NCBI GenBank assembly: GCA_963662665.2
Contig: CAXXJS010000053.1
Span: 1 to 64,000 of the forward strand
Origin: Candidatus Latescibacterota bacterium
Lineage (GTDB): Bacteria > Latescibacterota > UBA2968 > GCA-2709665
Length of the DNA stretch: 64,000 nt
Direction of reading: 5' to 3'
Shown: positions 1-64,000 of the stretch, piece by piece
Numbering within the stretch: the first letter of the stretch is position 1
Layout: every line of letters starts with the position of its first letter
Translations under genes and position numbers: made by a program
The notes under the pieces: model-generated
Databases searched by the model: none
The model's input: the letters and a program-made list of their open reading frames with translations, nothing else
Told to the model about the DNA's origin: nothing

Positions 1-1
1 G

Positions 2-1213
2 GGCGCCGCGAGGGTCGTGGCCTTCGCGAAGACCTGCAGGAAAGCCTCGCTGGTCCACGTGTCAACCGCGTACGTAAGCGGACAGCGGACCGGCCGGATC
101 CCGGAGGCGCCGTTTCCACAAAATCGGAGCGTTTCGGATCTCATCAACGGAAGCCCGGCCGGATTCGACCTTCAGGACGAGATTGACGCCATTCGGGCGT
201 TCGCCCGGGAGGTGGAAGCGGCATCCAGGAAGCCCGACCTGGAGGCCGCGTTCCTGAAGCAACTCAGGCGCCAGGACCGCGGCAAACGCGTGACGGACTA
301 CCGGAAGGCGCACCAGGTCGAAGCGCTTCGGCAGCGCTGGATCCGGAAGCAACTGGTGGACGAGGGAATGCGGAGGGCGAGGCGCTGGGGCTGGAACGAC
401 AGCTACACGCTCACCAAGGCGATGGGCGAGCAGATGATCGTGAAGTCGCGTGGAGACCTTCCAACGGCCATCGTCCGTCCGTCCATCGTTGAGAGCAGTC
501 TCGAAGACCCGGAGCCGGGCTGGGTGGAGGATCTGAAAGTCGCCGATCCGCTGATCGTCCACTACGGTAAAGGCCGCCTGACGAACTTCCCTATCGATCC
601 CAAGATTGTGCTGGACATTATACCCGTGGACATGTTGAACAACGCCGTTACGGCGGTGCTTCCGCAGGTTCACGGGGCGCGGGAGATGAAGGTCTACCAC
701 GTGGCGTCGGGCTCACAGAATCCGGTGCGGGCGAGTGAAATGGTCGAACTGGTATACGGCTACTTCAAGACCTCGCCCTTGCGGGGCCGGAAAGGGCAGC
801 CCATCGAAGTCCGGCCCTGGCAGTTCATCAGCAGACGGCGGTTCTCCTGTATGGTCCTTTTGAAATACAAGCTTCCGCTGCGCCTCTTGAAGGCGGCCGT
901 TGACTATTTGCCAACCCGGTGGGTTTCCCGCTACAGGCGCCGGGTTATGGCGATGGAAGCCATACTGGTCAGGCTCGAGTCCCTGCTCGATATATATTGC
1001 GGGTATACCCATCTCGACTGCGAGTTCGAAACGGAAAATACCCGCAAGCTGTTCCAGGGGTTGAATCCGGAAGACCGGAAGGCGTTTAACTTCGACGTGA
1101 CGCGCATCGACTGGCGGGTATATATCCAGGAGATCCACATTCCCGGATTGAAACACCATGTATTGAAAGAGGGGGACGGTGCGGTTTCCGTGCTGACCGC
1201 TCAGGCCGATTGA
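2..1213 (+). CDS. Fatty acyl-CoA reductase (alcohol-forming FAR, male-sterility type), 5'-truncated by window edge
   Basis: VHVSTAYV, YTLTKAMGE (YxxxK), IVRPSIV, DIIPVD and C-terminal FNFDVTRIDW...IPGLK typical of FAR; frame open from position 2. Confidence 0.88.
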   Translation, partial: GAARVVAFAKTCRKASLVHVSTAYVSGQRTGRIPEAPFPQNRSVSDLINGSPAGFDLQDEIDAIRAFAREVEAASRKPDLEAAFLKQLRRQDRGKRVTDYRKAHQVEALRQRWIRKQLVDEGMRRARRWGWNDSYTLTKAMGEQMIVKSRGDLPTAIVRPSIVESSLEDPEPGWVEDLKVADPLIVHYGKGRLTNFPIDPKIVLDIIPVDMLNNAVTAVLPQVHGAREMKVYHVASGSQNPVRASEMVELVYGYFKTSPLRGRKGQPIEVRPWQFISRRRFSCMVLLKYKLPLRLLKAAVDYLPTRWVSRYRRRVMAMEAILVRLESLLDIYCGYTHLDCEFETENTRKLFQGLNPEDRKAFNFDVTRIDWRVYIQEIHIPGLKHHVLKEGDGAVSVLTAQAD

Positions 1214-1338
1214 CCGGGTTGCGGGAGTTCGAGGATAAGGACCGCCAACGGTCGACAATTCCCCCGACCGGGTTTGAACGGTCGAATCAAAACCACGCCC
1301 GGGCGGATGTTCGGCTCTTTTAGTGGGACCGAGGCCAA

Positions 1339-3279
1339 ATGAATCGGAATCAATCCGTTCCCATACACCGTATGTTGCTGCAGGATCCAGCCCGTCTGGC
1401 GGCCGCGTACGATGAGGCTGCCGCCGAGTTGATCGCGGCTGTCCGGCCCGAAGGCTATTTCGAGGGGTGGGCGACGGAGGATCTGACGTGGCCGGCGGGC
1501 GGCGCCGATGAGATCGGCCTCGATGGCCTGCGGAAAAGGGCGCGCATCGTGGACGCGATCTACCAGGGCGTTCCGGGGCTGCGGGACAGTCGCCTGAAGG
1601 AAGCCCACGACCACTTCGATGAACTGACGCCCGCGTATCACGAAGGCAGCCGGATTTATCTGCGCCTGCGGGATGAGTTCGTTGGCAGCGGCGCAGGAAC
1701 GGGCCAGGACTTCCTGAAACTATACCAGTCGCTGTACGTTGAGGCGCTCGCAAGGGGGGACGATTTTTCGCCCGACCTGGCGGAAACAGCGCTGGCGCAG
1801 GCCAGGATCTCACGAGTACCGCTGTCCCACGCAAGGGCCGTTGCGGAAGCGCTGCCCAGCGTTGCCACGGACGAAGATCCGCGTTGGCATGTTGAATACT
1901 CCTGCGAGGTCAATGGCAATACATGGAATGGAACCCTCCGGGAACTCCTGGAAACAGTGGCGCAGAAGACGTTGCACTACATTGCGGCCGGAGAGCTTCT
2001 CGCCACGCGCTACAACACGTACAATAACCTTGGATGGTTCGGCAGTTCGGTGTGGAAAGTGGTCGCGGAAGCCGACGTCCTGCTATGCCGGATCCAGGGT
2101 CTGGATCCCGAACACTCGGCGGCACTGAAGGCAGACGTGGACCTGGGCCGGAGCATGCTTGTGGAGTTCCTTGCCGCGCACCGGGAGGACCCCTCGCGGC
2201 TCAGGCCGGAGAATTACTGGTACGGGCAGCCGTACAGCTATCTGACGCGGGATATGATCGACCTGAGCGCCCGTATTGTGGATGGCGTGAACTCCGCGGC
2301 ACCGGAAGCGGACGGAGTGGAGGCATTGGCGCTTCCCCCGCTGCTCGCCGGTTCCCACACGGGTCGGTTTCTGGACTACGCCCACGTGGGCGTAACCGAG
2401 GAACTGACCTCCTTGAAGCGCAAGATCCGGATGTTGCGGTGGGCGAAGCGCTGCTGGAGGGTAGGAAAGCGCCGGGGCCGCATTGCGGAGGAGGATCTTG
2501 CACCGGAACTCAGGCACGAGCGGGCGTGGGAGGTCTGGCTGGATTGGTCGCGGGACACGATGGATGCGTTCGGCATCCGGCTGGAAGTGACGGTTGATCC
2601 GATGTTCCGCACCCTTGTCCGGGAAATGGACCTTTCCGGTGGGGGCCGGAAGATTCTGTTCCTGCCGTCGCACCAGAGCATGCTGGAGCATTTCGTTGTG
2701 TTTTCCGTGTTCAACGATCCCGTGTTTCTGGATGCCATGGGATGGGACCGTTCCCGCCCGGTGGTGCAGTTGGCGCGCACGGGACTGGCGAAGTCCACGT
2801 CGGTGAGGATCGGGTCCCGCGAGATCAGCATCTTCGGAATGTCGCCGGACAAATTCGACCGGATGTTCGAGACGGTGGACGGCTTCATCACCCGGGACAG
2901 CGTGGATATCTCATCCCATACGATTCCGCGCATCCTGCAGGAAATGGAACGCCGCCCCGGTGTGATCTATCCGATGGGCACAACGGCATCGTTCGACGTG
3001 CAGTTGTTTCCGCTGCAGCACGCGCTGTTCGCCAAGCTGCCCCAGGACGTCGTGATGATTCCGATTGTCTTTCGGGGCAGCCACGCGCTCTGGCCTAAGT
3101 GTCCGGCGCGCAATCTGAATATCAATCCGGGTGTGATCGAGGCGGTGATCCTGCCCCCTATGCCGGGCGAGACCACGTTGCTGCCCCGCCGCCGGTCCCT
3201 GCGAATCCAGCTGGAGGCCGCCAATCTGCTTCAAGCGGTGCATATTTCCAATCTGCTGAATCCGGAACCCTCGCAGTGA
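1339..3279 (+). CDS. Two-domain protein: unknown N-terminal region plus C-terminal glycerolipid acyltransferase (PlsC/GNPAT-like)
   Basis: LFLPSHQSMLE (block I HxxxxD/E), IYPMGT (block III-like), IPIVFRGS (block IV); located between FAR and AGPS. Confidence 0.65.
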   Translation: MNRNQSVPIHRMLLQDPARLAAAYDEAAAELIAAVRPEGYFEGWATEDLTWPAGGADEIGLDGLRKRARIVDAIYQGVPGLRDSRLKEAHDHFDELTPAYHEGSRIYLRLRDEFVGSGAGTGQDFLKLYQSLYVEALARGDDFSPDLAETALAQARISRVPLSHARAVAEALPSVATDEDPRWHVEYSCEVNGNTWNGTLRELLETVAQKTLHYIAAGELLATRYNTYNNLGWFGSSVWKVVAEADVLLCRIQGLDPEHSAALKADVDLGRSMLVEFLAAHREDPSRLRPENYWYGQPYSYLTRDMIDLSARIVDGVNSAAPEADGVEALALPPLLAGSHTGRFLDYAHVGVTEELTSLKRKIRMLRWAKRCWRVGKRRGRIAEEDLAPELRHERAWEVWLDWSRDTMDAFGIRLEVTVDPMFRTLVREMDLSGGGRKILFLPSHQSMLEHFVVFSVFNDPVFLDAMGWDRSRPVVQLARTGLAKSTSVRIGSREISIFGMSPDKFDRMFETVDGFITRDSVDISSHTIPRILQEMERRPGVIYPMGTTASFDVQLFPLQHALFAKLPQDVVMIPIVFRGSHALWPKCPARNLNINPGVIEAVILPPMPGETTLLPRRRSLRIQLEAANLLQAVHISNLLNPEPSQ

Positions 3280-3370
3280 TGCGCCTGGTCCGGACGTCCC
3301 GGGCCATCCTCATTTAATCGCCTGGCTGCATTCGACTGGCACGGCCGTTTGTGGCAATCGGGAGTACGAT

Positions 3371-5218
3371 ATGCCTGACTGGGGAGTAGCAGCGGTTGCC
3401 GTAGCCGTTATGCTTGTGTTTGCACATCTGTCGAACCGGAAACGATCCGGAAACGAACCGGATGATTTCTTCGATCTTTCCGAGGGTGAACGGTTCCCCC
3501 ACAAGTGGGGATACACGGATACACGCTTCGAGTTCGTTGGCGAACGGACGGTGAAGGTAACCGGGAGCCGGTACCCGATTTCGGGATACCGGATGCCGTT
3601 TCTGGTGGACTTTGTGGAGGACGTGCTGGGAATTGCAATCCGCAGGGAAGACTCGTACGCGGAGCGTGAGGACGTTGAAGCGCCCAGGCCGAATCTGGAT
3701 GCCGCTTTCGGCAACGCGGTGAAAGAACGGTTCAGAGACGGGCAGGTTTCGTTCGATTCCAAAACCAGGCTCGTGCACAGCCACGGACAGTTGAGCGTTG
3801 AGGAAGTGTATCGCGTGATGTACGGCGACTCGCTGCCGCGCCTGGTCGATATGGTGTTCTATCCGAAGGAAGAAGCCGAGGTCAAGGACGTCATCGACCT
3901 GGCAAATGCGCACAATGTCTGTCTGGTTCCCTATGGCGGAGGGACGAACGTGAGCGGGGCGCTGGCGTGTCCGCCCGATGAGCGGCGCACGATCGTGTCC
4001 GTGGATATGCGGCGAATGGACCGGGTGTTGTGGATCGACGAGGACAATCTCCAGGCCTGCGTCGAATCGGGCATTTCCGGAAAGGCGATGGAGCAGGCAC
4101 TCGGGGAGCGGGGGTATACGTCGGGGCACGATCCCGACAGCGTGGAATTTTCCACGATGGGCGGGTGGATCTCGACCAACGCGAGCGGGATGAAGAAGAA
4201 CCGATACGGCAATATTGAAGATATCGTGCTCGAGGCAACGCTGGTGACGCCCACCGGAGAAATTGCGACCCGCGGGGTGACGCCCCGGAATTCCACGGGC
4301 GTTCAACCCAGGGGGCTGTTGTTCGGCAGCGAGGGCAATTTCGGAATCATCACCACGGCGGTGATCAAGATCCATCCGATCCCGGAGGTACGCAGGTACG
4401 GCGCGCTTGTGTTTCCGGCGTTCGAGAAGGGCGTCGCATACCTGAAGGCGCTTCGGCGGACAGGGATGCTTCCGGCGAGCATCCGCCTGGTCAACAATAA
4501 CGAATTCCGGTTCGGTCAGGCCCTGAAACCGGAGCCGACGTCACTGAAAGGCGTCAAGGAACGGATTCAAAAGTTTGTACTGTTGAAGGTGCTGGGATTC
4601 GATCCGATGAAGATGGCGGCCTGTACCATCGTGATGGAGGGCACTCACGACGAGGTCAGCCAGCAGGAACGCACGATCTTCAGCCTGGCGAAAGAATACG
4701 GCGCAAAGAGCGCGGGCGCGAGCAACGGCAAGAGAGGATACTCGCTGACCTTCGGCATCGCCTATATTCGAGACTTCCTGAATCAGTACGGCATTCTGGG
4801 CGAAACCTTCGAAACGTCGGTTCCCTGGGACCGGATCCACCAGGTATGCGACGCGGTATCGGAGGAACTGTTGGCGCAGGCTGCCAGGCACGAGGTGCCG
4901 GGTAAGCCCTACCTCTCCTACAGGGTAACGCAGACCTATCATACCGGCGTCTGCATCTATTTTACCATGGGCATTTGCGGCAAGGGTCTGGAACGGCCCG
5001 GCCGGACGTTCCACGCGATCGAACACCGGTTGCGCCAGGTAATACTCGACAACGGGGGGTCGTTGTCGCACCATCACGGCGTTGGAAAGGTCAGGCGGGA
5101 ATTCCTGCCCCAGATACAGACCGATAACAGCATTCAGGTTATGCGCCAGGCGAAGAACGCGATGGATCCGAATAATATCTTCGGGATAAGGAATGGAGTG
5201 TTTGGGGGATCAGACTGA
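3371..5218 (+). CDS. Alkyl-dihydroxyacetone-phosphate synthase (AGPS-like FAD-linked enzyme)
   Basis: KWGYTDT, HSHGQ, PYGGGTNVS, GHDPDSVEFSTMGGWISTNASGMKKNRYGNIED, GSEGNFGIIT, YRVTQTY, SLSHHHGVGK closely match eukaryotic AGPS. Confidence 0.9.
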   Translation: MPDWGVAAVAVAVMLVFAHLSNRKRSGNEPDDFFDLSEGERFPHKWGYTDTRFEFVGERTVKVTGSRYPISGYRMPFLVDFVEDVLGIAIRREDSYAEREDVEAPRPNLDAAFGNAVKERFRDGQVSFDSKTRLVHSHGQLSVEEVYRVMYGDSLPRLVDMVFYPKEEAEVKDVIDLANAHNVCLVPYGGGTNVSGALACPPDERRTIVSVDMRRMDRVLWIDEDNLQACVESGISGKAMEQALGERGYTSGHDPDSVEFSTMGGWISTNASGMKKNRYGNIEDIVLEATLVTPTGEIATRGVTPRNSTGVQPRGLLFGSEGNFGIITTAVIKIHPIPEVRRYGALVFPAFEKGVAYLKALRRTGMLPASIRLVNNNEFRFGQALKPEPTSLKGVKERIQKFVLLKVLGFDPMKMAACTIVMEGTHDEVSQQERTIFSLAKEYGAKSAGASNGKRGYSLTFGIAYIRDFLNQYGILGETFETSVPWDRIHQVCDAVSEELLAQAARHEVPGKPYLSYRVTQTYHTGVCIYFTMGICGKGLERPGRTFHAIEHRLRQVILDNGGSLSHHHGVGKVRREFLPQIQTDNSIQVMRQAKNAMDPNNIFGIRNGVFGGSD

Positions 5219-5443
5219 CGAGAAAATCTAGAAAAACCCCCCATGCCACAACCGGGCGTGCGCAAGGTAGACCCGGAAGGACCGTCGCGGGGATATGCGA
5301 CCATACCGCCTTTCGTTGTTTGCTTTGTGTCGCGCCTCCGTTGCATTTGTAGGGGCAACCCTTGTTTTGGTTGTTTCCGGTTTCCCTTTGTGTCTTCGTG
5401 CCTTTGTGTGAGCAGAAGTTTTATCTGACCTGAAGGGTCGCGT

Positions 5444-6250
5444 ATGTTCCAGGGAAAAGTCGTTGCGATAACAGGCGCGTCATCCGGTCTGGGTGCCACG
5501 CTGGCGCTGGCGTTCGCGGAGGAAGGCGCGGATCTGGCGTTGTTTGCGCTGGACGACGGCGTACATGAGACGGCGGAAGCGTGCCGCGAGCGGGGCAGCC
5601 GCGCCATTACGGCAACGGGTGACGTAGGAAAACCGGAGGACTGCGAGGGTTGGATCGACGCCGCTGTTTCCGAATTGGGTGGTCTGGACTACCTGGTTGC
5701 CTGCGCCGGTATCAGCATGTGGGCACGGTTTGAAGAGGTGGAGGACCTGGCGATCTTCAGGAAGTTGATGGAAACGAACTATCTGGGTATCGTGCATTGC
5801 GTGTATTACGCGCTGCCCCACCTGAAGGCGCGCGACGGGATGGTTGTGGCGATTTCCTCCATCCAGGGCAAGATCGGCGTGCCCTTGCACACCGGATACG
5901 TGGCTTCCAAGCACGCCGTCCAGGGATTCTTCGAGTCGTTGCGAACGGAATTGCTCGATACCGGCGTGGACGTGATGACGGTGCTGCCCCACTGGCTGCG
6001 GGGGACCAACCTCCGCAAGGCTGCGTTCGGCAAGCACGGCGGCTCTCTTGGCGGGTCGAGCCGAAAACACAGCAAGGAGTCCATATCGCTGGACGACGCA
6101 TCCAGGGCCATCATCAAAGCCATGAGAAAGAGGAAGCGGGAACTGATTATCCCGTTCAAACTCAGATTTCTGCCCTGGCTGCATCTGATCAGTCCGAAGA
6201 TTGTCGAATATCTGGTAACGCGCGGGGTGGCCAGGCAGGATAAGGGATGA
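5444..6250 (+). CDS. Short-chain dehydrogenase/reductase, DHRS7/DHRS7B-like (candidate acyl/alkyl-DHAP reductase)
   Basis: TGASSGLG, SSIQGK, YVASKHAVQGFFESLRTEL. Confidence 0.85.
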   Translation: MFQGKVVAITGASSGLGATLALAFAEEGADLALFALDDGVHETAEACRERGSRAITATGDVGKPEDCEGWIDAAVSELGGLDYLVACAGISMWARFEEVEDLAIFRKLMETNYLGIVHCVYYALPHLKARDGMVVAISSIQGKIGVPLHTGYVASKHAVQGFFESLRTELLDTGVDVMTVLPHWLRGTNLRKAAFGKHGGSLGGSSRKHSKESISLDDASRAIIKAMRKRKRELIIPFKLRFLPWLHLISPKIVEYLVTRGVARQDKG

Positions 6251-6286
6251 CGGCGGGTTGTTGAGGGCGAAAGCACAGGAAAGGAT

Positions 6287-7006
<720 letters not shown>

Positions 7007-7112
7007 TCACACAAGAGTGTCGGGATTCTCCAGTCAGGCCGCCGTCAGGCGGCTTTTCATCGGGCGATTCCACGCGGGCGCCCGGGTTGTGCGGGCAGCG
7101 GCGCGGTCCGGG

Positions 7113-8480
7113 TCAGGCCGGGCCCGTGACGGCGTGGATGGACTCGTAGACGATATTCAACAGTGCTTTGAGATCGCCGCCGGGAATAGCCAGGGGCGGC
7201 ATGAGGACGATGGTGTCGCCAAGCGGACGGATAAGAAGACCCTGCCTTCGGGCCTCGGCGCAAACGCGGGCGCCGATCCTCTCCGCGTGGGGATACGGTC
7301 GACTGTCTGACCGGTCGGCAATCAGTTCGATGCCGGCGATGAAGCCGCATTGCCGCACGTCGCCCACGTGGGCGACGTGCCCGAACCGGCGGAGTCCGCG
7401 CGCGAGCAGTTTGATTTTGTGGCGCAGAGATGCCAGTACCCCCTGGTTTTCGAAGCGGTCGATGGCTGCCAGCGCGGCTGCACAGCCGAGCGGATTGCCG
7501 GTGTACGTATGGCCGTGGAAAAACGTCCGGCCCTCGCTGTCTTCGCCCAGAAAGGCATTGAAGATGCCACTGGTTGTCAGCGTGGCGGCCACGGGAAGGT
7601 ATCCGCCCGTGATGCCCTTGCCAAGGCAGAGTACGTCCGGTGCGACGCCTTCTTTCTCACAGGCGAACATTGCGCCCGTGCGGCCGAAGCCAGTGGCGAT
7701 TTCATCGGCAATGAGCAGGACGTCGTGCGCCTTGCAGAGGTCGGCGACACCCTTCAGATAGCCTTCCGGATGCACCAGCATTCCGCCCGCTCCCTGGATG
7801 AGCGGTTCCACGATGAAGGCGGCGATGCGGTGGGCGTCCCGCTCCAGAATGTCTTCGACCGCCCGCAAACAACCCCGGTTGCACGCAGTTTCGCAGGAGC
7901 AGAACGTACAGCGATACGGGTGCGGCGCCGGCGCGCTCAGCGATGGGAAGAGGAGGGGACCGTACGCCTCCTGGAAGAGGTCGATGTTGCCGACGCTCAT
8001 GGCGCCGATGGTGTCGCCGTGATAGCTCTGCGAGAGGCTGAGAAAAGTCGTTTTCTCGGGTTTCGGATCCGGTCGCTGCCGCCAGTATTGGAAGGCGATT
8101 TTCAGGGCGATCTCAACGGCGCAGGCGCCGGTGTCGGAGTAGAACACGTGGTTCAGACCAGGGGGCGTGACTTCCACGAGTTTTTCAGCCAGACGGATTG
8201 CAGGTACGTTGGACATCCCCAGTAGCGTGCTGTGTGCGACCTGGTCCAGTTGTGCGCGTATGGCGTTGTCGATGTCAGCCACGCGGTGACCGTGGACGTT
8301 GCACCACATGGAGGAGTAGCCGTCGATGTACCGGTTGCCGTCGATATCCTCCAGGTACACACCGTCGGCGCGCGCGATGATTACGGGGTCCTCACGCGCG
8401 TAGGATCGCATCTGGGTGAACGGATGCCACACCAGGCGACGGTCGAGGTCTTTCAGGCGGGTCTTCTCGTCCGGAGACAT
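7113..8480 (-). CDS. bioA: Adenosylmethionine-8-amino-7-oxononanoate aminotransferase
   Basis: VWHPFTQM, YHGDT, DEIATGFGRTG, GKGITGGY, HGHTYTGNP; adjacent bioD; start taken at MSPDEK. Confidence 0.95.
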   Translation of the reverse strand: MSPDEKTRLKDLDRRLVWHPFTQMRSYAREDPVIIARADGVYLEDIDGNRYIDGYSSMWCNVHGHRVADIDNAIRAQLDQVAHSTLLGMSNVPAIRLAEKLVEVTPPGLNHVFYSDTGACAVEIALKIAFQYWRQRPDPKPEKTTFLSLSQSYHGDTIGAMSVGNIDLFQEAYGPLLFPSLSAPAPHPYRCTFCSCETACNRGCLRAVEDILERDAHRIAAFIVEPLIQGAGGMLVHPEGYLKGVADLCKAHDVLLIADEIATGFGRTGAMFACEKEGVAPDVLCLGKGITGGYLPVAATLTTSGIFNAFLGEDSEGRTFFHGHTYTGNPLGCAAALAAIDRFENQGVLASLRHKIKLLARGLRRFGHVAHVGDVRQCGFIAGIELIADRSDSRPYPHAERIGARVCAEARRQGLLIRPLGDTIVLMPPLAIPGGDLKALLNIVYESIHAVTGPA

Positions 8481-8489
8481 GATACCTAA

Positions 8490-8680
8490 CCTTGATTCGC
8501 TATTTTTCCGGGACGTAAAATCGAATATAGGCAAGTGGATAAAGGCGATTTGACGGCTGATTACCAGGATACGCCAGGTCACTGGACGTGAACTGAAAAA
8601 ACGTCCTTTTTGACGACCGTTGCGCCCCGTTTCAGGGGTTTTCGTCGCGTTTCCGAGTTGCTGTTTTTTTCGGATTGGGG
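8490..8680 (+). mobile_element. 191 bp MITE-like element, copy 1
   Basis: Similar along its length to reverse complement of 28689-28879; same length; CTAA at 8486-8489 and 8681-8684. Confidence 0.8.
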
Positions 8681-8866
8681 CTAATCGTGGGGTGTTTGGA
8701 CGGGAAGCGGTGGGTGAACGTGGATTCCCGGAGTTCGTCCACGGCTGCGGGCACCGGATTTCCGCGGGCCTTTCTCAATGGCAACAGGCGCCGGGAGTCT
8801 GCACCGATGAGTCCCGTAGCACGGAGTCAGGGGCTTCCACCGGGCCGGATTCCCCCCGGATTTCGG

Positions 8867-9802
8867 CTATTGCCTGCTGGCGCCGATGCTCTCCAGGATG
8901 TTTACGGGCATCTTGCAGACCATCGTGTACGCGGGGTCGTAGACGTTGCCCACGTCGTATTCCACGGCCTGGCCCATGAGGATGTGTATGGATCGGGCAT
9001 CCAGGCCGAAGTCTTCCTGGAGGAATCGGATCAACTCGGTGGTGGCGTGTTGCGTTGCCTGATCCAGCGGGCGCGCGTTGCCCACCGCCATCACGTGGGT
9101 CTCGTTGATTGCCCGCGGCCACTGGATGGTTTTGCCCTTCAGGAGACGTAGCGTGAAGGTCACGTCGAAGGAGATTTCAATGCCCGTGCCGGCGATTTCG
9201 CCGTCGCCCTGTACTGCGTGGCCGTCGCCGATGTGGAACAGGCCGCCTTCGACGAAAACGGGGAAGTATACTGTTACGCCCTGGACAAATTCCCTGTAGT
9301 CCATATTGCCGCCGTGCGTATCGGAGGTGGCGGTTGAGATGGCCTGACCGCGGGGCGGCGCCACGCCGAAGCAGCCGACCATGGGCTTCAGCGGGATCCG
9401 GAGCCTGCCGATGGGAAGGTCTTCGAAGCCGATGGGCGTGGCCGTGTTGTTCTTGAAGTCGATTTCCCAATCCAGGAGGCGGTCCCGGTTGTCGTCAAAT
9501 TCGGGCCTGTATCCGAAATCCAGCACGTTGGCGGCGACAACACCCGACGTATACCCCACCCTTCGGTTTGGCGCCAGTTTGTCGAAAGTAACGGCCAGGG
9601 TGTCGCCCGGTTCCGCGCCTTCGAGGTAAAAGGGTCCCGTCTGGGGATTTCCGGCCGGAGTGATCGGCGTGCCAGTGGCGTCGCTTCCGCCCGCGTCCAC
9701 GGTCGTTGTTGTAATGGTGTCTCCGCTTGCGACGTGCAGCACCGGATCGTGCGCGCCGATGGCCGTGTGGTAGGTTTCAGGGACGAAGTGATGGTGGGCC
9801 AT
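8867..9802 (-). CDS. Acetamidase/formamidase family protein
   Basis: NPQTGPFYLEGAEPGDTL, HGGNMD, GDGHAVQGDGEIAGTGIE; AGAGGAG RBS before MAHHHF. Confidence 0.92.
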   Translation of the reverse strand: MAHHHFVPETYHTAIGAHDPVLHVASGDTITTTTVDAGGSDATGTPITPAGNPQTGPFYLEGAEPGDTLAVTFDKLAPNRRVGYTSGVVAANVLDFGYRPEFDDNRDRLLDWEIDFKNNTATPIGFEDLPIGRLRIPLKPMVGCFGVAPPRGQAISTATSDTHGGNMDYREFVQGVTVYFPVFVEGGLFHIGDGHAVQGDGEIAGTGIEISFDVTFTLRLLKGKTIQWPRAINETHVMAVGNARPLDQATQHATTELIRFLQEDFGLDARSIHILMGQAVEYDVGNVYDPAYTMVCKMPVNILESIGASRQ

Positions 9803-9880
9803 GAAGACTCCTCTAATGTAAGTGCGAGTGGGGTGGCGGAGCGTTCGAGGGCGCAAACCGGGCCGATTTCAGCGGATCTG

Positions 9881-10804
9881 TTACTGCGGGACTGCAATCA
9901 TCCGGATATCTGAAGGCGCATTCCAGGCCGGCGTCCAGGTAAGGCCCCGGTCCAGGCTGCCAAAAAGCGTGGCGTCCACGACCGACCAGGCGCGGCCGTC
10001 GGGCGTGAATGCAACGTGAAAGGTATCGATGTTGCCCGCTGTGGTATCGGGAAATCCGTCCGTGACGTGAGACCAGTTGCGGCCGGCGTTTTCGGTCCGG
10101 TAGAGTTGTCCGCTGGCGTTTCCGTGGGGCCCCGTGCTGACCGAGGCGAGAATACAATCCGGATCTTCCGGGTGCACGGCAATGGCGCGGCCATAAAAAT
10201 AGGGAAAGCCCTCGGGACGGTGTTGCCATGACTTTCCGCGGTCGCGGCTGAGGTACACGGCACGGGCCGTGTTCGCGTAGACCAGGTCGTCTTCCCGGGG
10301 CGACGTGGCCACCTGGTGAACGTCCTGGTGCAGGTCCAGGGTGACGGGTTCCCAGGTGCGGCCCTGGTCGGGAGACCGCATGATGCTGCCCACGTGAATG
10401 TCGGCATAGACCCACCCGTCCCGCGTACGGGCCAGGCTCCGTACGGCCGCGGGTCCTCCCCAGGGAGTGTACCAATCCTCGCGGCATTCAAGCGCATCGA
10501 AGGAGGCCAGGCGCTTGGTTCCGTCTTCCGATACGGCATAAACGTGAGGGCCTTCCACGCCCACGAGGAAGCGCACCGGTTCTTCTTCAAGGACAAGCAG
10601 GCACTCTATAGGTTCTTTAATGCCGGTGGAGAGGGTCCGCGATCCGTTTTGCGACAGGACGGCGATCTCCCCGTCCTGCAGTGCCGCAAGCCCAACGGAC
10701 CGTCCTTCCGCAATTCCCTGTACCACGCCGCGTTCAATTAGACGATTCGGTGCAGAACCGTCTCCATTCATGTCAAAGACAGTTTCCCGGGTGGCGATCA
10801 ACAT
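9881..10804 (-). CDS. BNR/Asp-box repeat beta-propeller protein
   Basis: Repeated S/T-x-D-x-G-x-T/S-W boxes (SPDQGRTW, SRDRGKSW, TENAGRNW, SLDRGLTW); GAAAGGAG RBS. Confidence 0.8.
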   Translation of the reverse strand: MLIATRETVFDMNGDGSAPNRLIERGVVQGIAEGRSVGLAALQDGEIAVLSQNGSRTLSTGIKEPIECLLVLEEEPVRFLVGVEGPHVYAVSEDGTKRLASFDALECREDWYTPWGGPAAVRSLARTRDGWVYADIHVGSIMRSPDQGRTWEPVTLDLHQDVHQVATSPREDDLVYANTARAVYLSRDRGKSWQHRPEGFPYFYGRAIAVHPEDPDCILASVSTGPHGNASGQLYRTENAGRNWSHVTDGFPDTTAGNIDTFHVAFTPDGRAWSVVDATLFGSLDRGLTWTPAWNAPSDIRMIAVPQ

Positions 10805-10886
10805 ACCGACTCCTTTCGCGCAACGTAGAGCGGGCCGAATTCGGTTCCGGCCGGATTCCTTCATGCTGAAACGTGGCGGGTGATTC

Positions 10887-11951
10887 TCAGAAATAGCGGA
10901 TATTGCGGCCGCCGTCCCGCAGCGGCAGGTCGACCGAACGGTGTTCCGCCGCGGCGCGATTCCAGGCCAGGCAGAGTTCCAGCACGTTTCGGGCGTGTTC
11001 CGGCGTCACGTCCAGGGGATGGCCGTCCCGGACGGCGTGGACGAAGCGCTCTACCGCAGCGTCGATGGTGTCGTTCTGGGCGCGGTAAAACACACGGGGA
11101 GCGCCCTTGTCGTCCTTGTGCCAGACAATGCCTTCCATCATATCCAGATGCGCGCGGGCGATGCCCTCGGTGCCCACCACTTCCATTTCCCATGCCGGGG
11201 CGCCGCAACTGACGTTGAAGATGATGTCCATGGAACCCATACGCCCGTCTTCGAACCGGACGGTTCCCTTGCCTGTGTCCATCCAGATGCTGTGCGGGGT
11301 GGCCAGGTTGTCGTATTCGGCATAGGCGCGGACAGCTCTTGAATCGATGAGCCAGAGCAGCAGGTCCGCGGCGTAGACGCCCAGCGAAAGCCCGATGCCA
11401 CCCTGTTCCGGGCCGAATTCCCCGCTGCCGTCGAAGATCATTCCGGGGCCGAAACAGCCGTGTTGGATCCAGGCCCTCGCGGTGATGACGCGTCCGACGG
11501 CGCCTTCCTGAACCCGTGTTCCCATCGCGCGGATGGCGCCGTCTTCCCGTCCGGGCAACAGGGCGGACAACCGCACGTTGTTGCGCCCGGCCGCGGCGAT
11601 CATCGCGTCGGCGCCGGCGAGAGTCATACACATGGGTTTGCTGATGAACGCGTGGGCGCCCGCGTCCATTGCGTTGGCCGCCTGCTCCGGTTTCAGGCTG
11701 TCCGGGCATGTAACGAAGACAAGGTCCAGGGACTCGGCGCGAACCATCTCGGTCACTGTAGAATACGCCCGGATGCCGTATTGGGCGCCGAATGTCTCTT
11801 TGGACTTCATACCGAGACTGCCGAGCGTTTCGTCGCTCTGATCCAGATGGGCGTACGCCGCCAGTTCGATATCGGGGTTCCGATTCGCGGTTCGGGCAAA
11901 CGCGTTCGAGTAGAAGGATCCGATGCCGCATACGCCCGCTTTCAGCGACAT
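10887..11951 (-). CDS. Gfo/Idh/MocA family oxidoreductase
   Basis: GVCGIG Rossmann start, AFISKPM motif. Confidence 0.85.
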   Translation of the reverse strand: MSLKAGVCGIGSFYSNAFARTANRNPDIELAAYAHLDQSDETLGSLGMKSKETFGAQYGIRAYSTVTEMVRAESLDLVFVTCPDSLKPEQAANAMDAGAHAFISKPMCMTLAGADAMIAAAGRNNVRLSALLPGREDGAIRAMGTRVQEGAVGRVITARAWIQHGCFGPGMIFDGSGEFGPEQGGIGLSLGVYAADLLLWLIDSRAVRAYAEYDNLATPHSIWMDTGKGTVRFEDGRMGSMDIIFNVSCGAPAWEMEVVGTEGIARAHLDMMEGIVWHKDDKGAPRVFYRAQNDTIDAAVERFVHAVRDGHPLDVTPEHARNVLELCLAWNRAAAEHRSVDLPLRDGGRNIRYF

Positions 11952-12169
11952 AATTTCGAGTTCCCCATTGTTGGTGATTGATGGCGCGGATTAACCGGCT
12001 TGACGATCTGCGAATCCCCGCCCGCGCCATGCGCGGCGCCGGGATTCGCGGGAGGGTATTCATGCCAAAAACAGGGGCATTGTCAAGCGCAATCGTACGC
12101 GCACGTGGTTTTGCAGGTTTGCAGGGAATCACCGCGCATTCGGCAGATAAAATGTCATCGGGAGGTTGA

Positions 12170-13612
12170 ATGAGCGCTGTTGAAGCAGGAATACGGCTGG
12201 ATGTGTCGGACGGGGCGCGTTTGCTTGCCGGCCATTCGTCGTCTATAAGGGAAATCGACAATCGCCTGCGCGAAATCCATGAGCTGTTTTCTCTGGAGGG
12301 TGCGCTCCCGACCCATACTCTTGCGCGTTACGGACGCGCCTGGACGCGCAGCCATCTGCAGGAAGGGGACCTCAGACAGGTGGTCGACCTCGCGGACCGC
12401 GCCAGGGAGGAATGCGCCGTGCTGGTTACGATCGGCATTGGAGGGTCCGACCTTGGTGCGCGGGTCTTCCACGACGTACTCAACCCCGCCTACCACAATC
12501 TCCTGTCCGCGGATGAACGCGGGGGGGCGCCGGAAGTCTACTTCGCGGGGGATACGTTCGACCCACGCCGGCTCCGGGCGTTGCTGGACATGCTGACCCG
12601 GCGTGGATTAATGGACAGGACCCTGTTCAACGTGGTCAGCAAATCAGGGCGAACGGGCGAGACCATCAGCGCGTTGATGGTCGTCCGTGACTGGTTATCG
12701 CGGTACATGCCTCGCAGCACGAAAGACTGGCGTAGCCACATTGTAGCGACAACCGGACCGGACGCGCAAAGCGCGCTCTATAAATTGCACAGGCACAAGG
12801 CATTCTACGGCGATGCGCCGTTGCCCGTTCCCGAGGGCGTCGGAGGAAGGTTTTCGGCGTTCTCGCCCGTGGGGACGTTCTTACTTGCGATGACGGCTGG
12901 CACGGAGACGTCCACCGGAACGCGCGTACAGGAAGTGCTGGACGGGGCGCGTTGGGCACACGCGCGCTGGGCTCTGGACTGGCAGGAAGAACGAAATATC
13001 GCCTGGCGCCTCGCCCGGTGGCTGCACGTCCATGAACGTTGCGGCGGGAAGCAGGCGCTGGTATTCTACAACTACGCGGACAATCGCCGGCCTGGAGACT
13101 GGTTCCAGCAGCTTTACGACGAGTCGCTGCAGGAGCGCGGATCCGGCCTTCACGTCGTTCCCGCCACCGGACCCGCCGGCAACCATTCCGTTCTGAACGG
13201 GATCGTCGGCGGTCGTGCGGACCGGGCCGTCCTGTTCGTGCATTGGGAAGATCTGGGGCGCGATGCGAAAATTCCGGAAGGTGCGGAGATCGGAGGCGAG
13301 ATGGCGGCATTCGGGGGTCTCCGGATGAGCCAGGCGCAATTGGCGTCGTTTTGCGGTGCGGCACGGGACTTTACCGCACGTGGGATTCCGGTTGCGACGC
13401 TGCACGTGGCCAGACGGGACGAGAGGCATCTTGGCGCGCTGATGCGCGTGCTGATGGATGCGGTCGCGGTTAAGGGGCGGCTGCAGGGCCTGCACGTCAA
13501 CGATGACGGAGAGATCGATCCGGCCGGCGATCTTACGTATTCGCAGGACGGGGTCGAAGGATACAAACTGCGAACGCGCGAACTCGCGCTTCAAATGAAA
13601 TCCCGGTGTTGA
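12170..13612 (+). CDS. pgi: Glucose-6-phosphate isomerase-like protein (divergent)
   Basis: GIGGSDLG, VSKSGRTGET, GGRFS, QQLYDES, GNHS, QDGVEGYK. Confidence 0.8.
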   Translation: MSAVEAGIRLDVSDGARLLAGHSSSIREIDNRLREIHELFSLEGALPTHTLARYGRAWTRSHLQEGDLRQVVDLADRAREECAVLVTIGIGGSDLGARVFHDVLNPAYHNLLSADERGGAPEVYFAGDTFDPRRLRALLDMLTRRGLMDRTLFNVVSKSGRTGETISALMVVRDWLSRYMPRSTKDWRSHIVATTGPDAQSALYKLHRHKAFYGDAPLPVPEGVGGRFSAFSPVGTFLLAMTAGTETSTGTRVQEVLDGARWAHARWALDWQEERNIAWRLARWLHVHERCGGKQALVFYNYADNRRPGDWFQQLYDESLQERGSGLHVVPATGPAGNHSVLNGIVGGRADRAVLFVHWEDLGRDAKIPEGAEIGGEMAAFGGLRMSQAQLASFCGAARDFTARGIPVATLHVARRDERHLGALMRVLMDAVAVKGRLQGLHVNDDGEIDPAGDLTYSQDGVEGYKLRTRELALQMKSRC

Positions 13613-13741
13613 GGCGACGGCGCAGAACGCGGAGGGTTTGCCGGACAGCCCGCGCCGCGCTTCCGGTTGTGCCGTCTTTTCGATCTGACTATCTTGACGG
13701 ATAACGCGGTTTTTTCAATTAGAAAGAAAAGGAGTTGAAAA

Positions 13742-15919
13742 ATGGCGGTTGAGATTGGCGGCTTGAGGGTCAACGAGATCCTGTACAATCTGGTCAGAGA
13801 TGAGATAGCCCCGGGCACTGAGGTGGACCCGGACGCGTTCTGGACGGCGCTGGGAGCGATCGTCCGGGAGCTGGGTCCCGGAAATCGGGAACTGCTGGAA
13901 AAGCGGGACGATATGCAGGAGAAGATAGACCGGTGGTACCGGGCGAGGAAGGGCGGGTCCATTAACCGGGAGGCGTATCGCGCGTTCCTGACGGAAATCG
14001 GGTATCTGGCGCCGGAGGGCGACCATTTCGAACTGACCACGGCCAATGTAGACCCGGAAATCGCGGCAGTGGCCGGGCCCCAACTGGTGGTTCCGGTGGA
14101 CAACGCCAGGTACGCGCTGAACGCGGCGAACGCGCGTTGGGGAAGCCTGTACGACGCCCTTTATGGTACGGACGTCATACCCGAGGAGCCCGGCGCCGAG
14201 AAGGGTGAAGCTTACAATCCGGCACGGGGGGCGAGGGTGATCGCCGCGGCCGAGGCGTTTATTGACGACGCTGCGGGTCTGGCATCCGGCCGATATTCCA
14301 ACGTGACGGACTTCGCCCTGGAGGACGTGGACGGGATTCAGCGGCTCGTTGCAACGTTGCAGGATGGCCGGACGGTTGGCCTGGCGAATCCCGGGCAATT
14401 CCGCGGATATCGCTCGGGCGCCGGCGGACTTGAGGGTGTGTTGCTGGAAAACAACGGTCTTCATGTCGAGATCCGGATCGACCGGAACCATCCGGTAGGC
14501 GCCGCGCACCCTGCGGGCGTGAGAGACGTGCTGCTGGAGGCCGCTGTGACAACCATCCAGGATTGCGAGGATTCGGTATCTGCCGTGGACGCCGAGGACA
14601 AGGCGCTGGTATACGGAAATTGGAACGGCATTATGCGGGGCACGTTGGAGACGACCTTTGAGAAGGGCGGTGACGCTGTAACGCGGCGGCTGAATCCGGA
14701 CCTTGAATTCACGGCGCCGGATGGCGCGACGATTACCCTTCCGGGCCGCAGCCTCCTTCTGGTACGAAACGTAGGCATTCATATGTACACCGATAGCGTG
14801 ACCACCAGCGACGGTGAGGAGATTCCCGAAGGGTTTCTGGACGCGATGGTTACCGCGCTCGCGGCCAAACACGACCTGAAGCGACAGGGCAGAATCGTCA
14901 ACAGCCGCGCGGGCAGCATCTACATTGTGAAACCCAAACTGCACGGGTCCGGGGAGGTCGCTGCAACGATCGACCTTTTCGAGCGCGTGGAATCGTCCCT
15001 CGGTCTGGAGCGAAATACCATCAAGATCGGCATTATGGATGAAGAACGAAGGACCACGGTGAATCTGAAAGCGGCGATCCGTGAAGCGCGGGACCGTGTG
15101 GTGTTCATCAATACCGGTTTTCTTGACAGGACTGGCGATGAGATCCACACGAGCATGGAAGCCGGTCCGATGCATCCAAAGGCGGACATCAGGGCGCAAC
15201 CCTGGCTTGCCGCCTACGAGGACTGGAACGTGGACGTGGGGCTGGAAACCGGTTTCAGCGGCCGGGGGCAGATCGGAAAAGGGATGTGGACAATGCCCGA
15301 CGAGATGCGCGACATGGTGGAAACCAAGATGGGACATCCGCAGTCGGGGGCGAGCACCGCGTGGGTGCCGTCTCCCACCGCGGCGGTTCTGCACGCCATG
15401 CACTATCACCGGCTGGACGTCGCGGCCATGCAGGCGGTACTTGCCCGGCGGGAGCGGGCGTGTCTGGACGAAATACTGACGCCGCCGCTGCTGGATCGGG
15501 AGTTATCGGCGGACGAAATCCAGCGGGAGCTGGATAACAACGCTCAGGGAATTCTGGGATACGTCGTGCGTTGGGTGGACCACGGCGTGGGCTGCTCGAA
15601 AGTGCTCGATATGAACGACGTCGGACTGATGGAGGACCGCGCGACGTTACGCATTTCCAGCCAGCATATCGCCAACTGGCTGCGCCATGGGATCGTGAGC
15701 GAAGCCCAGGTTCAGGCGGCTTTCGAGAAGATGGCCGGGATGGTTGACGAACAGAACGGTGACGATCCGGATTATCGGAACATGGCGCCGGACTTCGAAC
15801 GAAGCATCGCGTTTCAGGCGGCGTTGGATCTGGTTTTCGAGGGCATGGCGGAGCCGAACGGTTACACCGAACGGGTCCTCCACCAGCGGCGGCGTCAGGT
15901 GAAAGCAGCCGTCAGCTAA
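13742..15919 (+). CDS. glcB: Malate synthase G
   Basis: 725 aa; [48 protein letters not shown]. Confidence 0.97.
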
Positions 15920-15990
15920 AGGCAAAAACCAAATTCAAAGTCCACTTCTCCCCAAATTCCCTGCCTACGGCGTGTTCCTTAAAACCGGGA

Positions 15991-16119
15991 AGACGCAAGA
16001 CGGGAGAGGGTAGAGATTTCCTGCACTGTGAGGTTTCGTTTCGTGCCGGAGGCAAGAAGGAATAAAATAGCGGGCAGGGATTTCTTCTACCGGCTTCCCT
16101 CTACCTTCTTACCGCCTTT
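15991..16119 (+). repeat. ~130 bp dispersed repeat with heptamer-repeat arms, copy 1
   Basis: Shares core GGTTTCRTTTCSTGCCGGAGGCA..AAGGAA with 40958-41089 and reverse complement of 35864-35979. Confidence 0.7.
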
Positions 16120-16387
16120 GGAATAGTCGCCGCTGGGCGCGGGGCCTGCCATATGCACAGCGCGAATTACCTCACGGGACGCACCGGAATATCTGCCCTG
16201 CCAGCGACAAGAGAACAATGATCCTCAGTGCGGGACGGAACCGCGCGCTCTGCTTTGATCTCGCTCTGGAATGGCAGTACGAAATCTGCCTGGATCTCTG
16301 AATGCGAGCAGCAATTGGGTATCAGAATCCAGTCAGGACCGGTTAGCGTTACGGCCTGGCGATATCAATTCGCGGATGACCGGATCT

Positions 16388-16412
16388 TGTAGGGGCGGTT
16401 CACGAACCGCCC
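16388..16412 (+). repeat. REP-like palindrome (GTAGGGGC family)
   Basis: tgtaggggcggttcacgaaccgccc; relatives near 5348, 51515, 52875. Confidence 0.6.
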
Positions 16413-16829
16413 GCCTTGTGGCCCTTCAAGTTTGTCCCCGCGCCACGCGGTGGTGGCGTGGGGGCTTTTCCGCGCTATTCCGTTCAGCAACTTCGACTTG
16501 GATGGCCTGTGGCGATGGAAGGGCAACATCGTACACGTTCTCCATTGTGGTGGTTCGCGGAAAAGCAGCCCCGCGGCGTTTGAGCGGCGCCGTTCTTTTT
16601 GGTCCTATTTCTTTGGCGAGAAAGAAAAAGGACGTAAAAAAATAAAAAACAATAAGATGCAAGAAAGATGACCTCATAGGCCTCGAGTGCAACCGAGCAT
16701 CTTGTTACACTTAATTAGCCCTTTCCACTGGTAGACGTTTGTTCATTGACTTTTGTCCTGCGGCAATTAACTTTGTAGACGTTTTTTGACGATTTTCGGC
16801 GCGACAATCGAAAATGAGGAGGGCATTGT

Positions 16830-19016
16830 ATGCAGGCCGCAGGCGAGTTGAAATCCGTCGGGCAACGGGTGGCCAGGCTGAACGGACCGGATATCGTGAC
16901 CGGGCGGATTCAGTATGCAGACGATATCCAGCTTCCGGGCATGTTGTACGGCCGCATCCTGCGCAGCCCGCACGGTCACGCGCGAATTCGGAAGATCGAT
17001 ACCTCTCCAGCCAGAAAGCTGCCCGGGGTAGTGGACGTGGTGTGCGGGCAGGACGTGCCGGACCTGTCGATTTTCGAATCCGAGGAGGTCTGCTACCAGG
17101 GTCAGAAGGTGGCGGCCGTTGCTGCCGTGGATCCGGATATCGCAGAGGACGCCCTTGCGTTGATCGAGGTGGACTATGAAGTGTTGCCCGCGGTTGTGGA
17201 TCCCGTGGACGCGATGGACCCGGACGCTCCGGAGGCCGTCCTGGGGGCGCCGACAGAGGACGTAAAGGCCCCGGACGGACGCAGATTGAGGAACGTAACG
17301 GCCTACAACGTGTTGGAGGAGGGCGACGTCGAGCGAGGCTTCGCCCAGGCGGACGCGGTTGTCGAGGCGGAATACCAGGTACCCTTTTTCAATCAGACTT
17401 ACATGGAGCCGAATGCGGCCACGGCCCGCGTGGAGGCGGACGGGCGGCTGACTGTCTGGGCCGCCGGTCAGGGCACGTTCACCAAGAGGGAAGGCCTTGC
17501 AGAGGCGCTGAACATTCCCGAGGGGCGCATACGCGTGATCATGACCGAAACCGGCGGGAGCTTCGGCGGGAAGAACCGGATCAATATCGAGGCGCATACG
17601 GCCCTTTTGGCCATACGCACGGGCCGCCCCGTGAAGGTGACGATAAACCGCGGGGAAGACTTCCGCGACAGCCGCCCGGGGCCGGGTTGCTGGGTACGGC
17701 TGAAAACAGGAGCGCGCAAAGACGGGACGCTTACGGCCGTTGATGGGCGAATCGTATGGGACGGCGGTCTTCTGGGCAGCGGTGGAGCCGCCAACCGGCT
17801 GCTGGGACCCTACAGGATTCCGAATTTCAGGCTGGAAGGCATGGCCGTGCGAACGAACAAACCGGGCCCGGGCGCGTATCGGGCGCCGGGTGGACCGCAG
17901 ACGGCGCTTGCGAGGGAGTCCAACCTGGACATGGTAGCCCATAAGCTGGGGATCGACCCCGTGGAGATCCGTTTGAAGAACGGGCTTGGCAAGGGTGATC
18001 AACCGCTTATACAGCACGATTGGCTGAAAGACACCATCCGAAAAACCGCGGAGACCGCGGGATGGGGCCAACGCGAACTGAAACCCAACCAGGGCATGGG
18101 AATCGCGGTGGGAGACTGGCACAACGCGTCCGGGCCGACGAACGCCTTTGTGACGATGTCGGCGGATGGTTCGCTGGCCCTCGTGACCGGCCAGGTGGAC
18201 ATCACGGGTCTGCATACGGTGATGGCGCAGGTTGTGGCCGAGGAACTGGGCGTACCAGTCGAGAAGGTGACTGTCCGGCTGGGAGATACCGACACGGTGC
18301 CCTACGCGTCGTTGAGCGCGGGAAGCAAAGCGGCTTATTCAGCCGGTACTGCAGCGCGAGAGGCTGCCCGCGAGGCCAGACAACAGTTGCTGAAAATGGC
18401 CGCCGAAAAGCTGGAAGCCGCCGTGGATGACCTGGTCATCGCGGATCAGCATGTGCATATCGTGGGTTCACCGGACCTGGCGATCGGCCTGGGCGAACTG
18501 GCCGCCGAAGCGATGGAGTCCAGTGGGGCGATCAACGGCCGGTGCGTGTTGAGCAGCATCCCCACCTATCCCTCGTATTCGGTAAACGTCGCCACCGTGG
18601 AGGTGGACACCGGTACGGGGCAGGTGCGGCTGCTCGATCTTGTGGCCGGCCAGGACGTGGGCCGTGCGCTCAATCCCCTGCTCGTGGAGGGTCAGATGCA
18701 GGGCGGCGCCATCCAGTCCATCGGTTTCGGACTCATGGAGGGGTACCGGTACGACGAAAACGGCCGGATGCTGAATCCCAACCTGCTGGACTACGCAATC
18801 CCAACGGCACTGGACGTGCCGAATATAAAGACGGTTATGGTTGAGGACCCTTGCGAGCACGGACCCTACGGGGGGAAGGGCGTGGGTGAACCGCCCATCA
18901 TTCCGGGAGGCGCGGCGGTTGCCAACGCGATCTACGACGCGGTTGGCGCCAGGGTCCGCGAACTGCCCATGACGCCGGAGCGGGTGGTGGCGGCGTTGCA
19001 CGAAGCTGGAAAATGA
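16830..19016 (+). CDS. Molybdenum hydroxylase (xanthine dehydrogenase/CoxL family) molybdopterin-binding subunit
   Basis: ILRSPHGHARI, GGSFGGK, YRAPG, EGQMQGG, GKGVGEPP. Confidence 0.93.
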   Translation: MQAAGELKSVGQRVARLNGPDIVTGRIQYADDIQLPGMLYGRILRSPHGHARIRKIDTSPARKLPGVVDVVCGQDVPDLSIFESEEVCYQGQKVAAVAAVDPDIAEDALALIEVDYEVLPAVVDPVDAMDPDAPEAVLGAPTEDVKAPDGRRLRNVTAYNVLEEGDVERGFAQADAVVEAEYQVPFFNQTYMEPNAATARVEADGRLTVWAAGQGTFTKREGLAEALNIPEGRIRVIMTETGGSFGGKNRINIEAHTALLAIRTGRPVKVTINRGEDFRDSRPGPGCWVRLKTGARKDGTLTAVDGRIVWDGGLLGSGGAANRLLGPYRIPNFRLEGMAVRTNKPGPGAYRAPGGPQTALARESNLDMVAHKLGIDPVEIRLKNGLGKGDQPLIQHDWLKDTIRKTAETAGWGQRELKPNQGMGIAVGDWHNASGPTNAFVTMSADGSLALVTGQVDITGLHTVMAQVVAEELGVPVEKVTVRLGDTDTVPYASLSAGSKAAYSAGTAAREAAREARQQLLKMAAEKLEAAVDDLVIADQHVHIVGSPDLAIGLGELAAEAMESSGAINGRCVLSSIPTYPSYSVNVATVEVDTGTGQVRLLDLVAGQDVGRALNPLLVEGQMQGGAIQSIGFGLMEGYRYDENGRMLNPNLLDYAIPTALDVPNIKTVMVEDPCEHGPYGGKGVGEPPIIPGGAAVANAIYDAVGARVRELPMTPERVVAALHEAGK

Positions 19017-19037
19017 AGGGTAGAGGAGGTTGAGATC

Positions 19038-19934
19038 GTGAATCGATTCGAATATTTCGCGCCTGGAACCGTTCGGGAGGCGGCGGATGTGCTGCAGGCC
19101 CATCCTCAGGCAAAGTTGCTGGCCGGAGGCACCGACCTGCTTGTACAGATGAAAGAGCGGGCGCGAACCCCGGACACACTTGTGGATATCCGGCGGATCC
19201 CCGGTGCGAATGAACTGTGCTTTGACAGCAAGACCGGACTCAGTATCGGGGCGGCCGTGACCATGCGCCAGGTGGAACTCATGCCGGCGGCGCAAATTCA
19301 TTGCGCGGGTCTCGCTGAGGGGGCTCGTGTGGTGGGTTCCTTCCAGATCCGGAACCTCGCTACCATCGTGGGCAATATCTGCAATGCCGCACCATCCGCG
19401 GATACCGCGCCGGGTTTGATCGTCCAGGGTGCACAGGTGAAGATTGCGGGTCCGGATGGGCTGCGTGAGATGCTTGTGGAGAATTTCATGACCGGTCCCG
19501 GTCGGACCGCACTCGAGACGGGCGAATTCGTGACAGGCATTCGCGTGCCGGCGCCGTCCCCGCGAACCGGATCGGCTTACGTCAGGCACACTCCCAGAGG
19601 CGCAATGGATATTGCGATGGTGGGTGTTGGCGCGGCGGTTACGCTGGCGCCGCGCACCCGCAATTGCCAGGATGCGCGCATCGTGCTGGGCGCCGTGGCG
19701 CCCACGCCCCTGCGTGCGAGGGCCGCCGAGCGCTTGCTGAAAGGACAACGATTGACCGAGGCCCTGATCGCGGAGGCGGCTGAAGCGGCGGCGGAAGAAG
19801 CCCGGCCCATCAGCGACGTACGTGGATCCGCGGCATTCAGGCGCGAAATGGTGCGGGTGCTGACGGCGAGGATGGTGGCGGCGGCATCCGGAAATGCGCA
19901 GGACCGGTCGGGATCGGCAAGGAGGGCGGCATGA
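19038..19934 (+). CDS. Molybdenum hydroxylase FAD-binding subunit (CoxM/CutM-like)
   Basis: AGGTDL, IRNLATIVGNICNAAPSAD, PISDVRGS. Confidence 0.93.
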   Translation: MNRFEYFAPGTVREAADVLQAHPQAKLLAGGTDLLVQMKERARTPDTLVDIRRIPGANELCFDSKTGLSIGAAVTMRQVELMPAAQIHCAGLAEGARVVGSFQIRNLATIVGNICNAAPSADTAPGLIVQGAQVKIAGPDGLREMLVENFMTGPGRTALETGEFVTGIRVPAPSPRTGSAYVRHTPRGAMDIAMVGVGAAVTLAPRTRNCQDARIVLGAVAPTPLRARAAERLLKGQRLTEALIAEAAEAAAEEARPISDVRGSAAFRREMVRVLTARMVAAASGNAQDRSGSARRAA

Positions 19935-20428
19935 ACCATGAGATCAAATTGAACGTCAACGGCACGGTCTATGACCTGTCCCTGGAGCCGCGTAAGACAC
20001 TACTGGCCGTTTTGAGGGACCGCCTCGGGCTCACCGGCACCAAGGAGGGATGCTCCACGGGCGACTGCGGCGCCTGTACAGTGCTGATTGACGGCGAGCC
20101 CGTAACGTCGTGCCTTGTGCTGGCGGTTGCCGCCGACGGCCGGGAGATTACAACGGTGGAAGGCATCTCGGACGTTGACGCGCTGCATCCTGTCCAGGAG
20201 GCAATGGTGAGTACGGGAGGTCTGCAGTGCGGATTTTGCACGCCAGGGATCATTGTCTCGTCGTACGGGCTTCTACGGAAGACCGCGGCGCCTTCCGAGG
20301 AGGAGATCAGGCGGGCGCTGGCCGGCAATCTCTGTCGCTGCACGGGGTATACGAAAGTCGTGGAGGCCGTACAGGAAGCCGCGAAGCGAATGGCTGGAAA
20401 GAAGGGCGGGAAACGGACTGCCGCGTAG
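19931..20428 (+). CDS. Molybdenum hydroxylase 2Fe-2S subunit (CoxS-like)
   Basis: GCSTGDCGACTV, QCGFCTPG, GNLCRCTGY; ATGA overlap with previous gene. Confidence 0.95.
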   Translation: MNHEIKLNVNGTVYDLSLEPRKTLLAVLRDRLGLTGTKEGCSTGDCGACTVLIDGEPVTSCLVLAVAADGREITTVEGISDVDALHPVQEAMVSTGGLQCGFCTPGIIVSSYGLLRKTAAPSEEEIRRALAGNLCRCTGYTKVVEAVQEAAKRMAGKKGGKRTAA

Positions 20429-20603
20429 TCGGATGGATTCTCCCGGATGATTCCAGAGTTGCAGAGCGCGCCGCGTCAGATGACGCGGCGTCGTTCGATT
20501 TCGGAAGGCGGGTTACGGGTGGATTGTTCCGGGAAGATATCCAACCTGACGATTCCGGAACGGACGTCGAGGGCTGAATCGGTACAGGAGGACCGACGGG
20601 TCT

Positions 20604-21647
20604 ATGACGAAATTCAAGGCGGGCATCATCGGATGCGGGGGCAGGGGCCGCGGTCATGCGCAGGGCTATGCCGCGTCGGCCGACGTTGAAATCGTGGCGT
20701 GCGCGGATCCGATGGCGGAGGCCAGGGGGAATTTGGCAGAGCAGTTCGACGTTGTACGGCCCTACGAAGATTACCGGGAAATGCTGGAACGGGAGAACCT
20801 GGACTTCGTCAGCGTCTGTACCTGGATTGGCATGCACCGGGAAATGGTCGTGGCGGCGGCCGGGAGCGGCGCGCGGGCTATCCATGCGGAAAAACCGATG
20901 GCGCCCACGTGGGGCGATGCCAAAGGGATGTACCAGGCGTGCGTCGACCACGGCGTCACGATTACGTTCTGTCACCAGAGGCGATTCGAGGAACCGTTCA
21001 AAAAGGCAAGGTCCCTCGCGCGGGACGGGGCGATCGGCCGGCTTGTGCGGGTGGAGGGTGCGTGTCCCAATCTGCTTGACTGGGGGACGCACTGGTTCGA
21101 TATGTTTTTCTTCTACAACGACGACGCGCCCGCCGAGTGGGTGCTGGGGCAGGTCGACGCGTCGGAAAAGCGGGAAGTCTTCGGTGTTGAAGTTGAGGCG
21201 GGCGGCCTTTCGTGGGTGCGCTGGCGGAACGGGCTGGAAGGATTGCTTGCGACGGGCGACGCGGCCCTGCACGGCGTAGCGAACCGGCTGATCGGCACGG
21301 ACGGAATTATTGAAGTGATTGGCGGGCGCGACAGGCCGCCGATCCGGATCTTGCGCCCCGGCTCGGACTGGGAAGTCCCGGACCTGCCGGGCCCGCAGGT
21401 GAATCCAACCGTACTCTCAGTACTCGATCTCATAGATTGCGTCAAGACGGGGCGCGAACCGGTTTTGAGCGGCCGCAAGGCGCTGCAGGCGACGGAACTG
21501 ATCTTTGCGACCTATGAGTCCAGCCGGCGTCGCGGGAGGGTCGACCTGCCCCTGGACGTGGACGACTCGGCGCTGTTGACAATGCTGGAAGACGGGACGA
21601 TCGGTTCGCAGGGAGACAAGGACGTCGGTGCAAGTCCGGCCAACTGA
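20604..21647 (+). CDS. Gfo/Idh/MocA family oxidoreductase
   Basis: GIIGCGGRG, EKPMA, DWGTH. Confidence 0.9.
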   Translation: MTKFKAGIIGCGGRGRGHAQGYAASADVEIVACADPMAEARGNLAEQFDVVRPYEDYREMLERENLDFVSVCTWIGMHREMVVAAAGSGARAIHAEKPMAPTWGDAKGMYQACVDHGVTITFCHQRRFEEPFKKARSLARDGAIGRLVRVEGACPNLLDWGTHWFDMFFFYNDDAPAEWVLGQVDASEKREVFGVEVEAGGLSWVRWRNGLEGLLATGDAALHGVANRLIGTDGIIEVIGGRDRPPIRILRPGSDWEVPDLPGPQVNPTVLSVLDLIDCVKTGREPVLSGRKALQATELIFATYESSRRRGRVDLPLDVDDSALLTMLEDGTIGSQGDKDVGASPAN

Positions 21648-21912
21648 CGGATTGGTATGCAACGCTGACAGAAATACGCGGCGCGTCCGTAGTTTTCCCC
21701 CGCATGTCGTACGTACTGCTTTGCGTAAATTGGACGTTCTTGCAACTGCACATCACCTGCAAGACTTGCGGGTGCCTCCGGGAAATCGATTGGAAGCCCT
21801 GAAAGGTGATCTAAGAGGATTTCACGGCATCCGCGTCAACGATCAATGGCGGGTTATTTTTCGATGGTCCGAAAATTCCGCACATCAGGTATCGCTGACT
21901 GACTATCACTAA
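21628..21912 (+). CDS. higB: HigB-like (RelE/ParE family) toxin; start uncertain
   Basis: DLRVPPGNRLEALKGD...IRVNDQWRVIFRW...DYH. Confidence 0.85.
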   Translation: MQVRPTDGLVCNADRNTRRVRSFPPHVVRTALRKLDVLATAHHLQDLRVPPGNRLEALKGDLRGFHGIRVNDQWRVIFRWSENSAHQVSLTDYH

Positions 21913-21929
21913 TTGATCTGGAGGCAAGA

Positions 21930-22217
21930 ATGTTACCGGAAAACCGAATTCCGACCCATCCTGGAGAGGTCCTCCTGGAAGATTTCCTGAAACCCCTTGG
22001 AATGACTCAAGTGGCGTTCGCCAGACACATCGAAGTGCCGCTCCAGCGGGTCAACGAGATCATACGCGGGAAACGAGGCGTAACCCCAAAAACAGCCTGG
22101 CTGTTTTCTCAAGCGCTCGGTACGTCGCCGGAGTTATGGCTGAACCTTCAGCGAAATCATGACCTGGCCAGGAGTCGACCCGACAAGGAAATCCGAATCC
22201 TTCGAACGGTGGGATAG
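21930..22217 (+). CDS. higA: HigA family antitoxin (HTH)
   Basis: THPGEVLLEDFLKPLG, RVNEIIRGKRGVT, WLNLQ; follows toxin. Confidence 0.93.
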   Translation: MLPENRIPTHPGEVLLEDFLKPLGMTQVAFARHIEVPLQRVNEIIRGKRGVTPKTAWLFSQALGTSPELWLNLQRNHDLARSRPDKEIRILRTVG

Positions 22218-22229
22218 ATCGGAATCTAC

Positions 22230-23492
22230 ATGGAGGATGTTGTGAGTGGTCAGGTTTACGATTATCGGACTGATGTGTGCAACATGCTCGTCACGCCCTG
22301 GATCCGGTCCCGTTTTCTGCGAATGGAGCCGGGAGAGTCCGCATCGTTGCACAGCCACGACCTGGGCCACGAGATCTTTCTTGTGCTCGCCGGCAGGGCT
22401 GAGTTTACGATCGACGGCGGTGTTGGGGAGGTGGGCCCCGGACAATTGTGCGTTGCGCTGGCGGATGAGATCCATTCGGTGCGGACCGTTGGGGATGAAC
22501 CGATGACAATGTACCTGTCCGTCACCCCGCACATCCAGCCCACGCATACCGGCAGGACCGCGGATGGCGACCGGATGCCGACACGCTTCGCGCCGTCGCG
22601 ATCGTACGACGTGGAGGCGGTGCTGCTGTGCCATTCAGACCCGAAGACCGATGCTGTCCTGGCCGCACTGGACGCGGGCAAACACGTGCTCATTGAAAAG
22701 CCGGTCTGCTATTCCCTCAGGGAGGCGGAAGCGATCGCCGGCGCCGCCGGGCGGGCCGGCGTGGTTGCCCAGGCCGGATACATGAAGGTGTACGATCCGG
22801 CGTTCGAAACCGCGAAGGCCGAAGTGGACGAAATGAAGGACATCCGCTTCGTTCAGGTGAATCATCTGCATCCGGACAACCGGCTTCATCTGCGCCAGTT
22901 CAGATTGAAACGGTTCGACGATCTGCCGCCGGGGCCCGTGGCAGAGGCAAATGCAGCCAGGAAGGCGGCTGTACTGGAAGCGATCGGTGAGGCGTCCGAT
23001 GACGCGGTCCGCGCATTTCATACGCTCTCGGGAAGCATGATCCACGATCTCTACTGTCTTCGGGCAATGTTGGGGATGCCGGAGTCGGTCGTAAGCACGG
23101 AAGTGTGGAACGAGGGCAGGGCGATTTCAACCGTCTTGTCATACCGTAATGGCGCACGCTGCGTCGCGTCGTGGGTCGACCTGCCCGAGCTATGGGAATT
23201 CAGGGAGACGCTGGAAGTGTACGGCGGCGACCGGCGCGTCCTGGTTTCGTATCCGACCGGATTCGCGCGCGGTATTCTGTCCACCGTTGTCCTTCACGAG
23301 ATCAACGAGGCCGGGGAGACGTCCACCCGGCGGCCGGCGGTCGCGTGGGAGAGCCCCTTCGTGCGCGAACTGCGCCACTTTCACGCGTGCATTACCGGAC
23401 GGGAAGCCTGCCGGACGCCCGCGGCGGATGCGCGGGAGGATGTCAGATTGATTATCGATATTACAAGGGCGTATATGGAACGCGGGCCGTAG
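22230..23492 (+). CDS. Cupin fused to an N-terminally truncated Gfo/Idh/MocA oxidoreductase
   Basis: HSHDLGHEIF cupin motif, then directly DVEAVLLCH...EKPV with no GxGxxG segment. Confidence 0.7.
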   Translation: MEDVVSGQVYDYRTDVCNMLVTPWIRSRFLRMEPGESASLHSHDLGHEIFLVLAGRAEFTIDGGVGEVGPGQLCVALADEIHSVRTVGDEPMTMYLSVTPHIQPTHTGRTADGDRMPTRFAPSRSYDVEAVLLCHSDPKTDAVLAALDAGKHVLIEKPVCYSLREAEAIAGAAGRAGVVAQAGYMKVYDPAFETAKAEVDEMKDIRFVQVNHLHPDNRLHLRQFRLKRFDDLPPGPVAEANAARKAAVLEAIGEASDDAVRAFHTLSGSMIHDLYCLRAMLGMPESVVSTEVWNEGRAISTVLSYRNGARCVASWVDLPELWEFRETLEVYGGDRRVLVSYPTGFARGILSTVVLHEINEAGETSTRRPAVAWESPFVRELRHFHACITGREACRTPAADAREDVRLIIDITRAYMERGP

Positions 23493-23578
23493 CGGAGAGA
23501 CTCTGACAGCCAGCGAAAAGCCCGGGCGGTTGCCCGGGCCTTCTTGTTTCTGTCAGCTTCCTTGTGTGAAAGGGTTTC

Positions 23579-24547
23579 TCAGGGACGATCCGAAACCGGG
23601 TATAGAGTCAGTCTTCCCTTCCTTCCCGCGCCTTCATCGGCGACGATCAGCGTGCCGTCCGCGGCGAAGGCAATGCCTTCGACCTGTCGATGCCATTTTG
23701 CAGGAAACTTTCTGACCGAAACGACCCGCCCGCCCGGCGTCATTTCCGCGATAGACGCCTGACGTGCTGCCACGATATAATAATTCCCCGACTTCGGATG
23801 CCGTTCGATTCCCGAGGGGTGAAATTTCCGGCCTTTGATGTGCCGTGAGAATTCTCTAACAGGTATCACGAAGCCTGCATCTTCAGACAGCTGTTTTCTG
23901 TCAACTGACCAGAAATATATCGACAACTTCCCCTGCATGTCAAGGCTGCGGGCGTCCTTGCACATCAGCAAGAGTCCCCGCCGGCTCCGGTCATACGTCA
24001 AACCCTCTATTTCGCAATCTCTCCCGACGCCTGTCGCGTAGACGTTAAAGAGAACGGATTCGCCGGGAGATCCCTCGCGAAACTCGAACAGCCGCCCCGA
24101 ACTGGAGACGAGGTAGATCCTGTCGTCAGTTGCGGCAATGCCCTCGAAATCGCCGGCAACCGGAAATTTCGTATCCGACAACTGGAACGACTTGACGATC
24201 GACCCGTTCCGATAGTCGATTTCGAAGACGATCGCCCGTTCGTCGTTGTGAGCCAGGAGCCTGTTGTCGACGGTCATTGCCAGACCGGAGACCTCTTCCA
24301 GTTCCCTCGGGAGCTTCCAATGCGTTGCCGTCTCGGGGTCAAGGGGATAGCTGTCGAGAGATATTCTCCGTTTCGATGCCGCGGCCGCGTCCGCCAGCGA
24401 GAGGACGCCTGAAATATCCTGATTCGTGTCTGACGGAACACCAGCGACCTCCGCGGATGCATCCGTTCCCGATCCCGCCGCCAGCATGTTGAGAAGAATG
24501 CCGAGGCCAAGGCAGTTAAGCGGAAATTTAGGTTTGATGTTCTTCAT
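23579..24547 (-). CDS. SdiA-regulated (YjiK-like) beta-propeller protein, probably exported
   Basis: LEEVSGL, HNDE, DFEGI, IEGL, PSGI, QVEGIAF...IVADEG blades; hydrophobic N-terminus. Confidence 0.75.
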   Translation of the reverse strand: MKNIKPKFPLNCLGLGILLNMLAAGSGTDASAEVAGVPSDTNQDISGVLSLADAAAASKRRISLDSYPLDPETATHWKLPRELEEVSGLAMTVDNRLLAHNDERAIVFEIDYRNGSIVKSFQLSDTKFPVAGDFEGIAATDDRIYLVSSSGRLFEFREGSPGESVLFNVYATGVGRDCEIEGLTYDRSRRGLLLMCKDARSLDMQGKLSIYFWSVDRKQLSEDAGFVIPVREFSRHIKGRKFHPSGIERHPKSGNYYIVAARQASIAEMTPGGRVVSVRKFPAKWHRQVEGIAFAADGTLIVADEGAGRKGRLTLYPVSDRP

Positions 24548-24747
24548 TTCCGATTTCGCCGTTTCGCGGGCGCCGCACACTGCCGGTTGCGCTTCTGGAT
24601 CAAGCACCTTCAGGCGGCCATGCCGTAGCGCAAATTGACATGATCATGCGCCGCCGCAGATGGGCACCCGGCCTCAGGCGGCGGCGGTGATCCTCAGCAG
24701 CTTCTTGCGGCACGGGGTCATCTGAATTTTCGAATCAAGATCAGTGG

Positions 24748-25716
24748 TTATACACTCTTTTCAGCCTCAGCTTCCGTTACTTCCACGTCTTTAATACGCT
24801 TTTTCCCCCTTTGCTCTATCTCCCCGGCAAGAGAGGGCAGATCGAAGGATTGTTTCGAAGAGACGTCATACACAACGACGACCGTTCCATCCGGGTTCTC
24901 GATTATTTCTGCTACGTCCCACTTTGCGCCAATGGACTCGAGGGTCGGGCCTGCCGCTTTCTGTGCTGCATCGACGTTTGTTGCATGCACGGCTATCCTG
25001 CAATCGGAGGAATTCCCGTTGGTGTCACCCTCAAGTTCGGACGTCTCCACCGATTTTCTGCGTGAGACAAGCTTCCAGCCCGAGAGTATAGGCGGTTGTG
25101 ATCCATAATTGGTCTTCCACACGCCCAGCGTGATGGTGACGAAAGCCAGCGATGCGATGAAAGCCACTGTCGTAAGCTGGGTACCTGCGGCCAGCCCGAT
25201 CCCGATGACCATAAACATGAAAACGGCATCCATTGTTTCTTTCAGCGTGATACGGAAACTGACGGCGGCCACGATGCCCGCCAGGCTGAACGCAAGGGCA
25301 AGACTGCCTTTAACCAGGAAGACAACCAGCGATATCGCTACCGGCATCACGAGCAGCGTGTGCGCAAACGACTGGCTGTATTTTTTGGACGGTCTCGTCC
25401 AGGCGTAGACCCACGTGATCGGAAGGGTAACCGCGAAGGAAAGAACCAGAGCGACCACAACCGGAATCGTGTGTGCCGGATCCAGAAGGCGGTTTATGCC
25501 TTCCTTGATGTTTCCAAGCGGAACTGCGGCATCGGCGCCGGAGCCGAGGGATTTCCCAACGAATATGCGTTCCCGCTCCTTGGCGACGTAGTGCAGAACT
25601 TCGGGAAAAACGTGAAAGAACGTATTGAGAATCACAAGCCACGTGATATAGTAAATAACCAGACGTACGATGATATTGTTAGACACAACATTCTCCCTCA
25701 CTGGCTGGTTCCGCAT
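24748..25716 (-). CDS. DUF4956-like membrane protein
   Basis: SLALAFSLAGIVAAVSFR...KETMDAVFMF..IGIGLAAG; several TM segments. Confidence 0.8.
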   Translation of the reverse strand: MRNQPVRENVVSNNIIVRLVIYYITWLVILNTFFHVFPEVLHYVAKERERIFVGKSLGSGADAAVPLGNIKEGINRLLDPAHTIPVVVALVLSFAVTLPITWVYAWTRPSKKYSQSFAHTLLVMPVAISLVVFLVKGSLALAFSLAGIVAAVSFRITLKETMDAVFMFMVIGIGLAAGTQLTTVAFIASLAFVTITLGVWKTNYGSQPPILSGWKLVSRRKSVETSELEGDTNGNSSDCRIAVHATNVDAAQKAAGPTLESIGAKWDVAEIIENPDGTVVVVYDVSSKQSFDLPSLAGEIEQRGKKRIKDVEVTEAEAEKSV

Positions 25717-25859
25717 CCCATATCGAGATCTGCGTATTCATTCGAAACTCCGGAAGATCGATCCTGGTGTTGGCGCCCGGACTAATGGCTTGGTCTTCTC
25801 GTGGTTGTTATCGATAGTGTTTCGGATTCTCTTCACGTGTTCCTGAGACGGCAACAGGT

Positions 25860-28580
25860 CTAGAACAGGAAACCCCCACGCAGATAAACGCCCATTAAAT
25901 CATCCCCTTTTACCAATGCCGCGCTCAAGGTGTGCCTGCGCTTCAAGAACGACAGCCAGAATCCACCACCGATACTGGTGTGCCATTTGTCCGCACTTGC
26001 AGGGTCTCCGTCGTAGAATACACGGCCGGCGTCAGCAGTACCGAACAGACCCAACTCTCCGGCCACAAGGAGCCTGACGTTGGCCAGAACGAGCCGCAAT
26101 TCGGAATTTCCATACAGGGAAGCGTCTCCGGCGAACCGGTTTTTCCGGAAGCCGCGCAGGTTGCCCCTGGAAATGCCGGTGCCAAGCGCACCGGGTCCGC
26201 CAAGAAACGCACTTTCGTAAAAGGGAAAGGACCCCCATACCTTCTTGCCTCCCGCTCGAAGCGCAAGTGTCGGGTTCGTCGGCATACGCCCGGTCAGGTA
26301 AGTACTGGCTTCCAGATCTATGTTTCCAAAGGTCGATTCCACAGTCCCGAACCCAGGGTATACGGCGCCGGCAACCCTGACCCGGAACCCCTTTGTGGAA
26401 TACAGCGGATTGTCGCGCATATCGCAGCTGAGTTCCGCCTGTGCGCCTGCCTGAGTGAAGGAACCCGTACCGTACAGGGGTTGATCGAGCGAACCGACGT
26501 ATTTCCCCTTGTTGGAACTGAGCGGTACATTTGAATACTTTATGATCGGCCCAAAGTCAACGTTTAATTTCGAGCGAAGCGACTCGATACCAACGCCGGG
26601 AACGTCTTCTTCATGGTCTTTTGCCCGGTACCCGAGCGCCGGTGCGAAAACGAAGAGTCCCTGCTCCAACTTGTAATAGGACTTCGGTTGCGAAATCTCC
26701 GTGTTGTTTCCAAACCCGTTGAATCTGAGCAGCTGGATCCCGGAGTACCCGACGTGGACCCTGGCATCGAAGGTGCGCACCGGCTGGCGAAAGTGTCCGG
26801 TATAGGAAACAAACGGCTTGACGCTTTTCGGACCGTCGAGTGCCGCAAGACCTACGGTAAAATCGTGTTGTGAAGAGAATGGGTCCTTCCGATATCCGTA
26901 ATACTGCCTGATGTGCTGTGCTCCCGCGTACACGTGCAGGTCCGGATTAACCATAAAGATCGGAAGATTCGCCGTGCGCTTGCCCCAATCCAGTGCGTAC
27001 CTGGCATTCGGCGTATGCGATCCATGCGGCCGCTGGTAAGGATGCTCTTCGATCCTCGCTCCGTTGCCCTTGACGAACCGGTTCGATCCTCGTGAATCAT
27101 AAAACCTCGTCTTAGAGGCGCCGGCGACGGATGAGTTCGTGAGCGTGTCATTTCCGCCCCCGCCATCGATGCGAACGACAATCCGCCCTTTCGTTCCCGA
27201 TATTTCGGCGCGGTCTTCTCCTCCCCGGAGGTGTATTCTGACTTCCCGGGTTTCTCCGGGATGAAACGTCCTTTGGAAATAAGGTGTCTTCCTTTCACCA
27301 CCAGCGCCCGCCATCAGGCCAATTCGGACTCTGAGATCACCGTTCGGAAGGTGCTCGCACTGGACGTATTCGTCTTTGTCGGTTGCCCATATTTCGGCCT
27401 CGCGTAAAATCAATTCATAGTAACTGGCGGCAAATTCCGGTAAAGCGTTCCGCCTTGATTTGAGGGCATCGGCCAGGGTCTTGCCAACCATCTTGTAATA
27501 CGGAGGCGGCAACTTGCTCACGGCGTCGTCGATAACCCTGTCGGTCAGACTCGCCCGAAAGGACGCCACAACCGAATCCCACGCAGCCCTGTCGAGTTCG
27601 ACCAGGAATTCGCGGTCTATTTCCCACCCGGTCAGCGTGAGACCGATTAGACTGGGATAGGTCCTCTGGAACTGAATCTGTATGGGGAATTGTCGTCTTG
27701 CCATTGCCATGGCAAGCCCTTCGAAATGGATAAAAGCCTGGTCGCGGTCCTCGGGTATCGGGAGCCAGGTATGACAATCGCCGTCCGGGAACCGCGCCCA
27801 TCTCCACTGGCCGTGATGGCGGTCCTTGTCGTTGACGAGAAAATCCATCAGTCTCGCTTTAAGAAAGGCACGGGCATCCACGCGGTTACACGGGCTTTTT
27901 TCCAGGTGTTTCATCACCTTCTCCGTGCCGCTGACCTTCCGGGAACCGGCAAAGCCGGGCGTGTCGTCCGGTCCTTCGGAAGGGTGTTCCTGCAGCATGC
28001 CAATCAGCCCGGCAAACGCCCCCCGGAATTCCCCGAGCCTGGGGTCGTCCGGAATAACGACGAGCGTATGCCCGGAATGGAGGATACCCGCGGCCTCCAT
28101 CAACGGATCGACCACGAGCGCGCCCGTCGGCAGCATCGCACAGATCAGGTCCTGCAGGACTTCGCCCACGAACGTATTTGCGATTCCGTCGGGGACCCGC
28201 CTGGTGGCATCCTTATCCAGCGAGCGAACCGTGTACCTTCGGCCGTCTTTTCCTGTAAAGTGCAGTGAGATGGATTGTCCGAACCCGCCGGTGCGAAGCG
28301 GAGTCAGGCCTCCCCCCACACTGTCCAGGTCAAGTACCGCCACCTCGACGGGGGTATTCCAGAGGTCCCGGTAATTGCTGCCGTAGAACCAGCGTTTGAA
28401 TCCGCCTGCGCGAAATCTCTCACCTGGAATCACCCTATGGGTTTTTGCTCCAGGTGGAGGAACGGATCGATGAATCCTGGCTCCCGGGGCCGGTGAATCC
28501 TTCAGAGAGGCGGAATCTGCGGGAACCGAAAAAGCCAGCACGAGCATGAGAATAAGGAGGTTCCACCTGTTGAATGACAT
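25860..28580 (-). CDS. Exported protein with N-terminal atypical-kinase-like region and C-terminal Omp85 (BamA/TamA-type) barrel
   Basis: Signal peptide at MSFNRW; GGFGQS, NDKDRHHGQW, PEDRDQAF; C-terminal LRGFRKNRFAG and terminal F. Confidence 0.7.
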   Translation of the reverse strand: MSFNRWNLLILMLVLAFSVPADSASLKDSPAPGARIHRSVPPPGAKTHRVIPGERFRAGGFKRWFYGSNYRDLWNTPVEVAVLDLDSVGGGLTPLRTGGFGQSISLHFTGKDGRRYTVRSLDKDATRRVPDGIANTFVGEVLQDLICAMLPTGALVVDPLMEAAGILHSGHTLVVIPDDPRLGEFRGAFAGLIGMLQEHPSEGPDDTPGFAGSRKVSGTEKVMKHLEKSPCNRVDARAFLKARLMDFLVNDKDRHHGQWRWARFPDGDCHTWLPIPEDRDQAFIHFEGLAMAMARRQFPIQIQFQRTYPSLIGLTLTGWEIDREFLVELDRAAWDSVVASFRASLTDRVIDDAVSKLPPPYYKMVGKTLADALKSRRNALPEFAASYYELILREAEIWATDKDEYVQCEHLPNGDLRVRIGLMAGAGGERKTPYFQRTFHPGETREVRIHLRGGEDRAEISGTKGRIVVRIDGGGGNDTLTNSSVAGASKTRFYDSRGSNRFVKGNGARIEEHPYQRPHGSHTPNARYALDWGKRTANLPIFMVNPDLHVYAGAQHIRQYYGYRKDPFSSQHDFTVGLAALDGPKSVKPFVSYTGHFRQPVRTFDARVHVGYSGIQLLRFNGFGNNTEISQPKSYYKLEQGLFVFAPALGYRAKDHEEDVPGVGIESLRSKLNVDFGPIIKYSNVPLSSNKGKYVGSLDQPLYGTGSFTQAGAQAELSCDMRDNPLYSTKGFRVRVAGAVYPGFGTVESTFGNIDLEASTYLTGRMPTNPTLALRAGGKKVWGSFPFYESAFLGGPGALGTGISRGNLRGFRKNRFAGDASLYGNSELRLVLANVRLLVAGELGLFGTADAGRVFYDGDPASADKWHTSIGGGFWLSFLKRRHTLSAALVKGDDLMGVYLRGGFLF

Positions 28581-28688
28581 TCTTGTCCTTTGTGATTCAG
28601 GGTGATTCGGACAACCAGACGCTGTCCGGTAAAATTCGACCCTGCACCAGTTCAACGCGCAGCGCCCCGGCATATCCCTGGACATTAG

Positions 28689-28879
28689 CCTCAATTGGAA
28701 AAAAACAACAACTCAGCGGCACTATGAGAACCCCTGAAACGGGGCGTAACGGTCGTCAAAAAGGACTTTTTTTCAGTTCACGTCCAGTGACCTGGTGTAT
28801 CCTGGTAATCTGAAGTCTAATCGCCATTATCTACTTGCATATATTCGGTTTTATCTCCCCGAAGAATTACGAATCAAGG
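28689..28879 (-). mobile_element. 191 bp MITE-like element, copy 2
   Basis: Inverted copy of 8490-8680; TTAG at 28685-28688 and 28880-28883. Confidence 0.8.
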
Positions 28880-31129
28880 TTAGAATCCGAAACCGATTGA
28901 GGCGTCAATCTTGATATCCTTCTTCTGGGTGCTCACAATATTAACGCGAATGGGTCCCAATAGCGTCGTGTTGATATAGCCTCCAACTCCGAAGCCGTGG
29001 ATAGGGGTATAATCCTTCTCCGGATTTGAACTCATATCATATAGTCCGCCCTGATAGAAAATTCCAATACCACTGCGCGGCACCGACTCCCAGAATTTAA
29101 CCTGTCTCCATACGGATATGCCGACCGATGCGAACCTGGCAACCCTCAGTTCATCCCGCTTGAGACCGACGACCGGCAATGCCGCGCTGCTGAAATGCCC
29201 CGCGCCACCTAATGGGAAGAATTCGAATACGGGAGCCGGCTCTGTCACGTAGCCTCCGATGGACGAGAAGCCCACACTCCATTGAGAGCGGGGACTGGCG
29301 AAGAACGCGAGTCGGGTTTGAATCTGCCTATGTGAAAACGTCCGGTGAATCCATTTTGCATGCGTCTGAAAATAGACGCCCTGCGTTGGCACCATCGAGT
29401 CATCACGGGTGTCGATCCCTGCAGATAGCCAGAAGCCGGGCAGAAATTCGGACGCATCGCCTATTGAACGGGCCGCATAGCGGATGCGGGCGTGCTCCAG
29501 CTGGTAACCCGCCTGAAAACCACCCCAGCTGTGAAACAATGCCTGCAATCCAAGTCGTGAGCGAAAACGTCTTTCCTCGTACCCGCCGTCACGCTGCCGA
29601 TTTCGAAAATACAAACGTTCCTGGTCCCAGGTCTGGACCTCCCCCAGCAGACCCAGACGCCCGGAGGTCCGGAAAATCATGACCAGTTCAGCAAAATTCA
29701 AATTGCCCAGCAGGCCGCGAAGATGGAGTTCCGATATGCGGCCAAGTGTACTTTGGTGCGCGATTTCGCCCAGCACCGAAACCCGGTAATCGTTGTTGTA
29801 ATGAATGCCCACTTTCAACTCGCTGGGGGGGTTTTCGAGCACGTGAAAGACCAATTCGGTCTGGCCTTCATGGTAGTAAACGTGGAAATCAACCGTCTGA
29901 AACAATCCGGTGGCGTGCAACCGGCTGCACTCGTGTTCCAGTTCCTGAAACGATATCGGTTTATTGACAAACTTCTCCAGCCGTACCTTGAACAGGTCCA
30001 TGGAATAACGCTGTACGCCCTCGATCCGAACCCGGTCGATTACCACGTCCGGTGGTATGTCCGCCCACGTATTGATATCGAACGCTTCCGGCAATCTGGA
30101 CGTTCTTGATTTTCCGACGCTTCTTGGTACTCCAATCGTCTGCAATGCCGTCCAGATCGTGTCCAATTCCTTTTCAGTTGCCTGTTCACCAATCGGAATC
30201 AGGGTATACGACCGATTGAAATCGCTTCCATCGAAGTTGTGCAGTTCGGGCAATATCAACACATGGGAGCGCTTTCGGTTTTCGATTTTTCTTTCTTCTA
30301 TTCGAAAACTGACGGCCTGATCGATGACGTCGATAATATCCTGAATTTCTTCTTTTAAAGTACGCAGGGGCGTGGCGCAGTCCACGGCAATGACAAAATC
30401 GGCGCCAGCGTCCAATGCAACGTCCACCGGCAGATTATTGACGATGCCGCCATCCACGAGGTGGGTATGTTCCGTACTGAGCGGCGCAAATACCCCGGGA
30501 ACGGAAATACTGGCCCTGATCGCAGAGCCGAGAGAGCCGTTATCGATCACGACCTGTTCTCCGGAAAGAATATCGGTCGCAATTGCCCGAAAGGGCGTTG
30601 GAAGTTGATCGAAGTCGTTGCGCGCCCTGTAGGTTGCGCCAATGGTCAGTTGATTGAGGAATTGATGGATCTTTTGTCCGGCAAAGATCCCGTAAGGCAG
30701 TTTCAGTTTCAGTTCCTCAAGATGCAACGCGAACATCTGACGGTCGGCCATCGGTTTGCGGTTCATGTTCGACATACGGCGGTCCGGGCTGTTGCTGGTA
30801 ATCTCCCACCAGTCGGTTTCCAGGATCACCCGCTGGAGATCGTCTACTGAATATCCCGCGGCGTACAGGCCTCCGACCAGAGCGCCGTAACTAACCCCCA
30901 CAATCATATCTATAGGTACGCCTTCGCGCTCCAATACGCGCAACACGCCGATGTGGGCGCCGCCGCGCGCGCCGCCGCCGCTCAGTACAAGCGCGACCTT
31001 TGGCCGCTGTTCAGCAAACGATGGAAGCGCGCTGAATAGGGTGAAAAAGAAACACAGAAACGACATGCTCCGGACAAATGGACGCTGAACGATTCCCCAC
31101 TTTTTCGCCTGTGTTCTCTTGCCCGTCAT
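28880..31129 (-). CDS. Patatin-like phospholipase with POTRA and Omp85 barrel (PlpD / type Vd-like)
   Basis: Signal peptide, LSGGGARG, GVSYG (GxSxG), DGG, C-terminal GPIRV...IGFGF. Confidence 0.88.
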   Translation of the reverse strand: MTGKRTQAKKWGIVQRPFVRSMSFLCFFFTLFSALPSFAEQRPKVALVLSGGGARGGAHIGVLRVLEREGVPIDMIVGVSYGALVGGLYAAGYSVDDLQRVILETDWWEITSNSPDRRMSNMNRKPMADRQMFALHLEELKLKLPYGIFAGQKIHQFLNQLTIGATYRARNDFDQLPTPFRAIATDILSGEQVVIDNGSLGSAIRASISVPGVFAPLSTEHTHLVDGGIVNNLPVDVALDAGADFVIAVDCATPLRTLKEEIQDIIDVIDQAVSFRIEERKIENRKRSHVLILPELHNFDGSDFNRSYTLIPIGEQATEKELDTIWTALQTIGVPRSVGKSRTSRLPEAFDINTWADIPPDVVIDRVRIEGVQRYSMDLFKVRLEKFVNKPISFQELEHECSRLHATGLFQTVDFHVYYHEGQTELVFHVLENPPSELKVGIHYNNDYRVSVLGEIAHQSTLGRISELHLRGLLGNLNFAELVMIFRTSGRLGLLGEVQTWDQERLYFRNRQRDGGYEERRFRSRLGLQALFHSWGGFQAGYQLEHARIRYAARSIGDASEFLPGFWLSAGIDTRDDSMVPTQGVYFQTHAKWIHRTFSHRQIQTRLAFFASPRSQWSVGFSSIGGYVTEPAPVFEFFPLGGAGHFSSAALPVVGLKRDELRVARFASVGISVWRQVKFWESVPRSGIGIFYQGGLYDMSSNPEKDYTPIHGFGVGGYINTTLLGPIRVNIVSTQKKDIKIDASIGFGF

Positions 31130-31688
31130 CTGGTTCCCTGATTAAGAGGGGTTTTGCCGATTCTTGAGTCACCCATTGCAATAACAATACGGGTTTTTCA
31201 GCGTGCCGTGGTAAGACGTGCATCGTATGGGGTTAGACGGTCATGCGGTCAATGCCGCTCCGGCACGCCCGACATTGGACGCGGGCAGGACGGAAGCGAC
31301 CGGATCGTGGACACAGACAGCGAGACCTTCAATGGATTCGATAGAGCGCATTGTAGCGCCTGCGTGGCGAGCTTGAAGGACGATACGTGAATGGGCGATG
31401 AGCAGGCCAAAAGATAAAATCCCTTGCATTTGGGAGAAACGAAGCCCGATATATTCATCAGGGATAGAATCACGTTAAAATACCTGTAATGTCAAGTCTG
31501 AAGGCTTGTCCTCTTGTGCAAGACTTGCCCTGGATTCCACTTTCTTGTGATTATTGGCCTGATGGTATCGATATCATGTCTTTTTTATGGGAAACTCGAC
31601 AGGATCGAAGGGCTGGAATTACGTCCCGGGTTTACCGCCAGCGGAGTCCGGGCGGCTGATTCATCCCGCCTCGCAACGTTTGATGCAC

Positions 31689-31925
31689 TTAGCCTGTCGA
31701 AGTGCCTTTACTGACTGTCGTGATGCTGTGGAAACGGCTTCTTGAAACGTGGTCATTGAGCTTGTCGAAATGCCCGCGTTTCGTACTGTTGGGTGTTCTT
31801 CAACGCCCATCGCCGACCCTTCGACAAGCTCAGGGAGCGGCTTAGGGCTCAGGCGCCGGTTCTTGAGCCTGCCGAAGGCGTCGCCCTGAGCCTGTCGAAA
31901 GGATGCCAACCTGTCGACTCGACGG
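31689..31925. repeat. Cluster of CCCTGAGCYTGTCGAAGG-type REP-like repeats
   Basis: Several direct and inverted units (tgagcttgtcgaa, ccttcgacaagctcaggg, ccctgagcctgtcgaa); degenerate relatives at 61373-61436. Confidence 0.65.
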
Positions 31926-32021
31926 CCTAATTGAGACTATCCATTTCGGGGACAAAACACTGGTTCAAGGAGTCAGACCGGCCATTCGACGAACCCGATG
32001 ATTTTCGTAAGGAGGTATGAC

Positions 32022-35000
32022 ATGGCAAACCTGGCGTTGTACAGTAGTGGCAGCAGGCCGTACGTGAGTAGCATCGCATACAATCACCATGCGTCCAGGA
32101 TCAACGATGGAATCACGCCCGGGGAAGAAGCCTCCACGAGCGACACGGCCTGGGCCTCGGCATCGGAACGATTGCCGCAGTGGGCGGCGGTCGTGTTCCC
32201 AACGTCCGCCCGCGTTGACCGGGTGGTGATTTACTGGGGGAAGGGACGATTGCCCGAGTCCTCCCGCAACGTCGAAGTTCAGGGCTGGGTCGACGGTGTG
32301 TGGGTCGCCGTCGCGACTGCGAATATCCCGGAGCCCGAGCAAGAAACGGAATTGGTTTTCGATCCCGTGCAGGTCGAGGCGGTACGAATATGGCAGAACG
32401 CGCACGGAGGCCCGGAATCAACGCCGGGCCGGATGCATGTCGCGCAGCTTGAAGCCTACGGCGGATTCGTGGAAGGTCCCGCGGTGGATTATCTGAAAAT
32501 CAGGGATGCACTGCGGGGGGAATGGGAAGACAATTATCAAGCGGCACGGAAGGAGATCACGCTGGAGGTTTTGGATCGCGTCGATCGGTCCCCCATGGAG
32601 CGTGCGGGAGCCGGACCGCTAAGTGTGGACGAAATCGCGAGGGCAAGGAGGAACCGGGCGACAACCGCGTGGGGCAGGATTCAGGCAGAGAAAATCCTGC
32701 AGGACGCCTCCTGGTGGCTGGACAAGGACGATGAGTTCATCTACGGGATGATACCCACTCAAAATCCCCGAGCGATATCGCCCAGTTACGAACGGGGCTG
32801 TCCGATCCACGGCGGAGGCCGCAAATGCATGCGGACAAATACGTCGCTGGAGTACCGCTGGCAGTGTGTAATTGGAGGAGAGTGGTGGTACAACGGGGCC
32901 ATCGTACACAATCCGGCCACGGGAGAGCCGGTGGAGGTGCGGGACGAGGATGACGGCTGGATCGCGCCGGAGGGTTTCGCCAACCCGGGAACGATCTACC
33001 ACTTCAATTCCGCGTGGCGATACTACGTTCTCTCGAAGCTGTTCTTTCATCCCTACGAGTTGACGATCCATTCTCGAAATGCCTATACCGGCGATACGGC
33101 TGTGCTTCAACTGTCACGCGCCTTTGCAATTACGGGCGACGACCGGTACGCGCACAGAGCCGGCGTTATGCTGAACCGGCTGGCGGAGGTCTACCGATTC
33201 TACAACGGCACGGTTGACGAACAGCGTCCGCTCACGCGCGGCTATGTGGTACAGGTGAGCTGGGAAGAAATGCTGATTTATAACTGTATGGTTGCCTGCG
33301 ACATTGTGATGGACTCGATGTTGAATGACGATGCGCTTCTGACATTTTTCGGGTCAAAAGGTGAATGCGACTACAATTCCGACGGACGGGTGGATTTCGA
33401 GGATATCCGTTACAATATCCGGCACAATCTGTTCGGCTACATGTATGAGTGGCTGCACCGGGCTATGGCGATCCAGACCGGGGACTATATTATCCGGGAG
33501 GGGCTGGTGCTCTGGGCTCTTGGCGAAATGCTCGGCAATGAGGAACTGGTTGACGAGGCCGTCGAAGGGCGGTACGGACTGGCCGTCAATCTGACCAACA
33601 ACACGTTCCGGGATGGCAAGTGGTGGTACGACGCACCCGGTTACTCGGTGAGTTCGATAACGCGAACGATTCTGGATCGGTTGTTTTCGATGAAAGCAAC
33701 GGCCAGGCAACCGGATTCCCGTCTTCGAATCCGGGAGTCCATAGAGTTCGCCCGGAACATCTACTGCGACGGCAGGATTCCCGCAATCGGGGATACGGGG
33801 GGCGGCGATTCCAGGATCAAGGTGCTGGATCCGCTCGTCAATTGCGATATTGAGGAACTGGCATATATCCATACAGGGGATGACGATTATCGGAACCGTC
33901 TGCTCGCTGTGTCCCAGGGAGACGTGGACGGGATCAGAGAGCGATACGCCGATGCCAACCTGCTGTTTCACGCGGAGCCCATTCGCGGAGCAACCGGGCC
34001 GTACGTGCCGCGCACGACGATCTTTCACGATTCGGGCATCGCGATCCTGAGAACGGGAAGCGATATCGCAACGAGGAAGCACCTCGTGATGAACTACGGG
34101 AAGGGCAGCAGCGGGCACGGACACCGGGACAAGCTGGGGATCAACATGATCGCTTTCGGGTATGATCTGGCTTGCGACCTGGGGTATCCAACCACCTTTA
34201 CCCACGATAAGGTGGACGGCTGGGAGAAGCATACCGCCAGCCACGCAACCGTCTGCATCGACGGGCAGGCTCAGGAGATCGCCACGGGCAGCCTTGGGTT
34301 CTACGGACGTACGCCCGGAATGCAGGCCGTCTGTGCATCGGGAGAACGTGCTTATCCAGGATGTGCGGAGGTCTACGAACGGACGCTTGTGATGGTGGAT
34401 GCGCCCGGCTCGGACACGTACGTCGTCGACCTGTTCCGCGTGAAAGGGGGATCCACGCGCGACTATATGTTCCGAAGTCTGAGCGGAAATGACGGTGAGA
34501 ATTTCAGGCTGGAAGTCCCGACGGGCACTGAGACGGTGCGACAGGTCCGGGGTACTGCCGCGGGAGAAGACGTCGCATTCGGGACGTCGCCGGGATTGGG
34601 ATTCATCAGGGACGTGAGCCGGACGGTGTGTGATGGAATGTGGTCGGCCGCGTGGCGGGCGGGGGACGAGGAGAATACCGGCATCCGGCTTACGATGATC
34701 GGGCAGCCCGGCAGTGAGATTGTAAGCGGCAAGGGAGAAGGATTCGGGTTTTTCGGACAGAGTCCCTGGGACGCCTGTGTGGCGGTCAGACAATCGGCTG
34801 GAGGCGGCGAGTCGATCTTCGCGGGCGTGCTGGAGCCGTTCCAGGGCGAACCCTTCGTCAGGTCGGTGGAAGCGTTGGAAGTCTCCGGGGGCATCGGCGC
34901 AAGGATCCGCCTCGACGGACGAGTTGATTACGTACTTCACCGGTTGGAGAAGGGGGCGGTCTGCACGGCGGAGATTGACGAAATACCCGTGTCTTTCGAC

Positions 35001-35663
35001 GCGGAAGTGGCGAGGATTTCCATGTATGACTCCGGCCGGCGCGGCCTGGACTTCGTACAGGGTATCCGGCTGCGATTTGGAGACGAGGTCCTCGAATGCG
35101 GGCCAATACCGGCCGGCCGGATCGAGGCGATCGATCCGGAAGACCGCTTCGTTGTTGTGGCCTTGGATTCCGGGGACGGGATCGTGGAAGGAGACGTGGT
35201 CGTCTTCAGGAATCCCGCCTATACCTGTAATTCCAGCTATGAGGTCCTCACCGCTGAAGCGATGGGCTCGAACAGGTACAGGCTGGGATTGCACATGTCC
35301 TTCAATCTGTCGGAGGGCGTCGTGCAGTCCGTGGATTCGGCGAGAGGCCTGTTCGCGACGGACACGTGTATGACCAAGCTGAGCGCGTGCCCGGGTCTGT
35401 TTGACGGAAAGGCGATCCGCTCGGGCGGAAAAGCCGTCGGGGCGATCGAGACGGCGGGTCCCGATATCCTGAAGCAGGATGAACGTCCGTTCGCGAGCGG
35501 GATGGGCGACGAGGCGTCTGCGACCGGTACGTTGAGTTATTTCCGGTTCAACGAGCCACCCCCGGATTCCGGCTTGAACGTCGGGGACCGGTTTATGGTA
35601 TGCGATTTGAATGCGGGCGATCGGTTCACGGTGATGCGATCGGCCTCCCGGACCACCGCGTGA
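32022..35663 (+). CDS. Heparinase II/III-like protein with N-terminal discoidin (F5/8 type C) domain
   Basis: INDG...TAW...VVIYW discoidin pattern; PAIGD, SGIAILR, GHGHRDKLG, DLGYP, HTASHATVCIDG; AGGAGG RBS before MANL. Confidence 0.8.
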   Translation: MANLALYSSGSRPYVSSIAYNHHASRINDGITPGEEASTSDTAWASASERLPQWAAVVFPTSARVDRVVIYWGKGRLPESSRNVEVQGWVDGVWVAVATANIPEPEQETELVFDPVQVEAVRIWQNAHGGPESTPGRMHVAQLEAYGGFVEGPAVDYLKIRDALRGEWEDNYQAARKEITLEVLDRVDRSPMERAGAGPLSVDEIARARRNRATTAWGRIQAEKILQDASWWLDKDDEFIYGMIPTQNPRAISPSYERGCPIHGGGRKCMRTNTSLEYRWQCVIGGEWWYNGAIVHNPATGEPVEVRDEDDGWIAPEGFANPGTIYHFNSAWRYYVLSKLFFHPYELTIHSRNAYTGDTAVLQLSRAFAITGDDRYAHRAGVMLNRLAEVYRFYNGTVDEQRPLTRGYVVQVSWEEMLIYNCMVACDIVMDSMLNDDALLTFFGSKGECDYNSDGRVDFEDIRYNIRHNLFGYMYEWLHRAMAIQTGDYIIREGLVLWALGEMLGNEELVDEAVEGRYGLAVNLTNNTFRDGKWWYDAPGYSVSSITRTILDRLFSMKATARQPDSRLRIRESIEFARNIYCDGRIPAIGDTGGGDSRIKVLDPLVNCDIEELAYIHTGDDDYRNRLLAVSQGDVDGIRERYADANLLFHAEPIRGATGPYVPRTTIFHDSGIAILRTGSDIATRKHLVMNYGKGSSGHGHRDKLGINMIAFGYDLACDLGYPTTFTHDKVDGWEKHTASHATVCIDGQAQEIATGSLGFYGRTPGMQAVCASGERAYPGCAEVYERTLVMVDAPGSDTYVVDLFRVKGGSTRDYMFRSLSGNDGENFRLEVPTGTETVRQVRGTAAGEDVAFGTSPGLGFIRDVSRTVCDGMWSAAWRAGDEENTGIRLTMIGQPGSEIVSGKGEGFGFFGQSPWDACVAVRQSAGGGESIFAGVLEPFQGEPFVRSVEALEVSGGIGARIRLDGRVDYVLHRLEKGAVCTAEIDEIPVSFDAEVARISMYDSGRRGLDFVQGIRLRFGDEVLECGPIPAGRIEAIDPEDRFVVVALDSGDGIVEGDVVVFRNPAYTCNSSYEVLTAEAMGSNRYRLGLHMSFNLSEGVVQSVDSARGLFATDTCMTKLSACPGLFDGKAIRSGGKAVGAIETAGPDILKQDERPFASGMGDEASATGTLSYFRFNEPPPDSGLNVGDRFMVCDLNAGDRFTVMRSASRTTA

Positions 35664-35674
35664 ATATTCGCAAC

Positions 35675-35792
35675 AAAGAAATGGCCATTACCAGAGGCCC
35701 CGAGGTAGTGGTATTTGCGGGCTGACTATCGACTGAACGACTTTCAGGTGCCGCTAAAGGTTGGCTACCTCTGGTGCCTGGGCAATGGCTTG
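35675..35792 (-). ncRNA. Candidate small RNA (~110 nt rod-like hairpin)
   Basis: Upstream TTGACA-N17-TATCTT; arms GCCATTGCCCAGGCACCAGAGGTAG / CTACCTCGGGGCCTCTGGTAATGGC pair; U-rich tail; no ORF. Confidence 0.5.
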
Positions 35793-35798
35793 CGTGAC

Positions 35799-35827
35799 AA
35801 GATAGACCGGCTTTGGCGGGATGTCAA
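35799..35827 (-). promoter_or_regulatory. Sigma70-type promoter of the candidate sRNA
   Basis: TTGACA (35827-35822), 17 bp, TATCTT (35804-35799). Confidence 0.65.
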
Positions 35828-35863
35828 TCAGAAAGCAACGATCCATCCGATGGGCCCGTAAAA

Positions 35864-35979
35864 CCGTGAGACGTTAGACATGAGACGGTAGAAGACGTCC
35901 TTGCCCGACTGGTTCTTCCTTTGTGCCGCTGGCAGGAAATGAAACCGCACGGGCACTCGTATCATCTCCCGTTTCCCCC
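35864..35979 (-). repeat. ~130 bp dispersed repeat, copy 2
   Basis: Reverse complement gggagatgatacgagtgcccgtgcggtttcatttcctgcc...aaggaagaacca matches 40975-41070. Confidence 0.75.
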
Positions 35980-36018
35980 AGGGGTGAGGGGCTGCGCAGG
36001 GGTGTCGGCCCTATAGAC

Positions 36019-36342
36019 TTACGTCAACTTGCCATGCACCGCGATCCAGATGCAGGGCGGATCTGCGCTGGTGTATTCCACGCGGTGTTTCCTGTGGGCG
36101 GTTATCAGGAGATGGTCGCCCGCGCTCAGGCTTACGTTCGGACCGTGCTCAATGGCCAGGACGGCCTTGCCCTGCAGGAGAACGACCCATTCGTCCCGCT
36201 CCTGGTCGTACCACTCACCCGGCGGCGTGACCTGTCCGGAGGACACGATGCGTTCAATGAGCACGCCCCGGTCCGGGACAAGGCTGGCGAACAGCTCTTC
36301 ATTCCCGAGAGGGGCGGGGAGTTCGTAAATGTTGGTCGTCAT
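36019..36342 (-). CDS. Small cupin-domain protein
   Basis: IERIVSSGQVTPPGEWYDQERDEWVVLLQG...HRKHRVEYT. Confidence 0.85.
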   Translation of the reverse strand: MTTNIYELPAPLGNEELFASLVPDRGVLIERIVSSGQVTPPGEWYDQERDEWVVLLQGKAVLAIEHGPNVSLSAGDHLLITAHRKHRVEYTSADPPCIWIAVHGKLT

Positions 36343-36979
36343 CGTTCCGGGTTCGACCTTCCTGTATGAGGTTGTTAAGATTCCGGCAAGCGGCTTCAGG
36401 GTCGGCGTGGCAGCAGACGGCTGATATAACGGCGACGCCGTGGGCGCCGGACGGCACCACCGCGGCCGCGTTTCCTGCGTTGATACCGCCGATGGCAATC
36501 ACGGGCGCCCGGACGGCGCGGGCGAAATCGGCCAGCTTGTCCAGTCCCTGCGCGTTGCCGGCGTCGCTCTTCGAGCCGGTTGGAAAGACGGGCCCGAATC
36601 CCACGTAATCCGCGCCGTCCGCCATGCCCCGCCGGGCTTCATGGAGATTCCCTGCTGACAGGCCGATGATCCGATCGGCGCCCAGAAGATTCCTGGCAAG
36701 CGCAACCGGGAAATCGTCCTGGCCCAGGTGTACGCCGTCGGCATCGGCGGCGAGTGCGACGTCGACTCTGTCGTTGACAATGAGGGGGACGCCGGACCCC
36801 GCGCAGATGTCCCGTATGGCTCGAGCGGTCTCGATCATCTCGCGGGTATGCCCGTTTTTCTGGCGGTACTGCACGGCGTCCGCGCCGCCGGCGACGGCCA
36901 TTCGGGCCAGTTCGGCATGGGTGTGGCGGGACTGCAGCACGGTATCCGTGAGAACGTGGAGAGAGCCGATTCTCTTCAT
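36299..36979 (-). CDS. thiE: Thiamine-phosphate synthase
   Basis: VQYRQK, IVNDRVD, GVHLGQDD, GPVFPTGSK, IGGI. Confidence 0.93.
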   Translation of the reverse strand: MKRIGSLHVLTDTVLQSRHTHAELARMAVAGGADAVQYRQKNGHTREMIETARAIRDICAGSGVPLIVNDRVDVALAADADGVHLGQDDFPVALARNLLGADRIIGLSAGNLHEARRGMADGADYVGFGPVFPTGSKSDAGNAQGLDKLADFARAVRAPVIAIGGINAGNAAAVVPSGAHGVAVISAVCCHADPEAACRNLNNLIQEGRTRNDDDQHLRTPRPSRE

Positions 36980-37773
36980 TATTCGCGGTCGAGGAAGAAG
37001 AAGTGATGGGTGGGGCCGGGTCCGCGACCGATGGAAAGGCCGTGGCGAATGGCTTCGGTGACGTAGGATTTCGCGTTTTCAATTGCCCGTACGAGTCGCT
37101 GACCCCTAGCGAGGTTTGCCGCAATGGCGGCGGAGAGGGTACAACCCGTACCGTGCGTATTCCTGAACGGAAGTCGTTCGCCTGAAAAAACGGTTTCTTC
37201 GGATCCGTCGAAGAGCACGTCCGCAGTGGAATGCGGATCGGACAGGTGGCCGCCTTTTACGAGCACTGCCCCGGGGCCGGCATCGTAGATGATTCGCGCG
37301 GCCGCTTTCGCGTGGTCCGGGGAATCGACGGGTATTCCTGCCAAAACCTGAGCCTCGGCCAGATTGGGCGTGACAAGCGTGGCCATGGGCAGGAGGCGTC
37401 GTTTAACGTCCGCGACGGCGTCAGGTTCAAGCAGGGCGAAGCCGCTCGTGGACACCATAACCGGGTCCACCACCAGATTGGACACCTGATGTTCGGCGAG
37501 TTTATCCGCGACGGCGTTGACCGTCTGCCCCGATGAGAGCATGCCGGTCTTGACCGCAGAAACTTCGAAGTCATCGAATATCGCGTCGATCTGGGTCTCG
37601 ATAAGGTCCGCGGGCAGGTCGAACGACCTCCTGACCTCCCTCGTGTTCTGGGCGGTAATCGCGGTGACGACCGACAGGCCGTATACGCCGTTGGCGTGAA
37701 AGGATTTGAGGTCGGCCTGGAGGCCTGCGCCTCCGCCGGAATCGGACCCGGCAATGGAGAGTACCTGTTTCAT
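36979..37773 (-). CDS. thiD: Hydroxymethylpyrimidine/phosphomethylpyrimidine kinase
   Basis: SIAGSDSGGGAGLQADLK, DPVMVSTSG, THGTGCTLS. Confidence 0.96.
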   Translation of the reverse strand: MKQVLSIAGSDSGGGAGLQADLKSFHANGVYGLSVVTAITAQNTREVRRSFDLPADLIETQIDAIFDDFEVSAVKTGMLSSGQTVNAVADKLAEHQVSNLVVDPVMVSTSGFALLEPDAVADVKRRLLPMATLVTPNLAEAQVLAGIPVDSPDHAKAAARIIYDAGPGAVLVKGGHLSDPHSTADVLFDGSEETVFSGERLPFRNTHGTGCTLSAAIAANLARGQRLVRAIENAKSYVTEAIRHGLSIGRGPGPTHHFFFLDRE

Positions 37774-38435
37774 GACGGCAGAGAATGACGGGCGCAGGGT
37801 GCTGAAGCCCAGGCCTCCAGATAGGCGCTCACGGCGCACGAGATTTTTTCGGCGGCGAGGATGCCCGACATGACGGCAACGCCCGTTACGCCCTCGCGTT
37901 TGCACGCGGCGACCCGCCCCGGTGTGATGCCGCCCAGGGCATAGACGGGAAGGGATGAGAACCCGGTAGCAAGGCGAAGTGCCGTGGGACCCGCGCCGGG
38001 ACCGTATCCCGGTTTCGAGCCCGGACTGTGGATAGGGCTGAACGTGATAAAATCCGCGCCGTCGGCCCTTCGGCATTCCGTTCGGCTGTGGGTTGAACGG
38101 CCGATGAGCAGGTCGTTACCGTAATGTTGACGAATGATGGATGGGGAGGGCCCGTCTGCCGGAAGGTGCACGCCCGCCGCGCCGGTCTCGCAGGCAAGCC
38201 CTGCATGCGTATTGATGAGCAGGCGCGCGCCGTAATTCTCGACCCGGCGCTGGATACGGGCCGCCAGTTGACGCAGCGTGCGGATTTCGAGGCATTTTTC
38301 CCGCAACTGGACGAGGCGGACACCGGCGTCGAGCGCTTCCGAGAGAACGTCGTCAAGCGCACGTGGCGCGCAAGTCTCCCGGTCTGCTATCAGATAGAGC
38401 GGTGGCAACCCTGTCGCATGCGCTGTCTCATTCAT
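37770..38435 (-). CDS. ThiE paralogue, probably TenI-like thiazole tautomerase
   Basis: [29 protein letters not shown]; lacks the ND and GQDD motifs of ThiE. Confidence 0.75.
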
Positions 38436-39207
38436 GGCTGACCGCGCCCTCCATGGGCGTGGATGCCGTGGCATAGAGTTTCTGAGGGATGCGTCCGGCC
38501 TCGAAAGCGAGGCGGCCCGCACGGACGGCGTGGCCCATGGCTTCCGCCATTCGCACGGGGTGGCGGGCGCCGGCCACCGCTGTATTCAGCATGACGCCGT
38601 CGCAGCCGATTTCCATCGCTACGGCGGCATCGGAGGCGGTGCCCACCCCGGCGTCGACAATAACGGGGAGGTCGACCGCGTCCAGGATAATGCGGAGATT
38701 GTAGGGGTTGCGGATGCCCATACCGGAGCCGATGGGGGCGCCGAGCGGCATCACCGCGTCGCAGCCGGCGTCTTCCAGTTTCTTGCAGGTAACGGGGTCG
38801 TCGTTGCAGTAAGGCAATACTTTAAAGCCGTCTCGAATCAGCTCGTGCGCGGCCTCCAGCAACCCCGCGACGTCGGGGAAGAGGGTGTTCTCGTCGCCAA
38901 TGACCTCCAGCTTGATCAGGTCGGTTTCCAGGGCTTCGCGTGCGAGTCTGGCCGTGAGCACGGCGTCCCGGGCGGTGAAACATCCAGCGGTATTCGGCAG
39001 CAGCGTATATTTCTCTCGTTCGATCAGATCGATCAGGCTCTCGCCGGAAGGATCCTCCAGGTTGATCCGCCGGATGCCAACCGTAACGATATCCGCGCCG
39101 CTGGCACGGATGGCGTCCAGCATGACCTGCATGTTGGGGTACCGCGCCGTCCCGATAATGAGGCGGGAGCCGTACGTCGTCCCCGCAATGGTCAGACCGT
39201 CAGTCAT
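38428..39207 (-). CDS. thiG: Thiazole synthase
   Basis: [35 protein letters not shown]. Confidence 0.97.
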
Positions 39208-39332
39208 ATTTCCCTCGTTGAACAACGGTTCGGATACAGGGGTTTTTGAAGTGGATGCCCTTCCGCCCTGGTCGAAATTTACATGGCGGCGCCCACCGCG
39301 CCATCGCGCTTGCGGCGCCGCTGTTCTGTATT

Positions 39333-39539
39333 CTATCCGCCCTGAACCGCTGCGATGATGTCCACCCTGTCCCCGCTGTCCAGGCTCGTGGACGGCCACT
39401 CCGCTCTGGATACGATTTCCGCGTTGACGGCAACCGCAATACCCCTTCGGCCCGGGTCGTGCGCAAGGTCGATCAGCAGATCCCGGATGGAGATGCCGTT
39501 CCCGACGTTCCTGTTCTCTCCGTTCAGAGTGATCTGCAT
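39333..39539 (-). CDS. thiS: Sulfur carrier protein
   Basis: MQITLNGE...[10 protein letters not shown]...VQGG with C-terminal GG. Confidence 0.93.
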
Positions 39540-39550
39540 GGCATGAAGTT

Positions 39551-40687
39551 TCACGCGGCGAAGCGGCCGATGCCGAAGGGCCGGATATCTTCTGGTGTGT
39601 TGCCGTTCAGCACCAGTTCCGCAATGGAGTACGCGGTGATGGGCGCGAGCAGGATTCCCTTGCGGTAGTGGCCCGTGGCCATAATGAGGCCGTGAATGGG
39701 CGTGTTGCCGAGGATAGGCGCATCGTCCCTGCTGCCCGGGCGAAGACCGGCGGCGGTTTCGATGATCGGCAGGTCGTAAATTCCCGGAACGACCTCCCAG
39801 GCGGCGCGCAGGAGCTCGAAGATACCGCCTGCCGTCAGGCTGTCGTCGAAACCCATTTCTTCGGAAGTCGCCCCCAGTACCAGACGTCCCCCGTCCTTTG
39901 GGCACAGGTAGGCGACCGCCGATGACGCGGCCCGATTGTACCATACGATGGTTTTGAGGGTGCAGTCTTCAGTCATTTGCAGGCGAAGGATCTGGCCTCG
40001 GACGGGGCGGACCGGCGGTCTGGCGAGATCGGGCAGACCCGGAATGAGACGCGACCAGCATCCCGCGGCGAGGATGATCGTGGCCGCCTGGTACGCCTTG
40101 TCTCCGGCGACAATGCCGCGGACCCGGTCCTGAGCGACGTGGATGGTTTCGACCGGTGTGGATTCCATGAGGGACCCGCCGGCTTTGAGAAATGCCCGCC
40201 GAAGGGCTTTCACCATCAGGCGATTGTCTACCTGGTGGTCTCCAGGACACCAGACCGCGGCGCCGACCTGGGGCGAGAGCTGAGGCTCCCGCGCACGCGC
40301 CCGGCCGCCGCTCATCCATTCCACGGGCAGGCCGAGGTCCCGCTGGTAGTCGTAGCGGAAACGGAGGTATTCGATATCGTCGCGGGTGACACCCACCAGA
40401 AGGACGCCGTCGGGGCGATAGCCCACGGATATTCCGCTTTCGGATTCGAGTTCCGCCACAAATTCCGGGAAACGCCCCAGACTCTTCAGGCCAAGCCGCA
40501 GGAGCCCTTCTTCTTCGTGACGCACCTCGGCCAGCGGCGTGAGCATACCGGCGGAAGCCCGGCTTGCTGCCTGACCCGCCCCGTCTCGATCGAAGATCAG
40601 GACGTCCCGCCCCGCCCTGGCAAGCCGCCATCCGATTCCGAGCCCGATGATGCCGGCGCCGACAATAATGATCCGGTCAGATGGCAT
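39551..40687 (-). CDS. thiO: Glycine oxidase
   Basis: [36 protein letters not shown]. Confidence 0.93.
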
Positions 40688-40744
40688 CCGATGCATTCCC
40701 AAAAAAGCCGCCGCCCTCGATCTGGTCGAAAAGCGGCTGGGGTG

Positions 40745-40832
40745 CGTTTCCTCGACTCCCTGCGCCGGTATAATCCGGATCAGGTTCAAAGGGTATGTTC
40801 TCAGCTCGGCGGGCGAGCACCCCTGCGTTGTA
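40745..40832 (-). ncRNA. TPP riboswitch
   Basis: GGGGTGC...GCTGAGA..ATACCCTTTGAACCTGATCCGGATTATACCGGCGCAGGGA upstream of thiO. Confidence 0.95.
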
Positions 40833-40840
40833 TTGAGACA

Positions 40841-40869
40841 AAGATAGCGGTTCGGCCGCGCTCCGTCAA
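40841..40869 (-). promoter_or_regulatory. Sigma70-type promoter of the thi operon
   Basis: TTGACG-N17-TATCTT just upstream of the riboswitch. Confidence 0.7.
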
Positions 40870-40957
40870 GCGATTCCACTTGACATCGATTGACGATTTG
40901 TTATTAAAGGCGGTAAGACGTTAGGCGGGAGAGGATGTGAGTGCCTGAAGCGCGGGT

Positions 40958-41089
40958 AGACGTAAGACGGGAGAAGGGAGATGATGTGAGTGCCCGTGCG
41001 GTTTCATTTCCTGCCGGAGGCATAAAGGAAGAACCAATCGAGCAAAGACCTCATCCACCGTCTCACCTCTACCCTCTCCCCGCCTTTCA
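40958..41089 (+). repeat. ~130 bp dispersed repeat, copy 3 (heptamer arms extend roughly 40906-41127)
   Basis: Homologous to 15991-16119 and to the reverse complement of 35864-35979. Confidence 0.75.
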
Positions 41090-41143
41090 GGTCTTTCATC
41101 TACTGTCTCCCTGCTCACGTCTAACCGAATTAAAGGGGGTTAT

Positions 41144-42340
41144 GTGGTCGATTTCACACTGAAGGTTCACGCCGGGCCGCACCGGCGAGTCAACTGTCCG
41201 GTCTCCGTACTCGTGAAGAGATCGGGCACGATGCAAAACATCCTCGACGTCCTGGATCGAGCCGGGAACGGGGAAAGGAATGTAAGTCTGGCTGGTTCGA
41301 GCGGCGCCACGGCCTGCCAGGTGCACGGCGAGGAGGACGGCGTTCGCGTGAGCTGGATTGTGGACGATCTGCCGGCGGGTGAGACGGCGGACTACGAATT
41401 GGAGGTCGGTGAGTACGAGGCGTCCGGCGGCGCGGTCGAAGTGTCGGAAGCCGGCAACAGGATTCAGGTGCGGATCGACGGCGCCTACTTTACCAGCTAC
41501 TGCTTCGGGAAGGACCTGGTGAGACCACACCTCTACCCGGTGATCGGACCGTACGGCGACGGAATCACGCGTCCGCTGATCGACGAGGGCGAGGGAGACC
41601 ATCATCACCACCGTTCCATCTGGATTTCGCACGGTCACGTGAACGGATGGAATAACTGGGGGGAGGGCGAGGGACACGCGTGGACCAGGCACCAGCGGTT
41701 CGAGGGCGTGGAAAGCGGCCCGGTCTACGGCCGGATCGTGTCGATCAGCAACTGGGAGGGCGCCGAGGCATGGCGCGGAGAGCACGGGTCGAACGTGATA
41801 TGCGAAGAACGGGCCGAGTGGACGTTCTACCGGTCTGGTCCGGATGTACGGATCTTCGACCTCCACCTCACACTGACCGCGCCGAAGATCGACCTTCTCT
41901 TCGGTGACACGAAAGAAGGAGGCCTGGCGTCAATTCGCGTTGCCGAATCGATGGAAGTGCGATCCGGCGAAGGCGGGAAAATTGAAAACGCGATCGGGGG
42001 CGTCAACGAAGACGAGACCTGGGGTAAACGAGCCGCCTGGTGCCACTGTAACGGGCCGGTAAACGGCAACAGCGTGGGCGTGGCCATTATGGACCATCCC
42101 GACAGTTTTCGGCATCCCACCTATTGGCACGTGCGTAACTACGGCCTGATGACGGCCAATCCTTTCGGTCACTCGCACTATTACGGCGACGCGAAACGGC
42201 GGGGGAACCACGTGCTTTCGCCAGGCGAATCACTTACCGGCCACTACAGGTTCTACGTGCACAAAGGAGACGCCGCCGAAGGTCAAATCGGACAACGCTA
42301 TCACGACTTTGCCCATCCGCCCATCGTGGAGGTCGAGTAG
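41144..42340 (+). CDS. DUF6807 / 'PmoA-like' family protein
   Basis: RPHLYPV, DHHHHRSIW, GDTKEGG, DHP..FRHPTYWHVRNYGLMTANP. Confidence 0.75.
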   Translation: MVDFTLKVHAGPHRRVNCPVSVLVKRSGTMQNILDVLDRAGNGERNVSLAGSSGATACQVHGEEDGVRVSWIVDDLPAGETADYELEVGEYEASGGAVEVSEAGNRIQVRIDGAYFTSYCFGKDLVRPHLYPVIGPYGDGITRPLIDEGEGDHHHHRSIWISHGHVNGWNNWGEGEGHAWTRHQRFEGVESGPVYGRIVSISNWEGAEAWRGEHGSNVICEERAEWTFYRSGPDVRIFDLHLTLTAPKIDLLFGDTKEGGLASIRVAESMEVRSGEGGKIENAIGGVNEDETWGKRAAWCHCNGPVNGNSVGVAIMDHPDSFRHPTYWHVRNYGLMTANPFGHSHYYGDAKRRGNHVLSPGESLTGHYRFYVHKGDAAEGQIGQRYHDFAHPPIVEVE

Positions 42341-42375
42341 AGAACATAAGCAGGGCGGAAGGCAGGTATTGCCCG

Positions 42376-43815
42376 ATGGCCGATTCCTTCGAGCGACCAC
42401 ACATCGTCTTCATCACCACGGACCAGCAACGGGGCGACTGCACAGGGGTAGACGGACACCCGATTCTTGAAACGCCTCATCTGGACCAGCTTGCGAACGA
42501 GGGGGTCTATTTTCCCAGAGCGTACTCGCCCTGCCCTGTCTGTGTGCCGGCACGGATGGTGATGATGACGGGGCAGTCGCCGTATAATACCGGATTCTTC
42601 ACCAATTCGAGCAACGCGCTGGGCACAACCGATACGCTCCCCGCGACTCTGCGCGGCCGGGGCTATCAGACACAGCTGATCGGGAAGGCCCACTTCAGCC
42701 CCAAGCGGGCGCGGCTGGGATTCGACAATACGATCATCAACGAGTCCGGCCGGTACCGGGAGGGCGACGATTATCACAGGTGGTTAAAAAAAACGCCCTA
42801 TGCGGGTCTGGAGCGTGCAACGAGCATCGGGAACAACGACGTGTTCTCGCGCAGGTCGGTTGTGCCCGAGACGCATCACGTGAACACGTGGACGGCAAAC
42901 GAGTGTATCGAGTTTCTGGACAGGAGGGATCCCACCTGTCCTTTTTTTCTGTGGATGTCTTTCAGCCGACCGCATTCGCAATACGATCCGCCGGCGCCTT
43001 ACGACACCTGGTACGATACGGACGACGTGCCGCCGCCCATAAAGGCCCCTGGCGACGATTTCCTTCCCCCGGAACTCCAGGAGGCGCCCCTGCGCTACGA
43101 TTGGGATCGGATGTCGCCCGCGAGGATCGCCCGGGCGCGGCAGCACTACCTGGGGCAGATTACCCACATCGACCATCAGATCGGGCGTTTTTTCGCCGCA
43201 CTCCGCTGGAAGGGGTTGTGGGAGAACACGCTCGTAGTCTTTACCTCGGACCACGGGGATATGATGGGGGATTTCGGGCTTTTCTTCAAATCCCATTTCT
43301 TCGAAGGATCGGGTCGCGTGCCATTGATCCTGCGGCCGCCGCGAAGTTGGGACGGGGCGATTCCCGCCCGGCGTTACGAGAAGCCGGTGTCGCTTGTCGA
43401 CGTGATGCCCACGCTGGTCTCGGCGGCGGGCGGTAGCGTGCCCGGGCAGGCGGCCGGGGTGTCGCTGCTGCCGGCGCTGGAAGGAGACGATCCCGTTGGG
43501 GAGCGGATATTCCACGGAGAAATCGGTGCGGAGAAGCGGCGCCACCACTGCCTGACGGACGGGCGGTTCAAGTATATGTGGTTCCGGCTGGGCGGGCGGG
43601 AGTATCTGTTCGATCTGAAGGAAGATCCGAACGAGGTGAACAATCTGGCATACGACGGGGCCCGCGTGGGCGAATGGAGAATCCGGTTGATTCAACTCCT
43701 GGAGGAACGCGGCGATTCCGCGGTAAGAGACGGCGCGCTGCTATCCACGCCATATATGGCGACCAGCGAGGCCGAACTGCGGGCGATGGACCCGTTCGGG
43801 AGAAGGCCGTATTAG
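42376..43815 (+). CDS. Formylglycine-dependent sulfatase (Cys type)
   Basis: TTDQQR, CVPAR (CxPxR), GKAH, SDHGD. Confidence 0.93.
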   Translation: MADSFERPHIVFITTDQQRGDCTGVDGHPILETPHLDQLANEGVYFPRAYSPCPVCVPARMVMMTGQSPYNTGFFTNSSNALGTTDTLPATLRGRGYQTQLIGKAHFSPKRARLGFDNTIINESGRYREGDDYHRWLKKTPYAGLERATSIGNNDVFSRRSVVPETHHVNTWTANECIEFLDRRDPTCPFFLWMSFSRPHSQYDPPAPYDTWYDTDDVPPPIKAPGDDFLPPELQEAPLRYDWDRMSPARIARARQHYLGQITHIDHQIGRFFAALRWKGLWENTLVVFTSDHGDMMGDFGLFFKSHFFEGSGRVPLILRPPRSWDGAIPARRYEKPVSLVDVMPTLVSAAGGSVPGQAAGVSLLPALEGDDPVGERIFHGEIGAEKRRHHCLTDGRFKYMWFRLGGREYLFDLKEDPNEVNNLAYDGARVGEWRIRLIQLLEERGDSAVRDGALLSTPYMATSEAELRAMDPFGRRPY

Positions 43816-43890
43816 CGCGTGCAATGCCGCCGGCGCGGCGTGCATCCGCGAGCGGGTTCCATGAAGGCACGAAACGGAGGTCCGGGCTCT

Positions 43891-44373
43891 GTGGAAGAGT
43901 GTCTCGAAGCGCGATTGGGTCAATTGCTGGTGGAAAGAGGTTGGACCATCTCGGTCGCGGAGACCACCGCCGGCGGATTGATATGCGCGCGCATCGTGAG
44001 CGTGCCCGGCAGTTCAGCCTGGTTCGAGCGCGGACTTGTGCCTTACAGTGCCGGAGCCAAGACCCGGGCGCTGGGGATATGCCAATCTCTGCTGAAGCGT
44101 TACGGCGCAGTGAGTGAGGAAGTGGCCTCAGCCATGGCCGAAGCCGCGGGCAGGACAAGCAATTCAACGCTGGGACTGGCTGAAACGGGCATCGCCGGGC
44201 CGATTCGAGGAAGATCGCCAAAGCCGTTGGGGACGGCGTATATCGCGCTGTGGACGCCGGAGGGCGTAGGATGTAAACGCTTTACGTTTGAAGGCGACCG
44301 GAGTGCGATTCGCGAACGGATTGCCGAACAGGCGCTGCGGATTGTGGTCGATTATGTCGAAGATGCCGCTTGA
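43891..44373 (+). CDS. CinA/PncC family protein (NMN deamidase-like)
   Basis: VAETTAGG, PGSSAWF, GAVSEEVA..MAE, TGIAGP; start uncertain. Confidence 0.85.
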   Translation: MEECLEARLGQLLVERGWTISVAETTAGGLICARIVSVPGSSAWFERGLVPYSAGAKTRALGICQSLLKRYGAVSEEVASAMAEAAGRTSNSTLGLAETGIAGPIRGRSPKPLGTAYIALWTPEGVGCKRFTFEGDRSAIRERIAEQALRIVVDYVEDAA

Positions 44374-44398
44374 CACCTGCTGCGCATTATCATAAATT
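44370..44398 (+). promoter_or_regulatory. Sigma70-type promoter for infA
   Basis: TTGACA-N17-TAAATT. Confidence 0.6.
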
Positions 44399-44446
44399 GA
44401 TGCTTTGGCCTGAAAAAGGTCTATCTGTTCACAGGCTGGAGGTTGC

Positions 44447-44732
44447 ATGGCAAAAGAGGAAAAGGTCTCACTCGAAGGAACCGTCACGGATACGCTTCCC
44501 GACGGGCAGTACATGGTGGAAGTGGAGGGTGGGCATGAGATTCTGGGGTATACGTCGGGCAAGATGCGGCGTTTCAATATCCGCGTTCTGGTGGGCGACC
44601 GCGTGACGATCGAGACCTCGCCTTACGATTTGAATCGCGGGGCGCATCGTGTGGCTACACCGGCTGCCCCCGCCCGACAATGCTGGCGGAAAGCGCAGGG
44701 GTGGCGGCAATCGCCCCAGGCGCCGGCGTTAG
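44447..44732 (+). CDS. infA: Translation initiation factor IF-1 with apparent +1 frameshift at 44639-44642
   Basis: [26 protein letters not shown]; removing one G restores RGRIVW, ending RPRRRR-TAG. Confidence 0.9.
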
Positions 44733-45336
44733 ACTCAGATGCTTCCTGAGTTTCTGTGGCCGGGATTCCGCACCGCACGTGCATTCGTTCGAAAGTGATG
44801 TGCCAACCGCGTCACGACGGGTAAATCGTTGCAGATATCCATTCTGGAGGGCCGAATCTGAATTTTGATCGGCCTTTTTCCTTTTTTCGCGCGTCCCTTA
44901 AATGTGTTCGCCACCCCGCCGGGGAGCCGAAAACGAGCCGCGCAGGTAAATTCGTCAGCATCGACATCCATGTTCAGGAAAGAGCGGACAAGTCGGGTAA
45001 CGACGAACCGGGTTTTGCGACACAAGAAAAACAGGTCCGGACATAGGCTTGCGCAATCCGGACAACCTGGACTGGGCGGACAACTGGTGTTCTTTTCGAA
45101 GAGGCGGTGAGCTTTCGCAGGACAGAAAAAGAACAGGGATCGCTATGTGAACAAAGAGAAAGAAGGCGACGCACAAGACGGGACGCCCGGTTGCCAAACC
45201 TTCGCCGGAAGCAGTCGACGAAATACCTGAAAACGTTAAGCGGGCTCCTTTGATCGCCCGGCAAAGAGTACCGGGCGAGTGGAAGTATCTGAATCGGAGC
45301 CGCTAAGTTATTGCAATTAAGTTGTTTATATACAAA

Positions 45337-45777
45337 GCCGCCCACCTATCTGGACGGCTCCCGTTTTTTTGCATGTGATGACTCGTCTTGTTTATTCCGC
45401 AATTCCTCGCCGGAATCTCCTTCCCCTTCTCTTTGGCGCCCGATTTTCCCCCCTCACGGCACCTGAGCCCCGACCGTCTCCACGTATAGGGAAAATAGCG
45501 ACTACGAGCAGGTCATGAACAACCTGTTTTTTTTTGCGCCGCCGAAGCAGAGATTTGCGCAGGGGGCGGGGAGGTGGATTTTGCCGATGAGGGCGCCGTC
45601 CGGCGCGAAGCAGTGCACGCCGTCGTAGCCGTCTCCGGCCCAGCAGGCCCCCGCCCACAGGTTGCCTTCCACGTCGGCGCGGATGCCGTCGGACGAGGCG
45701 GGATCCATGTCGACGAAGACGCGGCCATTCGCAATCCAGTCGCCATCCACGTCGAAAACGGGGATGCGAGTGGGATA
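45337..45777. repeat. ~440 bp direct repeat (with 48172-48613) holding a degenerate gluconolactonase 3' end
   Basis: Near-identical to 48172-48613; internal stop after LFMTCS in this copy. Confidence 0.9.
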
Positions 45778-45922
45778 ACTTGAAATCGGCAGCGAACATG
45801 AGTATATTTTCAGAAGACGCACAGCGAAGTTTCCCGCGCGAACAAACCGCATGCTGACAGCAACATACGGGATTCGTGGTCCGATTTCCGGTTCACAGCA
45901 AAGCGAAAGAGTAAGATATTCG

Positions 45923-46246
45923 ATGTGCATTGACGACGAATATGTATCAAAATTGGCGCCTATATACCGAGATATTCTTGCGTCATTTCCCGTTACTTTG
46001 CCGTACCGCAAGGCGGGAGATGGTCTTCATTACAACTTATTGGATTCAACGTTGACGGAGCAACAACGAGCAAACAGGTACGGAGAGATTTCGGAAGCGT
46101 GCCAGAATTTGGCGGCTTCAATGTTCGTGGAGATCAGTAATAAACACTTCGTCTATACCACCGAAATCGGGGAGGAACTCATTTCAAAGATAACAGGCCT
46201 TCCCGTATTAAGTTCGGGGGTTCCCCAAATCGATCCGCCCCCGTAA
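45923..46246 (+). CDS. Hypothetical protein (possibly winged-helix-like); start uncertain (45851 or 45923)
   Basis: ORF in lower-GC islet; helix-helix-beta-hairpin-like C-terminal half (ISEACQNLA..FVEI..HFVYTTEIGEELI). Confidence 0.5.
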   Translation: MCIDDEYVSKLAPIYRDILASFPVTLPYRKAGDGLHYNLLDSTLTEQQRANRYGEISEACQNLAASMFVEISNKHFVYTTEIGEELISKITGLPVLSSGVPQIDPPP

Positions 46247-46523
46247 GTTGGAATTGGGCCTTACTGAATTCTGGATGAAGTGCGAGTTCGTTCCAAGCTT
46301 GCCCGCATCGCCCTTTTTTGGATTTCCAGCTCGGTAGAGTAACCCCGCTGTTCCATCGTTAGTGATTTATTGGTTAGACAACTTGCCCTTGGAAACCAGT
46401 GGACGTTGTAAAGGGCGAAGGGGCCGTGAAGACAAAGAGCCGTGGGTCGCGCCGGTAGAATTGTATGCAAGAAGTCTTAGCGAAGGTGTCCGCTACACAA
46501 CGCATCCATGGAGACACGATACG

Positions 46524-46790
46524 ATGAAGAGAACGTTGACCATAGACTACGGCGATGAGATCCTTCTGGCCCTGGGATATTCACCCAAGCAGTTCAGCGA
46601 AGAGGCCAAGATTCTCGTCGCCGTCAAGCTCTACGAGTTGGGACGGTTGTCCTCGGGTGCGGCAGCCAAGCTGGCTGGTATTCCCAAACCATTATTCCTG
46701 ATGAAATTAGCTGACTACGGTGTTGATGCCTTCCATCTGACCGAGGAAGACATCCAACAGGACCTGGCCAGTGCCCGACGTCATCTGTAA
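46524..46790 (+). CDS. UPF0175 family antitoxin-like protein
   Basis: AVKLYELGRLSSGAAAKLAGI....FLMKLADYGV. Confidence 0.85.
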   Translation: MKRTLTIDYGDEILLALGYSPKQFSEEAKILVAVKLYELGRLSSGAAAKLAGIPKPLFLMKLADYGVDAFHLTEEDIQQDLASARRHL

Positions 46791-46950
46791 TACGTCTCCT
46801 CTCCAGTACCTGCACCAGGCCGACGTATTGGAACTTCTGCCCGCACTCGTCGAACAGGTGTGCATCCCGGAAGCGGTGGTGGCGGAGTTGCGAGAGGGTC
46901 GACGGTGAAATGTACCCCTGCCTGCCGTGGAGGAACATGCGTGGCTTTGC
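46771..46950 (+). pseudogene. Truncated DUF3368/PIN-domain toxin
   Basis: VICNTSPLQYL...VCIPEAVVAEL then TGA at 46906-46908; similarity lost after about 46950. Confidence 0.75.
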
Positions 46951-47070
46951 CAAGGGTTAGCCCGTTTGGTCCCTACTGCGCCTTCCATTTCTCGCCACTT
47001 GGACTACCTTCAAAAATCCTATTGTCTGAGACAGGATCGTCTGTTCTTCACGTCGTCAGTATGCCCACCA

Positions 47071-47099
47071 TTGACACATGAATCAATCCTGACTACATT
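47071..47099 (+). promoter_or_regulatory. Sigma70-type promoter for hypothetical-dcd pair
   Basis: TTGACA-N17-TACATT. Confidence 0.6.
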
Positions 47100-47178
47100 C
47101 CGTTATCACCATATCTTGCCACCGTAGACAGCGATCGTGCGTTCAGTTTTGCCGTAATCTCAATGAAAGGGTATTGTA

Positions 47179-47478
47179 ATGATTCAAATCCCAGAGTGGC
47201 GTACTGAGCCTCAGCAAGTTTGGATTGCGTGTCGTCAATTTCATAAAATGGGATCTTCTGATGAATTCCTGGTTCAATTTGACGCAAACGGAGTGACCTA
47301 TACGGCATTTGTGCCGGCTCGGTTTTGTGATCTTCAGAATCAAGCGCTAAAAGGATCAATCATTGCCGATTGCAATGATGATTTGCTTGTTGATTTGCCG
47401 ACAGACACTTTGACTTCGGGACCGAGAATTTTGGTACGCGGCACGGAACGAGAATCTGTTTTGCAGGAATTCGAATAG
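47179..47478 (+). CDS. Hypothetical protein, 99 aa
   Basis: AAAGGG RBS; 9 bp upstream of dcd; low GC. Confidence 0.65.
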   Translation: MIQIPEWRTEPQQVWIACRQFHKMGSSDEFLVQFDANGVTYTAFVPARFCDLQNQALKGSIIADCNDDLLVDLPTDTLTSGPRILVRGTERESVLQEFE

Positions 47479-47487
47479 GAATACTCA

Positions 47488-48057
47488 ATGGTCCTTAGTG
47501 ATCGAGAGATTTGGGCTGAGGTTGAGAAAGGTAAGCTTATTATTGAGCCCGATTTGGAACCTGATCAAGTTGGCCCTTCTTCCATTGATCTTCGTTTGGG
47601 AAATCAATTTACCGTTTTTAAGTCACCAGAAGAGGGAATCGAGACTATCATCGATTTGGCAACAATTGGCGATACAGAACGAGTTGCGGAACAGCTAGGC
47701 ACGACTGAGAATTTGAAAGAAGGCGAGACGTTTGTTCTTTATCCGGGCAAGTTTGTGTTGGCCTATACGTTAGAATCCATTGAATTACCTGATTATCTTG
47801 CGGCTCGAATTGAGGGCCGAAGCTCCTTTGCCCGATTGGGAATATCTGTTCATCAAACAGCTCCAACTGTTCACGCAACTTTTAGAGGTCAATTACGATT
47901 GGAAATATCACACAATGGACCGTATGCATGTCGGCTACACCCTGGACTGAGTATATGTCAACTAATAGTTGAACGGTTAGGTAGTTCTGCTGATGCTGAA
48001 CTCAGTAGTAAGTTCCAAGGTCAAGGGCAGCGAGAACAAGCTAAGAAGGAGATGTGA
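47488..48057 (+). CDS. dcd: dCTP deaminase (trimeric dUTPase-like fold)
   Basis: MVLSDREI, PSSIDLRLG, IEGRSSFARLGI, LRLEI, ICQL. Confidence 0.92.
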   Translation: MVLSDREIWAEVEKGKLIIEPDLEPDQVGPSSIDLRLGNQFTVFKSPEEGIETIIDLATIGDTERVAEQLGTTENLKEGETFVLYPGKFVLAYTLESIELPDYLAARIEGRSSFARLGISVHQTAPTVHATFRGQLRLEISHNGPYACRLHPGLSICQLIVERLGSSADAELSSKFQGQGQREQAKKEM

Positions 48058-48170
48058 GACGAAATTCTCGCAGGTCTTCACCTTGTGTAGTTCTTCTTTT
48101 TCGAAATTCTGAGAAACCTGCCAGCAGCCCACTTTCCGGTCCCGATCCGGCGACACATCTGCTACGCAAC

Positions 48171-48205
48171 GAGCCGCCCACCTGTGTGGACGGCTCTTGT
48201 TTTTT
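48171..48205 (+). terminator. Rho-independent terminator-like hairpin downstream of dcd
   Basis: gagccgcccac-ctgt-gtggacggctc followed by ttgtttttt. Confidence 0.55.
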
Positions 48206-48289
48206 GCATGTGATGACTCGTCTTGTTTACTCCGCAATTCCTCGCCGGTGTCTCCTTCCCCTTCTCATTGGCGGCCGATTTCCCCCTCT

Positions 48290-49232
48290 TCACGGCGCGT
48301 GAGCCCCCACCGTCTCCACGTAGACCGAGAACAGTGATTGGGAGCAGGTCATGAACAGCCTGTTCTTTTTTGCGCCGCCGAAGCAGAGATTTGCGCATGG
48401 GGCGGGGAGGTGGATTTTGCCGATGAGGGCGCCGTCCGGCGCGAAGCAGTGCACGCCGTCGCAGCCGTCTCCGGCCCAGCATGCCCCCGCCCAGAGGTTG
48501 CCGTCCACGTCGGTGCGGATGCCGTCGGACGAGGCGGGATCCATGTCGACGAAGACGCGACCATTTGAGAGTCGGTCGCCCTCCACGTCGAAAACGCGGA
48601 TGTGGGTGGGGTATTCGGGGCCGTCCGACCGTCCGGTGTCGACAATGTAGAGCAGCGATTCGTCAGGGCTGAAGCAGAGGCCATTGGGGCGCTGGAAGTC
48701 TGCCGCGACCACGGTGGCTTCTCCGGTGTCCGGATCGAGACGGTACACGTTGGCGTCGTTTTCGAATTCGGTCCGGTGCCCCTCGTAGTTCATCAGAATG
48801 CCGTAACCCGGGTCCGTGAACCAGATCGACCCATCCGACTTTATCACGACGTCGTTCGGTGCATTCAACGGCCTGCCCTGGAAACGGTCCATCAGGACCG
48901 TGATCGACCCGTCGTATTCCGTCCTGGTAACCCGCCGCGAGTCGTGTTCGCACGATACCAGACGGCCCTCGCGATCGCGCGTATTCCCGTTCGTGTTGTT
49001 CGATGGTTTGCGGAATACCGAGACCTCCCCGGTCTCTTCTTCCCACTTGAGGATGCGGTTATTGGGGATATCGCTGAAACAGCAGATAGCGGCCGTCCCC
49101 GAACCAGACCGGGCCCTCCAGCCAGCGCCCGCCCGTCCAGAGCATTTCGATGGCGGCATTCGCCAGTTTGTATTTTGCAAAGCGGTCGTCAAGAACTTCG
49201 ATGCGCTGGTCCGGATATCTCACAATGTCCAT
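48290..49232 (-). CDS. SMP-30/gluconolactonase family protein with +1 frameshift near 49077-49079
   Basis: MDIVRYPD...WLEGPVWFGDGRYLL / FSDIPNNR split by one extra T; PNDVV, PNGLCFSPD, DGIRTD. Confidence 0.88.
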
Positions 49233-49502
49233 AATTCCATTCCCGTCCCTTCAAGTGATCCGACTACGTCGGATATCTGACGAATGATCGCAGTATTCCA
49301 ATGGCATCCGGTTTAACGGCTGGTTGGGCGACGGACTATCTGCGAACAGACTTACAGCGCGCGGCTGTCATTTTCGCGTTGTTCCCCGGAAATCTACCAG
49401 CGCAAATTGCACCCTGGCAGCAGCCTTGTCAACGTTTTCACGGGAAGACGGAACCTGAAGGTCATCGCCGGTCGGACCGGAGGTCGTTCACGCCGCCACA
49501 CC

Positions 49503-49531
49503 TTGACAACTTTTCAGACGCCCCTTATATT
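49503..49531 (+). promoter_or_regulatory. Sigma70-type promoter
   Basis: TTGACA-N17-TATATT upstream of hypothetical gene. Confidence 0.6.
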
Positions 49532-49674
49532 GAAAATTAGCAGCGGTGGAGGCACCGGTTAACGCGATAATCGGTCAACTCGTGACGTGTTGCCCGCAAG
49601 CCCGCGGAAGACCTGCCTCGATGACGGGACGCAGCCTGGATGGATTTTTTCAACGGGCTGTTACGATTATCAAT

Positions 49675-50727
49675 ATGACACGACGCCGTTATATACGGGG
49701 ATTGAATCTGGCAACGGTCCTCGTCTGTTTGTTCTCGCCCGATCCGACCGGGTGCGGGGAGGCAGGCGCCTCCCGTCCGATGTACCAGGTTGTCAGCCGG
49801 CAGGAAATACTGGAGGCCATGCGTCAGGTCGGCGACTACGATCCGACGACGACGACGAACGGTGCCCGGTTCCAATGGGAGGTGATCTTCCATCTTTCGC
49901 GCCTGGCGTGGGAACGAGACCCGGATGGGGCGCCCCTGTTTATCGATTCTGAGGACTGGTTTCGGGCGTTTATGGAGGCAACCGGACTCACGAAAAATGA
50001 AATGCCACTTTACGCACGCCTGACACATGAGCACAAACAGCACATGGACGTGGAATATCGCACGGATCGTGTTGTCCGGAAGGTGATCGAGGGGCCGGCG
50101 CCTCATTTTGCGTTGAACGTCCGTATCTGGTGGGAGGATCGGCCGGGAAAGCCCGATCGGTATACATATCTGGATACGCTCTCAACACCGCATCTCAGGG
50201 TTACCAATCGGCAGATGATAACCTATCGGCTGCTCGATCTTGGGGGTTGGTTTACCTGCGACAGGATAACGGGTATAACAGGGCGTCCGACGTCGGGCCT
50301 GTTGGGATTTATCTTTCGAATTATTGGCGACGGGCACCTTGTACACTCTCGCATGGCAATTTCAAACGACGGTCTTCAGATTGTTCGTGGAACTTCGAAG
50401 AAGGGGTTCATGAAAATGACGACCACCGCAACGATTTATCACGATGGCGAGATGATCAAGGGTCTGCCCGATGGCCGGTCCGACCTGCTGCAACTGAAGA
50501 AACGCATCAAGCAGACGCTGAAAGTCGACTACGTGGAACTTCCCGGGGGCAACCTGGAGAAACCCGAAGTCCCCGTGGAGAAACCGAAGGGCACGACCCT
50601 GGAGGAGCCTTATGAGCCAACGGACAGGCGACGCGAGATACACGATGGGACGCAGCAAGGGCGAAGAAGAGCGGTTGATTCATCAGTCTCAGTTGTACGA
50701 CGCCGTCACCCGGCGTTTCTTGAGTGA
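49675..50727 (+). CDS. Hypothetical, probably exported protein; start uncertain; 3' end overlaps next gene
   Basis: Long ORF; MTRRR plus hydrophobic stretch resembles a signal peptide. Confidence 0.6.
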   Translation: MTRRRYIRGLNLATVLVCLFSPDPTGCGEAGASRPMYQVVSRQEILEAMRQVGDYDPTTTTNGARFQWEVIFHLSRLAWERDPDGAPLFIDSEDWFRAFMEATGLTKNEMPLYARLTHEHKQHMDVEYRTDRVVRKVIEGPAPHFALNVRIWWEDRPGKPDRYTYLDTLSTPHLRVTNRQMITYRLLDLGGWFTCDRITGITGRPTSGLLGFIFRIIGDGHLVHSRMAISNDGLQIVRGTSKKGFMKMTTTATIYHDGEMIKGLPDGRSDLLQLKKRIKQTLKVDYVELPGGNLEKPEVPVEKPKGTTLEEPYEPTDRRREIHDGTQQGRRRAVDSSVSVVRRRHPAFLE

Positions 50728-51442
50728 AGCGGGCGTAGGAAACGGGATGAAAGTCCTGGATATCGGCTGCGGTCCCGGCGACGTCTCCCTGACGGCGGCC
50801 GAACTGGTGGGGACCGCCGGAAGCGTGTTGGGCGTGGACGTCAATCCGGCCATTATCGAAACCGCGCGGGAACGGGCGCACAGCGCGGGTTTCACCAACG
50901 TCGAATTCAGGACGGGAGACGCCCGGACGCTGGACGTGGGAAGAGACTTCGACGCGCTTGTCGGCAGGCTTGTGCTGATGTATATGGGCGACCCCGCGGA
51001 GGCTCTGAGACAGCTTGCGACACTGGTGCGGCCGGGCGGAATCGTGGCGTTCCAGGAAGCCGATTTCAGTTACTATCGCAAACAAGCCGATACCCCCGTG
51101 GCGAACGATCTGATTGAATGGGCCATCTCGGTTTTCGAACGATCCGGCGCCCACACCGAGATGGGCTTCAACCTGTACGGCGCGTTTGTAGACGCGGGAC
51201 TTCCAGAGCCGGCAATGAATTTCGCGGCCCCGGTGGGTGGACCGGCGAACTGGCCGGGGTACCAGTTCGTCGTGGAAGCATTTCGCAGCCTTGTTCCGCT
51301 GATCGAAGAGTTCGGGATCGCAACCGCCGAAGCGGTGGACCTGGATACGCTGGCAGACAGGCTCCGAAACGAGGTGGTGTCGACCAAACGTGCGTTCATG
51401 CTCCCGCCCCACGTGACCGCATGGGCGGTGCTGCCGGGATAG
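50612..51442 (+). CDS. Class I SAM-dependent methyltransferase
   Basis: EEERL..Q, VLDIGCGPGD, FDALVGRLVLMY, VRPGG; GGAGG RBS. Confidence 0.92.
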   Translation: MSQRTGDARYTMGRSKGEEERLIHQSQLYDAVTRRFLSEAGVGNGMKVLDIGCGPGDVSLTAAELVGTAGSVLGVDVNPAIIETARERAHSAGFTNVEFRTGDARTLDVGRDFDALVGRLVLMYMGDPAEALRQLATLVRPGGIVAFQEADFSYYRKQADTPVANDLIEWAISVFERSGAHTEMGFNLYGAFVDAGLPEPAMNFAAPVGGPANWPGYQFVVEAFRSLVPLIEEFGIATAEAVDLDTLADRLRNEVVSTKRAFMLPPHVTAWAVLPG

Positions 51443-51513
51443 GCAATTGACGTCGGATCCGGATTTCACTGAGCGGCATGCTGCGGAAGGCGTTTGGTCG
51501 ATAAGATATCGTT

Positions 51514-51544
51514 TCGCAGGGGCAACGCATGCGTTGCCCCTGCA
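51514..51544. repeat. REP-like palindrome between convergent genes
   Basis: gcaggggcaacgcatgcgttgcccctgc. Confidence 0.65.
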
Positions 51545-51569
51545 TTGTTGCGATTGACGGACGTCCTTT

Positions 51570-52847
51570 TTATGCCGACCTCCCCGCCGCACGGACGCCT
51601 TCCTTTTCGTCTACCCACTTCAATAGCACACTTCCTGCCACGAATAAGACCGCGACGATCGATACACCCGCGCGCTGGGACTGGAAGATACGCGTGAGTT
51701 CGCCAAGGGCGAGGGGTCCCAGAAAGGCCGTGGCTTTGCCCGAAAAGGCGAACAACCCGAAAAACTCGTTCTCCTTTTCCGGCGGGACAAATCGGCCCAT
51801 GAGCGAACGGCTGGCGGACTGGTTCGGACCGGCAAAAAACCCGACCAGGATACCGGAAATCCAGAAAACGGTTTTGTCTTGGGTGAAGATTGCCATCAGC
51901 GTCGCCAGGATGAGAAACACAAGGCTGATCTGAATGGTGCGTTTGCCGCCCAGCATATCGTCCAGGAAGCCCATCGCAAACGCCCCGATACCCGCGGCAA
52001 CGTTCAGGACGATGCCAAAGACCATGATTTCGGTGAATGTGAAGCCGAAGGTGCCAACCGCGTAAATGCCGCCGAAGGCAAAGATGGTGATTAGCCCGTC
52101 GTTGTAGACGAGGCGGGCAATAAGCAGCTTGATGATTTCCTTGTATTGCCTGGCATCTCTGAACGTCTGACCGAGTTGGCGGTAGGTGGACGCCAGAACC
52201 CCGCACGTTTGGAATGCGCGGGGTTTTTTTTCTCGTACCCAGAGAAAGATGGGGACGCTGAAAACCGCGAACCAGACGGCTACCAGCAGGTTGGTTGCGC
52301 GAATGTTTGCGCCGTCCTCCGATGTCAAGCCGAACCATGGCGTTTCCGGGCTGACAAAGCCGACCATGGCAATGGCCATTGCGATGAGACCGCCAATATA
52401 ACCCAGCCCCCATCCGTACCCGGATATACGCCCAATGTATTCCCGGGGCGCGATGTCCGGAAGAAAGGCGTTGTAAAAGACGTTTCCCATTTCAAAGGCG
52501 AAATTCGCAACTGCGAACCAGAGCAGCGCTCTAACGACCTGGCCCGGCAGTACCGTGTAGAGACCGGTGGTTGCAGCGATCGCGATGATCGTGGAGAAGA
52601 GCAGGAAGCCTTTTCGGTAACCGCCGCGGTCGGCAAGGGCGCCCGCCAGCGGTGAGACCAGCGCGACGGCGATGGCCGAAAAGGTGACGGCTCTGGACCA
52701 GAGGGTGGTACCGATGATTTCGTTTGGCGCGACGGATTTTACAAAGTACGTGGAATAAATGAAGGTAACCACGAGAGTGGTAAACGCGGAGTTGGCAAAG
52801 TCGTACATTGCCCAGGACACGACGGTTTTTTTGTCAATCCTGTTCAA
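51570..52847 (-). CDS. MFS transporter (UMF1/ATG22-like)
   Basis: SWAMYDFANSAF, FYNAFLP, SGYGWGLGY, QSASRSL, EFFGLF. Confidence 0.9.
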   Translation of the reverse strand: MNRIDKKTVVSWAMYDFANSAFTTLVVTFIYSTYFVKSVAPNEIIGTTLWSRAVTFSAIAVALVSPLAGALADRGGYRKGFLLFSTIIAIAATTGLYTVLPGQVVRALLWFAVANFAFEMGNVFYNAFLPDIAPREYIGRISGYGWGLGYIGGLIAMAIAMVGFVSPETPWFGLTSEDGANIRATNLLVAVWFAVFSVPIFLWVREKKPRAFQTCGVLASTYRQLGQTFRDARQYKEIIKLLIARLVYNDGLITIFAFGGIYAVGTFGFTFTEIMVFGIVLNVAAGIGAFAMGFLDDMLGGKRTIQISLVFLILATLMAIFTQDKTVFWISGILVGFFAGPNQSASRSLMGRFVPPEKENEFFGLFAFSGKATAFLGPLALGELTRIFQSQRAGVSIVAVLFVAGSVLLKWVDEKEGVRAAGRSA

Positions 52848-52874
52848 AGGCGGGTGAATCCCTTCCTATAAACA

Positions 52875-52903
52875 CAGGGGCGACCACAAGGGTCGCCCCT
52901 ACA
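52875..52903 (-). repeat. REP-like palindrome
   Basis: caggggcgaccacaagggtcgcccctaca. Confidence 0.65.
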
Positions 52904-53133
52904 AATGCGCATTGGGCGCAGCGGGTGACGTGTTGTTCCGGCGGTTTATCAGGACAACGCTTGTCTCCCCCTTTCCTTCAGGAGAGGGGGCCGGGGGGAG
53001 AGGTCCCGGGAGCGAGGGCATCTTGCCCTCGCCGTGCATATTCCGGGCTTGCTATTCACGGCGCTGATGTCAACGGATCTGGTCTTTGATTCAAGCTGAC
53101 TGCTTATGGCTGATAGCTGTCTTTGCCTGATTG

Positions 53134-56016
53134 CTAAAACTCCGCCGTGAGTCCAACGGACAGCAGACGCCCGATCTCGGGTGCTCCAACGAATTCGCGG
53201 TGTTTCTGGTTGAACATGTTGGATGCGTTCACGACGAGCTCGACGGTTCCATCCGTAATCAGGGACGGCAGTTCGTACCTGACGTTTGTGTCGAAGACGA
53301 GGGCGGACTTGACGTCGCCGATGTAAACACCGGAGTTCATGGGAAATCCGCTGCGACCCCGGAGGCGTAAACCGAAGCGGACCCCGGGTTCGGGCAAATT
53401 GGCGGATGCGCCCAGGGTGAATTTGTTTCGGGGGGCATTGAGCGCAATGTCCGCGATGCCGGCCAGATTCTTGAAAAGGTCCTTGTTAACGTGCGAGTAA
53501 CTGCCCGTAAAGGTCCAGGTTTCGTCGGCGTAGTAGGCAAAGCTGACGTCGAAGCCGTAGAATTCCACGTCGCCGAAGTTACGATAGGTCAACATGACCG
53601 CGTGGGGATCGGAAGCTTGAAGGGGTGAAACGGTGCCAAAGGGGATAAATGCGGCGCCGTTGTTATTTGTGCCGGCCACGAAGAGACGGGTGATTTCGTC
53701 AATGGGTGTGTTGTTTCCGTTGCCGCCCTGTTCCGGCATATCGAGGACGCCGAGCGCTACGGCCAGAAGTGCCGCGGAGGGGTCCTGCAGGGCTTGCGCG
53801 ACAGCGGCGGAAAGCGAGGCCGAGAGCGCGTTGGGATCCAGGAAGACGTTCGGCGTTTCCACACGCAGCGGCGCGACGAAGTCGTGCGTGCGGGTACGGT
53901 ACACGTCGGCCGCAAACGCGAAACGGTTACCGAAGATACCCTTGTAACCCAGTTCATAGGTTTCAGTGATCGTCGGCCTGATTTTTTCAATTTCCCGAAT
54001 GGTGGAAGCACCCAGATCCGGGACCGGATCGAAGGCTGCCGTTGATGGATTCAGAACCCTGAGGGTATTCCTCAGGCCCGGCAGGGTCTGCGGTATAATA
54101 TTCTGAAAACCTGCCGCCAGCGCCTCCACCTGCGCGGCCGCGATGGCGGGTATCTGTTCCGCGGGGACCCCGGCGGCCGTAAGTTGCCCGGTTATCAAAG
54201 CGGTTGCAAGTTGCTTCAGGGATGGAAGGGCCGCGGCCATGACGGCGCTTCGACCGATTCCCCACATGACGTTGCTGAACCTCGCGTCGTTCATCCCGAT
54301 CTGGTGGGAAGGCGAAAGGCCGATCACCTGGGCGAACGGCGAACGGAAAGTGGGTACGCCGCCGGCGTCGCGGCTCCATGTAAATCCATCCTCGGTGCCC
54401 TGCGCGCGGACGTCGAAGCTCGGGCTGAATCCCAGGACCGGTTGAAAGCCGCGCCCGGTGCCGAAGGCGTCCCTGGCCTGTGCGACGTCCAGAAAGAGGT
54501 TGTTTGTGGAAGGCGTGCTGAATGCCCGATTGAAGGTGAACCTGACAGTCTGCAATGGATCGGGTTTTAGGACGACCGCGGCCCTTGGCGAGAAAACGCG
54601 CTCGTCGACGTGGTTGTGGTCGTCGTACCGGGCGGCCGCCACCAGGGTCAGATACTCGTTGATCGTGCTCTCCCCTTGCACGTAAACCCCGTATTCGTCG
54701 ATATTGTCGCGGGTCTCATTGGAACCGGTTATGGTCCCTCCGGTTTTCGGACGCGTGAACAGGCCGTCCACCCCGTAGGTAATCCGGTTGCGGTCTGCCA
54801 CGCTCAGGCTATGCTGGGCCTGGAGGACCGTAAAGGATGACGTGTCAACGATCGGGTCGTTTGACCGGAGGAGTTTGGTATCCCCGGCGTCGCTGCCGTT
54901 GTGAAAGGCCTGAATGAATACGTCCTTGAACAGCAGGCGGCCCTGCAGGGAGTAGTTGGACCATCCGTCGGCCTGGCCGGCGCCGATTCCAGTCATTTCG
55001 ATACTGTTGATCTGCGCAAAACCGCTGGAAAAAATGGCCGTGAAGTCCTCGGTTGGACGAACGTCAAGTCGCAACTCCCCGCTGATTCGGCTCACGTCGT
55101 AGTCCCTGGGATTCCTGCCGCGCAGCCGCACCTCCTCCGGGTCTTCGTATTCCCAGTCTGTTCCGGAAAAGTATTGGCCCGAGAGTTTAACGCCGACCTT
55201 TTCGGTTGAAGCCGCGTGCCGGAACGAGATTTTCCGAAGGTCGCGTTCTCCGCCCATGACACTGACTGATGTTCCTTCGGACCCGAAGGGAGACCGGGTA
55301 ATAATGTGCATCACGCCGTTTGCGCTGTTCGGCCCGTACAGAGCCGATCCGGGTCCCAGGACGACCTCGACGCGGTCGACGTCGTGGTTTGTAACCGGGA
55401 TGAAGTGATGTGCATTGAACCGGAGAGAAGGCACTCGCGAAATCCGGTTGTCCACCAGAGTAAGCAGCGTTCCGGAGAACACGTTGTTGAAGCCGCGCGC
55501 CACGGTGTTGGCCTGGAACAGGCCGGTTTGGGCGTTGTCCACGCCCGCAAGCCCCACGACGTAGTCCGCGGCGCTCAGCCCGCGCTGCGCCTTCACGGCC
55601 TCGGATTCGACGACAGCGACCGAGGCCGGCGCATCCAGGACTTTTTCCCGCCGGCGAGAGGCGGAAACGACAATCTGTTCGCCATAAAGAACCTCGACGT
55701 CCAGCGAGAAGTCGAGGTTGATTGCGCCGCCGGCGGATATACGGACGTTGCTCCGGGTCGCCGTCTCGTATCCGACAAAGGAAACGGAGATTTCGTAGAC
55801 GCCGTCCGGAAGGTCTGCGACCTTGTACATGCCGTTCACATCTGCGACGACTCTGATTGGAGCCTGCAGAGCCGCGCTCTGGACAATGACGTTGGCGCCG
55901 TACAGGGCATCGCCTCCCGCGCCTGTGATTTCTCCGTTGATGGAACCCGTGCCTTGTGCGAAGGCAGGAGCGACGAAGCACAGGAGCAGGGCCATGGCCT
56001 TTCTTGCGGATGTCAT
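53134..56016 (-). CDS. TonB-dependent outer membrane receptor with carboxypeptidase-regulatory-like N-terminal domain
   Basis: Signal peptide; IVVSASRR; RVEVVLGPGSALYG.N...GV; terminal F; AAGGAG RBS before MTSA. Confidence 0.93.
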   Translation of the reverse strand: MTSARKAMALLLCFVAPAFAQGTGSINGEITGAGGDALYGANVIVQSAALQAPIRVVADVNGMYKVADLPDGVYEISVSFVGYETATRSNVRISAGGAINLDFSLDVEVLYGEQIVVSASRRREKVLDAPASVAVVESEAVKAQRGLSAADYVVGLAGVDNAQTGLFQANTVARGFNNVFSGTLLTLVDNRISRVPSLRFNAHHFIPVTNHDVDRVEVVLGPGSALYGPNSANGVMHIITRSPFGSEGTSVSVMGGERDLRKISFRHAASTEKVGVKLSGQYFSGTDWEYEDPEEVRLRGRNPRDYDVSRISGELRLDVRPTEDFTAIFSSGFAQINSIEMTGIGAGQADGWSNYSLQGRLLFKDVFIQAFHNGSDAGDTKLLRSNDPIVDTSSFTVLQAQHSLSVADRNRITYGVDGLFTRPKTGGTITGSNETRDNIDEYGVYVQGESTINEYLTLVAAARYDDHNHVDERVFSPRAAVVLKPDPLQTVRFTFNRAFSTPSTNNLFLDVAQARDAFGTGRGFQPVLGFSPSFDVRAQGTEDGFTWSRDAGGVPTFRSPFAQVIGLSPSHQIGMNDARFSNVMWGIGRSAVMAAALPSLKQLATALITGQLTAAGVPAEQIPAIAAAQVEALAAGFQNIIPQTLPGLRNTLRVLNPSTAAFDPVPDLGASTIREIEKIRPTITETYELGYKGIFGNRFAFAADVYRTRTHDFVAPLRVETPNVFLDPNALSASLSAAVAQALQDPSAALLAVALGVLDMPEQGGNGNNTPIDEITRLFVAGTNNNGAAFIPFGTVSPLQASDPHAVMLTYRNFGDVEFYGFDVSFAYYADETWTFTGSYSHVNKDLFKNLAGIADIALNAPRNKFTLGASANLPEPGVRFGLRLRGRSGFPMNSGVYIGDVKSALVFDTNVRYELPSLITDGTVELVVNASNMFNQKHREFVGAPEIGRLLSVGLTAEF

Positions 56017-56179
56017 AAACTCACTCCTTACAGTTGGAAGTTTGGGTTTCGGCTTTGACGATAACGTTCGGAAGTTGATGGGAGCACATTGCGGGGTTTT
56101 CGATAGGTCCGGCACGCGGTGGGGGAGTCCGCTGCGCCTGGTTTTCCGGCTGGATCCTGCCGTTACCCTTGTGGATCGT

Positions 56180-56755
56180 TCAGACGCTGCATCCGCCACC
56201 CTGGCCCGGCGCGCGGGACAGGGTGGCTTTGATTGCGCCCGCCAGCGGTTCGGCTGAATCCAGAAATTGTCGCTTGCTCGAGAATACGCGTCCGCCGATC
56301 TGTTCGCCGGAAAGCCTGGGTATCAATTGAAAGTGGAGATGGGAAAGTTGTCCCGAACACATCGTCACCTGATAGACCTTGTCGCAGGACGTTACGGTTT
56401 TCAGTGCCCGGGTCAGCCGGAGCATGATCGCCATCAACTCGCTGCCGAATTCGTCGGACAGCGCGGCGATATCCGGAACATGGGGTTTGGCGATAACGAT
56501 TGTGTGACCCAGGCCCCGGGGGTATTGCTCGAGGACCGCGAAACACCGCTCGTTTTCGAACAGCAGAGTACCGTCCGAGTTCGACGTTGCTTCTCCCCCG
56601 GCGATCCGGTGACACGTATGGCACACCTCCTGCTCGATAAGCCGGTTCCATCCGCGACCGCGCTCGACGCGCTTGCGCAACTCGTCCTCCGTGGCAGGTC
56701 TTACACAGCCACGCAGACGATCGAAGTCCGCCACCGCCGGTTTACCGTCTCCCAT
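56180..56755 (-). CDS. HIT family protein (HxHxQ variant)
   Basis: CHTC, YPRGLGHTIVI, SHLHFQLIPR. Confidence 0.85.
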   Translation of the reverse strand: MGDGKPAVADFDRLRGCVRPATEDELRKRVERGRGWNRLIEQEVCHTCHRIAGGEATSNSDGTLLFENERCFAVLEQYPRGLGHTIVIAKPHVPDIAALSDEFGSELMAIMLRLTRALKTVTSCDKVYQVTMCSGQLSHLHFQLIPRLSGEQIGGRVFSSKRQFLDSAEPLAGAIKATLSRAPGQGGGCSV

Positions 56756-56866
56756 CTATTCGCCGGTTTCGCAAATTGCGACAGTGATTTTTCTTAATAT
56801 AAGGAATTTATCATTTTCTGCCCGAAGAAATCGATAATTTCGCAGAATGCGGGCGGGTAACACGAA

Positions 56867-59800
56867 CTAAGGCAGCGCGATTTTCCCCAGGTATTCCCTG
56901 AGCCTGGGGGGAACATGCTTTCGTATCAGGGTTTTCTCCAGCGTCCAGGCCGTTTCCGGATCGAGTTTCTTCTCGAAGTGAACTGATTTTCCTTCGTACC
57001 TCGCGACGGGTTCTCCATCGCGAAAGAGAATCCGGTTACCCGGAGTCGCGGGTATGCGTTTACCCGGCGTAACGACCCCCACAAGGTTGACCGGATCGCA
57101 AGCGCTGACCGATACGAGTTCGCCCCGTTTCTTTTCGCGCTTAAGCGACCGGATGACCGTGATCGCCTCCGGGAGCGCGTACTGCTCTCCCCATCTTTCC
57201 ACAAATCGGCCTCCCCGCACCTCGCCTCGGTCCTCCATCCTCCTCAAGACCCTTACCAGATCGCGCCACGGCGGTATCCCGTTCTCTCTGGCCAGTACCC
57301 GCCTGAACACAACCCCGTAACGTTTAAGCAGAATCCGCGCGCATTGTTCGATATCGGCCTGATCCTCGAATTCGGCGTCGATCACGGACCACCGGCCTGC
57401 CTGCTCCATACCAAAGACCGGTCCCCGATTCCGTCGGAACCGCACCTTGAATTTCTCGGGTATCAGAAGCGCCCGCAGACCTGCGAAGCTGTCGCACGTG
57501 AGCAATCCGCCCGCCACCAGTTCCGCGATGGCGCTCTCGATTTCGCTCCTGAGCATTTTCGACCTGGCAAGGACGTCGTGATAGAACAGCGCGCCGCCGG
57601 CTTTCAGACATTCGAGTACCGTTTGCGCGGACGGGGTCAGGACCGGCCCAGAGGACTCATGTGGGCGGAACGGCCAGGCCGGGAAGGTGGTTCGATTCAC
57701 CAGGGTGATCGGCGTGGTGCGAATTGGCGTGTTTCCCGCCTTGACGCTCTGTGTCCGGAGATAACGGCCCCACATGGTCTTCCCTGATAAGCAGCAGGTA
57801 TCCAGCCATACGTGGTCGTAGTCCTTGATGCGTGACGGCAGGACGTCGCTCTCCCACGCGATGGCGGGACAGGAATATCCGTCGAGTTGATCCAGAACTT
57901 CATTGAGCGCTTCGGGACCTTCCTTCCGGGTGCCCTCCGTCAGGCTGTGCCAGCGGAGCAGAAACCGCAAGTAATCCGACGAGGAAATGGGCTTGATCGC
58001 TCGCCGCAGCTTTTCGAGCGTATATCTGTGGATGCGCGCAAGCAGGCGGCGCTCGCACCATTCCGTTTCGGCATCGGAAGGCTGATCCGGGGAGAAGTGT
58101 CCCCTGATCGCAAAGCCTTCGGATTCCAGAGCGAGAAGGGCCTGGTCGATCCTCTCACTGGAGAGGCCCAGGTCCCCGGCGATCCCGGTCGCGGTTGTGG
58201 GACCCAGCAGTTCTATTCTGCCCCTGACCACGTCCGTGAGTACCTGTTCCGAATGTTCCGACGGGAATTCCCGGATGGTGTCGGGAACCGTCGTCCCGGC
58301 ACGTCCAACGGCTTCTCCATAAAGGAGTTCAAATTGCTGAATTCGTTCGATTGCGATCCAGAACCTGTGGCCGTCCTCCGGGTCGACGGGTACGGCCTGG
58401 CCGGACGCCACAAGCGTTTCCAGGTGTGGGCGCCACGTCCCGTTGCCGCCTTCCATCACTTCCGCGTCGGTCAGGAACCCGTGCATCACCAGAACGTCGT
58501 AAAGCTCGTCCGCGTCCGTAACCACGGGCCAGGCCTCCGCCTGCACCGCCTCGATCGCGCCTTTTTCAAGCTTGCCCAGCTTCCTGGCGTCTTCGGGTTC
58601 GAGCCATCTACGGGTTCTGACGGCCTGTACCCGCCTTTCCTCCAGGGGCGCGTCGTCGAGAAACGCATACGGCCGCGCGTTGAGAATGCCTTCGGACATC
58701 GGAGAGGGCTCGCGCAGGTCGCGGGCGGAGATTTCGATTTCACCGTTGTGAATCCTCTGGAGAAGACGTTCCAGGGCACCCACGTCCATCGCCTCGTACA
58801 AACAGTCATGAATAGTCTGGTACACCAGAGGATGGTCGGGCACCTCGCGGTCGCCAGGGATGTTTTCCAGGCAGGCGAGCTGATCGGGAAATATGAGCGC
58901 AAGCAGGTCTTCGGCGTCGGAACGCTGGATCTGGGGCGGAACGCGTTCTCCGCCCCTTCGCCTGAGTACGGCCAGCGCGGTGGAGGCGTTCCATCTCCAG
59001 CGCGCCTGGAACATCGGTGCATCCAGGAGGGCCTGTACGAGAACCTCCCGAACCGTCCGGTCGTTCAGATAATCCACCACTTCCTTGAGAGGGAAGCTGT
59101 GCGTGGGCCCGAGGGAAAGCACCAGACTCTCTTCGTTGGCCGCCGCCTGGAGTTCGAAATTGAACTTGCGGCAGAATCGTTTTCGAAGGGCGAGCCCCCA
59201 CGCCCGGTTCAACCGGTTTCCGAAAACCGAATGAATGACGAGGTGCTGGTCGCCAACCTCGTCGAAGAATCGCTCCAATACGATGTGCTTCTGAGATGGC
59301 ACGAGGTCCAGAGATGCCTTTGTGGCAGCGAGGTACGTCACCACCTGATCGGCCGCCTCCGCGCTTGCGCCGACGGATTCGGTCAGCCAGGCGACGGCGT
59401 CTCGTTTCCACTCGCCGGACCCGTCGTCATCGAGCACATCCAGGTCTACGCGTGCTGACACTTCTTCGCGGACGCGGGAGACTGCCGATGAGAGTTCCGC
59501 GGACCTGCCCGGAGCCTCGCCGATCCAGAACGGCATTGTGGGGGGAAGGCCGTCGGCGTCTTCGACGCGCACCTTTCCCGTTTCCACCTTGAGAATTCGC
59601 CAGGACGCCGTCCCCAGCTGGAAGATGTCACCCGGAAGGCTTTCTACTGCGAAGTCCTCGTGTACGGACCCGATCTGGACGCCAGACGGTTCGAGCCGGA
59701 CGTCGTAGTCGAACTGGTCGGGAATCGTTCCACCTGACACGGTCGCATTGAGGCGGGCGCCTTTCCGGGCCCTTAGTGTCTGAGTGACCGGATTGAAGTG

Positions 59801-61198
59801 GAGGTATGATCTTCGCGTGCCGCGCCTGAATGTGAACCCTTCAACGAGCATCTGGACGACGCCGTTGAATTCTTCAATGCTCAGGTCGCGGTAGATGTAC
59901 GACTTCCGTACGAGGTCGTAAAGGGCATCTGCGGTATCGTCCTCGCAGGCGACTTCCGCCACAACCTGCTGGGCGAGTACGTCCAGCGGTTTCTCGGGGA
60001 TCGGGAGCTTGTCCAGTTCTCCTCTGCGAACACTGTCCAGCAGCGCCACCGCTTCGACCAGTTCGTCCTTGGTGAGCGGAAATAACTTTCCCCTGGGCGT
60101 TCCCTCGAGGGTATGGCCGGATCGGCCAACGCGCTGGAGCAGCGTGGCAATTGACTTGGGCGACCCGATCTGAACGACCAGATCGATGGATCCTACGTCG
60201 ATGCCCAGTTCGAGAGATCCCGTGGCCACCAGGGCCCTTAGTGCGCCGGCCTTAAGCCTCGTCTCCGCATCTTGGCGTTTCTCGCGGGACATGCTCCCGT
60301 GGTGGGCGGAGACGACATCGGATCCCAGCCGGGAGGAAAGATGATGCGACAGGCGTTCGGTCATGGCGCGTGTGGGAACGAATATCAGCGTCGTCTGATG
60401 TTCGACGATCGTACTTTCCAAAGACCGATGGATCTCTTCCCAGACCTCGTTGGCCATCACCGCCGTGAGTGGGGACTCGGGTAATTCGATCTCGAGTTCA
60501 AGCTCGCGCCGGTGCCCGATGTTGAGGATCTTGCATGGATCCTGGTCGCCGGTGAGAAATCGCGCCATCCGCTCGATGGGTTTCTGGGTGGCGGAGATGC
60601 CGATCCGGTGGATGGGGTTCCGGCTGAGACGGGCGAGTCGCTCCATGGAAATGGAAAGGTGGGCGCCGCGTTTGTTACCGGCAACGGCGTGGATCTCATC
60701 CACGATAAGGGTGCCCGCGTTGCTCAACATTTCCCTTCCGCCGTTGCTTGTCAGCAGAAGGTAGAGGGATTCCGGCGTGGTCACCAGGACGTGGGGGGGC
60801 GTCCTGACCATTTTCGCCCGTTCCGTGGCCGGGGTGTCTCCGGTCCGGACCATCGCTCGTATGCCGGCGTGCGGATAACCGTGCTGTTCGAGGAGCGCCT
60901 TTATGCCTTTGAGAGGAACCTGCAGATTGCGATGGATGTCGTTGCTGAGCGCCTTCAGAGGCGATACATAGACGACCTGCGTCCGGTCCTCCAGCTTGCC
61001 ATTGAGACTACGCTCGAACAGATCGTTCAGGACGGCAAGAAATGCGGCGAGTGTTTTTCCGGACCCGGTCGGCGCCGACAGCAGGACGTTCCTTCCGTTC
61101 AGAATCTCAGGCCAGGCCAGCGACTGGATTTCCGAAGGGCCGTTGAAATTCTGATTAAACCACTGTTCGACAAGGGGATGGAAGCCTCTTAGGGACAT
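56867..61198 (-). CDS. lhr: Lhr-family DEAD/DEAH ATP-dependent helicase
   Basis: APTGSGKT, DEIH, SATQ, LELGID, QRVGRSGH, C-terminal LLKRYGVVFR...VRGGRFV. Confidence 0.93.
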   Translation of the reverse strand: MSLRGFHPLVEQWFNQNFNGPSEIQSLAWPEILNGRNVLLSAPTGSGKTLAAFLAVLNDLFERSLNGKLEDRTQVVYVSPLKALSNDIHRNLQVPLKGIKALLEQHGYPHAGIRAMVRTGDTPATERAKMVRTPPHVLVTTPESLYLLLTSNGGREMLSNAGTLIVDEIHAVAGNKRGAHLSISMERLARLSRNPIHRIGISATQKPIERMARFLTGDQDPCKILNIGHRRELELEIELPESPLTAVMANEVWEEIHRSLESTIVEHQTTLIFVPTRAMTERLSHHLSSRLGSDVVSAHHGSMSREKRQDAETRLKAGALRALVATGSLELGIDVGSIDLVVQIGSPKSIATLLQRVGRSGHTLEGTPRGKLFPLTKDELVEAVALLDSVRRGELDKLPIPEKPLDVLAQQVVAEVACEDDTADALYDLVRKSYIYRDLSIEEFNGVVQMLVEGFTFRRGTRRSYLHFNPVTQTLRARKGARLNATVSGGTIPDQFDYDVRLEPSGVQIGSVHEDFAVESLPGDIFQLGTASWRILKVETGKVRVEDADGLPPTMPFWIGEAPGRSAELSSAVSRVREEVSARVDLDVLDDDGSGEWKRDAVAWLTESVGASAEAADQVVTYLAATKASLDLVPSQKHIVLERFFDEVGDQHLVIHSVFGNRLNRAWGLALRKRFCRKFNFELQAAANEESLVLSLGPTHSFPLKEVVDYLNDRTVREVLVQALLDAPMFQARWRWNASTALAVLRRRGGERVPPQIQRSDAEDLLALIFPDQLACLENIPGDREVPDHPLVYQTIHDCLYEAMDVGALERLLQRIHNGEIEISARDLREPSPMSEGILNARPYAFLDDAPLEERRVQAVRTRRWLEPEDARKLGKLEKGAIEAVQAEAWPVVTDADELYDVLVMHGFLTDAEVMEGGNGTWRPHLETLVASGQAVPVDPEDGHRFWIAIERIQQFELLYGEAVGRAGTTVPDTIREFPSEHSEQVLTDVVRGRIELLGPTTATGIAGDLGLSSERIDQALLALESEGFAIRGHFSPDQPSDAETEWCERRLLARIHRYTLEKLRRAIKPISSSDYLRFLLRWHSLTEGTRKEGPEALNEVLDQLDGYSCPAIAWESDVLPSRIKDYDHVWLDTCCLSGKTMWGRYLRTQSVKAGNTPIRTTPITLVNRTTFPAWPFRPHESSGPVLTPSAQTVLECLKAGGALFYHDVLARSKMLRSEIESAIAELVAGGLLTCDSFAGLRALLIPEKFKVRFRRNRGPVFGMEQAGRWSVIDAEFEDQADIEQCARILLKRYGVVFRRVLARENGIPPWRDLVRVLRRMEDRGEVRGGRFVERWGEQYALPEAITVIRSLKREKKRGELVSVSACDPVNLVGVVTPGKRIPATPGNRILFRDGEPVARYEGKSVHFEKKLDPETAWTLEKTLIRKHVPPRLREYLGKIALP

Positions 61199-61441
61199 TC
61201 GTTTTCCTCATCCGGTGTCTGCGGACGCCGGGGCAGGATGTTCTGGCGGACATGGAAGGGGATCATCCGTTCACCAATATAACGAACAGCCACTCCATGC
61301 GCAAGACATTGGATTGCGATTTCCAATGCATCCCTGAACCGGCGCCTGGAACCTGTGGCCGTGAAGCTATACCCTGAGCCGCTCCCTGAACACTCGCCCT
61401 GTGCCTGTCGAAGGATGTCGAAGGCTTGGCGAAGGGTATCA

Positions 61442-62170
61442 TCACGGCCTGAACGCATCCCAGTGGGTGATCGAGTCCTGCCACGCCTCCCGTTCCGCCA
61501 TCGGCCGGTCGTGTGAACGGTCGAAATAGATCGCGTTCATGCCCAGCGATTCCGGCCCCAGAACGTCGTTGCGAAGATTGTCTCCGATAAACAGGACGTT
61601 GCCTGCACGGTCGTGGGTGAGACCGGCCCGGCGGAGCGCTTCGCGATAGATCTCGGCGCCGGGTTTCCTGAATCCGATTTCGGCGCTGTCCACGACGAAC
61701 TCGAAATCGCACAACAGTCCGTGAACGGCCAGCAGCCGTTCCGGCCATCCCGGCAGGTAGAAATTCGAGACGACTCCCATTGAAACTTTGCCGCGCCACG
61801 ACGCCAGCATCGCCTCGACCCCGGGGGTTGGCCGGACCTGCTTCGGATACGCCTTCTCGAATTCGTCAACCATTTCCTGTACAAGCCGATGAACGGGCTT
61901 TCGACCGGTCTTTCCCGAAGCCGCCAGAACATCTGTCAGACGGTCCGGGAGCAACACCTCCCTGGAGTTGTTTCCGGTCAACCGCGTTTTCCGCCAGCGC
62001 GAATACGCATTCACGAAGTCGCGCGTCGTGGCGAAGAATCCCTCCCGGACCGGCAAATCCAGAATCGAGCTCAATCCGGATTCGTCTCCGGTTTCGTCGA
62101 AATCGTCCAGGAGCGTATTGAAGCAATCGAAGAAGATCCAACCGGGTATGTGTTCGGGCATGGGGTCCAC
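61442..62170 (-). CDS. HAD-superfamily hydrolase
   Basis: FFDCFNTL, VSNF, RKP, FIGDNLRNDV. Confidence 0.88.
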   Translation of the reverse strand: MDPMPEHIPGWIFFDCFNTLLDDFDETGDESGLSSILDLPVREGFFATTRDFVNAYSRWRKTRLTGNNSREVLLPDRLTDVLAASGKTGRKPVHRLVQEMVDEFEKAYPKQVRPTPGVEAMLASWRGKVSMGVVSNFYLPGWPERLLAVHGLLCDFEFVVDSAEIGFRKPGAEIYREALRRAGLTHDRAGNVLFIGDNLRNDVLGPESLGMNAIYFDRSHDRPMAEREAWQDSITHWDAFRP

Positions 62171-62188
62171 GAATGGTTTCGCAGGGTT

Positions 62189-62941
62189 TCAGACATCACG
62201 GCCGGGATTCTCCAGCGTCCATTCCAGAACGGTATCGAGTCCGGCCAGATGCGCGGCCGTTCGCTGCGACATCGGCCAGGCCGTTGACGTCTCGAAGATG
62301 AGCACGTGGTCGGCGTGGTTGTGATATACGTATGGGACGACACCGCCGGTGCCCCACGACGGTGCGACCTGGTAGACGCCCCGGGATATGGGGATGTCGT
62401 TCTCGTCCTCCTCCCCATCCGGGTCGATTATGCCCACGCTTTCAACTGCCCGGATGACTGACGGTCCGGCCCACCGTTCATCGTGCCGGCCCTCGTACAT
62501 GTAGAAACCCGCAGCCTCCCAGTCCTCGTGGAAGTCCACGTAAAGGTCGAACCGCTTTCCGTTCAATATGCGCCTGACAATTTCCCCCTCGCGAACGCCG
62601 GCTTCCGAGAAGGACCGGTTGATATCCTGGCCCAGGCGGTTCTCTCTCTTATTGTGGACGTATCCCCAGGGATTGACGCAGGGCAGAACCAGAAACGAAA
62701 ACGACCGCAGCAGGTCGGCCGGGTTACGCTCGAGAAACGCGAGGACCGCTTCCGGCCCCGCCGGCTCGTCACCGTGGACGCCGCCGGAAAGAAGCACGCG
62801 TTTCCTGCCGCGCGGATCACCGCCCAGCCGGATACAATAGATGGGATAGTCGTCCACGAATCCGGCCGCCTCCATTTCCATGTCCGCCAGGTCCAGACCC
62901 TCCAGCCGCCGGGTCAAGCGGTTAGAATCATGGTCATTCAT
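62189..62941 (-). CDS. M14-family zinc metallocarboxypeptidase / succinylglutamate desuccinylase-like
   Basis: GGVHGDEPAG, VNPWGY, DINR, DFHED, FET. Confidence 0.85.
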   Translation of the reverse strand: MNDHDSNRLTRRLEGLDLADMEMEAAGFVDDYPIYCIRLGGDPRGRKRVLLSGGVHGDEPAGPEAVLAFLERNPADLLRSFSFLVLPCVNPWGYVHNKRENRLGQDINRSFSEAGVREGEIVRRILNGKRFDLYVDFHEDWEAAGFYMYEGRHDERWAGPSVIRAVESVGIIDPDGEEDENDIPISRGVYQVAPSWGTGGVVPYVYHNHADHVLIFETSTAWPMSQRTAAHLAGLDTVLEWTLENPGRDV

Positions 62942-62986
62942 CTTTGCAATTTCCGTGTTACCGTATGAATTCGTGTGTGGATATGA

Positions 62987-64000
62987 TCAGGCAAGGCTTC
63001 GGTAGCGATCCAATGCCTCTGCCCTCATGTCGCGGGAAACACACCCCGTGACCATCTTGAACGCACTATCCAAACCCCAGGCATATCCAATGTCAACGAT
63101 TGCTTCTCCAGATGCTTCAATTATTCTCCGAGTAGGAACTTTATTGCTGTTGGAAAGCTCGACCAGTTCATGAATGCGGTTACGGTCCGAGATCAGAACT
63201 GGCGCGCAGCATTCAATTGTCCTACCCAACATCAGCGTCGCCAGACGTGACGAATCCGTAGGAAGCTTGTCCCACACATTCCAGATTATCGGTTTGGAAT
63301 TTGCTTGTTTTGCTTGGTCTATAATGTGGAAACATTCCGCTGCATCAAGCATTCGTTCGTTTCGCACAACACCCAGGTAAACCGATCCCTGTTCGAACTC
63401 AAGAGTACATCCGGGATCGTCTACAGTCCTCCATCTGGACCCGCTGAACACAGCCGGTTGTCCATTGAGTTGCCGCACACGGATTGGCATCTTTGCATTC
63501 GGGTTTGGTGGATTCTGTGGTCTCGGTCTCGGCAGGTCATCGGCTTGTGGAATCCGATCCCACTCCAATTCTCCATCAAGTAACCCCAAAACGAGATCCA
63601 CAACGTAGATCGTCTCCGATTCGGTACATTTCGACAGTGGAAGTGCATTCGTAGTACCCACTTTTATTGCTGTGAGCTCGTTACCATCTGGAGAAAACGC
63701 AAATGGATGGGTTCTGGTCGTCCTCTGTTTGCTATCGTGGAGCGTACAGAGTGCGAACACGCGATTTTCGACCGCTCTTAGACGTAGAATCGATGACCAT
63801 TTGATGTCAACTACATTGTCGTAGCTTGGATTAATCCATATTTGGGCGCCGCTCCTGGAGAGAAATCGGGCGAGCAGGCCCAAGTATTGGTCGTGGCAAA
63901 TGGTCGAACCAGCCGTTACGCCGGCCAGATCGAAGGTTGGAAGCATCGAGTTCGGTGTCCAATCGGGTGTCTCAAATGCAACTGCGCATTCTGTCGAATG
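62987..64000 (-). CDS. Carbon-nitrogen hydrolase (nitrilase superfamily) domain protein with long C-terminal extension; 5' part outside window
   Basis: TICHD nucleophile motif, WINPS, RAVENR; lower GC than flanks. Confidence 0.6.
   Translation of the reverse strand, partial: HSTECAVAFETPDWTPNSMLPTFDLAGVTAGSTICHDQYLGLLARFLSRSGAQIWINPSYDNVVDIKWSSILRLRAVENRVFALCTLHDSKQRTTRTHPFAFSPDGNELTAIKVGTTNALPLSKCTESETIYVVDLVLGLLDGELEWDRIPQADDLPRPRPQNPPNPNAKMPIRVRQLNGQPAVFSGSRWRTVDDPGCTLEFEQGSVYLGVVRNERMLDAAECFHIIDQAKQANSKPIIWNVWDKLPTDSSRLATLMLGRTIECCAPVLISDRNRIHELVELSNSNKVPTRRIIEASGEAIVDIGYAWGLDSAFKMVTGCVSRDMRAEALDRYRSLA

Follow-up and report, generated by a model that had tools for sequence, protein, structure and literature searches.

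Four genes at the start of a contig from a Latescibacterota bacterium raise the question of whether a bacterium outside the myxobacteria builds ether lipids by the alkyl-DHAP synthase (AGPS) route, and from which backbone its synthesis would start. The mammalian peroxisomal ether-lipid pathway consists of FAR1, GNPAT, AGPS and DHRS7B/PexRAP. The window, which is the whole 64,000-nt stretch of DNA that was analysed, contains four open reading frames on the plus strand at positions 2-1213, 1339-3279, 3371-5218 and 5444-6250. These encode a FAR, a 646-aa acyltransferase (AT), an AGPS and a classical SDR, respectively, and are all co-directional, as an earlier note on this DNA had described. The intergenic gaps are 125, 91 and 225 bp, and a convergent bioD/bioA pair is located downstream of the SDR gene. 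Promoter and terminator scans of the cluster returned nothing above chance, so that it is from gene order and spacing alone that we infer co-transcription of the four genes. The source genome is 92% complete, with a contamination of 5.4%.

The AGPS gene (3371..5218, + strand) encodes a 615-aa protein containing the FAD_binding_4 (PF01565, 2.3e-38) and FAD-oxidase_C (PF02913, 1.3e-36) domains. The protein matches guinea-pig AGPS (4bby) with 508.6 bits (E = 2.2e-151) over residues 45-608, the AGPS-specific N-terminal part included, with an identity of about half over ~560 residues, and Dictyostelium AGPS (2uuu) with 288 bits (E = 1.3e-84). The next family was reached only at 1e-25. Identity of the flavoprotein as a D-lactate/glycolate oxidase was rejected, since the best D-lactate dehydrogenase match scored only 93.6 bits and the NCBIfam model GlcD gave 168 bits, under its cut-off of 568. 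The HHH loop H567-H569 (5069..5077, + strand) aligns with H615-H617 of the guinea-pig enzyme, and R372, T520 and Y530 align with R419, T568 and Y578, respectively. The 4bca sequence departs from wild type precisely at the Tyr aligned to Y530. The HHH loop, Y530 (Tyr) and R372 (Arg) are taken here to be catalytic/active-site residues. The N-terminus is hydrophobic (residues 3-22, Kyte-Doolittle 1.76). Judged by its sequence, this gene product is securely predicted to be an alkyl-DHAP synthase (alkylglycerone-phosphate synthase, EC 2.5.1.26), and the earlier call of an AGPS with an intact HHH motif stands.

The FAR gene (2..1213, + strand) encodes the C-terminal 403 aa of its enzyme. Both FAR 'male sterility' domains, the NAD_binding_4 Rossmann domain (PF07993, 1.7e-29) and the C-terminal 'Sterile' domain (PF03015, 3.5e-15), are present. 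The PF07993 match covers profile positions 115-257; its first part is cut off by the contig start, with which the window begins. The full gene in the close relative L009 encodes 544 aa; ~141 aa are missing from the window copy, and the missing N-terminus is absent from all other contigs of the same assembly. A YTLTK active-site motif (YxxxK) is found at residue 135 of the fragment, whereas the glycine motif TGATGFLAK of the 88%-identical L009 orthologue lies in the region that the window protein has lost at the contig start. The 544-aa orthologue contains PF07993 and PF03015 and matches the solved FAR 7eoz at E = 2.3e-89. These matches bear out the FAR assignment of the earlier note, and the predicted function, alcohol-forming fatty acyl-CoA reductase, is secure.

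Synteny was counted in 80 loci holding the AT family and in a separate set of 78 AGPS loci. In 35 of the 80 AT loci the genes again stand in the order FAR-AT-AGPS-SDR, down to ~48% protein identity; the synteny check that the earlier note had called for thus came out positive, and with such recurrence of the same order the four-gene arrangement is not chance. Four AT loci contain FAR-AT-AGPS without the SDR (3 of them truncated at the end of the locus), seven contain FAR-AT without AGPS (4 truncated) and 34 contain the AT alone.

The SDR gene (5444..6250, + strand) encodes a 268-aa classical SDR (PF00106, 1.1e-44) that scores 284 bits with NF004825 (cut-off 215) and is a candidate acyl/alkyl-DHAP reductase. 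It contains the motifs TGASSGLG and YVASK, in agreement with the classical TGxxxGxG and S-Y-K patterns. Among solved proteins, clavaldehyde dehydrogenase and 11-beta-HSD1 come closest to it (E = 1e-25 to 1e-23), and in the Atlas it lies next to unnamed clusters of bacterial SDRs. The SDR lies directly 3' of AGPS on the same strand in 61/78 AGPS loci (median gap 137 bp); it is missing despite room in 12/78, and 5/78 are cut. The AGPS-SDR pair is still together in all four fetched genomes with an unlinked AT. An SDR orthologue was not found in three of the four AGPS-less genomes examined, and the fourth held only a 35% generic SDR. The SDR is functionally coupled to AGPS by adjacency, by a pair that stays intact when FAR and AT are elsewhere and by shared loss, and its conserved adjacency to and co-loss with AGPS make it a candidate alkyl-DHAP reductase.

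The AT is composed of an N-terminal helical domain (residues 1-355; 1339..2403, + strand) and an acyltransferase domain with a PlsC/GPAT (LPLAT) fold (residues 356-646; 2404..3279, + strand). In the AlphaFold2 model (pLDDT 87.2, pTM 0.90) the N-terminal domain is nearly all helix, and structure searches with it returned helical bundles only (Z <=9) and no usable Atlas match. The C-terminal domain aligns with Thermotoga maritima PlsC (5kym) in VIA-align at Z 15.0 (rmsd 2.9, 222/232 residues), with human GPAT1 at Z 9.1 and with squash GPAT at Z 8.5; Foldseek also retrieved 5kym (E = 1.6e-4). The AT sequence gave no Pfam match and no PDB match even at E 10, and its profile was also without a PDB match. 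PF01553 is touched at E<=1 by 18/42 family members (best 8.9e-8). A search of 1.84 billion proteins with the AT profile retrieved its own family and two marginal PF01553 proteins, none >665 aa. A putative catalytic dyad, H445-x4-E450 (HQSMLE; 2671..2688, + strand), was located in the family alignment, where all 42 of 42 members have the His; 33 of them carry D as the acidic residue and nine, the window protein included, carry E. At the place of the EGTR motif the window protein has MGTT. The E instead of D, MGTT in place of EGTR and a best structural match to the sn-2 enzyme PlsC count against a DHAP route.

The AT thus has the fold and the H-x4-D/E dyad in common with the PlsC/GPAT/PlsB proteins of PF01553; it differs from them in lying under every Pfam threshold, in its extra 355-residue helical domain and in a family almost entirely confined to one class of Latescibacterota. 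Within the PF01553 superfamily it belongs to a branch of its own, far diverged from the rest, and it is the founder of a family that is small and isolated. The glycerolipid acyltransferase named in the earlier note is borne out by the LPLAT/GPAT fold and the dyad, which are also those of the GNPAT class. A GNPAT-like sequence or architecture was rejected, as neither PF01553 nor the PDB is matched and the acyltransferase domain is C-terminal, behind the helical domain.

Nearly all bacteria enter phospholipid synthesis by way of GpsA plus PlsX/PlsY or PlsB. A phylum sample of 151 genomes, 115 of the source class and 36 of other families, was searched for these enzymes, and positive controls in well-known genomes detected all four. 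PlsY and GpsA were each found in 0/115 class genomes vs 29/36 genomes of other families, PlsX over cut-off in 1/115 vs 33/36 and PlsB in 0/151. The AT family is present in 113/115 vs 2/36, and AGPS in 107/115 vs 1/36. The source genome likewise gave no PlsB, PlsX, PlsY or GpsA, and contains a single canonical PF01553 gene (PlsC-type, 250 aa) between cmk and rpsA. Since the four entry enzymes are lacking in this genome and in the sampled class, the AT probably serves the cell as its sole sn-1 acyltransferase, and the operon probably belongs to core membrane-lipid synthesis, not to an accessory pathway. The lack of these enzymes in the class is the most interesting point and was missed in the first reading. 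A true glycerol kinase was detected in genome G000 (678 bits), so G3P is not unavailable there. Glycerol kinase is over cut-off in 75/151 genomes, and with GpsA at 0/115 many class members have no evident source of G3P except acyl/alkyl-DHAP reduction.

The core of the earlier note is upheld: the four genes have the look of an ether-lipid cluster of the AGPS type (DHAP route) in a bacterium that is not a myxobacterium. There is a good probability that the four genes form an operon for the DHAP route to 1-O-alkyl glycerolipids, with 1-O-alkyl-glycerol-3-phosphate as its most likely product. In the first step, FAR would convert fatty acyl-CoA to fatty alcohol, as its homology suggests. The AT would acylate the backbone, here most likely DHAP, to 1-acyl-DHAP, and AGPS, given its strong homology and conserved catalytic residues, is predicted to exchange the acyl group for the alcohol, forming the ether bond of 1-O-alkyl-DHAP. 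Gene linkage suggests that the keto group is then reduced by the SDR, which yields 1-O-alkyl-sn-glycerol-3-phosphate; acyl-DHAP is probably a further substrate of this enzyme, with lysophosphatidic acid as the product. Acylation at sn-2 would be carried out by the single canonical PlsC-type enzyme of the genome. One would expect alkyl (plasmanyl) lipids rather than plasmalogens as products, since PF10520 (PEDS1/CarF desaturase) gave no match, an uninformative absence given that its control was silent in every genome.

A broader proposal has somewhat less than an even chance. It holds that the acyl-DHAP pathway replaced GpsA plus PlsX/PlsY or PlsB in the whole class, that the AT founds a DHAP (or dual DHAP/G3P) sn-1 acyltransferase family, that the SDR makes the glycerol-3-phosphate backbone only after acylation and that the membranes are rich in animal-style 1-O-alkyl lipids. 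The absence of GpsA from the class and the adjacency of FAR favour DHAP as the acceptor of the AT, whereas retention of the AT in genomes without AGPS or SDR favours G3P or dual use and speaks against a strictly DHAP-specific enzyme. The AT is kept without an AGPS or SDR orthologue in G008 (99% complete), which retains the FAR-AT pair, and in four genomes of genus g20. The AT of G008 cannot rely on the SDR to complete an acyl-DHAP route, an observation that counts against the DHAP reading.

The AT may instead be a new G3P sn-1 acyltransferase (GPAT) that replaced PlsB/PlsY, with acyl-DHAP supplied by its side activity or by another enzyme; this is rather unlikely. The side activity would amount to a dual G3P/DHAP specificity like that of yeast Gpt2/Sct1. 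Persistence of the AT in G008, G105 and G113, its wider occurrence than that of AGPS in the class (113 against 107 genomes), the glycerol kinase of G000 and the 34/80 loci in which the AT adjoins neither FAR nor AGPS agree with such an enzyme. It would, however, lack an evident G3P source, other than acyl/alkyl-DHAP reduction, in the many genomes without GpsA or a glycerol kinase over cut-off, and the FAR-AT adjacency (46/80 loci) has a parallel in the fusions of FAR with DHAPAT in eukaryotes and Myxococcus (PMC13012113).

An AGPAT-like role, in which the AT acylates 1-O-alkyl-G3P at sn-2 and ends rather than starts the pathway, is very unlikely. The closest structural match is PlsC, well ahead of both GPATs, and the JGI record of one AT homologue carries the name 1-acyl-sn-glycerol-3-phosphate acyltransferase. 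No solved member of the fold is smaller than PlsC, however, which would give it the highest score for geometric reasons; a canonical 250-aa PlsC is already encoded next to cmk, and the first acylation would be left without any other candidate enzyme. Least probable of all is a cluster for neutral or signalling lipids (wax esters, alkyl-diacylglycerols or similar) instead of bulk membrane ether lipids, with FAR-AT as an alcohol-forming and alcohol-acylating unit, as FAR-AT pairs without AGPS (G008, L025, L034, L055) and the signalling alkyl-diacylglycerol among the Myxococcus ether lipids (PMC9131029) are outweighed by the near-universal AGPS and its SDR, the missing entry enzymes and an AT fold that is of the glycerolipid LPLAT and not the wax-synthase type.

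The DHAP route proposed here shares its four chemical steps with the mammalian pathway, and the AGPS catalytic residues and the two Pfam domains of FAR correspond. It differs in that the genes are clustered and serve a cell with no organelle, the candidate reductase is a classical SDR and the AT has no detectable sequence kinship to GNPAT and a reversed layout, with the helical domain first and the acyltransferase last. The novelty claimed in the earlier note was overstated. PMC9131029 and PMC13012113 describe a Myxococcus operon that joins AGPS, a FAR-acyltransferase and a reductase-type protein dependent on NAD(P), and PMC11868695 reports AGPS homologues in 67/92 Latescibacterota MAGs; the pathway logic is already known from animals and Myxococcus. 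Compared with the Myxococcus operon, FAR and AT are here separate genes in the order FAR-AT-AGPS-SDR, the AT is from another, isolated family and the reductase belongs to the classical rather than the extended SDRs. The AGPS route of Myxococcus is minor beside ElbD. In other Latescibacterota genomes, the gene for a 1429-aa protein that combines FAR, AMP-binding and PF01553 parts precedes Lgt and an SDR. This protein is similar to the ElbD type (Myxococcus elb cluster) and probably accounts for the 'elbD hit' that PMC11868695 and 10.64898/2026.06.23.733905 report for the phylum. The 1429-aa protein is absent from the window and its genome, where no ElbD-like gene was seen (one strong PF07993 match only); the route in the window is the AGPS route.

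Ether lipids of sediments, sponges and water columns serve as biomarkers, yet little is known about which bacteria make them and by what pathways. With the operon comes a compact set of genes for the aerobic AGPS route from a phylum without cultured members; it also supplies a candidate for a bacterial alkyl-DHAP reductase, as well as a new family of acyltransferases overlooked by current annotation. If the class truly is without GpsA, PlsX, PlsY and PlsB, it would be a natural example of bacterial glycerolipid synthesis that starts from DHAP. Such a start, if true, would matter for the question of how firmly the 'lipid divide' holds on the bacterial side, and for the origin of the eukaryotic pathway.

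The genes encoding a fatty acyl-CoA reductase (FAR, ORF1, 2-1213), a putative acyltransferase of 646 amino acids (AT, ORF2, 1339-3279), an alkyl-DHAP synthase (AGPS, ORF3, 3371-5218) and a classical SDR (ORF4, 5444-6250) follow one another on the + strand and fill positions 2-6250, which agrees with the four co-directional genes described in the earlier note. The intergenic gaps between ORF1 and ORF2, ORF2 and ORF3, and ORF3 and ORF4 are 125, 91 and 225 bp, respectively. Beyond ORF4 lie bioD and bioA, on the opposite strand and convergent with the cluster, which puts the end of the cluster at 6250. In the close relative L009, a DNA methylase gene lies upstream of FAR in divergent orientation, beside a transposase-like gene, and the start of the cluster is therefore placed at FAR. 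Scans for consensus promoters and terminators gave matches at chance level only; the term operon thus rests on gene order, strand and spacing. The window is the initial 64 kb of contig C53, and the assembly comprises 4.86 Mb in 66 contigs with a completeness of 92% and a contamination of 5.4%.

Several other features were observed in the window. A 466-aa open reading frame (10861-12261, - strand) without a Pfam or NCBIfam match adjoins the genes for a BNR/Sortilin-like protein and an acetamidase/formamidase-family protein. A longer stretch of low G+C content (0.535-0.567) with reversed GC skew extends over 24000-32000. The G+C content also dips to 0.49 at 46000-48000, compared with approximately 0.60 elsewhere; this dip holds an antitoxin-like UPF0175 open reading frame (46362-46790), small open reading frames without a Pfam match and, within it or at its edge, a dCTP deaminase gene (47488-48057).

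ORF1 contains the NAD_binding_4 and "Sterile" Pfam domains of alcohol-forming fatty acyl-CoA reductases and the active-site motif YTLTK. Its 5' end is open and its match begins at profile position 115. The FAR orthologue of L009 is 544 aa long and shows 88% identity across the 403 common residues, so that ORF1 is about 141 residues short; the lost N-terminus was sought on the other contigs of the assembly and was not found. The full-length orthologue matches the solved fatty acyl-CoA reductase 7eoz (E = 2.3e-89), and the reductase identity proposed earlier is supported.

ORF3 is identified by homology as an AGPS, matching guinea-pig AGPS over residues 45-608 (508 bits, E = 2e-151) and Dictyostelium AGPS with 288 bits, whereas the closest other family reaches only 94 bits. 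The GlcD models score well under their cut-offs, and an assignment to GlcD/D-lactate dehydrogenase is ruled out by the difference between 508 and 94 bits; the flavoprotein stands apart from the D-lactate/glycolate oxidases, whose grouping with it would have spoken against the earlier note. The residues H567-H569, Y530, T520 and R372 align with H615-617, Y578, T568 and R419 of guinea-pig AGPS, respectively, and the HHH motif is intact, as had been noted. The roles of these residues are described in the structural literature. The N-terminus of ORF3 is hydrophobic (residues 3-22) and may be a membrane anchor. ORF4 carries the motifs TGASSGLG and YVASK and scores above the cut-off of NCBIfam NF004825, which has a generic name only. 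The closest solved proteins are clavaldehyde dehydrogenase and 11-beta-HSD1, and the Atlas neighbours are bacterial SDR clusters without names.

ORF2 gave no match to Pfam, even at E = 10, nor to the PDB as a single sequence, and a profile of its 42-sequence family gave only noise against the PDB (E = 0.33 or worse). An AlphaFold2 model built from the 42-sequence alignment is confident (pLDDT 87, pTM 0.90). Residues 356-646 of the model superpose on Thermotoga maritima PlsC with a Z-score of 15.0 (rmsd 2.9 Å, 222 of 232 residues); human GPAT1 and squash GPAT follow with Z-scores of 9.1 and 8.5, respectively. PlsC is also ranked first by Foldseek (E = 1.6e-4). The H445-x4-E450 pair lies at the expected position of the acyltransferase dyad; the histidine is kept in all 42 relatives, and the acid is aspartate in 33 and glutamate, as in the window copy, in nine. 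PF01553 is touched at E ≤ 1 by 18 of the 42 (best 8.9e-8). When 1.84 billion representative proteins were searched with a profile of the family, 66 matches were obtained, comprising the family itself, its fragments and two marginal bona fide PF01553 proteins; there were no fused forms, and no match was longer than 665 aa. ORF2 thus represents a highly divergent branch that stands isolated within the PlsC/GPAT/GNPAT superfamily and carries an additional helical N-terminal domain of 355 residues. The only structural matches of this domain, helical bundles at Z of 9 or less that include several acyl-CoA dehydrogenase C-terminal domains at Z 6-7, were not trusted, and an ESM Atlas search with it gave no usable match. 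The earlier description as a glycerolipid acyltransferase agrees with the fold and the dyad; neither the sequence nor the layout of the protein resembles GNPAT.

For the acyltransferase family, 82 database clusters were obtained and 136 stretches were confirmed in species-representative genomes; the titles of nearly all of them name Latescibacterota or neighbouring phyla. Among 80 fetched loci, the order FAR-AT-AGPS-SDR on one strand was found in 35, so the synteny holds elsewhere and chance juxtaposition of the four genes is ruled out. FAR-AT-AGPS without SDR was found in four loci (three cut by the locus end, with room in L053), FAR-AT without AGPS in seven (four cut, with room in L025, L034 and L055), and the acyltransferase alone in 34, of which 33 have room upstream. 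AGPS is distributed much more widely, in at least 536 confirmed stretches; titles among the matches listed include Latescibacterota, Poribacteria, Neomarinimicrobiota, Gammaproteobacteria, Planctomycetota, Acidobacteriota, Chloroflexota and others. An SDR gene lies directly downstream of AGPS in 61 of 78 newly fetched AGPS loci (median gap 137 bp); five loci are cut, and 12 lack it despite room (by title, nine from Chloroflexota or one of its lineages, two from Planctomycetota and one from Latescibacterota). Five genomes with a lone acyltransferase encode AGPS elsewhere, followed by SDR in all four cases fetched. AGPS-SDR is therefore the tightest pair, and FAR-AT is the second. In L067 (2638-11787), the acyltransferase is apart from FAR and is flanked by several Pfam-less open reading frames, including one of 753 aa directly downstream. 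The four-gene cluster was also found in L136 (OY764543.1, titled Trueperaceae) and the FAR-AT pair in L055 (OZ242208.1, titled Gammaproteobacteria) and L082 (titled Eisenbacteria), which reflects either horizontal transfer or mislabelled MAGs.

PlsY, PlsX and PlsB were looked for in the genome of the window and were not found; its only canonical PF01553 gene is PlsC-sized (250 aa) and located between cmk and rpsA. The lipid-entry genes were compared across 151 evenly drawn genomes of the phylum, namely this genome, 114 further members of its class and 36 genomes from other families. PlsY and GpsA were each found in 0 of 115 class genomes and 29 of 36 genomes of other families, and PlsX over the cut-off in one of 115 and 33 of 36, whereas the new acyltransferase was present in 113 of 115 and two of 36, and AGPS in 107 of 115 and one of 36. 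PlsB was found in none of the 151 genomes. Many class genomes are single contigs with 97-100% completeness, and the control genomes were positive for each entry-gene family searched, so gaps in the assemblies do not account for the absences. Since the sampled genomes are kin, the pattern reflects a single evolutionary event or a few and does not count as 115 independent cases. The only non-class genome with AT-AGPS-SDR (G025) also contains PlsX, PlsY and GpsA; its cluster is on a short contig of 7.1 kb (C112, the L041 sequence), so mis-binning is possible. A search for PF10520 (CarF/PEDS1) gave no match, but the control genomes gave none either, so that this negative result carries no weight.

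Without PlsB, PlsX/PlsY and GpsA, the first acylation must be carried out by something else, and the new acyltransferase is the sole candidate seen. A true glycerol kinase over the cut-off was found in 75 of the 151 genomes and is lacking from many class members; this, with the absence of GpsA, favours DHAP as the acceptor and speaks against a pure GPAT using G3P. The latter reading draws on the five genomes with the acyltransferase and no AGPS (G008, from another family of the phylum, 99% complete in two contigs, and four of genus g20), which argue against a strictly DHAP-specific enzyme and in which AGPS searches give only GlcD-like matches at 27-32%. No SDR orthologue was found in G008, G105, G113 or G141 despite the acyltransferase, and G008 retains an overlapping FAR-AT pair (L185, 7060-10652) with PlsX, PlsY, PlsB and GpsA not found; the genome of the window also encodes glycerol kinase. 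Weighing the GpsA and kinase evidence against these genomes and this kinase, activity on DHAP, or dual DHAP/G3P specificity, is placed first and a pure GPAT second. If the enzyme acts on DHAP, it would acylate DHAP first, and the AGPS-linked SDR would then produce the G3P backbone; in the eukaryotic acyl-DHAP pathway the backbone is likewise reduced to the G3P type after acylation.

The cluster follows the same four-step logic as the animal ether-lipid pathway. A 1429-aa protein containing FAR (NAD_binding_4 and Sterile), AMP-binding and PF01553 acyltransferase domains is encoded in L104 (814-5103, + strand) and L100-L103, in Latescibacterota genomes where the acyltransferase stands alone, with an Lgt-like gene and an SDR gene downstream of it; the protein is ElbD-like with a different domain order. 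Among Black Sea MAGs of Latescibacterota, 67 of 92 have been reported to carry AGPS homologues (PMC11868695); such homologues have also been reported, with "elbD hits", in sponge-associated Latescibacterota MAGs (10.64898/2026.06.23.733905). AGPS is described as without phylogenetic signal in PMC13012113. A literature search, outside which lay the possibly relevant supplementary Latescibacterota hit lists of the bioRxiv preprint, returned no description of the operon of four genes, of its acyltransferase as a separate family, of the pairing of AGPS with the SDR or of a loss of GpsA, PlsX and PlsY. The ether-lipid route from DHAP proposed in the earlier note stands in part: FAR and AGPS are assigned by homology, and fold and comparative genomics suggest the acyltransferase and reductase steps. 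This route may be the main entry of the class into glycerolipid synthesis, a possibility that can be tested.
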